A stretch of DNA of 64,000 nt. Origin: Phyllobates terribilis (lineage: Eukaryota). How positions within the stretch are numbered: the first letter of the stretch is position 1; each line of letters begins with the position of its first letter. Below the pieces are notes generated by a model, which saw only the letters and a program-made list of their open reading frames with translations, had not been told where the DNA came from and ran no database searches. This document shows, piece by piece, positions 1 through 64,000 of this stretch. The stretch covers positions 365,986,001 to 366,050,000 of the forward strand of contig NW_027362769.1 in NCBI RefSeq assembly GCF_046119375.1, written 5' to 3'. Both the position numbers and the translations under genes were made by a program.

Positions 1-101
1 CCGTGACTACCTGCCCGCCTTCCCTGGGAGCCACCCGCTTCCTTACAAGGACTGCCCCTTTGTATAGTTGCTCAGAGGTTCCACCTCTCAGACCCGTTAC
101 A
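1..101 (+). repeat. 3' part of the 5' LTR
   Basis: Near-identical to about 5320-5420; ends ...CCCGTTACA. Confidence 0.9.
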
Positions 102-114
102 GTTTGCTCGGGCC

Positions 115-1048
115 ATGGAATCCCGGTGGCACCCAAGCTCCCTCGCTCTCGGACCTATGTCATGAACTTTCCCGTCAGAGGTCCCAACAGGAGTCCATCC
201 TGAGCCACCTGCGTAGTGTTAACTCCCGCCTGGACACACTGACTACCTCTTCGGGACCTGCTTCCAGTCCCACGACTCCTACCCCGGCAGTGCCGCTGCC
301 CATCAATTCCATGGCAACTCTTCCCGGTCCTCGCCTCACCGCCCCGCCTCGTTTTGGACGAGATCCCGGACAGGCACGGGGCTTCATTAACCTGTGCACT
401 CTGCACTTCGAACTGTTGGCACACCAGTTTTCCACCGACCGAGCCAAAGTAGCCTTCATCATGTCCCATCTCACGGGAGAGGCGCTGGCTTGGTTAAATC
501 CTCTATGGGAGAGAGGAGACCCCCTGGTATCCAACCTGCCATCCTTTCTCACGACTTTCCGGAAGGTCTTCGACGAACCAGGATGGAGGACCTCATCCGC
601 CTCATCTCTGCTACGCCTCCGCCAAGGAAGTCTCACCGTGGGTCAATATGCCATACGGTTCCGTACCCTTGCTTCGGAGCTTGCCTGGGATAACGACGCT
701 CTGGTGTCCGTCTTCTGGGAGGGTCTGTCCGGCCGTATTAAAGATGAACTCGCCGGTCGGGACATTCCTACCACTCTTGACGACTTAATTACACTTGTCA
801 CCCGGATTGACATCCGGTTCCAGGAGCGCACCAAAGAGGACACCCGTGAGAGGAGGTTTCCACGCCTTGCCCCTACCTTCCAGAGATCCGTCACTTCCTC
901 CGTTACTCCCCCGGCGCACTCACCCGAGCCTATGCAGGTCGACCAGACCAAGATGGTCAAGACCCGTCAAGAATTACGCCGTGCCGAGGGGAGCTGCTTC
1001 TACTGTGGCAATAAGGAGCACCGGATCCGTTCCTTCCCGGAGAGGTAG
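115..1048 (+). pseudogene. gag: gag (retrotransposon capsid-type domain plus degenerate zinc knuckle)
   Basis: ORF 68..1048 contains PPRFGRD...KVAFIMSHLTGEALAW...LRQG and CFYCGNKEHRIRSF (last Cys is Phe). The ATG at 115 is one base out of frame. A TAG precedes the slippery site. Confidence 0.85.
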
Positions 1049-1116
1049 GGAAACGCCTGTGTCTAGGGTCGCTCTGAGAGGTCGCCCTAGACAGAAATAA
1101 ACCCTCTCCATCTCTA

Positions 1117-2988
1117 ATGCTGTCGGTCTCTATCATCTGCGGGGAGAACCGTTATTTTGAACTGACTCAATTTGACTCTGGAGCTGCCGGAAATCTCATT
1201 TCTCAGTCCCTGGTAGAGAAATACCGCATTCCCACCAAACCTCTGGCTGTACCCTTATCTGTCGCCGCCGTGGATGGAGGCCTCTTACCTCATCCCATCC
1301 AACTCATCACCGAATCCATAACTTTGCAGGTGGGAATGCTGCACTCTGAGAGCATCTTCTTTCATGTTCTGCCTGGACTCTCTCACGCCCTCTTGCTAGG
1401 CCTACCTTGGCTCCAGAAACACGCACCCGTGCTTGATTGGCAGACCGGAGAAGTTCTTCGCTGGGGACAGGACTGCCATAAGACTTGTTTAGTTCCCGTT
1501 CATCCTGCCCATCCTTCTCCTACCCCAGCCAATCTACCCGGCCTACCGGTTCCCTATTGGTCTTTTGCGGACGTCTTTAATAAAAGAGAAGCAGAGACAT
1601 TACCCCCTCATAGACCATACGACTGCCCAATTGACCTGATGCCCGGCGCTACTCCTCCCCGTGGGCGTATTTACCCTTTGTCCGCTGCTGAGACCCGGTC
1701 CATGTCTGAATATATTGAGGAGAATCTGGCCCGGGGATTTATCCGGAAATCTACCTCCCCGGCGGGAGCAGGCTTCTTCTTCGTCAAGAAGAAGGACGGC
1801 TCACTCCGTCCCTGTATAGACTATAGAGGCCTTAACCAGATCACAGTGAAGAATAAATACCCCCTTCCGCTCATTCCTGAATTATTTGACCGTCTGAGGG
1901 GGGCTAGAATCTTCACCAAGCTGGACCTCCGTGGGGCGTATAATCTGGTCCGTATCCGTCAGGGGGATGAATGGAAGACGCCATTCAACACCCGGGATGG
2001 CCAATATGAATACCTTTTATTGCCCTTCGGTCTCTGTAATGCTCCCGCCGTCTTTCAAGAGTTGGTCAATGACATCTTCTGTGACCTTCTCTACTCCTGC
2101 CTGGTGGTGTACCTGGACAACATCTTGGTCTTCTCTCCAGATCTTCTCACTCACCGGAGGGACGTTCGTCAGGTCCTGCTCAGGCTCAGGCAGAACCACC
2201 TCTATGCTAAATATGAGAAGTGCCTCTTTGAGCAGACCTCGCTTCCGTTTCTGGGCTACATAATCTCTCAGACCGGCCTACAAATGGACCCTGAGAAACT
2301 GTCTGCCATCCAGAAGTGGCCCCGACCAGAGGGGTTGAAGGCTATTCAGCGGTTCCTGGGCTTCGCCAACTACTACCGCCTCTTCATTCCGCACTTCTCT
2401 TCCCGGACTGCCCCTATCTCGGCGCTCACCCGTAAGGGCGCTAATCCCAGAGAATGGCCGCCCGAAGCAGAGGAGGCCTTCCTTTCCTTAAAACGAGCTT
2501 TTTCCTCCGCCCCTGTGCTGCATTGTCCGGACGGCAACAAACAATTCTTTCTAGAAGTCGACGTTTCCTCCTCCGGAGCCAGAGCAGTACTTACCCAAAA
2601 GTCGTCTTCCGGAAGAATGGTAACCTGCGGCTTCTTCTCCAAACTCTTCTCCTCTTCTGAGCGCAATTATTCTATAGGAGACCGAGAATTGTTGGCCATT
2701 AAGCTGGCACTGGAGGAGTGGCGTTACCTGCTCGAGGGGGCTCTTCACCCGGTAATAATTTACACGGACCACAAGAACTTGGCTTACCTCCAGAGTGCCC
2801 AGAGACTTAACCCGCGCCAAGCCCGGTGGTCCTTGTTCTTCACCCGCTTTAATTTCATTCTTCATTTTCGCCCGGCTGACAAAAACATCAAAGCTGATGC
2901 TTTATCCCGATCCTTTTGGTCTCTGATCTTGAGGAGGAGCCTAAACACATCATCGACCCCGCCAAAGTATTGCAGGTGGCCCCCGTGA
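1117..2988 (+). pseudogene. pol: pol, protease-RT-RNase H part
   Basis: FDSGA protease motif, LRPCIDYRGLN, FTKLDLRGAY, YLDN (catalytic YLDD altered), RNase H DHKNL; frameshift near 2915. Confidence 0.92.
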
Positions 2989-4315
2989 ATCTAAATCGTC
3001 TTCCACCCGATAAGACGTTCGTATCTGTTCCTGATCGTGAGAGGGTTCTACACTGGGGACACTCGTACAAGCTAGCTGGCCATGCTGGTCAGAAAAAGAC
3101 CCTCCAGCTTATTTCCCGGCATTACTGGTGGCCTACCCTGCACAATGACGAAATAGACTTTGTTTCAGCCTGTGTGTCCTGCGCCCGCAACAAGGTTCCG
3201 AGACATCTGCCAGCCGGCCGTCTCCTTCCTCTTCCTGTACCTGCTGCCTCGTGGCAGCATATAGCTATGGACTTTATTACGGACCTCCCTGGCTCTGCCG
3301 GTTGTACGGTCATATGGGTGGTCGCTGACCGCTTTTCCAAAATGGCTCACTTTATTCCCCTGCCGGGTCTCCCGTCTGCATCAGAGTTAGCTAAAGACTT
3401 GATTCATCATGTCTTCCGTCTTCATGGTCTTCATCTCCACATTGTATCCGACCGAGGGGTTCAGTTCACCTCTCGTTTTTGGCGAGCCATGTGTAAACTG
3501 CTGGGGGTCACCTTGGACTTTTCTTCTGCTTTTCACCCACAGTCCAATGGCCAAGTAGAACGGATCAACCAAATTTTAACCAGTTACCTCCGGAACTTTG
3601 TTAATGCTCACCAACCCGACTGGGTGGATCTTTTACCGTGGGCCGAATTTTCTTACAATAATCACGAGAGCGAATCTTCCTCCAAATCCCCGTTTTTTGT
3701 AGTCTTCGGTCAGCATCCTCGGATCCCGTTTCCCGTCTCCGCTTCGGTGGACAATCCGGCTGCGGAATCTCTCGTTAACGAATTTTCCTCCATTTGGGAA
3801 AGTACCAGATCTGCACTTCTTCAGTCATCCGAGCGGATGAAAAAACAGGCTGACAAAAGACGTCTGGATCCACCACAATTCCGTCCTGGAGATAAGGTCT
3901 GGCTCTCGTCCAAATATGTCCGGCTCAAGATTCCTTCCTACAAGTTAGGGCCTCGGTTCATCGGTCCACTGGAAGTTATCAAACAGATCAATCCGGTGGC
4001 CTATAAATTGAAACTCCCGGCCAATTTGCGGATCCCTAACTCCTTCCATGTATCTCTACTCAAACCCGTGATACTTAACTCTTTTTCCAAGTCTACAGGT
4101 ACGCCTCCTGCTCCGGTTTCCGCTGAAAATGAGTTTGAGGTAGAGAACATTCTGGCCACCAAAAGGGTAAGAGGAAAATCCTTTTTTCTAGTGGATTGGA
4201 AGGTGTTTGGTCCTGAGGAGAGAACATGGGAGCCCCGGGAGAACATCCATGCCCCTCTCATCCTTGATAAATTTCTCTCCGGCCTAAAAAAAGGGGGGCC
4301 TAAAGGGGGGGGTAC
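2916..4315 (+). pseudogene. pol: pol, integrase plus C-terminal chromodomain
   Basis: H..AGH...CVSC zinc motif, IAMDFITDLP, SDRGVQF, GQVERIN, GPY/F-like GPRFIGP, chromodomain FEVENIL...FLVDWK.FGPEERTWEP. Confidence 0.92.
4302..4312 (+). other. Polypurine tract
   Basis: AAAGGGGGGGG, 3 nt before the TGTAG start of the LTR. Confidence 0.85.
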
Positions 4316-5420
4316 TGTAGCGTCGGCGTCCCTGCCTCCTGCTAGGCAGGGACGCCGTTCCCCTCACCTCTCTGCTCCGGGCCCGGCGTCTTCCTCCCGC
4401 TCTGCTGGCAGCGCGCGCTGCTTCCCGGCCTCTGTGCTTAGGGCGCGCGCGCTCCCCCTCTCTTAAAGGGGCCGCGCGCGTCGTCCTAAGGAGTCCCCGG
4501 CCAATGGCCGGAGGACCTCACCATATATAAGGCACCTCCTCCAAAATGGAGGTGCCCGAGCAATGTTGTTGCAAAGCCTTTCAACTCTGCTTCAGCCCTC
4601 AGGTCCCGTTACCAGTTACCTGCCAGTCACCTGCCAGATTCCTGCTTGATACCTGCCTGATTCCTGCCTGATATCTGCTTACCTGCTTGCTATCCTGTGG
4701 TCCGACAGTCTGCCTACCAGCACCTGCCAGTCTGTCTATGGATCAGTCCGCCTGCGGACCAGGAAGTACCCACCAGATACCTGCCTGATACCTGCCTGCC
4801 TGTCCAGAGACTCTTACTCGCTCACCTGGGAGCGCTCACCTGCTACCTGCCTGCTAGCCTACCTGGAGGCTTAGCCGTCACTTGCTGTGACCACCTGCCT
4901 GTCCAGAGACTCTTACTCGCTCACCTGGGAGCGCTCACCTGCTACCTGCCTGCTAGCCTACCTGGAGACTTAGCCGTCACTTGCTGTGACCACCTGCCTG
5001 TCCAGAGACTCTTGCCCGCTCACCTGGGAGCGCTCACCTGCTACCTGCCTGCTAGCCTACCTGGAGGCTCTGCCGTCACTTGCCGTGACCACCTGCCTGT
5101 CCAGAGACTCTTGCCCGCTCACCTGGGAGCGCTCACCTGCTACCTGCCTGCTAGCCTATCTAGAGACTCTTTCCCTGCTGTCACTTGCCGTGACCACCTG
5201 CCCGTCTAGAGACTCTTACCCTGCTGTCACTTGCCGTGACCATCCGCCTGTCAAGAGACTGTCCCCGTCACTTGCCGTGACTTGCTGCCCTTCTACCCAG
5301 AGACTGTCCCTGTCACTTGCCGTGACTAACTGCCCGCCTTCCCTGGGAGCCACCCGCTTCCTTACAAGGACTGCCCCTTTGTATAGTTGCTCAGAGGTTC
5401 CACCTCCCAGACCCGTTACA
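4316..5420 (+). repeat. 3' LTR (1105 bp) with TATATAA at 4524-4530 and internal roughly 100-bp tandem repeats (about 4790-5330)
   Basis: TGTAGCG...CGTTACA terminal inverted repeat; follows the PPT; its end matches 1-101. Confidence 0.92.
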
Positions 5421-5424
5421 CGGT

Positions 5425-5440
5425 GGCTCTGAAAAGAGCC
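5425..5440 (-). terminator. Histone 3' stem-loop of the decayed H4; downstream element displaced by the LTR
   Basis: Minus strand GGCTCTTTTCAGAGCC, then ACCG, then the LTR end. Confidence 0.93.
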
Positions 5441-5472
5441 TTTTGGCTGTAAGGATGGAGCAGAGAATACAA

Positions 5473-5793
<321 letters not shown>

Positions 5794-6588
5794 TCAGCTG
5801 AAAACTGTGACGAAGCCCCACGGACTCTTCTTTTTTTTAGCGGATGGGTGGACCAGAGAGAAGACTGCAGAGGTGACGCGTTTCCAGGGCGGGTCTTACA
5901 GAATCTACATTAGCTCCTCCTTCCTCTGCTGATTGGCTGAACACTGAACTGCTGGGGAGTTTGAATTTCCCGTTCATTGTGCAGTTTCTGCAGTTCTTTC
6001 CAGCTTCTACTCTATGTAACTTATTTCCCTGTGAAGAGAAATATCCCAAATATTGTCATCACCTTTCCAGATCATGGTGGAGAAATCTAATCAATGAAAT
6101 TCATAGTTGGAGAAATAACCTGACAATCATAAATGAAAATGAATATATTTTTATAACATGAATACAAAACCACCAAGGACACACAACATAACAGATTTGA
6201 AGAGCAAAAACTCAACAACAAAAAAAAAACTCAGGATGTAGTGCTCTTCAATGAGAATTAACCAGGTCTTTACTGAAAATTCCACTGAACACTGAAAGAA
6301 CAATTTTACAAATATATTAATACCACATATGTGTGTTTTTTTATTTTTTAAGTTTCTCTGATTTAAACGGGAGTAATTGGGAAGTGATTCCACCCTGTGA
6401 TCATCTGTTTGCCTGTACTATGCACAGCGCTGTATACAGCTATAGTATATAGCTATAGCCATGGTTACCTGTGAACATCAGCCGTGAGCTGGCTTATATA
6501 GACGTGCAAACATGACAGATATGAGGGTCTTCAGCAGACCCCTTGCTTTCATGACACCCCTATTCAAACTGCCCATCACACGTTCTGA

Positions 6589-7471
6589 GTCTTTGTGCCC
6601 ACGATGCGTTTTTTAAGCGTTCCCGCAATGGCAATTCCGCTGCAGAAACGCTTAAAAAACGCTTGATAGAAGGTCTGCCATGGTCCCCAACGATTATCCG
6701 CATGTGTTGTGCACATGCTGCGGAAATTTCTGCTGCCGATTATCATTGCGGAAAAAAACGCAGCACTACCAATTATTTTGCGAAAGAGCTGTATTTTCAC
6801 CGCCATTGACTTGCACTGGAACGCTTGGATTCCACATCACTGGATCTGTACATGCGGATTCCATGCGTTTCAATGTGCGGATGTTACCCGGGTGTGCAGC
6901 ACAGGAGACTCTCCTCCAGACCCAGGTACCATAGAACCTGTAAAAAAAAAGAATAAAATGAAAAAATAAACATTATACTTACCTTCTGATGGCCCCCGGT
7001 GTCTTTGTTCTGGCTTGCCGGCAGATCGCGGTGGACTCAAGGACATGCCATGACGTCATTTAGTCATGTGACGGGTCACGCGACCGCTGACGTTGGCAGG
7101 TCCTTTCAGTGCACCGCGAGCCGCCGGCAAGCCGAGACGCATCGAATAAAGACTCCGGGGGCCATCAGAAGGTAAGTATAAATTTATTTTTTATTTTTTA
7201 ACATTCTTTCGGTCACACTATATAAATCTATGCCGGCTGCGTGGATTTATATAGTGTGACCAAGTTGTCAAGCACTTTCCAGGTGATGCTAAAATCGCTT
7301 GGAAAGCGATTGACAACTCGCATGTGGAAATACATGTGAAGAACGCTTCACATCCGCTTGTCCCTGGCAGGAAAAACGCATGTACAATCCGCATGTGTTT
7401 TTTCTGCCAGGGAGATGTAGAAACTTTCAGGAAAAAATCTGGAGCATTTCTGCATCGTGGACACATAGCCT
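6589..7471. mobile_element. Non-autonomous DNA transposon (MITE-like)
   Basis: Imperfect terminal inverted repeats (GTCTTTGTGCCCACGATGC / GCATCGTGGACACATAGCC) and internal inverted arms near 6970-7005 and 7150-7190. Confidence 0.55.
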
Positions 7472-8283
7472 GCATCACTGTGATAGACTGAAGAAGTTAA
7501 GCTCCTCTCAAGACTGTTGCAGGCGGATGATGGCTGAATAACTCAACCATCAACTGTCGGCAAAGATACCGGCTTAGTTCCCTACACACCAGGAGTATAA
7601 TAATTAAATAACATCCTACTGGTGTATAAGCTTACACTAACATTATTCAATGGAATGGTGGCGCTAATGGTTAAGACCTATATCTGCTGCAAGAGAGGAC
7701 AACTACCACAGTTGTCTGACGTTTTCAAGATAAAAAATATATAAAACAACTTGCGCTAGTGTATAGGGTATGTGGCAAGAAATAACAATGAAGATGTTAA
7801 AAATGACCAATTTTATTAAATACGTAGGTTACGAGAAGTTAAAAATCATTGTTTTAAAAGTTGGCTAGTAGGCTAAAAGCAATGGGAGGAGGGAAGATAG
7901 TCATAATGGGAGCCCTAGAAGTTTTTCCTGGTTGAGAGGCAGTTATGAGCTTCCTGGAGGGTCTTTTGATGACCAGGTAGGAGGGTCCCCCTTATATGGA
8001 GAAAAGTTAATTTGCACTCTTCTTGTCAGTTGTGGACCTCCAATGTCAGTGGACCTGTGTGGCTGCCGGTCCGTGTGGCAGAAGAAGCTTCCTCCACTAT
8101 ATGAATGAGCGCTTGTGGCATGGTGCAGAGAGGGGAGGTGCAGGGTCCCGGCCAGAGACCCGCCGCTCTCACCAATCTCTGTGTTTATCGGCACTCGGCG
8201 GTGCAGAAGAGAACCTGCGCGCTTGTGCACACTGGCAGCTTGAGGACCTGTGTGACGTCACGTAGGTGAGTACCGGTACGGTG

Positions 8284-8354
8284 GCCTAGGGGGATCAGAA
8301 AGGCTGATGCGTTTCAGAAACTCCGGTTTCCTTCTTCAGAGCTGATCCCTAGGC
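8284..8354 (-). ncRNA. Type I hammerhead ribozyme of the Penelope-like element
   Basis: Minus strand: CCTAGGGATCAGCT-CTGAAGA-AGGAAAC.CGGA.GTTTCT-GAAACGCATC-AGC...CTGATCCCCCTAGG. Has the CUGANGA and GAAA cores, stem II, a minimal stem III and an extended stem I. Confidence 0.7.
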
Positions 8355-8412
8355 ACTTCTGGGTCCTTTTTATAGGTCTATGGGTGGGAGTTTACCAATG
8401 GGCAGGTAGCTG

Positions 8413-10390
8413 TCACTTTTTTTTTTTTCTCTTTCCTTTTTTTTGGCCGTCAATCTTCATTAATCGCAACAGTTCGATTTCTGAGTTCAAGCCTCTAGGT
8501 TTTAGAGAGTCAAACATAAAGATCCATTTACTCTCAACTCGAGACATTTGTTTTGGGTAGTCACCTTTCCACCATTGTTTTGGCACGTTTTGTATAGCTG
8601 TCACCACAGTTCCTGCTATGGAACCCCCATGTTTTTCAGCATAGTGTTTTGAAAGTGGGTGCCCGTCAAACTTGGTGGTGATATTCCGTAGGTGTTCATT
8701 AATGGGGCATTTCGTTCTGCCTACGTATAGTTTTTTGCACGGACATTTTAAGCAATAAATAACCCCCTCTCTTGTGCATGTAATTAAATCTGGTATGGTA
8801 TGTGTTACGTCTCTTTCGGTTATTATTTTTTGTTTTTTCATATTTAGTTTTTTTCATACTGTGCATTTTTGACATGGGAAGAAGCCGCAGATATCTTTAG
8901 TAAAGGAGAGGGTTCCATTTTTTAGGGGGGTAATTTTGGACTGTGGCACAAGATTTCCCAGGTTGCATGCTTTCTTGTATATAAAGCGTGGGTTCTTTGC
9001 TAGTTTGTCACCAATAATCTTTTCATTTTGTAGGATACTCCAGTGTTTTTTAATGATTCTCTTTAGTAAATGTGTATTTGAGTTATAGGGTGTCATAATG
9101 GGTACATTCAAATCATTAGATGCTACCTGAATCGTTCTAGTGGGGCACTTTAGAATGTTTTCACGTGGAATTTGTTTTACTAGATTTTTGGTTGAGGTGA
9201 GGAAATGGGGGTCATATCCTTTATTTTGGAATTTGGTGGTTAGTACTCCTGCTTCCTCCTCAAAGTATTTGGTATCTGAACAGTTTCTATGAAGTCGCAT
9301 AAATTGGCTCTTTGGGATGTTGAATAACCAACTAGGGAGGTGGCAACTGTCCAGGGAGATGTAGCTGTTTGCATCTGTGGGTTTGGTAAAAGTGCAGTTG
9401 TGGATCTGATTATCACGTACATGGATATTGAGGTCAAGAAAATTGATTTGTTGGGTACTCGTGGTTGAGGTAAAATGTAAAGTCATTCTGGTTAATCTCC
9501 TCAATGAATTTGTCCAGAGAGAGTTGGTTGCCAGACCAAATAAAAATGATCTCATCGATAAAGCGATGCCATAGGACCAGGTTCGATCTCAGCGACCCAC
9601 CCGGGTAGATGGTGGAGTCTTCCCATTTTCCGACGTATAGGTTTGCATAACTGGGCGTGAACCTGGTCCCCATCACTGTGCCCCATTGCTGGGTATAGTA
9701 GTTCTTCCCGTGTTTGAAGTAATTGTGTGAAAGAATGAAATGCATACATTCATTGATGAATGAAATCTGGTACTCCGGTAGTTTATTCTGTTTTTTTTAG
9801 GAAATATGGAGCCGCTTGGCATCCTTTTTTATGTTGGATTACTGTATATAGTGATGTGATGTCAAGGGTGCCGAGGATGTAATTTTCCTCCCATGTGACT
9901 TGTTTTAGTAGGCGTAGTACATGTTGGCTGTCCTTGATGTAGGCCGGTAGGCGTGGGACCAAGTCATGTAGATGGTTGTCAATGCATCTGGAAAGGTTTG
10001 CAGTGAGGCACTGTATCCCTGAGATGATGGGTCTTCCTCTTGGATTGGTAAGAGATTTGTGAATCTTAGGAAGATAATAGAACACGGCTAATCTAGGTGA
10101 TCGGATGTTAATATAGTCAAATTCTGCTTTATTCATAAAACCTGCTTCTAGTCCCTTTTTGGTAAGTTGTCTCTATTTGTTATAGTAGGTAGAGGTAGGG
10201 TCGTTAGCAAGTACCTTAGTGCCTCATTTTGATAATGTTTGCTATCTATGATGACGAGGCCTCCTCCTTTATCTGCAGGGCGTATGATTATGTCATGGTT
10301 GTTTTGTAGGGATTTTATTGCCTTTCGTTTAGCCATGCTTAGATTATTTTTCCGTTTTGTGCATCTTTTATCACTGAGTGTACGTATTTC
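8413..10390 (-). mobile_element. Penelope-like retroelement, degenerate RT plus GIY-YIG endonuclease
   Basis: Fragments YYLPKIHK...GRPIISG, LDITSLYT, GTVMGTRFTPSYANLY, RFIDEI, and VIYCLKCPCKKLYVGRT (GIY-YIG); several frameshifts and stops. Confidence 0.9.
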
Positions 10391-10829
10391 GGTAATTACA
10401 TTATGCTGGAAGCTTTCAAAGGCTGCCGAGTATTCGTTGAGAGGGTGTGTATCAGGCTGGCGTCACCTCCCTGCGCACCCGGGCAAGTGCCGGGGCCCTG
10501 GACTAACAGAGGGGCCCACTGGCAGTCTGGGACAACGCTGCTCACTCTGGGAGTGTCTAAAATGGAGTTTCTCCCGGGAGGTGATGATGCGATTGGAAGG
10601 GATGGTGTCTCCTCCAGTTCAGTCCCCACCGATACCAGGAAGCAGCGTGGTGCTGCTGAGGCTGCTGTATATGAGGTGATGCTTCACTACAGATCCTAGG
10701 AGGGCTGAGGAGCTGCATAAGTGGTCAGTGTGGAGACAGAAATTATGTATTTAGTTTTTATGTATAGGACAAAGTGTAAATGGTCTGATACTGTGTTTTG
10801 GGGGCATAAAAATGTGGATCAGGTTGCTA

Positions 10830-11566
10830 CATGAGGGTTGCATGTAGTGGGTCTTGCACACAGAATGTGCACAGTTCTGCAGGTTGTGAGGGCTTACATA
10901 ACTAAAGGTGTGATGTTGAGGGTCTTGCACATAGAGGGTAGTGATGCATACATGTGCTGGATGTTGTGGGGCCTTTCACAGGGAAGGGATTGTCCACTGC
11001 TAGAACAACCCCTGTTCATACCCCACGCTTGGCCCAGATAAAATAAAAAAGCCTATACTCAGCTCTGATGCCGTTTCAGCGGTGTCCGTACGAGCGGGCT
11101 CTGGGCTCCTGTGCGGTTGTTGTGTCACGTGACCCCAGCACCCAGTCAGCGCTGGCGTCACTGTTCCCACCTTCGTACAAACTGAACATGAAGAGGAAGT
11201 CTGAGATCAGCCACAGCCCTGACTTCCTGTTGATGTTCGATTTGTACGAAGGTGGGGACAGTGACGCCAGCGCTGACTGGTCGCCGGGGTCACGTGTCAC
11301 AACAACCGCACGGGAGCCCAGAGACCACTCGTACCGACACCGCTGAAACGGCATCAGAGCTGAGCATAGGCTTTTTTATTTTATCTGGGCCAAGCGTGGA
11401 ATATGAAAAGGGTTTGCCCTAGGAGCGGATAACCCCTTTAATGCAGTATGTTGTGGGTCTTGCACAGGGAAGGGGGGGAAGATGATGTACATGAAATGTG
11501 CTGATGCTTTATGCACAGGACTGCCTGCATGTTGTGGGGCTTGCACAGTGAAGGGGGTGATGCATG
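10830..11566. repeat. Degenerate GCATGTTGTGGGGCTTGCACAGGGAAGGGGGTGATGCAT-type tandem repeat; resumes at 25087-25460 after the LTR insertion
   Basis: The same motif lies on both sides of the 11567-25086 element; about 118-bp periodicity at 25090-25440. Confidence 0.65.
10985..11441. mobile_element. T2/Kolobok-like palindromic MITE
   Basis: AGGGATTGTCC ... GGATAACCCCTTTAA termini; about 190-bp internal arms that are reverse complements around 11205-11220. Confidence 0.75.
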
Positions 11567-12925
11567 TGTGACGCCTCTACTCAGAGAAGCCCGTGTTTTA
11601 CCCTGGGTGATGGGGGACTCGGTGTCGGGCCCTGTGATGGAGAGATGGGATGCAGCCGTGGCCTGGGCCTGACTCGTGCTCAGGGCCGTCACATTAGAAA
11701 GAGATGCTGTGGGCTTGTCCGGGTTGAGTGGCTTATTTTAATGACTACGCCACCTGTGGTGCCTGGTGAAGGGTCACCAGCGCCGCTGCAGTCCGCTGAG
11801 GCCCGGTGTCATGGCGGCTAAAGTTCTCGCTGCTCCCCACAGGCGGAGCAAGGCCTCAGGGCAGGCAAACAGGAAAGAGAGGGGGTAGTAGTGCGGGGAG
11901 TACGGGCACCGCGTCGCATGGTATGCCGCGTAATGAACAGTCCGGAGGCCATAGGGGTGAACTTCCAATGCTTTACTCACTTAGAGATGTCAGCGGGAAG
12001 GCGTCTCCCTGCTCCCTGCGGAGTCCTGCGGCCACCAGGGACGGGGGTCCGACTACCTCCGAGAAAGTCCAGTGTTCGGTAGCGACCCTACACCAGAGTG
12101 TTCCTGCACTATAAACTTCACCCTTTCCCGTCTGTGCGTGTGTAGATAGGCCGGGTCTCCCTCTGAGCTCCTCTCAGGACTAGGGCACGGGTGGCAATTC
12201 CTCTCCATCCGATGCCCGGTGGGATCCTCAGGGCCTAACCGGGCTTTCCCGTCCAGGACATAGAGTACAAGGTCGGGTGTCGAGGGCCGGTACCCCTCTT
12301 GCAGCCGGAATCCCTCTGAATAGATCAGGTAGTCGAGGACAGGTGGCGTGCTCCGCTCCATCTGCATCCTCCCCGGGACCCATTTTCTGGGGAGCCACAC
12401 TCTAAAGCTCCCAGGGCCTTCTTGATCCTGGTCCTTGGCCGGGTTGAGACATTACTTGTCTACAACCTACCTCTCGTCCCAAGGCCAGGGTACGAGGGCT
12501 GTGTCCCTTACCGGCGCAGGCCCACACAGGATCTGCGCTCCCGGAGGGAAGTCACATTACACACAGTATTTTGACTGCAAAGAGACAGCCGACAGACTAG
12601 CAAAGGCTAGACAAAGGACCAGAGAAGAACAACAGACCAAGATCAAAGATGGCTTTCTATTAAATATGAAATTTAAGGTGTAACTAACTTGTAAGTCCTC
12701 CACCCACACCCACTAACTGCTTCCTACCACTTTGTGTTCCCCAGTCTCCCTGTAACCAGGGGAGCAACACCTAGTGCATACTAGCTCCCTCTGGTGGAGA
12801 AGTGTGGTGTTGGATGCAAGGCTGGGTCGCGACCATCACACCGGGCTTACCTCAGAGGAGGAACACTACACTCCATTAGAGAAGCGCAGCATTCCTGTGG
12901 CGGTCGAACCCTCAGGGGCGCCACA
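11567..12925 (-). repeat. 3' LTR
   Basis: TGTGACGCC...GGCGCCACA; PPT AGGGGGTAA adjacent on the minus strand. Confidence 0.92.
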
Positions 12926-13076
12926 TTACCCCCTGGTAAAACACAGCACGTCCGCGGGCTGCAAAAGAAGCAACACCCAGGATGTTTTCTTTTTATGATA
13001 ACATGCAAAACTATCATCCCTTTATGGGAGGCACATTTCTTAAACGTTACATAACAAGGTGCATAGTATAAAAGTA

Positions 13077-13100
13077 TCTACTATATAATTGTCTTATCCC

Positions 13101-13132
<32 letters not shown>

Positions 13133-15177
13133 GTCTGTCTTTCTGTCTGTCTTTCTGTCTGTCTGTCTGTCCTGGAAATCCCGCGTCGCTCATTGGTCCG
13201 GCAGAGGCCAATCAGCGCCGCGGGATTTCTAAAAAAAGATGGCGGCCGTTAGCGGCTCATCTGACGGACGGAGGTCAGCGGCGATGCAGCGGGGAGATGA
13301 GCGGCGCTAGCAGCACAACTACCCCGACCGGCGCCGCTGACCTCCATGCGACTAACGTCGGAAGATCAGCGGCTTGGCCCGCTGATCTCCCGACAGCAAG
13401 TGTGAACGGAGGACCGGGGAGTGGCGCCGCTGGTCGGGATGCTTCTGCTGCGAGCAGCCGCTCATCTCCCAGCTTCTCGCAGCAGAAGGAGCCGCACAAG
13501 CAGCGCCGCTCCCCGGTCCTCGCTAATACGGAGCTGCACAAGCAGCACCGCTCCCGGGCCCACACTAATACCATGCTGATTGGTCGCGGTGGCCGGCCGC
13601 GACCAATCAGCGAGATGGGCGGCAAATTTAAACGCCGCTCTGCTGATTGGTTGCTGCCGGCCACCGCGACCAATGAGCGAGATGGACGGCAAATTTAAAC
13701 GCCGCTCTGCTGATTAATCGCCGCCAGCCACCGCGACCAATCAGCGAGATGGGCGGCAAATTTAAACGCCGCTGTGCTGATTGGTCGCGGCCGGCTACCG
13801 CGACCAATCAGCGAGATGGACGGCAAATTTAAACGCCGCTCTGCTGATTGGTCGCGGTAGCCGGCCGTGACCAATCAGCGAGATGAGTGGCAAATTTAAA
13901 CGTTGCTCTGCTGATTGGTCGCGGCCGGCCACCGCGACCAATCAGCGAGATGTCCGGCAAATTTAAACGCCGCTCTGCTGATTCGTCGCGGTGGCCGGCA
14001 GTCCGCGACCAATCAGCGAGATTGGCGCCAAATTTAAACAACGCTCTGCTGATTGGTCGCTGACGCCAGACGCGACCAATCAGCGAGATTGGCGCCAAAT
14101 TTAAACAACGCTCTGCTGATTGGTCGCGGACGGCAGACGCGACCAATCAGCGAGATTGGCGCCAAATTTAAACAACGCTCTGCTGATCGGTTGCGGTGGC
14201 CGGCCGCGACCAATCAGCGATTTTGGTGCCAATTTGAAACACCGCTCTCCTGATTGGTCGCGGTCACCGGCCGCGACCAATGAGCAGTATTGGCGCCAAA
14301 TTTAAACCCCGCTCTGCTGATTGGTCGCCACCGCTGGCCACGACCAATCAGCGATTTTGGTGCCAAATTTAAACAACGCTCTGCTGATTGGTCGCGGTCG
14401 CCAGCCGCAAACAATCAGCAGTATTGGCGCAAAATTTAAACCCTGCTCTGCTGATTGGTCGCGACTGCCGGGCGCGACCAATCAGCGATTTTGGCGCCAA
14501 ATGTAATCTCCGCTCTGCTGATTGGTCGCCAGCCGCGACCAATCAGCAGTATTGGGGCCAAATTTAAACCTCACTCTGCTGATTAGTCGCAACCACCTGT
14601 CGTGACCAATCAGCGATATTGGCGCCAAATTTAAACACTGCTTCGCTAATTGGTCGTGGTGGCCGGCCGCGACCAATCAGCGATATTGGCACCATATTTA
14701 AACACCGCTCTGCTCATTGGTCGCGGTTACCGGTCACGAATAACCAGCATTATTGGCGACAAATTTAAACACCGCTCTGCTGATTAGTCGCGGCCGTAAC
14801 CAATCACCATTACTGGCGCCAAATTTAAATAACGCTCTGCTGATTGGTCGCGACCGCCGGCCGCAACCAATCAGCATTATTGCTGCCAAATTTAAACCTC
14901 ACTCTGCTGATTGGTCACGTTCGCTGGCCGCGACCAATCAGCATTATTGGCGCCAAATTTAAACACCGCTCTGCTGATTAGTCGCGACCGCCGGCCGTGA
15001 CCAATCTGCGATATAGGCGCCAAGTTTTAACACCGCTTTGCTAATTGGTCGCGGTTGCTAGCCTCGACCAATCAGCGATTTTGGCGCCAAATTTTAAAAC
15101 CGCTCTGCTGATTGCGCCCGGTCGGCCGCATACCTATTCTAGAATACCCGATGCGTTAGAATCGGGCCAACATCTAG
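13077..15177 (+). mobile_element. Non-autonomous Helitron-type element
   Basis: 5' TCTACTATATAATTGTC, (CTGT)n, 3' hairpin CCCGATGCGTTAGAATCGGG followed by CTAG; inserted between A and T; no TSD. Confidence 0.88.
13580..15115. repeat. About 67-bp palindromic minisatellite (about 23 units), each with inverted CCAAT boxes
   Basis: Unit AAATTTAAACGCCGCTCTGCTGATTGGTCGCGGCCGGCCACCGCGACCAATCAGCGAGATGGGCGGC. Confidence 0.95.
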
Positions 15178-15948
15178 TAAAATTATAAAAGTGCTAGCAT
15201 TTTTCCAGAGACATTATTGCAGACAGACAGGTAAAGTGCAAGGACACCGAGTCAGTTCAGAAGTGCGAGGGACCGGTCCTAAACCCTCCACGTTGGCCCT
15301 GGGGTGGCTGCAAGGCATGCAGATCCAGAGTTGGACCTCCCGGAGAGCCACCCTAACAGGTTTTTCTTCTGAGGTTTTGAGGTAGAGAATATCCGCGGTT
15401 TTGCATAAAACCAATATGGAGCACCTAAGGAGATGCAAACTATATACAGGGTGAAAGAGTCTGTCTGCTAGTCCGCAGGGACAGGTGTCTCTAGAAACCG
15501 GGTTAGAAATTAAGCATAATAGGAAAAGTCAACTTTTAAACTTGTAAACAAAACTGCAACAACAGCCGGGGGCTGCTTTAAACTTCGGGTTGCCGTCTTG
15601 GAAAGGGCTCATTCCTCCCGACGGTGGCTAGCCAGTCCCCTGAGGCTGAGCGCGGGGTGGCGTCACTCCCGGACACTTTGTGTACGTCCAGGGCGTACCA
15701 CCCACGCTCCCCCTGGTGGCGAGTGAAAGTCACTGTGTCACATAGGTGTCACATAGTTAGTAAAGCCGAATAAAGACTTGCGTCCATCAAGTTCGACCTG
15801 TTAGGTCTGTAATTGCTAAAGTTGATCCAGAGGAGGGCAAAAACCCCAAATGATTTGGCCAATCTTCACCTGAGGAAAAATTCCCTCCCGACTCTGAAAC
15901 CAGCAGTCAGAATAAATCCCTGTATCAACCTTCTATTTTATTCTATTG

Positions 15949-17856
15949 TTAAGTATATGCAGAAATCTGCCTGGTATCTAGAAAAGCATCCAGTCCCCGC
16001 TTGAACTGGTGTAGTGAATCCGACATTACCGTCTCCTCACTCAGTGAATTCCATATTCTCACTGCTCTTACCGTAAAGAACCCCTTCCTATGCTGGTGCT
16101 GAAACCTTTTCTCTTCCAGTCTTAGTGAATGCCCTCTTGTTACCGTAATATCCCTCCTTTTGAACAAATCCCGGGCAAGGTCTCTATACTGTCCCCTAAC
16201 ATATTTGTACACATTTATTATGTCCCCCCTCAACCTTCTCTTTTCCAGGCTGAATAGTCCTAGTTTTGCCAACCTCTCTGGGTATTGCAGTCCCTCCATT
16301 CCCCTTATTAATTTTGTTGCCCTCCTTTGTACCTTTTCAAGCTCATTTATATCCTTTCTATATATTGGGGCCCATAACTGAGCACAGTATTCCAAGTGTG
16401 GTCTGACCAGTGCTTTGTACAGTGGAAGAACAATGTTCTCATCCTTTGCAGCTATACCTCTTCTGATACATCCCATTACCCTGTTTGCCCTTACAGCAGC
16501 GGCCTGACTTTGGGCACTCCAATTTAGTTTGCTATCAATCAAGATGCCCAAGTCCTTCTCCATCTCTGAATTCCCCAATGATTTCCCATTCAGTGAGTAC
16601 TGGTGACTTCCATTTTTCCTTCCCATATGTATGACCTTACATTTCTCCTCGTTAAACCTCATTTGCCATTTAATGCTCCACCTACCCAGCTTATCCAAAT
16701 CCCTCTGTAGGTCTGCACTGTCCTCTTTTGTATTAATTGTTTTACATAACTTTGTGTCATCTGCAAATATTGATATTTTACTATTTATCCCGTTGACTAT
16801 GTCGTTAATAAAGATATTAAATAACATTGGGCCTAGTACAGACCCCTGTGGTACCCCACTAGTGACGCTTACCCAATCTGAGTATATTCCATTTATAACC
16901 ACCCTCTGCCTTCTATCCTTTAGCCAGTTAGCTACCCACTTGCAGACATTTTCCCCCAGCCCCATCATTCTCATTTTGTATACCAACCTATTATGTGGCA
17001 CGCTATCGAACGCTTTTGAGAAGTCGAGATACACGACATCCACTGGTTCCCCCTGATCTACTCGAGAGCTCACCTCCTCGTAGAAGTCAATCAGGTTTGT
17101 TTGGCAGGAGCGATTCCTCATGAATCCATGTTGGTTCGGGGTTAATAGATTATTAGCATCAAGATGCTCCATGATTGCCTCATTAATAAAGCCTTCAAAA
17201 ATTTTGCCCACAACGGACGTCAGACTCACCGGCCGATAGTTTCCGGTGATACTTTTTGCTCCCTTTTTGAATATTGGCACTACATTCGCCTGTCGCCAAT
17301 CAAGTGGTACAGACCCAGTCTCAACAGAGTCCTTAAATATAAGATATAATGGTCTGTCTATCACATTACTTAGTTCCCTTAGTACCCGTGGGTGTATGCC
17401 ATCAGGTCCTGGTGATTTGTTTATTTTAATGTTACTGAGGCGTTTCTGTACCCCAGCTTGGGTTAGATTTGTCATACTTAGTGGAGGATTAAGCTTGTCA
17501 CTTCTCATTTCGCCTGTTAGTTCTTTTTCCTTTGTGAAAGTTGACGAAAAAAATTTATTTAATAGATTAGCTTTATCCTCATCTTTCTCTATGATTTTGC
17601 CTTCATCACTTTTTATCGGTCCAATATTATTCGATTTAATCCTTTTACTATTTATATACGTAAAGAACAGTTTGGGATTTGATCTACTTTCCCTAGCAAT
17701 ACGTCTCTCTGTTTCCTCCTTTGCTATTTTTATTTGTTTTTTGCAGGTTCTCGTTTTTTCCTTGTAACACATTAGTGCCTCCTTACTGTTTTCCTGTTTT
17801 AATCTCTTGAATGCCTCTTTTTTGCTATTTAACGCCCCTTTTACGTTCTTATTCAA
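15949..17856 (-). pseudogene. CR1 ORF2, reverse transcriptase part
   Basis: KSPGPDGIHPRVL, NYRPVSLTS, YLDFSKAFD, GVPQGSVLGP, FADD; separated from the endonuclease part by a frameshift near 17995. Confidence 0.93.
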
Positions 17857-17990
17857 CCATATTGGTTTCCTCTTATTTCTGGCCCTTTTATTCCCATACG
17901 GTATATACCTCTCGCACTGAGTATTCAGAATTCTTTTGAAGGTTTCCCATTTACTATTCGTATTTCCTTGATTAAGAACTTTGTCCCAGT

Positions 17991-18848
17991 CTATAAGTGA
18001 AGGTTTTCTTTCAGCTGATCAAACTTCGCCCTCCTAAAGTTTAATGTTTTAGTTGTTCCCTTATTGATAACCCTACTGAAGGGCATTTTGAAATTGATAA
18101 TATTATGATCGTTATTACCTAGGTGCCCCCCTATCTGTACCTCAGTTATTCTATCAGGCCTATTAGTCAATATTAAGTCCAACACTGCCTTCCCTCTCGT
18201 TGGTTCCTGCACTAGTTGGGAGAGATAATTATCCTTGATATTTGTCAAGAACCTTTTTCCTTTCTGCGATCTACAGGTTTCTGTTTCCCAGTCAATATCC
18301 GGGTAGTTGAAGTCCCCCATTACAATCACCTCATTATGTTTTGCTACTTTGTCTATTTGTCCTAATAGCAGTTTCTCATTCTCCTCTGTTATATTGGGTG
18401 GCTTATAGCAGACCCCCAGTAATATTTTATTATTATTTTTTGCCCCCTCTATCTCTACCCACATGGACTCGACCCCCTCTTCTCCCTCTCCTATATCTTC
18501 CCTTAGTCTGGGCTTTAGACGTGACTTTACATATAAGCAGACTCCTCCGCCCTTCCCCTGTTTCCGGTCCCTTCTAAATAAACTATAATCTGTTAAATTT
18601 ACCGCCCAGTCGTAGCTATCGTCTAGCCAAGTCTCTGTTATACCTACGATGTCATACCTCTCCTCCGATATAAGCGCCCGCAGCTCATCCGCCTTATTGG
18701 TCAGGCTTCTTGCGTTGGTCAGCATGCAAGATAAAACTTTGGGGTTATTTAGCATCCTATTCTTCTCTAACGATCTAACTGTACTATCCCCACCCACCTC
18801 TCCACCCTCATTATATTCACTTCTCCCCTTCCCCCTTGCTTGCCTCAC
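17991..18848 (-). pseudogene. CR1 ORF2, APE endonuclease part
   Basis: TNARSL, DIVGITETWL, GGGV.LYV, YKPP, MGDFNYP, LDLIL, NDH (canonical SDH). Confidence 0.9.
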
Positions 18849-18882
18849 ATCCCACCTATTTCCGTGGTTTCCCCCCCCATCT

Positions 18883-19809
18883 CTAGTTTAAAAACTCCTC
18901 CAACCTATTAGCCATCTTCTTCCCCAGCACCGCTGCACCCTCCCCATTGAGGTGCAGCCCGTCCCTACGGTAGAGCCTGTAGCCGACAGCGAAGTCGGCC
19001 CAGTTCTCCATGAACCCAAACCCTTCTGCCTTGCACCAACTCTTTAGCCACTTATTCACCTCCCTAACCTCCCGTTGGCGCTCCTGTGTGGCTCGCGGGA
19101 TTGTTAGTATTTCTGAGAAAACTACCTTGGAGGTCCTTGCCCTAAGCTTCCTACCTAGATCCCTGAAATCATTTTTAAGGACCCTCCATCTACCACTCAC
19201 TTTGTCATTGGTGCCAATGTGGACCATGACCGCTGGGTCTTCGCCAGCCCCACCCAGTAACCTGTCAACCCGATCCGCGATGTGCCGGACTCGAGCGCCA
19301 GGGAGGCAGCACACCGTTCGGCGATCCCGGTCTTTGTGACATATTGCCCTGTCTGTCCCCCTAATAATAGAGTCACCCACTACCAGGACCTGTCTAGCCT
19401 GCCCTACACTTCCCCCCTCCCCCTCATTACTGGAGCATACACTCCCCCGGCGGTCAGAGGATCTGTCGTGCTCCAATAATGCCGGTTCTGAACCAGCCTT
19501 CCTATACTTCTTCCCTCTATCCCTTCTAACTGTTACCCAGCTCCCTGCCTGTTCAGCCTGCGCTTCCCCACTAAACTCCACCCCCAGTGTTGACCCATTG
19601 AGTGTCTGCTCGGTGAGCAGCAAACTCCGTTCCATGTTGTCGATGCTCCTCAGTACCGCTATCTGAGCACTTAGATCCAGGATTTGGGCTTCCAAGTGCA
19701 CGATATGCTCACATCTCTCGCAGCAGTATGGATCCCTGAGCGGTAGCTCAGGGAATGCATACATTGCGCAAGATGTACACTGCACGGCTCCGGCCAACAT
19801 GGACGTCAT
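18883..19809 (-). CDS. CR1 ORF1: zinc finger/leucine zipper plus SGNH esterase domain
   Basis: CTSC...CCERC, coiled coil, VVGDSIIR, HIGTND, DGLHLN; frame uninterrupted. Confidence 0.9.
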   Translation of the reverse strand: MTSMLAGAVQCTSCAMYAFPELPLRDPYCCERCEHIVHLEAQILDLSAQIAVLRSIDNMERSLLLTEQTLNGSTLGVEFSGEAQAEQAGSWVTVRRDRGKKYRKAGSEPALLEHDRSSDRRGSVCSSNEGEGGSVGQARQVLVVGDSIIRGTDRAICHKDRDRRTVCCLPGARVRHIADRVDRLLGGAGEDPAVMVHIGTNDKVSGRWRVLKNDFRDLGRKLRARTSKVVFSEILTIPRATQERQREVREVNKWLKSWCKAEGFGFMENWADFAVGYRLYRRDGLHLNGEGAAVLGKKMANRLEEFLN

Positions 19810-19872
19810 TCTAAATATGGGGATACAGTCAGTATATATGTACAAGTACAAAACACAATTATTTATATATAG

Positions 19873-20590
19873 GTGTATGGACGGGGATCAATTAGGGATG
19901 TGCAAGTGTATCGATTAGATATCGGCGCGGGATCAGTTAAGTATGGACGGGGGATCAATTAAGTATCAATTAAGTATGGACGGGGGATCAGCTGAGTGGG
20001 TCAGGTGGATTAATTAAGTATGCACGGTGTGTCAATTAACTATGGACTGGGATCAATAAGTATGAACTGGGGAAATAATTAATTGTGGACTAGGGAATCA
20101 ATCAATTAATTATGGACAGGGGGTTTAATTAAATAGGATTTGGGGTAAAGCAAATAAATAGGTATGGACGGTGGGTCAATTAACTAAGGACTGGGGATCA
20201 ATAAGTATCAATAATATCAATAAATATGGACTGGGGAAATAATTAATTGTGGTCTGGGGAATCAATCAATTAATTATGGACAGGGGTTAATTAAATATGG
20301 TGGGGGATAAGGCAAATAGATAGGGACTGGGGATGAGTAAAAGTGGACAAGGGGAATCTATTAAATAGGACAAGGGGGATCAATCAATTATGGGCTGGGG
20401 GGGTCAATCATTTAAATGTGGTCAGGGGGATCACTTTAATATGGACGGGGGGTGGTCGGGGATCAATTAAATGAGGACGGGGGGGTCAATTTAATGTGGT
20501 CAGAGGGATCAGTTAAATATGGACAGGGGTGTTCAGGGGAATCAATTTAAATATGGACGGGGGGGTAATCAATTAAATATGGACTAGGGA
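19873..20590. repeat. Degenerate roughly 20-bp tandem repeats in the CR1 5' UTR
   Basis: Recurrent ATGGAC(G/T)GGGG(G)ATCAATTA motif. Confidence 0.7.
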
Positions 20591-20850
20591 ATACAATACA
20601 ATTACAATACAGATACAAATACAATACAGTACAGTACACACTTGGGTTCAGTAGGGCCGCTTATCGCGGCCTCCTGCCCCTCACTCACCTCCTCTAGGGA
20701 CGCTGCACGCTATCACAGCGCGCTTGTCCCTCCGGTCGCCTCTTACCGGTCCTCCTGATCACCTCCTGGTCACCACCACCTGGCACCCTCCGCTGGCCGG
20801 CACTGCACGCTGCCACAGCGCTCTCTTGCGCTCGTCCCTCCGGTCGCCTC

Positions 20851-21225
20851 CTACTGGTCCTCCCGGTCCGCTCGGTCACCTCCGCCTGGCTCTCCTCCTG
20901 GGAAGAGGTTCCGACCGGGGTGTCCCTTCTTGAGGCGCTGCTCGACTTCCCGCCGGCTGACGAACACATCGTCCTGGAACTGGGGACACCGGATGAACCC
21001 CCACCCCGCCTCACGATGAAAACGGACGACTTGGCCTTCGTACCGGGGACTGGGATGGGTGGCCTCCTCCTGACGCGCCCGAGTTTTTGCAGCTTTGGTC
21101 CTGACCTCGAGGTGCTCGCAGCGCTGCTCCCGCCGACGCTGCTCCCATGCGAGCTGGAATATCTGGTCGCTGCACCACTGGATCCTCCTCCGCGCTTCAG
21201 CCCTGGTCTCCCGGGGGAAGCCCAT
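20851..21225 (-). CDS. 124-aa ORF with a cold-shock (CSD/OB-fold)-like domain
   Basis: YEGQVVRFHREAGWGFI...DDVFVSRREV matches the CSD pattern GxVKWF....G(F/Y)GFI...DVFVH; ATG overlaps the upstream stop (TAATG). Confidence 0.7.
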   Translation of the reverse strand: MGFPRETRAEARRRIQWCSDQIFQLAWEQRRREQRCEHLEVRTKAAKTRARQEEATHPSPRYEGQVVRFHREAGWGFIRCPQFQDDVFVSRREVEQRLKKGHPGRNLFPGGEPGGGDRADREDQ

Positions 21226-21827
21226 TAGGTCGCCCCCCTAGTTTTCCCAGGCCCAATCCTCAACCTCGGGCCAGGTTCCTGCCATGCAGGTAGCGGGGTT
21301 AGAACGGGTTGCTGCGAGTCCTCTGTAGACGCGGACCAGTCCGGGTTGGAGCCGGTAGTTTCCTCTGCAGCTTCAGGCACCTCCGAATCAGGGTTTGGGC
21401 GGCATCGCAGGTCCTCACACATGGCTGCCGATTCCAGCTCTGGAGCCAACGCTTGCTCCCAGGTGACCTCGTGGGGAATCAGGTACTCCGACATGAGGTC
21501 CAAGATAGTCACGGTAGGCTCTGCAGCCAGGGCAGGGGTTGCACACTCACCCGCCGCTGGGCCGCTCTCGACCTCTGTCACCGAGTCGACTTGTCCTGGG
21601 ACCTCTACTCCTTGACGGCGGTCCCGGATACGCAGCAGCATCTCTTCCCGCCACGTAGCCGTCGCCGCCTCCTGGGCCTCTATCTGCCTTCTTAGGAGTT
21701 CCGGAGCTTCCTGCTGGAGAAATGTAATATCTCCCGGGGTCAATACGCTGCCGCCTTGCTCTCTGCCGGGTGAAGGGCCTGAACCGGGTTCAGTAGATGC
21801 GTGGTCTTGCTCCCCAGAGGCATCCAT
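21225..21827 (-). CDS. 200-aa acidic, predicted coiled-coil ORF of unknown function
   Basis: Open frame downstream of the PBS; its stop overlaps the start of the CSD ORF; no gag motif recognised. Confidence 0.5.
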   Translation of the reverse strand: MDASGEQDHASTEPGSGPSPGREQGGSVLTPGDITFLQQEAPELLRRQIEAQEAATATWREEMLLRIRDRRQGVEVPGQVDSVTEVESGPAAGECATPALAAEPTVTILDLMSEYLIPHEVTWEQALAPELESAAMCEDLRCRPNPDSEVPEAAEETTGSNPDWSASTEDSQQPVLTPLPAWQEPGPRLRIGPGKTRGAT

Positions 21828-22186
21828 GTCTGCCTCCGTTGACTGCCAAGCTCCAACTGCAATGGCCGAACCTTGTTGCTTTGCTTCTTCCTCCTCTCTC
21901 GGGGCGGTTCCTGGGCGGAATGCTGACAGGCCCGCCTTTGTTCAGCCCATCCAGTTTGATGGGCATTACCCCGCGGACAGTCTCTGATGGAAGGGGCAGT
22001 CCACCTTTTTGGCGCCAAGCGGGAGCCCAGCCCACGATGGGAGGTGTTCAAAGACAGTCTTTTCACAGCATTATGGCGTCTGTTCTTCTTGGGCGGGCGC
22101 CATTTTAAGTGTAAACAACAGTTCAAGGTGTAAGGCACACAGTACCCGATAGCAATGGGCACTTCTTCCTTTGCTGCGGGCACGCG

Positions 22187-22204
22187 ATCCTGCCGACTAC
22201 GCCA
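22187..22204 (-). other. Primer-binding site complementary to the tRNA-Ser (AGA-type) 3' end
   Basis: TGGCGTAGTCGGCAGGAT, 3 nt from the LTR; the plus strand reads ATCCTGCCGACTACGCCA as in vertebrate tRNA-Ser. Confidence 0.9.
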
Positions 22205-22207
22205 GGT

Positions 22208-25086
22208 TGTGACGCCTCTACTCAGAGAAACCCATGTTTTACCCTGGGTGATGGGGGACTCGGTGTCGGGCCCTGTGATGGAGAGATGGGATGCAGCCGT
22301 GGCCTAGGCCCGACCCGTGCTCAGGGCCGTCACATTAGAAAGAGATGCTGTTGGCTTGTCCGGGTTGAGTGGCTTATTTTAACGACTACGCCACCTGTGG
22401 TGCCTGGTGAAGGGTCACCAGCGCCGCTGCAGTCCGCTGAGGCCCGGTGTCATGGCGGCTAAAGTTCTCGCTGCTCCCCACAGGCGGAGCAAGGCCTCAG
22501 GGCAGGCAAACAGGAAAGAGAGGGGGTAGTAGTGCGGGGAGTACGGGCACCGCGTCGCATGGTATGGCGCGTAATGAACACTCCAGAGGCCATAGGGGTG
22601 AACTTCCAAGGCTTTACTCACTTAGAGATGTCAGCGGGAAGGCGACTCCCTGCTCCCCGCGGAGTCCTGCGGCCACCAGGGACGGGGGTCCGACTACCTC
22701 CGAGAAAGTCCAGTGTTCGGTAGCGACCCTACACCAGAGTGTTCCTGCACTATAAACTTCACCCTTTCCCGTCTGTGCGTGTGTAGATAGGCCGGGTCTC
22801 CCTCTGAGCTCCTCTCAGGACTAGGGCACGGATGGCAATTCCTCTCCATCCGATGCCCGGTGGGATCCTCAGGGCCTAACCGGGCTTTCCCGTCCAGGAC
22901 ATAGAGTACAAGGTCGGGTGTCGAGGGCCGGTACCCCTCTTGCAGCCGGAATCCCTCTGAATAGATCAGGTAGGCGATGACAGGTGGCGTGCTCCGCTCC
23001 GTCTGCATCCTCCCCGGGACCCATTTGCTGGGGAGCCACACTCTAAAGCTCCCAGGGCCTTCTTGATCCTGGTCCTTGGCCGGGTTGAGACATTCCTTGT
23101 CTACAACCTACCTCTCGTCCCAAGGCCAGGGTACGAGGGCTGTGTCCCTTACCGGCGCAGGCCCACATAGGATCTGCGCTCCCGGAGGGAGGTCACATTA
23201 CACACAGTATTTTGACCGCACAGAGACAGCCGACAGACTAGCAAAGGCTAGACCAGGGGTCCTCAAACTACGGCCCGCGGGCCACATGCGGCCCGCGGAG
23301 GACTTTTATCCGGCCCGCCGGGCTATGGGTGGAGGAGAGGGGAGCGGTGTCAGCACCCGCCCTTCTCCCCCGCTTGCTCAGGGCCCCGGCAGGCGGATAC
23401 TTACCTCTCCCTGTGCCTCTGCAGATCCGCTGTCTTCCTGCTCTACGCTTTCTGTGACGTCTCAGGTCAGAGGATGCGGTGACGTCTTTACACCGCGCCC
23501 TCCCGAGTGCCGTCACAGGCAGCGCAGAGCGGGACGACGCCGCCGCGACGCTGGAGTCCAGACCAGAGTAGGGCAGCGGCAGCGGCAGCAGGTGAGAAGT
23601 GAGGTGAGTATTGGATTTTTTTTTTTTTTTTAATGTATGGAGGCATAGGTCATTATATGGAGGAGTGACATCCTGCAAGGGGTATAATATGGGGAGGTGA
23701 CATCCTGCATGGGGCATGATATGGGGGGTGACATCCTGCATGGGGCATTATATGGGGGGGTGACATGCTGCAAGGGGTATAATATGGGGGGGTAAACATC
23801 CTGCATGGGGCATGATATGGGGGGGTGACATGCTGCATGTGGCATTATATGGGGGGGGGGGTGACAAGCTGCATGTGGCATTATATTGGGGGGGTGACAT
23901 GCTGCATGGGGCATTATATGGGGGGTGACATGCTGCATGGGGCATTATATGTGGGGGGTGACATGCTGCATGGGGTATAATAAAGACAGGGGAGAGTTAT
24001 CCTGCATGGGGCATTATATGGGGGGTGACATCCTGCATGGGGCATTATATGGGGGGTGACATCCTGCATGGGGCATAATATAGGGGGGGTGACATGCTGC
24101 ATGGGGCATAATATGGGGGGGTGACATGCTGCATGGGGCATAATATGGGGGGTGACATGCTGCATGGGGCATTATATGGGGGGGTGACATGCTGCATGGG
24201 GCATTATATGGGGGGGGGAACAGCCTGCATGGGGCATTATAAGGGGTGGAACAGCCTGCATATGGCATTATAAGGGGGAAACAGCCTGCCTATTTGGAAC
24301 ATTTACCTGCCCATTGAGGACCTATGCTGCCTATTGGGGACATTTACCTGCCTATTGGGGACCTATGCTGCCTATTGGGTACATTTACCTGCCTATTGGG
24401 GACCTATGCTGCCTATTGGGGACATTTACCTGCCTATGGGGGACATTTACCTGCCTATTGGGGATATTTACCTGCCTATTGAGGACCGATGCTGCCTATT
24501 GGGGACATTTACCTGCCTATTGAGGACCTATGCTGCCTATTGGGTACAGTTACCTACCTATTGAAATACCGGTTGATTTAACTTTACTTGTTCTTCATTT
24601 TAAATATTGTATTTGTTCCTGTATTGTTTTTTTTACTACAAAATAAGATATGTGCAGTGTGCATAGTAATTTGTTCATAGTTTTTTTTAAAAACTATATT
24701 CCGGCCCTCCAATGGTCTGAGGGACCGTGAACTGGCCCCCTGTTTAAAAAGTTTGAGGACCCCTGGGCTAGACAAAGGACCAGAGAAGAACAACAGACCA
24801 AGATCAAAGATGGCTTTCTATTAAATATGAAATTTAAGGTGTAACTAACTTGTAAGTCCTCCACCCACACCCACTAACTGGTTCCTACCACTTTGTGTTC
24901 CCCAGTCTCCCTGTAACCAGGGGAGCAACACCTAGTGCATACTAGCTCCCTCTGGTGGAGAAGTGTGGTGTTGGATGCAAGGCTGGGTCGCGACCATCAC
25001 ACCGGGCTTACCTCAGAGGAGGAACACTACACTCCATTAGAGAAGTGCAGCATTCCTGTGGCGGTCGAACCCTCAGGGGTGCCACA
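22208..25086 (-). repeat. 5' LTR, interrupted by a hAT MITE
   Basis: Highly similar to 11567-12925; 1359 bp after removing the MITE and one TSD copy. Confidence 0.92.
23254..24765. mobile_element. hAT (Charlie-like) non-autonomous element with internal roughly 30-bp and roughly 20/40-bp minisatellites
   Basis: TIR CAGGGGTCCTCAAACT/AGTTTGAGGACCCCTG, 8-bp TSD GGCTAGAC; empty site visible in the other LTR near 12605. Confidence 0.93.
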
Positions 25087-26039
25087 CATGCATGGCATTG
25101 CATATTGTGGGGAATTGCATAGGGAAGTGATGTTGCATGTTGGGGACTTGCATATATAAGTGGGTGATGTTGAGGGTCTAGCAGAGGGAAGGGCGTGATG
25201 CATGCATGGCACTGCATATTGTGGGGAATTGCATAGGGAAGTGATGTTACATGTTGGGGACTTGCATATATAAGTGGGTGATGTTGAGGGTCTAGCAGAG
25301 GGAAGGGCGTGATGCATGCATGGCACTGCATATTGTGGGGAATTGCATAGGGAAGTGATGTTGCATGTTGGGGACTTGCATATGTAAGTGGGTGATGTTG
25401 AGGGTCTAGCACAGGGAAGGGGGTGATGCATGCATGTGTTGCATGTTGTGGGGGCTTTTACAGGGAATGAGTTATGGGCACACCATCTGTACTGTCAACG
25501 CTTTGAACGCAGTATACTTTATGCTGCGTCCAAAGCGCTGCACGCAGGTGAATCCGCATGTGTTCATTGAACCATGCGGATTCACCCCATCCTATACATT
25601 GCACTGATCTAATTTCTCTTGTGGAGACTAGCGACTCCGCAAGAGAAATTGACGGAAAGACGCGCCGCAAGTCCGTGTCCGCGGGTGATCCGCAGGTGCC
25701 TGGAGATGCATAGTGGGCATGGGATTTCTTCAAATCCCATCCACTTTGCTTGTATTATCGAATGCTGTGGTTTGCACGCAGCGCAAGTGTGCTGCATCCA
25801 ATCAGCAGCGTTTACTGACCGTGTGCACATACCCTTTATGTTGCATGTTGGCGCCTTGCATATGTAAGGGGGTGTTGTTGCATTTCATTCCTCTTGCATG
25901 TAGAATTTGACTGATGCTGCATGTTGGGGGGCTTACACACTTAAGGGGTGCATCTGGAATCATAATATCTGTTAAAGGGGCCCACTGAGACTCTTTCGCC
26001 CGGGGCCCACAAAAACCTGGAGCCGGCCCTGGTGTGTAT

Positions 26040-26900
26040 ATACGATGAAGTGGGCGGATTAGCTTGATCCTGTGTTGGAGTTTGGGTTTCCTTTTTTATG
26101 TAATATTTTTTGAGAGCCAATTTTCTCATGAATTGTTTGATTCCAATAAAGGCCTGAAATTTGTTAAGGCCTATCGAGGGGGCAAACTTCAGGCCCTTAT
26201 TAAGTAGGTTGATTTCATTGGGTTTTAGGTTGTGTTTACTTAGGTTAAAAATAGAATCACCTTTACTGTTTATCTCTTCTAATTGTTTCTTCTTTTTGGA
26301 GAATTGCCCTACTCTACAGCCCCTTTGGCGCCTTTTCTTTGGGCCAACTGAAAAAAATTTGAGTTGCTGGCCCTTTTACTAATTTGTGGGTGTTGAGAGT
26401 TCGATCTGGTTCTCAAGCCGTTGTCTTGGGAGGCGGTAGGATATTGATTATTATTGCTAGGGTATTCATTAATTTTTTTCCAGTGGGTCAAAGCGGTTTT
26501 GTGTGTTAATGGGCGTAAGTATTGGGGAGGTAGCTTCAGTGGAAGGTTGAGGGCTGGTTGTTGTGCCTCTATGGCCATCCAGTTGTGTTTGATGATAATA
26601 GTCTGGTGTTGGATGGGTGGAAAATCTGTCCTCTGATATTTGGGTGTCCGATGGTGGTGGACTGGCTATGGCCTCGTTCACAACTTCAAAAACTAATCCT
26701 TCCCGTATGCGATATTGTGTGTTAATGTCTGGGATAGCGTCACGTCCAAATTTCAATCTTTTCAAATTTCTATACCGAGCAATGATTTTTAACTTCTTGT
26801 AACCTACATATTTAAATAAAATTGGACATTTTTAACATCTTCAATGTTATTTCTTGCCACATACCCTATACACTAGCGCAAGTTGTTTTATATATTTTTT
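26040..26900 (-). mobile_element. Probable Penelope-like element fragment
   Basis: 26775-26900 is the reverse complement of 7735-7850; low-complexity ORF remnants; no catalytic motifs. Confidence 0.4.
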
Positions 26901-27657
26901 ATACTAACATTACGTTAAATAACATCCGCCTGGAATATAATCATATACACCTCTTGTAGAAAAACGATGCCCCCTGGAATGTTTGGTGGCCAGTGTGAAC
27001 ATGGGCCTACACAGTGCATGCACATGCATTTATTTTCCACTTTTTCTCTTTAGGCTTCGGTTTCAGGATTTTTGCACTCTTTGCAAATAAAGGAGTGGTT
27101 TCCTTTTTCCTTGAGCTGGACATTACATTTGTATATTTCTCCATGGCTGGGTGTCCATTAGCCAGGTCTCAGGCCTTCTCATCCCTTATTAACATTACGT
27201 CACTTTACATACGTAAGGTTTTAATACTAGAGGTTAGGATTCCTTACCTTTCCATGGTTCCCAGGATGGCTTTAGCTCTGCTACATTGACATGACAGGCT
27301 GGATCGCAGCAGAACGCTGCCATCCAGTTTGCCATGCCGCAGACACTGAGAAGCTCCTCAGTGAAGCTCCTCAGTGTCTGGCTGTGACGGCATCCAGATG
27401 AGTCGAGTTCATGTCCCCCATTTTAATAGCTAGTAAAGGCTAGGTATTCAGCTGGGGGCTGATATTAGTAGCCTGGGAAGCTCCGTGGGAATTACCCCCT
27501 TCCCAGGCTTCAAACATCTGCCCCAGCCATCTGCTTAACCTCCGCTAGAGACTAAAATAACGGGGAACCCCACGCCAATTTTTTTTTTAATAAAACCTTT
27601 ATTTTAACACTAAATGACAAGTACAGTAACCAACACTGTCACTGTACTTATTATATA

Positions 27658-30341
27658 CTAGATGGTGGCCCGATTCTAACGCATCGGGTATTCTAGAATA
27701 GGTATGCGGCCGACCGGGCGCAATCAGCAGAGCGGTATTTAAATTTGGCGCCAAAATCGCTGATTGGTCGAGGCCGGCAACCGCGACCAATTAGCAAAGC
27801 GGTGTTAAAATTTGGCGCCTATATCGCAGATTTGTCACTGCCGGCGGTCGCGACTAATCAGCAGAGCGGGGTTTAAATTTGGCGCCAATAATGCTGATTG
27901 GTCGCGGCCGGCGGTCGCGACCAATCAGCAGAGCGTTATTTAAATTTGTCGCCAATAATGGTGATTGGTCACGGCCGCGACTAATCAGCAGAGCAGTGTT
28001 TAAATTTGTCGCCAATAATGCTGGTTATTCGTGACCGGTAACCGCGACCAATGAGCAGAGCGGTGTTTAAATATGGGGCCAATATCGCTTAATGGTCACG
28101 GCCGGCCACCACGACCAATCAGCGAAGCGGTGTTTAAATTTGGCGCCAAAATCGCTGATTTGTCGCGCCCGGCGGTCGCGACCAATCAGCAGAGCGGGGT
28201 TTAAATTTTGCGCCAATACTGCTGATTGTTCGCGGCCGGTGACCGCAACCAATCAGCAGAGCGTTGTTTAAATTTGGCACCAAAATTGCTGATTGGTCGT
28301 GACCGTCGGCCGCGACCAATTAGCAGAGCGGGGTTTAAATTTGGCGCCAATACTGCTCATTGGTCGCGGCCGGCGACCGCGACCAATCAGCAGAGCGGTG
28401 TTTTAAATTGCACCAAAATCGCTGATTGGTCGCGGCCGGCCACCGCAACCAATCAGCAGAGCGTTGTTTAAATTTGGCGCTAATCTCGCTGATTGGTCGC
28501 GTCTGCCAGCCGCGACCAATCAGCAGAGCCTTGTTTAAATATGGCGCCAATCTCGCTGATTGGTCGCGGACGGCAGGCCACCGCGACCAATCAGCAGAGC
28601 GGAGTTTAAATGTGCCGCCCATCTCGCTGATTGGTCGCGGACGGCCACCGCGACCAATGAGCAGAGCGGCGTTTAAATTTGCGGGCCATCTCGCTGATTG
28701 GTCGCGGCCGGCCACCGCGACCAATCAGCAGAGCGGCGTTTAAATTTGCCGCCCATCTCTCTGATTGGTCGCGGTCGGCCACCGCGACCAATCAGCAGAG
28801 CGGCGTTTAAATTTGGCGCCAATACTGCTCATTGGTCGCGGCCGGCGACCGCGAACAATCAGCAGAGCGGTGTTTCAAATTGGCACCAAAATCGCTGATT
28901 GGTTGCGGCCGGCCACCGCAACCAATCAGCAGAGCGTTGTTTAAATTTGGCGCTAATCTCGCTGATTGGACGCGTCTGCCGTCCGCGACCAATAAGCAGA
29001 GCGTTGTATAAATTTGGCGCCAATCTCGCTGATTGGTCGCGTCTGGCGTCAGCGACCAATCAGCAGAGCGTTGTTTAAATTTGGCGCCAATCTCGCTGAT
29101 TGGCCGCGGCTGGCAGCCGCGACCAATCAGCAGAGCGTTGTTTAAATTTGGCGCCAATCTCGCTGATTGGTCGCGGACGGCCGGCCACCGCGACCAATCA
29201 GCAGAGCGGCGTTTAAATGTGCCGCCCATATCGCTGATTGGTCGCGGTCACCGCGACCAATCAGCAGAGCGGCGTTTAAATTTGCCGCCGATATCGCTGA
29301 TTGGTCGCGGTGGCCGGCCGCGACCAATGAGCAGAGTGGCGTTTAAATTTGCCGCCCATCTCGCTGATTGGTCGCGGTGGCCGGCCGCGATTAATCAGCA
29401 CAGCGGCGTTTAAATTTGCCGCCCATCTCGCTGATTGGTCGCGGCCGGCCACCGCGACCAATCAGCACAGCGGTGTTTAAATTTGCCTCCCATCTCGCTG
29501 ATTGGTCGCTGCAGCCACCGCGACCAATCAGCAGAGCGGCGTTTAAATTTGCCGCCCATCTCGCTGATTGGTCGCGGCCGGCCACCGCGACCAATCAGCA
29601 GTGGGGCGTTTAAATTTGCCGCCCATCTCGCTGATTGGTCGCGGTCGGCCGGCCACCGTGACCAATCAGCAGAGCGGTGTTTAAATTTGCCGCCCATCTC
29701 GCTCATTGGTCACTCCCGGCCACCGCGACCAATCAGCAGAGCGGCGTTTAAATTTGCCGCCCATCTCGCTCATCGGTCACTCCCGGCCACCGCGACCAAT
29801 CAGCAGAGCGGCGTTTAAATTTGCCGCCCATCTCGCTGATTGGTCGCGTATGGCCACTGCGACCAATCAGCGTCGTATTAGTGTGAGCCCGGGAGCGGCG
29901 CTGCTTGTGCGGCTCCGTATTAGCGAGGACCGGGGAGCGCCGCTGCCTGTGAGGCTCCATCTGCTGCGAGAAGCCGGGAGATGAGCGACTGCTCGCAGCA
30001 GAAGCGTCCCGACCGGCGGCACCGCTCCCCGGTCCTCCGTTCACACTTGCTGTCGGGAGATCAACGGGCCAAGCCGCTGATCTTCCGACGTTAGCCGCAT
30101 GGAGGTCAGCGGCGCCGGTCGGGGTAGTTGTGCTGCTAGCGCCGCTCATCTCCCCGCTGCATCGCCGCTGACCTCCGTCCGCCAGATGAGCCGCTAACGG
30201 CCGCCATCTTTTTTCAGAAATCCCGCGGCGCTGATTGCCCGCTGCCGGACCAATGAGCGACGCGGGATTTCCAGGACAGACAAACAGAAAGACAGACAGA
30301 CAGATAGACAGACAGATGGGATAAGACAATTATATAGTAGA
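27658..30341 (-). mobile_element. Second copy of the non-autonomous Helitron, with about 32 units of the 67-bp CCAAT palindrome
   Basis: Same TC 5' end, (CTGT)n, hairpin and CTAG 3' end; A|T target. Confidence 0.88.
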
Positions 30342-31969
30342 TGTGACTCACATGTTTCTATCTGTCTAATCTATGTGTGATGCTCTATTCTTTCTGTTCT
30401 AAATTGTCGGGTAATGCCACATCTACCAAGGCTGTGACATTACAGTGAGTGGTAGACAATCCCTGTATGATTGGTGCTCTAAATAGCGCCAAACATGCAG
30501 TATTCGGCGAGCTCCCAGCATCTCGAGTACTGAGATGCTCGGCGAGTACCGAGCAGTGGCAAGCATGGTCGCTCATCACTAGTGTTCCCACATTCCACTG
30601 AGTCTGAGATCACCGAGGCTGATCAGCTGATCTTCAGCTTATGAACCCAAGTGACCTCACTCTTGCAGCTGCAATGTATACTGGCAGTAGTGATTACACC
30701 CCTGTCAGTGTACATTGCTGTCTTCTACAGCAGTGACATCAGTGATTGCTGAAGTCACTGCTGTAGATGTGACCCGGATCGCCGAGGGACAATCTGGATT
30801 GCGTCATGATAGCGGACATGTGAGGGATATGGTTGTTTTTTATTTTTAGTTATTTTACAAAAGATAGGGCTTCGGGGATTGAGCATATAATAAAAAAAAA
30901 TATTAAAACAGCTTTCAGATGCCCCAGAAATTACATGAATGGGAATGCTGATGAAAATTGGGTGAATTGGATTAGCTTACACCTAGCTCTTTTGTTTGGT
31001 GATGACAAAATGTCAATCAGACCCTGTCATTACCAAGCCTAAATAAAGTAAAGTAAAGAGTTAAATAAACACACAGACACAGAGTAAACACTTTATTTGA
31101 AATACAACAGACACATTCTGTTAAGGGAATCTGCCACCCCCTGGGAGATATCAGACCTCTACTATGGGCATACAGGTTGTAGAAAAGAAAATCTATACAT
31201 ACCTGTATGGCTCATAGTAGAGGCTTGATTGCAGAGAAAAGTGTTTTCATCTACTCTATTTTCCACAGGCTTGGCATCCCCCGGATGCCAATAAATCCCC
31301 ACCTAACTGTATATTGTTCCCCAAAATATCCGCCTATATGGTTAGTTACCTTATTACCCCACTGCCCTACACGTCACACGGCCCTGTGATGTGCTCTGTT
31401 CTACCTCACTTCTCGGGCATGAGCAAAGTGCCGCTCACATAAGGCGCGCTTTGCTTCATACTGGCGCCGTCCCTCTCTGCACTGCGCCGCAGGGTTCCAT
31501 TGCGCAGGCACCGGGAAGTGATAGTTACTGCATACGCAATAACAGTATAGGAGACCCACTCTTTAATAATGGGAACAACAAAGCATAGCCAGCTGATGGC
31601 TTATTCACTCTTTATATCCATGAAAGGAAACCGAAGCATCCCTGACCCCGGGTCTTGTATTACAGAAAGCGGAGACTGCTCAACTAAAATCTCCAGATTA
31701 ATGTATGGGATGTAAACGACCAATGATCGCTGAACACAAGCTGCTTTCCCGATATAGGTCGGTCATAGAACCTTGTGTTATATGGAGACAAAGAACAGAA
31801 AAGCCATCAGCCGCTGAGCGGGAACTTCAAACTCATGAACAAAAAGTCACGTGACCTGTGTAGGCTGCGTCTTATTGGTGTTTCCACAAGTCTGCTTCAC
31901 ATTGGCGGCTTCAGATCCATCCAATGATAAGGTAGGAGGTCGGGGCAGCGGTGGATAAAAAGCGACTGA

Positions 31970-32395
<426 letters not shown>

Positions 32396-32446
32396 AGGCG
32401 CCTCCAGCTCCGGCCTCAGTGTTTTGTTGTAGTTCCGCAGCACACG

Positions 32447-33103
32447 ATGGCAGAGACCGCACCAGCCGCCGCTCCCCCTCCCGCGGAACCGGCCGCCAAA
32501 TCCAAGAAGCAGCCGAAGAAATCCGCCGCCGGGGACGTCAAAAAAAGCAAGAAGCCCTCCGGTCCCAGCGTCTCCGATCTGATCGTGAAAGCCGTGTCCG
32601 CCTCTAAGGAGCGCAGTGGGGTGTCTCTGGCCGCCCTGAAGAAGGCTCTGTCTGCCGGAGGATACGATGTAGAGAAGAACAACAGCCGCCTGAAGCTGGC
32701 CGTCAAGTCTCTGGTCACCAAGGGCGCCCTCCTCCAGGTGAAGGGCAGCGGCGCCTCCGGGTCCTTCAAGCTGAACAAGAAGCAGCAGGAGACTAAGGAC
32801 AAATCGGCCAGGAAGAACTCAGCAGCTGCGGCCAAGCCCAAGAAGCCTGCTAAAGCCAAGAAAGCCGCCAAGTCTCCTAAGAAGCCCAAGAAGGCTCCGA
32901 CCGCGGCCAAGAAGAGCCCGAAAAAGGCCAAGAAGCCCGCAGCAGCTGCCAAGAAGGCGGCCAAGAGCCCCAAGAAGCCAAAGGCCGCTCCGAAGCCCAA
33001 GAAGGTGACGAAGAGTCCGGCTAAGAAAGCTGCTAAACCCAAAGCTGCCAAGAGTCCTGCTAAGAAGGCAGCTAAAGCCAAGAAGCCCGCAGCTAAGAAA
33101 TAA
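32447..33103 (+). CDS. H1: Linker histone H1 (somatic type), 218 aa
   Basis: Globular domain [28 protein letters not shown]...[11 protein letters not shown] and a K/A/P-rich tail; stem-loop at 33134-33149 with one stem mismatch. Confidence 0.97.
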
Positions 33104-33147
33104 TCCAAAGCCGCCCTGTTATTACCCCACAAAGGCTCTTTTCAGAT

Positions 33148-33923
33148 CCACCACCTTGTTCCCTGCAGAGCTGTATGATCAGTGCCATCATCGTGTCCCC
33201 TTCATAGCTGTATGATCAGTGCCACCACCTTGTACCCTGCAGAGCTGTATGATCAGTGCCATCATCTTGTCCCGGCAGAGCTATATTATCAATGCCACCA
33301 CCTTGTACCCTGCAGAGCTGTATGATCAGTGCCCCCACCTTGTCCCCGGCAGAGCTGTATGATCAGTGCCCCCACCTTGTCCCCGGCAGAGCTGTATGAT
33401 CAGTGCCACCACCTTGTCCCCTTCAGAGCTGTATGATCAGTGCCACCACCTTGTACCCTGCAGAGCTGTATGATCAGTGCCACCACCTTTTCCCTGGCAG
33501 AGCTGTGACCAGTGCCACCACCTTGTTCCTTGTAGAGCTGTGTGATCAGTGCCACCACCTTGTCCTCGGCTGAGCTGTATGATCAGTGCCACCACCTTGT
33601 CCCTGGCAGAGCTGTATGATCAGTGCCACCACCTTGTCCCCGGCAGAGCTGTATGATCAGTGCCATCACCTTGTCCCCGGCAGAGCTGTATGATCAGTAC
33701 CACCACCTTGTCCCCTGCAGAGCTGTATGATCAGTGCCACCACCTTGTCCCCTGCAGAGCTGTATGATCAGTGCCACCACCTTGTCCCCGGCAGAGCTGT
33801 ATGATCAGTGCCACCACCTTGTCCCCTGCAGAGCTGTATGATCAGTGCCACCACCTTGTCCCCTGCAGAGCTGTATGATCAGTGCCACCACCTTGTCCCC
33901 GGCAGAGCTGTATGATCAGTGCC
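33148..33923 (+). repeat. 37-bp minisatellite (about 21 units), each containing the cleavage-site flank and an HDE-like AGAGCTGTA
   Basis: Unit CCACCACCTTGTCCCCTGCAGAGCTGTATGATCAGTG begins at the base of the H1 stem-loop. Confidence 0.95.
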
Positions 33924-34517
33924 CGTATATCCTGCCTCTTCTAGATTATAGTGTGTACAGGGAGCGGCTCCAGTGTTATAATGAATAAGCTTTTCCCCAC
34001 ATCTCCGCATAGAGCTGCGCTGTGTCCCGATCACACCAGTGCAGGTGACCGATCAGTGTAATCAATGGAGGGAAGGGGCCGATGTCCTACAGAAATCTAC
34101 ATCATCCTAATCAATCACCACTTGTAACCTGCGTCTTTATTAGTGAAAGGATTAGTGTGCGGTTATTACTTCGATGTGAGAATTGGAGAACCAGTGATTT
34201 GACTGATGATAGATTAGAGCCTGTACAGCTCCGTGTACTGGTGACATAGAACAGTGACGACTGCGGCTCTTGCTGTAGAAGCCGCATGTAGACATGGTGT
34301 GAACCTGTGCCAGTATCCGCAGCCAGAAAAGAGTGTGAACAGAGACCCTGCCCCTCTTTATGAGGGCGGGATTACTGGGTGTTGGGTTGATTTCGTGAAT
34401 AATGTTTGGTCGCAGACATCGCACGTGTTTTGGCGGCTCATGTTAATTTATGAACTAGCCAATAGAATTGTAGGGGGCGTGTTCACATGACGCGCTAACA
34501 GGAGCAGAGGAGTATAA

Positions 34518-34982
<465 letters not shown>

Positions 34983-36423
34983 ATCCGTCCTACACGTCTG
35001 ACTATAACACAAAGGCTCTTTTCAGAGCCACCAAATCCTCCATAATAACGAGCTAATCCCTCACATCTGCTTCTCTACCCTGATTATTGAATGTCAGCTT
35101 TATATAATCTATTTGGAGTCTGGACTGTGTTGTGAAAGAATCTAGAAAGCATGCGCAGATTTCTTGGTGTATATGATGCGATCATTATAGGACGTCCATT
35201 ATCCAGCGCTATCTCCTGTGAACACTCGCTGACTCCTATCAGCAGCACGGGTCTGATCCTGAAAACGCATCAGGATTAAGAGACTAATATCCTCTGCAGC
35301 TCTGTAGTAGGTTTATCTAGATAATATTAACCTACATTTTATAAAATCCCCACCTCCTTCTTTCAAAGTTCTCTGTAAACTGCAGTATCTCGTTTCTTTA
35401 TATTCCCGGCACTCGGAATATTGCTGGTGTGATGGAGTCACCATTGTTAGAATCAGTTCTGCACTTTGTGTTTATAGAAAGCGGATACTGTTCCCTGGAT
35501 CCTGGAAAACAAGATTCCTGTATGGAACCAAGAGACCATTGATCGCTCAACACAAGCAAATTTCCTGATTTCCGAGAGTCCTGAAACTACGTGATCCAGA
35601 AGGACAAAGAAGAGAAAAAGCCATCAGCCCCTGAGCGGGAACTTCCTATTCGGTAATTCTTAACATTAGCTCCTCCCCTTCCTCTGCTGATTGGCTGAAC
35701 ACAGGACGTTAGGGAGTTTGAATTTTCCGCTCCTTGTAGTTTCCGCAGCTTCTACATGTAATTGTGTTACTACTTCTGCTGTGAAGAGAAGTGTGCGGTC
35801 TATAGATAAAACTCCACTGACCACATTCATGTAATCACCTTCCAGATCACAGTGTATTCTCCATTGGATATGGGACCACTGGAATGAGAATCAATCAGCT
35901 GCTCAGTGATTATGTTACTTATACGGTTCCTTTTTTATTTGACCAATCTGAGCTGTTGTCATTATCTTCTACAGGAATAATTCTGTTCCCAATTGATAAC
36001 AGTACTGTCCTGCCATTATCGCTTGCAGGAAGAGACCCTCTGTAAGCCAAACTGAGGGGATTCCCGGCTTATGAGCTGGTGTCAGTATCGGAGCAGTGCT
36101 GCTGACCGCGGCTTCCTCCCTGCACTGTCCTTAGAAGAGGCAATAATCCTGGCTGCCACAATCCTCCTCACATCACCGCACCCCAAGAGCAATTCTATCA
36201 GAAGTGACAAGCCCATCTTAGAAATGTCAGAGCTCAGTCAGGATCCTATAGATTAGTCACCGGGAGCAGCCAGAATGTCACATGTAGATTGTACAGAATG
36301 CAAGGGATGATGAGGGGAGTAGTAAGGTGCGGAAATGACCCTTCCTGGACATTAGTGAATAGCATGTTACGAATATGCTGGTATGATGGAAGTGGGGGTT
36401 AATCACTGTCAGTGCCGTTATAG

Positions 36424-36942
<519 letters not shown>

Positions 36943-37751
36943 TTGTGTTCTCTGCTCCATCCTGACAATCCAAAGGCTCTTTTCAGAGCCACCACATCTT
37001 CTAAGTGAGGCTACAATTTCCTGCTGGCGAGTAATAATCCCTGTGCTTCTGTGAATGTCAGTGCGAGATTTATACACTGTTTAATAGGAATTAAAATACT
37101 CAGTCATTGTTCATAATTGAGGCCCACCCTTCTCTCTACGATCACTGTGATTGGGGTAAGTGGCTCTGCGCCGTACAGTGGGGTAGAGCTTCCCCCAGAC
37201 CAGATAGCGTTCTCCCTACAAGCAGAGGAGCCGGTAATAAGACAAAGAACGATTGAGCGGGAAATTGAAAACAGCCAACGGATCTGTGATCAGCCAATGA
37301 CAGACAGACATCCTCAGGCGCCGATCAATACCGGATACAAGTATTTCTGCCACTGTTTAACTCTAGTAGCCGTGTGTTTTGTTGATCCCCACTCCGCACT
37401 TACACATGCTTTACAGAAGCGGGGTCTTCCCCAGACCCCGCGACGCTCACATCAGGCTCCTTGTAGAACCTGTGAGACTTCTCCTCAGTTGGATCGGAGC
37501 GAACACCACAGGGTATCAATGTAGATTAGTGGGTGAATGGGGAGCCTCCTGGATGTGTAGATGGAGCGGAGTAGAAGCATCAGATCACTGCTGAATATAC
37601 AGATAACGGCACTGAATGGAATTAACCCCTCTCCCGCCATCCCCTACTTGAGGATTGAATGGCGCTCATAGAACCCACTCCCAAAATAAGTCAGATTTTT
37701 AAAAGTTCGCTCTTCTAGAATTAGGACCTTGTTATCCTCAGGTGATCGGGG

Positions 37752-38744
37752 TGTGTCACCCCAGGCCTGGATGCCACAAATATTATAGGCTGTGTCTGAG
37801 AGCAGGAGTTAGGTTCCCTGGTGAGGGACAATTAGCATACAGCACCTCCTGTCCCAGGCCAGTAGGTGGAGCTGGCTGCCCTTATAAAAGCTGGAACTGA
37901 GGGCAGGGTTAGAGAGAACTGGACGACCTAGCTCAGGACTGAGACTAGTCCCAGAGAAGGAGGGACAGTTCAGCTGTAGCCAAGGAGTCCGTGAGGCAGA
38001 GGAGAAGCTGCGAGCCAGGGACAGAGGCGACGAGAGCCGGTTCTGGATGAGAGAACTACACCAATTGACATTGGGGTCCGAGGCTGTCAGGGTTGCAAGC
38101 CCAGCAGCAGAGAACCAACCCGCGAGGGATTTCAGGTCCCTTGGCCTAAGAAGCCTGGAGGCTCCGCCACACAGAGGGACCGGTACAGCACGAGGAAGCA
38201 AAAGGTACCCAAGGCCCGAGTCGCAAGCCATACAGGCGAAGTACATGGCCAGCTCAGGGACGTGGGCTATTACACCACGAAAAGGGGGATAGTCAGCAAG
38301 GGCAGAGTGAGAACGGTAGGCCTTCACACTCACCCTGACCAGTGGGGCTCGCCCGAATGCTCTCAGACACCCAGGCCCATTCCTACCCGGTACTCCTGTC
38401 GGGTCATTAGTAATACCTACAATAAAGACCCTGGACTGTTTGAAGCGGATTCTGAACTCTTATTATTGCGGCCTGCACTATCACCACCAGCATTCACATA
38501 CGCTTCCCTGAGGCTACACTCTTCCCGTTGGGAGTTATCCTATCCCTGTGCTGCACACCAGCATCAGCGGTCTGCCTTGCAGTGGCGGTCATCCCTGACC
38601 GCAACCCACGGGTGGCGTAGTCGGACATTCATAACTCTACAAATAGACTGCCACAGCATTTGGTCTGACCACCCTGAGCCACGGGATGGGGTTGCCACTA
38701 CTACCCCCATCATCGCACTAAAGCCCGGTTCCGGGTGCCCCACG
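37752..38744 (+). mobile_element. Probable solo LTR related to the 57458 Gypsy LTR
   Basis: Starts TGTGTCACCCCAGG; TATAAAA and AATAAAGAC; several blocks shared with 57458-58451; right boundary approximate. Confidence 0.6.
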
Positions 38745-41700
38745 GCTCAGGGGGCAAGTCAGGGGCAGATCTAAGCTCTTTTCCCACAGATCCGGAGGTC
38801 CAGCAAGTTGTCTTTGTGCAAGTTTGTAAACAGTTTAGTGAGGAAGGCTGTCAATTGTATGACTTACCTTATTAGCAGCCGCATTGTATGTATGAAAAAC
38901 TGGCTTCTCACGGGCAAGGACCTAATGTTCACCCTTCCCCGTTGTCCCTTGTACTCTTCAGTATAGACTATATCACTGTCCAGCATGAGTAAAGCAACCA
39001 TTGCGCTATAACAGGAGTAACATGTACGAGGACCAAGCTATGAGTCCTCTGCAGCGGCCCTTAGAGGATCAACAGTCGGCCCTCACTATTGTTAGAGGGC
39101 CATCAACCGGCTATGCTTTGTTGTTCCCATTATTAAAAAGTGGGTCTCCTTTACTGTTATTGCGTATGCAGTAACTGTCAATTCCCGACGCCTGCACAAT
39201 GGAACCCTGCGGTACAGTGCACGGCGAGACGGGGCCAGGATGAAGCAAAGCGCGCCTTATGTGAGCGGCATTTTGCGCATGCCCGAGTAGTGAGGTAGAA
39301 CAGAGCTCATCACAGGTCCCTGTGACGTGCAGGGCAGTGGGATAATATGGTAACTAAGCATATAGGCGGATATTTTGGGGAACAATAAACAGATGGGGAT
39401 TTATTGGTTTCCGGGGGACACCAATCCTGTGGAAAACAAAGTAGATGAAAGCACTTTTCTCTGAAATCAAACCTCTACTATGGGCCATACAGGTATGTAT
39501 AGATTTTCTTTTCTTTAACTTGTATGCCCATAGTAGAGGTCTGATATCTCCCAGGGGGTGACAGAATCCCTTAAAATAATGTGTCTGTTGTATTTCAAAT
39601 AAAGTGTTTACTCTGTGTCTGTGTGTTTATTTAATTCTTTACTTTATTTTATTTAGGTTTGGTAATGAAAGGGTCTGATTGACATTGTGTCATCACGAAA
39701 CAAAAGAGCTAGGTGTCAGCTAATCCAATTCACCCAATTTTCATCAGCATTCCCATTCATGTAATTTCTGGGGCAGCTGAAAGCTGCTACTTTTAGCCTA
39801 GGAAGGTGCCATTAGTCAAACATGTTCCCTGACTATAATAACAGCTCACAGTTGTTTCATTAGCCTATGACGTAGCATATTTTTTCTGTCTCAAAAACAC
39901 GGTGTTCTATTGCCGCACTTTTGTTGTCGGTACATGTGAATCCACCGCATAAAATGAAACTTCAATCGGTTAACATCTGCAGCAGAAACTAGCTACAGAA
40001 ATTGACATGCTGCGGGTGAGTTTGGGGATATGGCCACGATCAGGAGCCGCTGCAGGTTTGACGCTGCGTGTTTTTAAAGGATGAAACCTGCAGCGTTGAG
40101 ATGTTACAGGATAGTGGATGGGATTTCTAGAAATCCCATGTCCACTATGCATGCATCTGAGTGTGCGTATCACCCGTGGACATTGTCATGTGGCGCGTCT
40201 TTCAGGACCGCAGCATGTCAAATTCTCTTGCAGAGACGCTAGTCTCCGTAACCGAAATGTGACCTCTAGAATGCATTAAATGTGGTAAATCCGCATATTT
40301 TAGTGAACACATGTGGATTTACCTGCGTTCAAAAGAATGCAACGTTTTGGAAGAATATGTGTCTAAAGCCCTGCAAAGTCTGAATCATGGGCACAGAGCC
40401 TAAAATTTTTAAAAAATTATGGCATGGGCTCCTGAGTCATTTTTATAACCAGCAAAGGGAAAGCCGGCCGCTGGAGGCTGATATTAGTAGCTTGGGAAGG
40501 GGCCATTAGCCCAACAATGTTCCCTGGCTATTAATAACAACCTATAGCTGTTTGCTTAGCCTTTACTGGCTAGATTACAGTGGGATCCCAGAAAAAAATT
40601 GACATAGGGTCCCCCTATTAATTCTAACCAGAAGAGTCTATACAGACAGCTGCATGCTGATATTAATAGCCAAGGAAGGGGCCATGGATCCTGTCCCCTC
40701 CGCGGCTAATAATATCACCCCTCAGCAGTCCCAGAAATGGCGCATCCGCTTTTCTCACTGCCCTGTAGCAGTGGCGAGTGTGGTAATGGGGTCTGGGTTC
40801 ATGTCAGCCTTGTATTGGCGGCTGACGTGAAGCTCAGGTTAGTAATGGAGGGCGTCTATAAGACGCCCCCATTACTAACCGTGTAGTAAAGTTTTCACCG
40901 CTTTGTAAAATAAAAAAAAGTTTTCACTGCTTTTTAAATTAAATAAAAGACAAGGCCAGAATAAAGTATTTTAATGAAATAAAAATACCCACGGTTTTAA
41001 TATTTTTTTTATTATATGCTCAGTCCCCGAAACCCTCGATGTTCTGTAAAAAAAATAAAAAACAACCATATCCCTCACATGTCCGCCATCATCACGCAAT
41101 CCAGATTGTCCCTCGGCGATTCGGGTCAATTCTACAGCAGTGACATCAGCAATCACTGATGTCACTGGTGTAGAAGACAGCAATGTACACTGACAGGGGT
41201 GTAATCACTACTGCCAGTATACATTGCAGCTGCAAGAGTGAGGTCACTTGGGTTCATAAGCTGAAGATCAGAAGATCAGCCCCAGCCCAGTTATCTCAGC
41301 CTCTGTGGAATGTGGGAACATTCTTGAGAATGTTCCCACGCAGCACCGGTGCCGTAAAGTGAGGTCACGTGAGCTCTGAGCTGATCTTCAGCTGAGAGCT
41401 CATGTGACCTCAGGTCCTGGCAGCGCAGCAAAGTACACTGCTGGAAGCGAGCACTCTCCCAGCAGTGTACCGCCGGCCTCCGGGCTGAACACGTCACCGG
41501 GGACATTGTAAGGACCAGGAGGACATCGGGAGCTGTCAGACAGGTGAAGATAGTGATTTTTTATTTTTTCTTACACAGCGCGCAGCCCCGACTCGGCTGA
41601 GAACACTGCTGATCCCCTCAGCCGCGCCGCTCTCGCTATTATCAGCGGGACTGGTGGTCGGATGATGGGAGTAGTCGCCCTCCCCAGCCAATCCGGGTAC

Positions 41701-41778
41701 CACTCTATGTGCGTTTCTGCAGCGTTTCCCGCCCATTGACTTTAATGGAACCGCAGCAAATCCACAAGTATAAATATT

Positions 41779-41940
41779 AGTAGATGGTGGCCCGATTCTA
41801 ACGTATCGGGTATTCTAGTATATATATGCGGTCAAGCCGAGCGCAATCAGCAGAGCGTTGTTTAAATTTGGAGCCAAAATCACTGATTGGTCGCGACCAC
41901 CGACCGCGACCACTCAGCAAGGCGGTGTTTAAATTTGCAT
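41779..41940 (-). mobile_element. 3'-end fragment of the same Helitron family
   Basis: GATGGTGGCCCGATTCTAACGTATCGGGTATTCTAG plus 1-2 array units. Confidence 0.8.
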
Positions 41941-42752
41941 TTGTCAAAACCTGACAAATGCAATGGACGAGAGCGTTCAGAAGCTCCTTTCGAACAAGGG
42001 GTCCTATGTGCAAATGTAACATCACCTAGAATAAAGTTTTGAGTTGAAAACTGTTTGATTTCAGTTTGTAATAACCTGCTAATGCTTATAATTTCAAAAA
42101 TGACCATTTTTTTTGTTCTTTATTAAAATGAAAAGGTTGAAAACTCTGCTGTGCATAATAATTTGGAACATGCATTTTGAGTGCAGTTTGAGTTTTTTAT
42201 TTTTTTTTTAAATATACTGTTATCATAGGCAGTTTGTACAAAAACCTTTCAATCGTACTCTAATAGTTATTTGACTGGAAAATTACAATGACTGCAATTC
42301 ATATAGGTAATTTGGGAAAATCTGAGAAAATATTATTTGCATAATAATTTGGAACACAGTGTATATAATTGTTGTGTAGTCTGTGCACTATATACAGCTG
42401 TGCTCTGTGTGTAGACGCTTCATTTTGTGTCTTCTCTCAGTAGTTCACCTTTTGCACAATAGTGGGGTGTACTTATATTACAGGTCAGGGAGGCCATCAC
42501 CTGTGTTACCCTTCTGGGCTCTCAGCAGCTGCAGATCGTCTCCACATCGTACAATCCGCTTTCTGTACGACAGACATTATCCGGGCAGAGAAGCACAACT
42601 GGAGTGCGGAGCTTCACTCTGTTGGGAGGAGACGGGGCCCATGTTCAGTGTCAGTGGATAAAGAGGGAGAGGACAAGAGGAAGAGCAGAAGAGCGACCAG
42701 TACCTGAGCAGGAAAGAATCTCCTGAGGAGGATGTGATGACTGAGGATCTAA

Positions 42753-42860
42753 CTGCATGCCTGACCTATACTGCATGCCTGACCTATGCTGCATGCCTGA
42801 CCTATACTGCATGCCTGACCTATACTGCATGCCTGACCTATACTGCATGCCTGACCTATA
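42753..42860. repeat. 18-bp tandem repeat, 6 copies
   Basis: CTGCATGCCTGACCTATA. Confidence 0.9.
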
Positions 42861-43695
42861 GGCTCCTGACAGCAGAGTGTAATGTTTTGAGCAATGAACT
42901 CTCAGCAATCTGCAATCCACAATCGTACAAGTCCTGTCACAAACCTCCTGCCTTTAGCTGTAGAATTGATCTGTAAATGGATTACTGGAAAACTGCTGAG
43001 GAGATGATCGGGGAGACATAATGAGATCTGCATGGGAAAGTAGAATTGATCTTTCTAGAAATGTTTCTTGTAGGATAAATCCCCGATCAGTATATAGTCC
43101 TCCACAATAGTGATTGTGATGCAATGTACTGAAGAAAAAGATCTGCTGCCCTAATCCCGAAACTCTACAGACTCCTGTATGTGATGTAAACGAGGAATAA
43201 TCGCTGCACACATGCAGGTGTTCCCGATATCGGCCCGACATAGGACCACGTGTTATATGATGACAAAGAACAGAAAATCCATCAAGCACTGAGCGGGAAT
43301 TCACCCATTGGTAACATTAGCTCCTCCTCTTCCTCTGCGGATTATGAATTTCCCGCTCATTGCAGTTTCCACAACTTCTAAATGTAATGATGTAATTTCT
43401 TCCTCTGTGAAAAGAAGTGACCGGAATTATAGATAAATTCTACACAAATATCTCATGTTATTCGGAGAAACAAGAACTAACCGAATCAGGTTATACCGGA
43501 TGGAGGAGACCCCGGAATATCAGATCTGGGGAGCAAGTGGTTGAGTAAAAAGCCACTGAACACAGGACAACTCGCTCATAAGATTACTGAAAGGATCAGA
43601 GCTGTGAAGGAACTCATTCATAGGTTTCACCATCAGTCTAGAAAGGGTTAATCGGCTCTACTAGCGCCACCTGCCATATACCCTGTGAATAGACA

Positions 43696-44005
43696 GAACA
43701 CAGGAGCAGCCACAGCTCTGATGTAGACGGGAGAGGACACAGGAGCAGCCACAGCTCTGATGTAGACGGGAGAGGACACAGGAGCAGCCACAGCTCTGAT
43801 GTAGACGGGAGAGGACACAGGAGCAGCCACAGCTCTGATGTAGACGGGAGAGGACACAGGAGCAGCCACAGCTCTGATGTAGACGGGAGAGGACACAGGA
43901 GCAGCCACAGCTCTGATGTAGACGGGAGAGGACACAGGAGCAGCCACAGCTCTGATGTAGACGGGAGAGGACACAGGAGCAGCCACAGCTCTGATGGAGA
44001 CGGGG
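43696..44005 (-). repeat. 39-bp minisatellite, 8 units, each containing the H2B HDE (AGAGCTGTG)
   Basis: Unit (minus strand) CTCTCCCGTCTACATCAGAGCTGTGGCTGCTCCTGTGTC, directly after the stem-loop at 44010-44025. Confidence 0.95.
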
Positions 44006-44058
44006 TGGTGGCTCTTAGAAGAGCCTTTGGGGTGATGGCGAGCAGCAGACGGAGCAGA

Positions 44059-45164
<1,106 letters not shown>

Positions 45165-46516
45165 GCGCCGCTCCTCCACATCTGTCCGAACAACCAAAGG
45201 CTCTTCTAAGAGCCACCACATCCTCCTCATCAGAGCCGGCACCGCTGGTGGATAAGAGAACCATCGCCTGCAGCGTCAGATAGAACTACACGATACATTG
45301 TTTACTATAGAGTAGAAGCATTAAATGCACAGGTCGATCCTGCTACATGTTACTGGTGTGGTGATGGTGCAGCGATTACTTTTACCTGGCTGGGCAGTGA
45401 TCTAGTATATTCAGCACATTATAGAAGGGATGATTGGTAAATATTTGCATAGGGGAAGATTAAGCATGGAGTCCAGTCATTTTTATTCCAATAAACCTAT
45501 AAATTGGACGATTATTTTTGCCTGGGTTTTCTGAGCTCCACACAATCCTCATGTAGGGGATGGGGGGAGAGGGGGTTAATTCCAATCAATGCCGTTATCT
45601 GTATATTCAGCAGTGATCTGATGCTTCTCCGCTCCATCTACACGTGCAGGAGGCTCCTCACTCACCCACGTATTCTTTGCGGATTCCCTGTGGTGTCGGC
45701 GCCGATCACTCCACAGACTAAGACAAGTCTCTGAGGTTCTACCAGGAGCCTGATGTGAGCGCTGCGGGTCTGGAGTGGGGGAAGGAGCCGCTTGTGTAAA
45801 GCATGTGTGTGATCAGCAGTCACACGGCCACTAAGGAGTTAAACGGAGGAGGAAACCCTTATATCTGGTTCCTAGTCATTGGCTAAACAGATCCGCGGTC
45901 ATCACATAGGAGTCTACATACCGGGTACACAGGGCGGCCATCTATCCAGCTGCCTCATGCAGTGAATATTCGCTGCCCCTGCGTCCTACACTGATCTGAA
46001 AAAAATATCATGTAGCAGAATCAACACATTCATCTCATGGCAAGACTTGGATTTCTGTTCTGTAATAACCGCATCACAGCAGGGTATGAGCTGTGTGCAC
46101 AGAGCTATATGTATCACCACTCCCCCGCATCCACTGTGTGTAATATTTATGTTATAGATCCATAAGAAGACACATCACATCACCCAAAGTCAGCGGTGTC
46201 AGCTCCAGAAGTGAAAGACTGCGGAGCAGACACACCAGTACATGTCAGGAGTGTATAACAGACACGTCCCAGGCTGTAACAGCTACCAATATTACAGGCA
46301 GCCGCACAAAGGATCTCGTACTCTGCATATACACTGAGCCTGGTGCTAATCAGGACATACAGTCCACAGCTCTGCGCAATTATTAACGTTTCCGACTCCC
46401 CAGTATGTGGAGCACGAAACTTGATACCAGAGCGATCTACCAGCAAGAGGAGAAATCAGCAGAGCGCAGATCACCCCCAGCACAACAGGAAACTAGCCTC
46501 TCACTTAGATTTGGGT

Positions 46517-46585
46517 AGCTCTGAAAAGAGCCTTTGTGTTGCCAGGGTGGAGCATCTTGACAACCCAAAGGCTCTTTTCAGAGCC
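46517..46585. terminator. Two orphan histone stem-loops in divergent orientation, each followed by AAGTGAG
   Basis: Minus-strand GGCTCTTTTCAGAGCT (46517-46532) and plus-strand GGCTCTTTTCAGAGCC (46570-46585), 37 bp apart, no CDS between them. Confidence 0.9.
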
Positions 46586-47768
46586 ACCACATCTTCTAAG
46601 TGAGAGGCTACAATTTCTTGGGCTGGGCACTGATCTCTCATGTGCTCTGTATTCTTGCTGGTAGGAAGCTCGGGTGTCTGGTTCTCATCAGTGCAGGGTT
46701 CATGCTCCGCATACTGAGGTGTTAGATAATGTAAACAGTTGTTTAGATCGATGGACTGTAATTCTAACACTAATGGGTTAACTCTGATCCGGGATTCCGG
46801 TTAATGTCATGTGATGTGTATGGCGGTTGGTTCTGTGACTTGATGATTGGTTGGTTGTAAGATTTGAAATTCCCGCTTTGAGGCTGATTTTTTTCATACA
46901 GTGTGTGGTCAGTACTGGCGACTATAGGACGATCTGTGTTGTGTAACGATCGCTTGCTCTAGACTGCCTCTGGATACTAGGTCTCTAGGTTTTCCGGATT
47001 AGGGGAGCAGTATTCTGATAGAAGACCCGGGGTTCAGCGAGGGTTAATGGGTATAAAGACTGAAGCCGCATCAACCAGATGAGATGGTGTCTTGTCTGCT
47101 CCCCCAGTCTTTCCACTCTGGAGCTGACACCACTGACTTCGGGTGATGTTTCTTCCCATTGATCTATAACATAAATATTACACACGGGTGTATGGGGAGG
47201 GGTGGTCGTACATATGTACCTCTGTGCACACAGTCCATACCCATTGTGATGCGTTTACCACAGAGCATTAGATCCAGGTCCTGCCGTGAAATGAATGAGT
47301 TGATTCTGCTACATATTTCCGGATCAGATCCGTGTGGGTTACAGATGGCAGCGAATATTCACAGTGAATATCGATGTATGAGGCAGATGGATGGATGGAC
47401 GCCCTGTGTACCTTGTATGTAGACGCCTATTTGATGCCCGTGTTCTGGGAACTAAATACTGGGGTTGACGGCGGCCTCTGAAGGTTAATACCCTCACCAG
47501 AATAATGATGGCGGCTCATCCTCCACCGGCCGATCAGGGGAGCGATCACCGTGTTTGGGTGACAAGCGGATCCGGAGAGCAGGACCCTGTATTCCCAGTG
47601 GGTACAGCTGCCCCCAGACCGGATTGCTCAGATTGCGATCTCCACTACAAGCAGAGGGGCCGGTAATAATCCGACAGATTTAGAACAACGATTGAGGGGA
47701 AATTCAAAACTGTGATCAGAGAATGAACGAGAGACCTCAGCCAGCGCCGACCAATACCCCATACAAAG

Positions 47769-48278
47769 AAAAAACCTGGGAGTCTGAACTGAAACGTAAA
47801 TTGATGTGCATGCAAAATGTAAATGCATGTTCACATAAGGCCACTAGACAGAGAAAAACCAAAGACAAGCAAAATACCCAAATAACTGGAATTAAATCGA
47901 TAAATCTCAAGTGCATAAAAATAATGATAAATAATAAAGGGTATTTAGTTAACATAATTTTGATCAAAATAATGTAAAAGCCATCCCGCACGTCACGGCA
48001 ACCCTTATGCGACAGTCCTAACTCTAATATTAAAACCTTACCATTTGTCAAGTGACATACATATGGATAAGGGCAGAGAGACTGAACCCTAGTAGAAGCA
48101 TGGACCTGAGAGGCAGAATGAACCTTTCAGCTCAGACAAAGGGCGGCCACACCCTTATATGCACTGAAGCACACTAAACTACAAGGAAAAAACCTGGGAG
48201 TCTGAACTGAAATGTAAATTGATGTGCATGCAAAATGTAAATGCATGTTCACATAAGGCCACTAGACAGAGAAAAACT
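47769..48278. repeat. About 90-bp direct repeat pair (47769-47860 and 48188-48278)
   Basis: GAAAAAACCTGGGAGTCTGAACTGAAA...CCACTAGACAGAGAAAAAC occurs twice; possibly a retroelement pseudo-LTR. Confidence 0.7.
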
Positions 48279-48889
48279 AGTATTTCCTCCATTTAACTCC
48301 TTAGTAGCCGTGTGTCTGCTGATCCCCGCTTCACACTTATTTTCATAAGTGGAGACTTCCCCCACATCAGACTCCTGGTAGATCATATGTGGCTTGTCTT
48401 AGTCTGTTATAGGATCGGCGCAGACACTACAGGGAATCCGGATAGAATATTACGTGGGTGAATGAGGAGCCTCCTGCCTGTGTAGATGGAGCGAAATAGA
48501 AGCACTGACAGGGATTAAACCCCTCTCCCGCCATCCTGTAACCGCAGATTGAGTATCGCTGGTAGAACCCAGATACAGTAGTTAGAATGATCTTATTGAA
48601 GTAGGACTCTGTGCAGTGATCGGGACAGATCTAATCTTTCTCCACAGATCCGGAAAGCCAGCTGGACATCTTTGGGCATGATTGTAAACCGTGTAGCGTG
48701 GAAGAATGTGGATTTTAAGAAATGGCTCAGTTGTAGACGATGCTGAAGTTGGTTTCTTATTTGTCCAGTTTCTTTTTTTTCAGGTTTAATTACAAAAACA
48801 AAAAAATACAGTAATAAAATTTATTGCAGCGAAGTCCCCTTATGTGAATACTCTTAAAAGGGGCTACAGAAGTCATAAAACTGGCACAA

Positions 48890-49800
48890 AAATGAGCATC
48901 GAAGTGGGCAATGAAGGGCGATATTGGAAAGGTTAAATTACTTTGGGCGAAGGACTAGGATGCCCCTCATCTAACTCAAGTTACTGCAGTCTGGCACAAA
49001 TGGGTTATGGGCATCACAACGGGCATCAAAGTGGGCAACTAGCCACTTTTCACAGATTTGAATAAGCAACTTGTGTTTTCCATGGGTTAAATTACATTGG
49101 GCCACTGATAACAAACCACCATTACATACATTCTGATGGCGCGCATAAAATTCAGATCACTCTAGGCTGGCCCAAAAGGGTTTTGGGCATCAGAACGGGC
49201 ATCAAAGAGGGCAAATAGCCACTTTTCACAGATTTGAATAAGTAACTGGTGTGTTTTAGGGGTAAAATGATTTTGGGCCACTGATCTCACACCACCACTA
49301 TATACATAGTGATGTCCCACGTCAAAAACAGGTCACTCCAGACTGGCCCAAATGAGTTCTGGGCATCAGAACCGGCAAATAGACATTTTTCACAGATTTG
49401 AAGAAGTAATTTGTGTTTTTCAGGGATTAAATTACTTTGGGCCACTGATCTCACATCAGCATTTCATATCTAGTGATGGCCCGCATAAAATTCAGGTCAC
49501 TCCAGCCTTGCCAAAATGGGTTCTGTGTATCAGAACGGGCATCAAAGCGGGCAAATAGCCATTTACTAGTGTTTTTCAGGGGTTAAATGACTTGGGCCAC
49601 TGAGCTCACACAGCCACTACATAAAGAGTGATGGCCCGCATAAAATTAAGATCACTCCAGCCTGGCCCAAATGGGTTGTGGGCATCAAAGCGGGCAAATA
49701 GCCAGTTTTCACAGATTTTAATAAGTAACTGTTGTTTTTCAGGGGTTAAATGACTTTGGGACACTGATCTTACACCACCAATACACAGATAGGGATGGCC
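48890..49800. repeat. Degenerate roughly 175-bp tandem repeats, probably hAT-internal
   Basis: Recurrent GGGCATCAAAG.GGGCAAATAGCC...TTTCACAGATTTGAA; hAT-like TIR end ATTCGCTGAACACTA near 50687-50701. Confidence 0.6.
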
Positions 49801-50878
49801 CACATCATAAAATAGTATCTGATACTAAAACAACTTTAGTGCACACAGCTTTCAATATCACAATAGCAACAGAAAAAAAAACAAAAAACAGATTTTGTGC
49901 TCTGCAATAAGAAGCTCTGCAGACTGCGCAGAGCACAATTTCAACCCAACTAAATGAAAAGATGCACTGCGCTTGCTTGATCACATTAGCAAGTGCAAAA
50001 AAAGATTCAAGGTATACTGAGACATGGAGCTCTATACCAGCGGTGCACAGCACTATTGTATGGCACGGGGCCTCTGTTTCTGTCAGTATCTCAGTACTTG
50101 CACAAGAACATCAAAAATGTGCTGCACCAGCGGTTGCAGAGGTACACAGGCCAGGAATTATCTACACTATCTGACTACCACACAAGCGCCCATCTATCTA
50201 GCTCATATCTCTCATTACACAGGAGAACACTGAGCTGCGTCTGTCTCCAGCAGTGACATGGATATAATGGCGCTGAGGGAACATGGCCGCTTTTTATATT
50301 GAGAGGACATGTGATTTCTGCAGCCAATTGCAGAAGCCCTTATGTCTGGACAGTGTAGATGCTTCTTGCGTTATGATTGGCTGGCCGCGCTTTCCTCAGT
50401 TAAAGTTACCGCCCACAGGAAAAAAAACAAAACAGTGTGCCGCTGATCTGACCTGTTCTAAACTCTCCACAGCCCCCACAATCACCTGGCACATGTCACC
50501 GCTCATCATACACTTGCACTATGCTAACAAAATTGTTCAAAACGCCGTGGTTGCCCTGTATTCACGATCCCACGCAAATTCGTCAAACTTTTCCGATTTT
50601 AGGAAAATTTGCTCGCCTTTGCGAACACGAATCCGAATGTGCCATATTCGTGCCGAATTTGAAACTTTCGAACATTCGCCGAACAAATTCGCTGAACACT
50701 AATACCCATGTCTGGGTGTGAAGGGGTGCATGGGAACAGACTCTTCAAAAAAACCCACTGGATTTGAGTTTATGTTACGATGCTATCATCCAGAGGTATC
50801 GAGAAGTCTGGCCCAATCCAACCCTTGTTCATTTTGATGAGTCAGCCTGTCAGCATTTTCAGTATTTTCAGTTGACAG

Positions 50879-53649
50879 TTAGATGCTCCTATCAGTTATA
50901 ATGCCCCCGGCGGCACTAAAAACCCGCTCTGACAAAACGCTAGTGGCAATGCAAGCCAGGACCTCCAAGATGTAGAGAGACAGTTCATGACACGTGTCCA
51001 GCTTGGATACACAATAGTTGTAAGACACAGAGGAATTACGGAGGACTCTGGTACGGTCAGCAAGGTACTTCTTCAGCATCTTCCAAAACTTTTCCCTCCT
51101 TGTGAAACTACCCCGCTCATAAGGGCCTGGGCGCTGGGAGGGTCTGAGAAAACTGCCCCACACCTTTGACAGTGTTCCCCTGCCTCTGCTGGATTGGAGT
51201 TCTGTTTCTCTCACCTGCACTCCTTGGTTGTCCAAGGAACTGTGACCTCTGCCGCCAGCATTGTCAGCTGGGGATTTTTTTAGTAATTCTTCAACAAGGG
51301 CCTTCTGGTACTGCAACATTTTATTAGACCTCTCAGTCACAGGAAGGAGAGATAGAAAGTTCTCCTTGTAGCACGGATCTAGAAGTGTGACCAACCAGTA
51401 ATTACTGTTGTTCGAAATACGTACAATGCGAGGGTCACAGAAAAGGCAGCGGAACATAAAGTCAGCCATGTGCGCCAGACAGCCAACAGCCAAGACTTCC
51501 CTGTCCCCACAAAGAGGACAACTGTCCATGTTCTCATCCTCATCCTGGTCCTCCTTCTTGTCCTCCCCCTTTTCAGTCCATCCACGCTGAACAGACGGTA
51601 TGAATGTGGTGTGGATAGTACCGTCTTTAGCGCAGGAAACCAGTTCCTGTTCCTTCTCCTCCTTTTCCTCCTCATTATCACCCAATCTGCATTGAGATAA
51701 GGTGAGACTGGGATGTGTGGAATCACCCTGTAAAGTTCCTTGCTCCATCTCATCGTGCTCCGCCTGCAATGCCTCCTCTTTAATTGTGAACAGAGAGCGT
51801 TTCAGTAGACAGAGAAGCGGGATGGTGACACTAATTATGGCGTCATCGCCGCTCACCATCTTGGTGGAGTCCTCAAAGTTTTGGAGGACTGCACAGATGT
51901 CATACATCCATGCCCACTCATCAGCTCTAATGTGCTTAGGCTGACCTGAATTACAACTGCCTGTTGAAGCTGGTACTCAACAACTGCCCTCTGCTGATCA
52001 CAAATCCTTCCTAACATATGCTGAGTTCCAAAGTGTGGTGATATCACACACCAGTCGGTCAGCTAGAAGCTGCAAACGCTGCTGAAGCACTGTCAGGGCA
52101 GCAGAAGCTGTAGCTGACTTTCTGAAATGGGCACACATGGCATACTTTCAAAAGAAGCTCAGGCCGCTCTGGGTAGGTTTTGAGAAACCGCTGAACCACG
52201 AGGTTAAGCACATGGGCCAGGTATTATACGTGTGTGAGGTTGCCAATCCTCAGAGCCGCCACCATGTTCCGGCCATTGTCACCCACGACCATGCCTGGCT
52301 GTATGTTCAGTGGTGAGAGACAAAGATCTGCCTGCTTTGTTACAGCTTTCAACAACTCTGCAGCAGTGTGCAGTTTGTCGCCTAAGCAGATAAGCTTCAG
52401 CAGAGCCTGTTGCTGCTTGGCCGAGGTAGTGATACAGTACTTTCAGCTTCCAGCTGATGTGGTCCTTTTTATAGATGGAGGCTGAAGAGGAGGATGAGGT
52501 GCAGGAGCTTTAGAATGTGGGGGCAATCCGGATTGACCCGGGGCCCGCAATCCTCGGCGTCGGGAGGATGTGTACCGTCCCAAGGTCCGACTAGGTCCCG
52601 GCTTCCATTATATTAACCCAGTGTGCCGTCAGTGAAATATACCATCACTGGCCAACTAGTCAGGTGCTTTGCTGTCATGTGCCTGAGCATACTGGTGGTG
52701 GTCAGGCTGGTAGTTTTGCTGCTCCTGCTGATGCTGGCATGGCAGATGTTGCAAATAGCCTTTTTTGGGGTTATCTTGACAGTCTTTAAAAAAGAGCCAG
52801 ACTCTGGAAGACTAACAGTTGGACTGGCAACTTCTCTCGTATTGGTGTTTTGGGGAACAGTTGCCTGCCTTGTGTCTGTGGCCACCCCACTGCTTCTTCC
52901 TGCTTGTTGTGGTTATACGCCTCTCTCCCTCTCTGCACTGCTCTCCTTGCTATGCATGTTATTTTGCCAGGTTTGGTCAGTGACTTCATCGTCCACCACC
53001 TCGTCTTCCATGTACGCACCCTGGGCCTCTTTCTGACTTGCTGGCAATTGTGTCTCATCATCATCCACCTTTTGCGACAGTAATTGCACTTTCCCACCGT
53101 CGCCTTCGTGTGATCGTGGCTGCTCAAAATTTTGGGCATCACTACATGCGTTCTCCTCTTGCCCCGATTGAAGTGGACAAAGCGAGAGGCCAGAATCTAT
53201 CAATGGAAATGTGAGCAGCTGTTCGGAGTATCCAAGTGTGAGATCACTTGTCTCTGGACACTCGGTGTGGTGGGAGGAAGGAGGATCAGGGTGAGGATTA
53301 TGTGGTCCAGAGTCACGGCTACTGAGACTGGACCATGTGGAAGAGAGGGTGGTGGTAGTGGCAAACTGATTGAAGCATTATCTGCTATCCAACCAACAAC
53401 CTTTTCACACTGCTCTGTCTTCAAGAGTGGTGCTCCGCAGCCCCCTAAAAAGTGGGACAGGAAGCTAGGTTGACATGTGTGTGCTTGTTGTGCTCCCTCA
53501 GCAGGCACAGTTTCATCTTGCCCACGGCCTTGGGCTCTGCGTACGCCATCAGCATCACGTCCACTTTCCCGTCCCTTACCATGCACCTTGTCCATTTTAA
53601 ATGGAGTATAATATTTTGCAGCTTCCAAAAATATCAGGATTAATATCAC
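50879..53649 (-). pseudogene. hAT-superfamily transposase remnant
   Basis: BED finger KAICNICHASIS...MLRHMTAKH (52613-52885), LLDPCYK, and dimerisation motif CIATSVLSERVFSAAG; multiple stops and frameshifts. Confidence 0.88.
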
Positions 53650-55799
53650 AGTAATATCTCACCACATGAGATGGACAACTTTCTCTACTTGTATAATGCA
53701 GGTAAACAGTATGCAACAGCGGAGACACAGGGGGAACAAATGTATATTTCTTTTATTTAACAACTAATATAAACTGTAAAACATGTACTATATTGTAACA
53801 ATTTGTTTACAACATTTGACAGTAAAATCAGCCGTAAACCACATAACAGAATAAATCAGAATACACTAGAATTCAGGGGCTGGTAGTTTAAAATGATCTA
53901 TTGGAGGGAAGGGGAGTTAGATTGTCATTAACTATAGTGGGCAAGGGGTAGTCTTTTAAATCTTTGGCAATACTCTGTTCCTATCACAACTTGCTGCCCG
54001 TTTCCCCCGTAACTCTCTATCCACTTTTGCAATGTCGCTCTGGCGTCTGCTGGTCCCAGTCTAACTATTGTCTTTCCCTCTATCCGTTCCCGGTACCGTA
54101 TGTCCCTGTCAGAGGTAGTGTCTCGTCTCGCGTGTCATTCCTGGTCACTGACCTGACCGTGAATCTCCCATCTGACACCTCCGGAGCTTCTGCTACGTCA
54201 CTAGTGCACACGTCTGAGAACCGTGCCACCGAAACCTGTTCCCTTTCTGTCGACCGACATCACCCGGCTGAGGAACCTTGACTGTAGTGATGGGTCGGTC
54301 GCGAATAGTGATGAGCGAGCACTAAAATGCTCAGGTACTCGTTGCTCGGGTCGAGCAAATTGGAATACTCGGGTGCTCGACCTGAGCAACGAGCCCAATG
54401 TAAGTCTATGGGAAACTCGAGCATTTTTCAGGCGGCTCTCCCCAGCAGTCTGCAGAGGGCCTAAAAATTACCCAAATCGATGGGAACAGTGCTCAAATGA
54501 TATGGTAACAGCATGGGGAAGACCCCTGGAAGCATTTCTGACTCCCAGGTCACTGCTGTCTGCAATGTTGTCAGAGGTATTACGCCACTTTTACGGACTC
54601 ACAATAAAACATACAAAAACGAATCCAAAATGGATTTTCCTGGGAAATATGTCAAGGAACATCCTTTCCAGGGTAATAACTTGTGAATATGGCAAAATAA
54701 ATAACCAAAACCAAAAATATTTCTCCACACCTTGGGCTATGTTCACACGTAGCGTTTTTGATGCGTTTTTGCACTTTTGCATTGCTTTCAACCAAGACAA
54801 ATGCATTCACTGGGAAATGTCATTTTACAACCTTATCTGGCCATCTGGTGTGTGACACATCATCAGAAACATGCATACAGTGCTGAAAAGACATGGGAAC
54901 AGCATGGGGAAGACCCCTGGAAGCATCTCTGACTTCCAGGTCACTGCCTAAAAGTGTGCCCATCATAAGTGATCCTTGGCTCATGCAAAGATGCCTCCCG
55001 CCATGCACCTGTCGCTGCAGACTTGCAACAATCACCGTCCACGTCCTTGTCCCAGTGCAGCGTTCAGTTGTCCCTAACCCATTCCTTGGAATGGAAGCGC
55101 AAATATGCAGCCAGCCAACCACCCACCCACAGGCCGCAATAATATACTGCCAAATTTTTGACAGCTGCTTGCACTTGAAATGTGGCCTTTTAGGCTCATG
55201 GAGGGGGAAGCTGTCCACAATCTTATGGTGGCGGCGACCGAGTATCCATACTCCATACTATCCATATTTGGTTCCCAGCCGCCACTATTTGTCCCGGTGT
55301 CTTCTCCACAAGCACGGGTGCCACAACATTACCCGTGCCCTCCCCAGTGAACTTACTGGGAAGGACCGCCTAACCACAAACACATGGACAGGTGAATGTG
55401 GCCAGGGACGGTACGGAGCCAGTCCACAGATTTTTTTTGCTGAGTTGTATTTCACCACAGCCATATTAATAGAGGCTATACATTCTCCTGCCTCCAATAA
55501 TATATACCTGACAGGAGCCTATACATTCTTCTGCCTCCAGTAATATATACCTGCCAGGAGCCCATACATTCTCCTGCCTCCAATAATATATACCTGGTAG
55601 GAGCCCATACATTCTGCTGCCGCTGCCTGGGGCGACGCCGGTCCGTCCTCCACAGTGCGCACAGAAAGCCTGAGACTGACCTCCTTTTCACGCACCAGCA
55701 GTGTCGCTCTGCGAAGAGGAGGCAGAGGGGCACTGCAGCAGTAGGCAGAGCAGGGAGATCGCTCTCCCTGCTCTGCCGCTGCAGAGGGTCCATCACTAA

Positions 55800-56021
<222 letters not shown>

Positions 56022-56399
56022 TCTGCTCTGTCTGCTGCTCCGCCATCACCATCACCCCAAAGGCTCTTCTAAGAGCCACCACACCATCTACATCAGAGCT
56101 GTGGCTGCTCCTGTGTCCTCTCCTGTCTACGTCTATTCACAGGGTAAATGGCAGGTGGCGCTAGTAGAGCTGATTAAGCCTTTCTAGACTGATAGTGAAA
56201 CCTATGAATGAGTTCCTTCACAGCTCTGATCCTTTCAGTAATCTTATGAGCGAGTTGTCCTGTGTTCAGTGGCTTTTAACTCAACCACTTGCTCCCCAGA
56301 TCAGATATTCCGGGGTCTCCTTTTTATATATTTATCTGTGTCACAGAAGAGCAGATCTCACAACTTTCCAGCCTTTACTTAGTAATTTTCCTCCTGCTG

Positions 56400-57310
56400 A
56401 AGTCCTAGATTCCTCTTTCATTGCCCCCATAAAGTATGACACCCCATAAAAGTGTCCCCCAAACACAGTATGACACCCACAAGGAGAATGCCTCCACATG
56501 CACAGTATAATGAAGCTATTGTACCCCACCTCAAATCCCAAGGCAAAGTTTGGTGACCCCAACACAGTATGATCCCCCAATTGTGACCCCTACACAGCCC
56601 TCCATACAGCATAATGGGCTTACATACAGTATAATAGCCCCTACACAGCCCTTCAAACAGTATGATGGACCCCACACAAACTTTCACACCATATAATTTC
56701 TTTCATACAGTATAATGGCCCCCCACATAGGCCTCAAAATATTATTATGGCCCCACCTAGCCTTCCATATAGTATAATGTGCCCTCCATAATCCTCCATA
56801 TAATATAATGCGCCCCCCATAATCCTCCATATAGTACAATGAACTTCCCATGGTCCATAGAATATAATGCACTCCCCCTAGCCCTCCATACAGTATATTA
56901 CACACCCTATAGGGTAAAATGCAGCCCCCATATAGTATAATGCACCCCACAGTCTTGCAATATTATGGGCACCACGTACTTACTGATTTTAAAATACTGT
57001 ATATTTTATAAAAGCCAACCAGAGTATAAGCCGAGGCCCCTAATTTTACCACAAAAAAATGGGAAAACGTATTGACTCGAGTATGCATGGCCTCCTCATC
57101 CCCCAATCCTGGTATGGATGCCCCCCTCATCCCCCAATCCAGGTATGCGTGGCCCCCCTCATCTTCCAATCCTGGTATGCGTGCCCTCCTTATCCCCTAA
57201 TCTTGGTATGTGTGGCCCCCTCATTCCCTAATCCTGGTATGCATAGCCTCATTATCCCCCAATCCTGGTATGTATGACCCCCTCACCCCCCTTCCTGGTA
57301 TGCATGGTCA
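56400..57310. repeat. Degenerate roughly 28-30-bp minisatellites inside non-autonomous element remnants
   Basis: CAGTATAATG(C)CCCC-type and CCCCTCATCCCCAATCCTGGTATG-type units. Confidence 0.65.
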
Positions 57311-57457
57311 CAGTTATCTCACCGGAGATGTTTATGTGTTTGGTTGGGGGATGAGTCGCATTGTGAAGCTGGCGCCTTATCAGAGCTCTTCCCTCCATTA
57401 CCTGCTGCAGCGTCACAGCTACACACAGGGTCAGACACGATATTACACAGGTGATTG

Positions 57458-58451
57458 TGTGGCACCCCAGGGGTCTGGTTTTCCACAGTAATGTAATGTT
57501 ATGTCTGAGAGCAGGTGGGAGGTCCTTTGGTCAGGGATCCTGTGCATGCCACACCTCCTGCCCAGTCTTGGGAGGGGAAGAACTTCCCCTGTATAAACCC
57601 TGGGCTGAGGCAGGGTTAGTCAGTCAAGGAGAGTAGAGACAAGAAACAGTCACAGAAAGAAACAGCAGAAGCTCAGTGGGAGCAATACTACTACAAGTCA
57701 GGGGCTGGCAGCTGCAGAGCTCGCCCTGACTGAGAAGCTTTCTTACCGGACCCGGCGTCCGAGGCTGTGGGGACTAACTCTTACCCAGCAGCAGAAGCCG
57801 ACCGGCAGGGGATTTCAGGTCCTCAGGCCCAGAAACCCGAAGGCACGGTCACACGCGTGGGACCAGCACCGCCATCGTGGAGCGGAAGCCATTAGAAGGC
57901 CCCGAGTCACCGGCCATACGGGTGAGTACCACACGGTACACTCAGGGACGTGGGCTACTTATATCCGCTTCTAGCAAGGTAGCCAGAAGAGTACAGTCAG
58001 TTTGGGAGGCCTACAACTCCGCCTGGCCAGGGGAGATCCCATCTGCTCAAGGACTGACCAGGCCCCGTTCACTAGCAAGTACTCCGGGAGGGTCTATCGT
58101 TGTTACCAGTAAAGACCCTGAATTACACCGCACCGTCTCTGAGTGGTTCCTGCTACCCCCATCATCCACATCTGCTGCCCTGAGGCCATACCCCTCCCGT
58201 TGGGGGTTATACCATCTACGCTGCACCATCCATCCACCGGCCTCAGCGGACTGTCCTGCAGCGGCAGCTCCATAGCTGCATTCAACGGGTGGCGTAGTCG
58301 TCCTGCATCTACCGCTGTTACATCGCCGCTCAGTTTGACTCCCTGGGCACGGACCGGGTCACCGCCACGAGACTACAACCCTCAAGAGATCCGGCTCCGG
58401 GTAAGCTCCCGCGTGTGCAACGCAGCGCGACACAGGCCCAGGGGCGCGTCA
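57458..58451 (+). repeat. 5' LTR
   Basis: TGTGGCACCCC...GGGGCGCGTCA; TATAAA near 57592; followed by the PBS. Confidence 0.85.
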
Positions 58452-58455
58452 ACTT

Positions 58456-58474
58456 TGGTGTAGTCGGCAGGATT
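58456..58474 (+). other. PBS, tRNA-Ser
   Basis: TGGTGTAGTCGGCAGGATT (one G:U pair versus tRNA-Ser). Confidence 0.88.
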
Positions 58475-58892
58475 TCGTGCCCGCAACCACCGGGTACTAC
58501 GTGCCTGAAAAAGAGACTTTTCAAACTTACCTGTGGTGAAGATTCCCGCCATCCGGCGCCATCTTCAGCCTTCTTCCCGCCATCGGTGAAGTTTCCCGCC
58601 ATCCGGCGCCATCTTCTGCCTTCTTCCCGCCATCCGTGGAGTTTTCCCGCCATTGGACGCCATCTTGAGGACGCCGCACGGGAAGATGAGGGGCGTGGAC
58701 TCCGAAAGCGCGCGAGAACTGAAGCCCCGCCTCACGTCCGGACGTTGCGTAAGGTCCTGGAAGGAGCCCAGCAGACGCCGACGTCACAGGAGCGCGACGG
58801 AAGGTCCTCAACCCTGACGATCCACTGCGGAGCCGCGGCCTACGGAACAGGATCATCGCAAGGTAGGCCACGGTCCACTAGGGGGGAGGAAG

Positions 58893-59873
58893 ATGTCGGA
58901 TACGGAGGAGAGCTTCACTGCCTCAACCCCCGCCAGCGCTACCGCTGCTGCAGTTATGCCCTTCACCAAGCCCTATATCCCGGGAGCAGCTTGGCTACCC
59001 CAGTACTCAGGGGAGTCACATACCCTGCATGACTTTAGAGAAAAGCTGGATAGCCTCTTCCAGGTGTACCCCCTCACAGAAGAGCAAAAAGTGAGCATCC
59101 TGGTGGCCCAACTAACCGGGGCAGCCAAAAGGGAAGTAAAATCCTGGCCACCTGGGAGGAAGACTGTCGCAGGGATACTAACCCGGCTGAAGGACACCTT
59201 TGATACCCGCACCTCAGCCGAGATTAAGCTTAGATTCTACGGGTGCAAGCAGCGAGCGCATGAGAGTATAAGGGACTATGCACTAAACCTACAAGAGGCC
59301 CTGAGGGCCATTAAGCAGACCGACCCTGATGGAGTGGGAAACGAGGACAGGCTGTTGACCGAACAGTTTATAGAGGGACTGTATTGTAATACCCACCGAA
59401 CCCAGTTGCGGGCAATGGCCTTACAGGATCCCCATCAGGGCTTTGCACAGTTCAAGGACAGAGCCATCCGGGTGCTCCGAGAACCGGCACCGGGTGGCGT
59501 TGTGACCCACAGGCGCCCAGCTAGCACTTACCACCAGGAGGCGGCGCCCTTGTCGGCAGGGCCTGTGGGAGCTGATGCGCAGGCTTTGGACAATGACCCG
59601 GCTCCAGACCTACACCATCAGGTCCAAGAGCTAGCTAAGAGCGTTGCTGCGCTAACCCGAACTGTGCAGTCTTTACAGGTTTCCACCCCAGGGAAGATCC
59701 AGCTGGCATCCGGACCGGAGGACATCCCGTGGCGTCGACCAAGGAGGACCCCACCGGCCAGAGGAAGACCCAGTGACCGATACAGCAAGGACGGACGACC
59801 CATCTGCCGCCGCTGCAATCAACCTGGACATATGGCAAGGTACTGTTCTTTAAACGGGCACAACCTGGGGTAG
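58893..59873 (+). CDS. gag: gag, 326 aa
   Basis: PQYSGE...LTGAAKREV, E.I.DY...L, CRRCNQPGHMARYC zinc knuckle. Confidence 0.92.
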   Translation: MSDTEESFTASTPASATAAAVMPFTKPYIPGAAWLPQYSGESHTLHDFREKLDSLFQVYPLTEEQKVSILVAQLTGAAKREVKSWPPGRKTVAGILTRLKDTFDTRTSAEIKLRFYGCKQRAHESIRDYALNLQEALRAIKQTDPDGVGNEDRLLTEQFIEGLYCNTHRTQLRAMALQDPHQGFAQFKDRAIRVLREPAPGGVVTHRRPASTYHQEAAPLSAGPVGADAQALDNDPAPDLHHQVQELAKSVAALTRTVQSLQVSTPGKIQLASGPEDIPWRRPRRTPPARGRPSDRYSKDGRPICRRCNQPGHMARYCSLNGHNLG

Positions 59874-62800
59874 AGGGCCAACCCCCAGGAAAAAGATCAC
59901 CAGGCCCATCGAACTGGCGCGACAGATATGTGGGAGGACGTCCAGTCTTGCCTGTGGTACTGGATGGCATTCCCATGAGTGCCCTACTGGACACCGGGTC
60001 ACAGGTCACCACCATCCCGTACGTGCTCTTTAAGCAGTACTGGAATGACTCGGATATTACCCGCTACCCTGACGACGACTTGAGTATCATCGCCAGCAAT
60101 GGCCAGCCCGTGCCACAGATCGGATTTAAAGAGGTGACCATCAAAATCGGTAGAGTCGAACTGGCAGCACAGGGACTGATCATTGTAGATATTGACAAAC
60201 ATGAGAGTCACCCAAAAATAACTCTAGGAACTAATGTAATTGAAAATTGTCTTGCAGAGGTGATTTTCCTTTTACAGCAGGTTGCCAAGAACGCCAGCTC
60301 CGGCGAGCAGCGGGTGCTCCAGAAAGAAATCCGGGCACTGATGCGACGGCAACAGGTGGAACTCTCCGGCGGTGAGATTGGTAGCGTAAGAATGTGTGAC
60401 CCTTTTCCTATTGCCATGCCCCCAAAAAGTGAAATGATGATTTGGTGCCGGGCAGCTATTGGTCTGAGAGGTAGAGATTACCAGGCAATGGTAGAACCAG
60501 TTTACTCGGACAGTAGGCCCACCATTTTGACAGCACGGGGGGTGGTTGATGTACGCCATGGGAGGGTGCCCGTTCGCATAATAAATATCGGGGAGAGGGA
60601 AGTGTACCTGCCCCGGTATGCCACGCTAGCCAAATTATATACCATTAACCAAAATTCTATACAATCTGTGGAACCCTTGCCTCCATCTCACCCGGAGGAA
60701 GGTAACGGCTCTAAGAAAAACATGGAGGACTGGTGTCAGCAACTACATCTGGGTACTGACTCCACTCCCGCACACCAGAAACAAGGAGTCTATCGGGTGG
60801 TTCAGGAGTACGAGAGAGTGTTCAGTAAACACCCGTTAGACTTCGGGCGAGTCAAGGGGGTAGAACACCACATCCCCACGGGAGACCATCCTCCTATAAA
60901 AGAGAGGTATCGACCCGTACCCCCTGCCCACTACCAACACGCCAAGGGGATGCTTAGAGACATGAAGAAGGCTGGGGTGATCAGGGATAGCTGTAGCCCC
61001 TGGGCAGCTCCACTAGTCTTAGTCCGAAAGAAAGACAACACCATGAGGATGTGTGTAGATTACCGGAAAATCAATCGTATCACACACAAGGATGCGTACC
61101 CCTTACCAAGGATAGAGGAGTCATTGGCTGCTTTAAGATCTGCTAACTTCTTCTCTACCTTGGATCTCACTAGCGGGTACTGGCAGGTTCCTGTAGCAGA
61201 GGCGGACCGGGAGAAGACCGCATTCACCACCCCGATGGGACTTAGCGAGTTCACCTGCATGCCGTTCGGACTCTGCAACGCACCGGGAACCTTCCAACGA
61301 CTAATGGAGTGTTGTCTGGGCCACAGAAACTTCGAGACGGTCCTGTTGTACCTGGACGATGTCATCGTATATTCCAAGACGTATGAGGACCACCTGAAAC
61401 ACCTGGCGGAAGTGTTCGAAGCTCTTGCAAGTTACGGCCTAAAGGTGAAACCCTCCAAGTGTCACCTCCTGAAACCAAAGGTGCAGTACCTGGGACACGT
61501 GGTAAGCGCTGACGGAGTGGCTCCCGACCCTGATAAGATCACCGCAATTAAGGAATGGCCAAGCCCCTCCAGCGTAAAAGAAGTGCGGCAGTTCCTCGGG
61601 TTGGTAGGCTACTACCGAAGGTTTATTCCCGGTTTCACCAAAAAGGCAGCACCTATGCAGGACCTCCTGATAGGCCAGTCCCGGAAGGCCAAGAACCAGA
61701 AGCCGCCCTTCAAATGAGAGGAGCTGGAAGAAGAGTCCTTCCGCCAGCTGAAGATGGCCCTCACGGGGGACGAAATCCTGGCGTACCCGGATTATAGCCA
61801 GCCCTTTATCCTCTACACCGACGCCAGTAACATCGGGCTAGGAGCCGTACTGTCCCAGATCCAGCATGGGAAGGAACGAGTAATCGCCTACGCCAGCCGA
61901 AAACTGCGACCCACCGAAAGGAACCCCGAGAATTACAGCTCATTTAAGTTAGAGTTCCTGGCCGTAGTATGGGCAGTCACCGAGCGCTTTAAGCATTACC
62001 TCGCTTCTTCCCGGTTCACCGTGTACACGGATAACAACCCGTTGACACACCTGGACACGGCAAGACTCGGTGCCCTGGAGCAGAGGTGGATGGCCCGTCT
62101 GTCCAACTACGAGTTCACAATCAAATACCGGGCAGGACGCTCCAATACCAACGCGGACGCCCTGTCCAGGATGCCCAACCTGCCGGACGGAGGAGAAGAT
62201 CCGGAGGGACTGGAAGAAGTTGAACTCCCTGCGTTCCACCGTCATGGGACTATCCAGTATTCCCACCGGGTAAGGAGTAAGCAGGCTGCTACGTTGAACC
62301 CCTTACCCCACTACAACTGGGCGGAAACGCAAGACAGCGACCCTGCCGTCCGACTGGTGAAGGAGATGCTGACTCGGCCGGAGGCTCGCCTTGAACCAGA
62401 CGCTCCGGAGGAAGCCAAACAACTATGGGCAGAGAAGAGTCGACTGTTCCTTTACAAAAGGAAGTTGTGCCGCAGAATGGTTAACTCCCGGACGCATGAA
62501 TTACTCTGGCAAGTAGTGGTGCCACGAAGAGACGCAGCCATGGTGATGGAGGCATACCACGACGTAGCTGGACACTTCGGGTGGAAGAAGCTGGAGTTCC
62601 TGCTGCGCGAGCGGTTCCACTGGGTAGGCATGAGGGGAACCATCGAGAAGTGGTGCAGAGACTGTGGCCCGTGCAACCTGAGAAGGAAGGACCGTGCCAG
62701 CCAGAAGACTCCCCTGCAGTCCATTGTCACCCGGCAACCGTTGGAACTGGTAGCCTTGGATCATGTAAAACTGACCCCAAGCAGAAGTGGCTACGTCTAC

Positions 62801-63985
62801 GCGTTAACCATCGTGGATCATTACTCCCGGTTTCTGGTTGTCGTCCCCGTCAAGGACTTAACGGCTCAAACAGCAGCTAGAGCCTTCCAGCAGCACTTTT
62901 GCCGTCCACACGGGTACCCGGACCAAGTGCTGACGGACCAGGGACCTGCCTTTGAAGCGGAGGTCTTCCAGGAATTCTGCAATCTGTATGGCTGCCGGAA
63001 GATAAGGACGACACCCTACCATCCGCAAACTAATGGACTTTGTGAGAAAATGAACCAGGTGGTAATGGATCTTCTAAAAACGTTGCCCCTGGAAGAACGC
63101 AGTCTGTGGCCTGAGAAGTTGCCCGATCTGGTGGACCTATACAACCACATCCCGGTAGGTTCCACCAACTGTACCCCGGCTTACCTAATGAGGGCAAGAC
63201 CTGGTAAGTTACCTGTTGACCTGGAAATGGGAGTCCTGACACCCGAGGACACTTCACCAGAAACAGACTGGGACACAGAGAGGCAGCAGCAGTACCGGAG
63301 AGTACAGGAGAGCGTGGAGCGAAGTCTCTGTCAGGCTAGGGAAAGACAAGAGAAAACTTACAACCAGTATGGTCCCGCTGTTCCCCTGGTACCCGGAGAG
63401 CAGGTCTTGAAGAGGAAGAGACGGCTCCACAAGTTGGATGACCAGTGGGAGAAGGACCCGTACACCGTACTGCCCTCAAGCCACGAGAACCCGAAGGTTT
63501 GTACCATCAGTAAAGACGGAGGGGAAACCACAGCCATTGTATCCCGGGACCACCTGAAGAAGTGTCCCGAACAACTGAGAAACCCTGAAGAGGAACAAGA
63601 AGACCATCGACCCGTAGAGGAAAGGGAAGATATGGTTAGTACTGTGCTCGGGGACTTCCCTCGGTCTTGGACTCAAGTCAATGGTGCAGTTGTGGTACCC
63701 GTACTCACCTTCCTCCAACCAGCATCCCAAGCACCTACGGAGCAACAGGTAGAGCTGGAAGAACAGCCGGTCCAGGAGGCAGAAGACTCCACACAAGCAG
63801 AACAGGAGGATCAACCCTCTGCTTATAGTGAGCCTGCCGTACCCCTAGTGAGACAAAGAGCCGGTAGACAGCTGCCCAGTTTACCCTTGACAGCTCCTAC
63901 ACCCTGTAGTTCAGGGCTAGACAGTCAGCTCCGTAGGTCCACTAGGGCCACTAGAGGCCAGTTACCCGCACGCTGGAGGATTTGA
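59852..63985 (+). pseudogene. pol: pol in the -1 frame, with one in-frame TGA at 61715-61717
   Basis: LLDTGSQ, MCVDYRKIN, YLDD, LYTDAS, HHCC, LDH...TDQG...GLCE; ORFs 59930..61717 and 61754..63985 share a frame. Confidence 0.93.
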
Positions 63986-64000
63986 AGTGTATAAATTGTT

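Follow-up and report, generated by a model that had tools for sequence, protein, structure and literature searches.

The element analysed here, in a window of 64,000 nucleotides from the poison frog Phyllobates terribilis (the whole stretch of DNA under study), belongs to a group of LTR retrotransposons in which one open reading frame (ORF), ending in a cold-shock domain (CSD), is all that is encoded. The window copy is a damaged member of what we call family A, with one frameshift and with insertions of a CR1 LINE, a minisatellite element and a MITE, and very recent insertions, recognised by their young LTR pairs, are found in its sister families; the CSD elements are still spreading. From the anatomy of the element, dependence on a helper is close to certain. 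Judging by sequence evidence, we somewhat favour the view that these are helper-dependent satellites whose protein would bind its own RNA in cis and so favour the survival, packaging or priming of that RNA.

The window element runs from 25086 to 11567 on the minus strand and is flanked by CATG target-site duplications (TSDs). Its parts, and an autonomous Gypsy element at the end of the window, are as follows.

25087..25090, no strand: 4-bp TSD CATG on the 5' side of the element
22208..25086, minus strand: 5' LTR, 1359 bp without its insert, TGTGGC..TCACA
23254..24765, no strand: MITE of 1.5 kb, presumably hAT-type, inside the 5' LTR, with 8-bp TSD GGCTAGAC
22187..22204, minus strand: primer binding site (PBS), 18 nt complementary to the 3' end of tRNA-Ser(AGA/TGA)
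21225..21827, minus strand: 5' part of the ORF (helix 1 and disordered linker), the 200-aa ORF
20897..21283, minus strand: middle part of the ORF with the W..G.DLMGF motif, long helix 2 and the first CSD half (RNP1, RNP2)
about 15740..20896, minus strand: full-length CR1 LINE within the CSD
18883-19809, minus strand: CR1 ORF1 (esterase)
15949-18887, minus strand: CR1 ORF2 (EN-RT)
15578..15739, minus strand: 3' part of the ORF, second CSD half and tail, up to the stop
about 13078..15177, no strand: 67-bp-minisatellite element in the 3'UTR
12926..12937, minus strand: polypurine tract (PPT), one base unlike the usual family tract
11567..12925, minus strand: 3' LTR
11563..11566, no strand: 4-bp TSD CATG on the 3' side of the element
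57458..64000, plus strand: autonomous Gypsy AUT1, 7.9 kb, continuing 1.3 kb beyond the window end

An initial annotation of the window had proposed a non-autonomous LTR element at this place, and the LTRs, the Ser-type PBS, the PPT and the CATG TSD bear this out, with no PR, RT or IN; LTRs of the form TG..CA, a tRNA PBS, a PPT and a short TSD, together with the lack of PR, RT, RH and IN, define a non-autonomous element of the Ty3/Gypsy type. The LTRs had been called intact, which holds for the TG..CA pair (26 differences in 1359 nt) but not for the 5' LTR, which is interrupted by the MITE that we take, from its 8-bp TSD and terminal repeats, to be of the hAT type. Likewise, the internal region is free of pol as stated, but measures about 2.0 kb once the inserts are removed and not about 2.2 kb (1.9-2.07 kb in 12 family A copies). 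The two ORFs that had been read here, of 200 aa (21225-21827) and 124 aa (20851-21225), are present as such, but they are the parts of one broken gene, since the loss of 1 nt near 21284 shifts the frame of the last ~19 codons of the former and intact natural copies read through without interruption; the two-ORF reading is therefore rejected. The CSD motif and domain reported in the 124-aa ORF are genuine, but only the first half of the domain is there, because the CR1 splits it: this half ends at about 20897 and the second one begins again at 15739, and the last 14-15 residues of the 124-aa ORF are CR1 5'UTR.

A single insertion has given rise to at least 10 duplicates, the window copy among them; they lie in a duplicated histone-cluster block and span C9:361.6-366.5 Mb (L001-L007, L117, L124-L127, L138-L147), and the order of damage can be read from them. 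Duplicate L117 has the same flank and carries neither the CR1, the minisatellite, the MITE of the 5' LTR nor the frameshift; L006/L124-125 has the frameshift and the minisatellite without the CR1; and L001-L005 carry the CR1. Elsewhere in the window, a relative of the 67-bp-minisatellite element lies inverted at 27650-30317, and 37753-38760 is a solo LTR from a different Gypsy family, with 66% similarity to the AUT1 LTR and about 71% to the family B U5 over 300-370 bp.

Intact family A copies have one ORF, of 364 aa from the first Met, and the ORFs of the sister families have 500-600 aa. A common layout is found in all families, namely a variable N-terminus, helix 1, a Pro/Ala-rich linker, the W..G.DLMGF motif, helix 2, the CSD and a short tail. 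Whole CSDs reach 31-37 bits with Pfam PF00313, whose cut-off is 27 (three of three intact copies, model positions 2-65 of 66), whereas the half domain of the window alone stays below it (E=0.0012, 19 bits). In the AlphaFold2 model, made from a 24-row alignment, residues 31-73 and 209-257 form helices and the CSD (262-332) is a five-stranded OB fold with pLDDT about 90, the remainder beyond the helices being disordered; a model of the family C protein from a 15-row alignment contains no further folded domain (mean pLDDT 49). Both the profile and the predicted structure thus speak for the CSD/OB fold on which the initial annotation had made its case depend. Its likeness to the RNP motifs of YB-1 and CspA is also upheld: the top Foldseek matches in the PDB are cold-shock proteins with TM scores of 0.86-0.90 (CspA/CspB up to 0.90), YB-1 and UNR domains, and the sequence-profile matches in the PDB are led by YB-1/YBX2 with 46-47 bits, followed by CspA with 40 (Lin28 has 15 in another search). 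The ESM Atlas returned nothing beyond weak bacterial CSD-like matches below 0.9. The RNP1/RNP2 phenylalanines are kept in the element CSD, RNP1 has a Trp, and both the W of KWF and the H of FVH, which contact RNA in YB-1, are replaced, so that the specificity may differ from that of YB-1. RNA binding by the element protein is likely, as predicted from its membership in the CSD family.

The searched genome is the host assembly of 10.6 Gb, and intact natural copies were used for the analysis. DNA searches for family A gave 2953 first-look candidates with the ORF as query and 3171 with the 3'UTR, 40 of each being scored. Of the copies chosen by 3'UTR DNA, 21 were left once nine segmental duplicates had been dropped, and 18 of these are broken or cut; since most copies are broken and the LTR pairs are only about 95-98% alike, family A is regarded as older and decaying. 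The Pfam CSD model gives 33,380 candidates in the 10.6-Gb genome, and the exact codon pattern GWGFI-x7-DxFV has 27,428 matches genome-wide (0 for the reversed control), a count which uncollapsed haplotypes may inflate and which misses decayed copies. For a positional sample, 40 of the first 42 listed pattern sites were taken (two neighbours were skipped), covering the initial 16.3 Mb of contig C1; assigned by the protein that matches best, they fall into families C (25), D (10), F (3), A (1) and B (1). No pol is found between PBS/LTR and PPT in 39 of the 40 copies, the other one lacking these bounds, and a Ser PBS lies 1.0-1.9 kb upstream in 35. The ORF is open for at least 430 codons ahead of the motif in 31 copies. 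A single-copy unrelated insertion, the outcome against which the initial annotation had cautioned, is rejected. An LTR pair is present in 36 of the 40 copies, with a median identity of 99.6% (at least 99% in 27 of the 36), and 27 of 29 full LTR pairs have a perfect 4-bp TSD of their own. The copies go back to separate, recent insertions of the integrase type by elements with no integrase gene, and from young LTR pairs and individual TSDs in elements that have no pol we infer mobilisation in trans.

Some other CSD sequences of the genome were met in the course of these searches. L051-L056, which by their layout we take to be processed copies of CSDE1 interrupted by LINE sequence, and L071, presumably a decayed Y-box pseudogene from its sequence layout, were rejected as the source of the genome-wide CSD matches. 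A second CSD family (L198, L213-L222; e.g. C2:155166723-155171159) is old and unrelated-looking, with terminal repeats of ~190 bp, a short divergent CSD ORF, 811 first-look candidates and a long branch in the CSD tree, and is possibly an independent CSD capture. A divergent CSD ORF is present in three neighbouring paralogues at C4:791.48-791.52 Mb (L207-L209) and keeps the His of FVH; it may be a remnant of great age or a copy that has been domesticated.

Named protein relatives of the element ORF are uncharacterised and come from Ranitomeya variabilis, R. imitator, Phyllobates terribilis and Anomaloglossus baeobatrachus, all of them dendrobatoid frogs, so the clade spans the dendrobatoids, and the CSD-element domain is kept in three frog genera. 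Word-indexed and HMMER protein searches beyond the poison frogs gave, besides dendrobatoid records, only generic multi-CSD proteins, of which the four looked up are dinoflagellate-type transcriptome records; as annotations mask most ORFs of transposable elements, absence elsewhere does not follow from this. In three gene models of a poison-frog annotation (P0003, P0155, P0156), parts of the CSD ORF are joined with exons of a transposase or of the host gene R3HCC1; these models are likely annotation artefacts. With a family C query, 10 sequencing runs of 3 studies were matched, none recorded as RNA, and the contigs of 4 runs, which cover the family C element, carry no information on transcription or its level.

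Conservation of the ORF among copies, on which the proposal of the initial annotation also hung, is found: selection is purifying, with dN/dS about 0.1 in the CSD and helix 2. Among the 31 open positional copies the median dN/dS is 0.09 for the CSD, 0.10 for helix 2, 0.20 for helix 1 and 0.42 for the linker (363-434 non-independent pairs in 23 clusters, the search motif being left out of the CSD), and between subfamilies it is lowest in the folded parts, in a sample partly selected by CSD score. In 20 family A copies chosen by 3'UTR DNA, private non-CpG changes amount to 152 nonsynonymous and 71 synonymous ones (about 0.8) against 15 and 25 for changes common to at least three copies (about 0.22); the two classes differ with Fisher p=0.0003 in 20 copies and p=2e-6 in 28. 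Inactivating sites in the 28 copies number 34, of which 27 are private and 7 are common to 2-3 copies in changing combinations without a consistent group (four Trp codons, one CpG Arg codon, one Gln and one deletion behind the CSD). Neutral private changes next to purified shared ones mean that the protein is required for as long as a lineage spreads and becomes dispensable once a copy has inserted. This speaks for a benefit to the RNA that encodes it, and it is from this pattern, in 28 copies with 7 inactivating sites in 2-3 of them, that we infer action in cis. Purifying selection says that the protein matters to the element and does not tell at which step; that it helps stabilising, packaging or priming is a guess. 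Synonymous divergence is 0.46 in the 5' half of the ORF versus 0.75-0.81 in helix 2 and the CSD, and in families C and D that of the 5' half is about half that of the CSD region; the low value reflects RNA-level constraint near the packaging region, or recombination.

As to the helpers, the element PBS matches host tRNA-Ser(AGA) and tRNA-Ser(TGA) genes. A pattern search gave 36 matches, and the 12 loci examined comprise nine LTR elements with an over-copied primer and three tRNA genes; tRNA-Ser sequence beyond the 18-nt PBS is an imprint of real priming. In L176-L179 and L183-L187 the PBS is followed by more of the tRNA-Ser, which reaches about 45 nt in L178. The autonomous Gypsy AUT1 has LTRs of 995 bp with 99.8% identity and carries gag and pol without an extra ORF; it is very young and abundant, the 150 best gag matches being all 99-100% identical, some in tandem arrays. 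AUT1 has the Ser primer, the post-PBS bases, the PPT junction and the LTR end in common with families C and D, and its U5 is like theirs over about 500 bp at 71% versus 27 bp only in family A. When the Gypsy at 58456 was named as helper of the window element, the common primer and following bases were rightly seen, but with so short a U5 match AUT1 would be a candidate helper of the sister families C and D rather than of family A. A second, older Gypsy family, AUT2, has another Ser-type primer, which we take to be tRNA-Ser(CGA), and no CSD ORF, and shares with family A the LTR start, a 118-bp U5 block (71-84%) and pieces of the 3'UTR.

When the U5 of 49 elements was compared, AUT1 was the best match for each of the 39 copies of families B, C and D and AUT2 for all five CSD elements with the second Ser primer, and four of five family A copies are nearer to both AUT2 copies in spite of an AUT1-type primer. 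The sister families thus have their cis signals in common with an autonomous Gypsy, whereas in family A the U5 and the PBS point to different helper families; because the type of primer is linked to the CSD lineage, agreement in U5 cannot count as separate evidence for co-evolution. Two narrow patterns served to look for an autonomous element having the LTR of family A; with the first (1 match) and the second (21 of 48 matches inspected), none was found. Of the 21 loci, 4 had integrase upstream, with LTRs unlike those of family A in the three compared. The CSD as an accessory ORF of the two autonomous families checked, AUT1 and AUT2, was rejected, being absent from both. U3 sequence is common to the CSD families and absent from AUT1 and AUT2, and the picture suggested is that of a long-independent satellite lineage in which the 3' LTR half and the primer would follow different helpers. 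Seven CSD loci (L192, L194, L197, L238, L240, L082, L277) have the second Ser-type primer site and an AUT2-like U5. Their U3 starts as in other CSD families, and their LTRs look chimeric, as if they had recombined with co-packaged helper RNA.

In the mechanism that we propose, reverse transcriptase and integrase would come in trans from AUT1- or AUT2-like Gypsy families. The CSD was probably captured from a host Y-box gene, an origin not settled by a CSD tree of 29 rows, none of them host Y-box, with 4 of 26 branches supported. The protein would load during translation onto the RNA encoding it, which would be why lineages keep the ORF; its two helices may oligomerise or contact helper particles, the CSD would thus become an RNA chaperone or packaging adaptor, and the element's own RNA would be stabilised, packaged or primed in preference. 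Host YB-1 is described, in the accessible text of one report, as supporting the production of HIV, MLV and MMTV through the viral RNA (PMC6040738). A bolder form of this proposal, which we hold only tentatively, is that of a vertebrate satellite clade with a captured Y-box CSD as a cis-acting hijack protein, which would load its own RNA into the particles of several Gypsy families, swap U5 and primer ends to follow them, and make up ~1% of a 10-Gb genome.

Among other explanations, the one that survives best, though we think it unlikely, is that the protein coats the element RNA as Y-box proteins coat stored oocyte mRNA and protects it against degradation or silencing by small RNAs, without touching helper particles. 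This would also be a benefit in cis and fits the shared/private pattern of family A and the regional dN/dS; the best sequence matches are YB-1/YBX2, yet the host frog already has Y-box proteins of its own, and two helices conserved at dN/dS 0.10-0.20 are left unexplained. Gypsy elements are reported, in the part of the source consulted, as highly expressed in poison-frog ova (PMC6278860), but the protein is without the layout that Y-box proteins have in the accessible description, a CSD followed by a long charged tail (PMC6040738).

Less probable still is a decoy or antagonist acting in trans, by which the protein would titrate a host restriction or silencing factor or compete with host CSD proteins, to the gain of all related elements. 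A host-like domain in a selfish element and the very high copy number would suit it, but a common benefit should let ORF-less copies spread equally, and yet the shared changes are purified, most young copies are open, no broken-ORF lineage is found among the 28 copies, and the CSD gives no sign of fast amino-acid change. It is improbable that the protein is a much-altered Gag, comparable with TR-GAG or Xenopus 1a11/xretpos, with the CSD in place of the zinc knuckle and the helices building or joining the particle. The ORF does stand in the gag position, directly after the PBS, and a helix followed by a C-terminal nucleic-acid-binding domain recalls the coiled-coil and NC end of Gag; however, the profile comparison with AUT1 Gag gives a probability of 0.06%, no Pfam gag family is found in the ORF, in both AlphaFold models (from shallow alignments of 24 and 15 rows) the helices stand alone beside the CSD and form no capsid-like bundle, and the top Foldseek matches, in the viral library too, are CSD/OB folds only. 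A passenger, that is a captured host fragment constrained by RNA structure or open-frame needs and not by protein function, may be dismissed as very improbable: the lower synonymous divergence of the 5' half and the 18 broken or cut copies among 21 would agree with it, but amino-acid constraint is strongest in the folded parts, where synonymous sites run free, the domain persists across frog genera, and the private/shared contrast of family A with the regional dN/dS largely refutes it.

To our knowledge, non-autonomous LTR elements are regarded as either non-coding or retaining Gag; in the present case pol is absent, and what is kept under strong selection, in many families and at least three frog genera, is a host-type protein other than Gag with predicted RNA binding. 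That no family like it is described, as the initial annotation supposed, agrees with the literature, since no CSD-coding retrotransposon was found in it, including the accessible text of PMC11152451, PMC13583293, PMC4131045, PMC12440569, PMC6338049 and PMC12822217, though subscription papers, supplements, Repbase and Dfam may hold one; a domain survey of Xenopus LTR elements has no CSD among its examples in the part available (PMC4131045). If 27,428 copies average 4.8 kb, the CSD elements would amount to roughly 130 Mb, or 1.2% of the assembly, and they would be a concrete contributor to the recent Ty3 activity that is linked, in the accessible text, to anuran genome size (PMC12822217). Pipelines demanding pol would leave them unclassified; for D. 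tinctorius, 66,046 LTR elements are given as matching 'Unknown' repeats in the text consulted (PMC11152451). Such satellites would also offer a handle on how retrotransposon parasites gain access to helper particles.

Compared with known systems, the element CSD has the same OB fold with RNP1/RNP2 as YBX1/YBX2 and CspA, and YB-1 has a similarly long loop; it differs from Y-box proteins and CspA by an identity of about 31%, by the two changed aromatic/His positions and by the Trp in RNP1, and, unlike in Y-box proteins, it is C-terminal, behind two helices, and part of a mobile element. The near-invariant CSD, the N-terminal Ala/Pro domain and the long charged C-terminal domain of Y-box proteins are missing. 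TRIM and LARD elements are likewise helper-dependent LTR elements which keep only cis signals, but they are non-coding as described in the accessible text (PMC4350172), whereas the CSD element keeps an ORF under purifying selection. In the same text, the TR-GAG elements of plants are short and pol-less, have LTRs, PBS, PPT, TSD and one ORF, as here, and are thought to be moved in trans (PMC4350172), but their ORF is a recognisable Gag, while that of the CSD element is without Gag likeness and ends in a CSD. The nearest frog precedent, compared by description only, is Xenopus 1a11/xretpos, a pol-less LTR element with an ORF, expressed in embryos; its ORF is described as Gag-like, unlike that of the CSD element, its copies number tens to hundreds and are thought immobile, and no CSD is mentioned for 1a11 in the text available (PMC4585706).

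Three further systems resemble the CSD elements in helper dependence together with an own or captured gene, the hijack function being for the CSD element a putative one. Defective retroviruses depend on helpers and have a host gene between their LTRs, a cargo not serving long-term replication; the mammalian MaLR are helper-dependent with an ORF regarded as Gag-like; and phage satellites are bacterial DNA elements that hijack helper particles, in which a dedicated protein favours their own genome.

Follow-up and report, generated by a model that had tools for sequence, protein, structure and literature searches.

A tandem array behind a poison-frog histone H1 gene, probably a neutral minisatellite derived from the gene's own 3′ processing signal

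The window analysed here, a stretch of 64,000 nt from Phyllobates terribilis in which all positions below are counted from the first letter, contains a rearranged frog histone gene cluster with interspersed retroelements. An intact histone H1 open reading frame of 218 aa lies on the forward strand (32447–33103); it was identified in the list of open reading frames and by the Pfam Linker_histone domain, and its product is closest to dendrobatid H1 (94% for Ranitomeya variabilis, 90% for Phyllobates terribilis). Ahead of it, a pattern search on the same strand found an H1-box-like AAGCACA (32260), two CCAAT boxes (32330 and 32363) and a TATAA (32390), together spanning 32260–32394, for which we assume the promoter role that such motifs have in known vertebrate H1 promoters. 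On its upstream side the H1 promoter is joined to a forward-strand copy of the H2B–H2A intergenic promoter, followed by the first ~195 nt of H2A (31843–32236; 95% identity to 44564–44966). The H2A fragment is truncated at 32236 and its reading frame stops after ...AEILE, and the DNA contigs of other H1 copies diverge from the window upstream of 32239, at this same H2A/H1 junction. Downstream, a 3′ UTR of 30 nt separates the H1 stop codon from a histone stem-loop, behind which a 37-bp tandem array begins, and H3 starts about 650 nt beyond the end of that array. The spacing from H1 to H3 is 1469 nt, against 1042–1064 nt at the H1 genes that were looked up (R. variabilis, P. terribilis and R. imitator); the shorter spacing at these dendrobatid loci would fit shorter arrays without being proof of them.

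Elsewhere in the window, two arrays of a 67-bp unit (13574–15129 and 27721–29871, with 23 and 32 copies) stand in opposite orientation. Their unit has two inverted CCAAT boxes and an E2F-like motif, TTTGGCGCC, and looks promoter-derived. The flanking segments at 13129–13594 and 30317–29852 are inverted arms with 94% identity, an arrangement that points to a large inverted duplication around ~12.6 kb of retroelement sequence. At 46517–46585, two H4-type stem-loops with their flanks face each other ~38 nt apart (46532 on the reverse and 46570 on the forward strand) with no histone open reading frame attached; judged by its layout, this orphan pair is most probably a 3′ end fragment duplicated in inverted orientation. 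The H4 stem-loop at 5425–5440 on the reverse strand has no HDE-like element in its downstream sequence, and a run of N occupies 44202–44337.

The run data used here are assembled contigs of public sequencing runs, mapped over 32000–33340, a span that takes in the beginning of the array. H1 contigs from RNA-like runs come mainly from paralogues about 97% identical to the window copy (the longest, X2, measures 645 nt and has 17 differences), and at several positions (32535–32554, 32804–32878) the window's own letters are unseen in the RNA contigs. Among the listed differences between the open reading frame and the paralogue contigs, 18 are synonymous and 9 non-synonymous. Coding constraint thus appears to act on the H1 family, and the open reading frame of the window copy is itself unbroken. 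In the 5′ UTR, at 32424/32425, the window copy is without 19 nt (TCCTATCAGGAGATATTTG) that are present in the expressed paralogues and in ~43% of the DNA contig depth. One RNA contig shows adapter and then GGGG immediately 5′ of these 19 nt, which suggests that transcription of the paralogues starts there, so that the window copy may be without the usual start site. Taken together, the truncated H2A, the absence of 19 nt from the 5′ UTR and a mismatch in the stem-loop make the window H1 look like a rearranged minority copy, possibly a decaying one, and unlike a gene that acquired an array to make up for a poor hairpin.

The stem-loop, GGCTCTTTTCAGATCC, occupies 33134–33149 on the forward strand. 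A first-pass annotation of this DNA had noticed a C-U mismatch at its third pair (T at 33147), and Rfam Histone3 flags the same non-standard pair. At 23.4 bits the element stays below the model's gathering score of 34, a threshold that is exceeded by the window's H3 and H4 stem-loops. Its predicted stability is −2.6 kcal/mol, compared with −9.3 kcal/mol for the canonical H3 stem-loop. The expected cleavage region, ACCAC (33150–33154, forward strand), lies 4–5 nt 3′ of the stem; ACCAC or ACCAA also stands behind the window's other histone stem-loops, and given the known mechanism the RNA is presumably cut at this position. The first HDE core, AGAGCTGTA (33167–33175, forward strand), is the predicted U7-binding element of the H1 gene itself and begins 17 nt after the stem. 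The same 17-nt spacing is found at H2A and at both H2B-type flanks, and H3 has 18–19 nt. As a histone HDE, this first element is regular: its core is purine-rich, complementary to the 5′ end of U7 and placed 17 nt past the stem-loop, inside the usual range of about 12–18 nt.

Behind the stem-loop stand 21 tandem units of 37 bp on the forward strand (33148–33921), which were defined with TRF and with a unit table and alignment. TRF reports a single array (33148–33923, period 37, 21.1 copies, 90% matches, no indels); manual delimitation gives 21 full units, with 36 nt in unit 4 and 35 nt in unit 10, and a CC(C) after the last unit. The unit consensus is CCACCACCTTGTCCCCTGCAGAGCTGTATGATCAGTG. Unit 1 opens at the last two C of the 3′ arm of the stem-loop, and each unit copies the cleavage flank CCACCACC together with the U7-complementary core, which is intact in 16 of the 21 units; the stem-loop itself is present only at unit 1. 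The initial description of a 37-bp unit repeated about 21 times from the base of the stem-loop, with CCACCACC and AGAGCTGTA at canonical spacing, agrees with both TRF and the unit table. Because unit 1 is H1's own 3′ processing flank, with ACCAC and the 17-nt spacing as in H2A and H2B, the unit is derived from the gene. A search of 32900–34200 with Histone3 matched no further stem-loop, even at E ≤ 10, and units 2–21 are therefore without an SLBP site. This sustains the view that read-through RNA would have ~21 U7-complementary sites, those of units 2–21 being without stem-loops.

Divergence from the consensus is unevenly spread, with about 3 positions per unit on average in units 1–12 and about 0.9 in units 13–21, which are nearly identical. 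The array closes with two identical blocks of 111 bp, three units each (33700–33810 and 33811–33921, forward strand; exact string identity over 33700–33921), and over units 16–21 column 17 has T,T,G,T,T,G. This block duplication is the mark of recent unequal exchange. The array has the hallmarks of a minisatellite: head-to-tail units within the range of 10–100 bp, homogenised sub-blocks and a higher-order repeat. Its end has microhomology of CC(C) only, and the window holds no unexpanded H1 copy. The human recombination-hotspot 13-mer CCNCCNTNNCCNC occurs in 11 of the units (33335–33900), and the window as a whole has 18 matches against 3 expected. This 13-mer is specific to one human PRDM9 allele. 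We rejected it as an explanation of the array; it is probably a chance product of the C-rich cleavage flank.

A check set in advance was whether the U7-complementary core varies less than the other columns of the unit. Variants shared by neighbouring units were counted as one event, which gives 36 events in total, 6 in the nine core columns and 30 in the other 28, and the expectation of a quieter core was not borne out. Twelve of the 30 events fall in two polymorphic columns, and without these columns the non-core part has 18 events in 26. Variable columns are distributed in the same way (5 of 9 in the core and 15 of 28 in the rest, Fisher p = 1.0). Among the 37 circular windows of nine columns the core ranks 18th, half of the windows being equally or more conserved; the least-changed ones run from the 3′ end of the unit into the CCACC of the next, outside the HDE core. 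From the overall difference rate 12.7 intact cores would be expected, against the 16 that were counted (p = 0.11). The HDE core is as variable as its flanks, with no excess conservation, in a comparison of low power (36 events) that homogenisation confounds.

Duplexes with U7 were computed with the published human U7 5′ end, CAGUGUUACAGCUCUUUUAG (PMC12360213, Table 1), in place of the frog's own; Rfam found no U7 gene within the window. That the core is complementary to U7, as had been stated from the sequence, holds for this RNA, since UACAGCUCU forms part of its 5′ end (PMC12360213). For the consensus unit the prediction is a core duplex of 9 bp and a few weak contacts besides, with −14.5 kcal/mol in all, which is about the 5th percentile of random 45-nt segments of the window; the H2B element, at −18.7 kcal/mol, pairs more strongly. 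The H3 and H4 flanks (35030–35075 and 36991–37035) reach −8.5 kcal/mol, no better than background, so absolute duplex energies with human U7 should not be over-read; the 5′ end of the frog U7 may differ from the human one, or H3 and H4 may lean more on SLBP. Within the array the weakest predicted U7 pairing is that of units 2 and 4, which lie closest to the gene and whose cores are damaged (−9.9 kcal/mol for CATAGCTGTA and −8.9 kcal/mol for AGAGCTATA). Unit 10 (33480–33514) has a 2-nt deletion (AGAGCTGTGACC) that brings it to −20.3 kcal/mol and makes it the strongest predicted U7 site of the array; its stronger complementarity arose by accident. In array RNA the HDE cores are mostly base-paired by prediction, with an opening cost of 2.3–5.5 kcal/mol.

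These predictions bear on the possibility that the downstream units are fail-safe sites, where U7 snRNP would cut read-through RNA or admit CPSF73/Xrn2 and so stop transcription before H3. Intact units do keep CCACCACC and the 9-bp U7 complement at their native within-unit spacing, the neighbouring H3 begins only about 650 nt past the array, and a contig from an RNA-like run (X29) bridges the UTR, the stem-loop and units 1–2, which would show read-through RNA of a paralogue if X29 is RNA. In mouse nuclear extract, moreover, substrates with strong U7 duplexes of 15–16 bp were processed without SLBP (PMC7026596). The same experiments also show the limits of this SLBP-independent processing: it needs 15–16 bp, shortening the duplex to 9 uninterrupted bp left <5% processing, and endogenous U7 did not cleave a substrate that had no stem-loop (PMC7026596). 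Units 2–21 belong to this 9-bp, no-stem-loop class. Their duplex is 9 bp with weak contacts, at an energy near the 5th percentile of random 45-mers, their cores would mostly be paired within the array RNA, the units proximal to the gene are the most degraded, and the core is without excess conservation. The suggestion that the units serve as back-up cleavage sites is disfavoured by the weak pairing of units 2 and 4 and by the poor performance of the published 9-bp and no-stem-loop substrates (PMC7026596), and we regard a role of this kind as unlikely.

DNA runs of the same organism, which may include the assembly's own sample, contain 47–63% of the sampled words of 33150–34400. The contigs that cover units in these runs have very high depth: in a DNA run, summed word depth is 7,000–79,000 over the units and roughly 90–490 over the H1 coding sequence, which makes the unit family ~100–400 times commoner in DNA reads than the coding sequence. 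Contig X29 (33062–33187, one difference) passes from the 3′ UTR through the stem-loop to unit 2 and then diverges, and it follows that at least one H1 paralogue has an array. Two H1 contigs of unknown taxa (L001 and L002; Logan) have ordinary single 3′ flanks and are uninformative on frogs. The first-pass annotation had also proposed that the array compensates for the weak hairpin. This is unlikely in view of the 100–400-fold abundance of the unit family and of the paralogue contig that enters unit 2; on the same two grounds the mismatch seems to have arisen separately in the window copy and not to be the cause of the array.

The DNA contigs also speak to the suspicion that the array, or at least its length, comes from faulty assembly, or that the mismatch in the stem-loop is a sequencing error. 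Tandem arrays are hard to assemble, and the DNA contig over the 3′ UTR stops at 33146, one base short of the mismatched T at 33147. However, private unit variants stand in consistent order, which is rare in collapsed or expanded artefacts, and the words 3′ of the stem-loop are present in several DNA runs at the 47–63% given above. We consider an artefact of either sort very improbable.

A further proposal is that the array acts in bulk, as RNA or as a DNA locus, either by concentrating U7 snRNP at the histone locus body or by titrating it as a sponge. The DNA depth is consistent with the very high copy number that this would call for, and array words do occur in RNA-like runs, where short array contigs in X1 and X2 stand at depths like those of the coding sequence (in X2, up to 64 against 53). 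The low abundance of U7 snRNP among snRNPs makes titration conceivable (PMC7026596). The array signal in the RNA-like runs is nevertheless explained equally well by trace genomic DNA: the ratio of RNA to DNA depth over the array is ~8e-4, a level at which single-copy DNA is invisible, and the single-copy H1 promoter (32270–32404) has, as expected, zero depth in three RNA-like runs. Some array RNA may be present all the same, and unprocessed or read-through paralogue RNA exists if X29 is RNA. The pairing core shows no constraint, and so large a sponge would probably be damaging to the supply of histones unless it were silent. Taken with both sides of this evidence, bulk action seems to us decidedly unlikely.

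How such an array may arise is illustrated by a second one in the window. Behind H2B, a 39-bp unit is repeated 7.9 times on the reverse strand (43698–44004; TRF, 99% matches); it starts 8 nt after the stem-loop and each unit has CATCAGAGCTGTGG. An unexpanded paralogue of this H2B 3′ flank, with one unit, was located by sequence comparison and in the stem-loop list behind a truncated H2B fragment (56062–56140, forward strand). It is bounded by ATCTACATC and GTCTACGTC, a direct repeat matching at 8 of 9 positions and spaced exactly 39 nt apart, and slippage or unequal exchange at this repeat would yield exactly the H2B array. The window has 27 tandem-repeat arrays, which together cover 14.6% of it, a sign that this genome makes minisatellites readily, and given such cover it is unremarkable that an HDE lies inside a repeat at 2 of 9 stem-loops (p = 0.39). 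An array with a unit of ≥30 nt that begins just past a stem-loop must, besides, include the HDE. The starting points are another matter. The H1 37-mer and H2B 39-mer arrays are independent, and both begin within 0–8 nt of a stem-loop; on a rough estimate from ~27 array starts per 64 kb, the chance of such a start is <1% per gene type and ~1e-4 for two of five types. Chance is thus a poor account of array starts at stem-loops, which call for a local bias in mutation or for selection. Transcription–replication conflicts at histone genes, considered as a local source of duplication, found no support in the literature checked. The boldest reading would take the two expansions adjacent to stem-loops as the work of selection, with poison-frog U7-site arrays working in bulk, either by recruiting and holding U7 snRNP at the histone locus or by enforcing termination before the next gene; we would give this long odds.

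The account that we prefer, and hold to be probably correct, is that the array is a gene-derived minisatellite that grew from the H1 3′ processing signal and is probably neutral. Neutral slippage was one of four readings offered at the outset, and it is the sole one that fits the tests run. We infer the following order of events. The 37 nt directly 3′ of the H1 stem-loop, that is, the cleavage flank and the HDE, would first have been duplicated in tandem, and the array would then have changed size in both directions through slippage and unequal exchange. It would have been carried along with H1 during the amplification and rearrangement of the histone cluster, and the unit family would also have expanded to long blocks elsewhere in the poison-frog genome. 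In transcripts, units 2–21 would fall in the downstream cleavage product or in the termination zone and then be degraded. On this account the array does not need a function to be explained.

In terms of known histone HDEs, a normal gene has one HDE and one SLBP-bound stem-loop of 6 bp and 4 nt, whereas the H1 gene of the window has 20 more copies of the element without a stem-loop and without a sign of constraint. The literature searched yielded no account of a satellite that derives from an HDE. In origin and dynamics the closest analogue would seem to be the PcP190 satellite of hyloid frogs, which derives from 5S rDNA and which likewise arose from part of a tandem multigene family and was amplified far past its parents (PMC4201667, PMC11675491). 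The two differ in that PcP190 has a unit of ~190 bp that comes from the transcribed part of a Pol III gene, while the unit described here is 37 bp long, comes from a Pol II 3′ processing signal and is still in its native place. The satellite of the newt Notophthalmus is likewise described as lying directly beside amphibian histone genes; it is said (in work ascribed to Diaz et al. 1981 and Gall et al. 1981) to be interspersed among the histone gene clusters. Unlike the frog array, it reportedly has units of ~220 bp that are not HDE-derived. Newt satellites are transcribed on lampbrush loops, and a review explains this by transcripts that start at the promoters of genes upstream and fail to terminate (PMC5615363). 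With GC-rich minisatellites in general the frog array has in common the short unit, the polar homogenisation, the duplication of a three-unit block and the end microhomology of 2–3 nt (CC). It differs from them in that its unit is a recognisable RNA-processing signal and in that the equivalent segment has been independently expanded at H2B.

The array shows that a satellite family can grow from a short RNA-processing signal. For annotation, arrays of this kind mark histone 3′ ends, and they should not be taken for regulatory innovations unless RNA evidence shows them to be so. Histone genes with differing numbers of U7 sites offer a natural series in which the recruitment of U7 snRNP, termination and the nucleation of the histone locus body could be tested. 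If the arrays are neutral, the question turns into a mutational one, namely why two histone gene families have expanded the segment right after the stem-loop.
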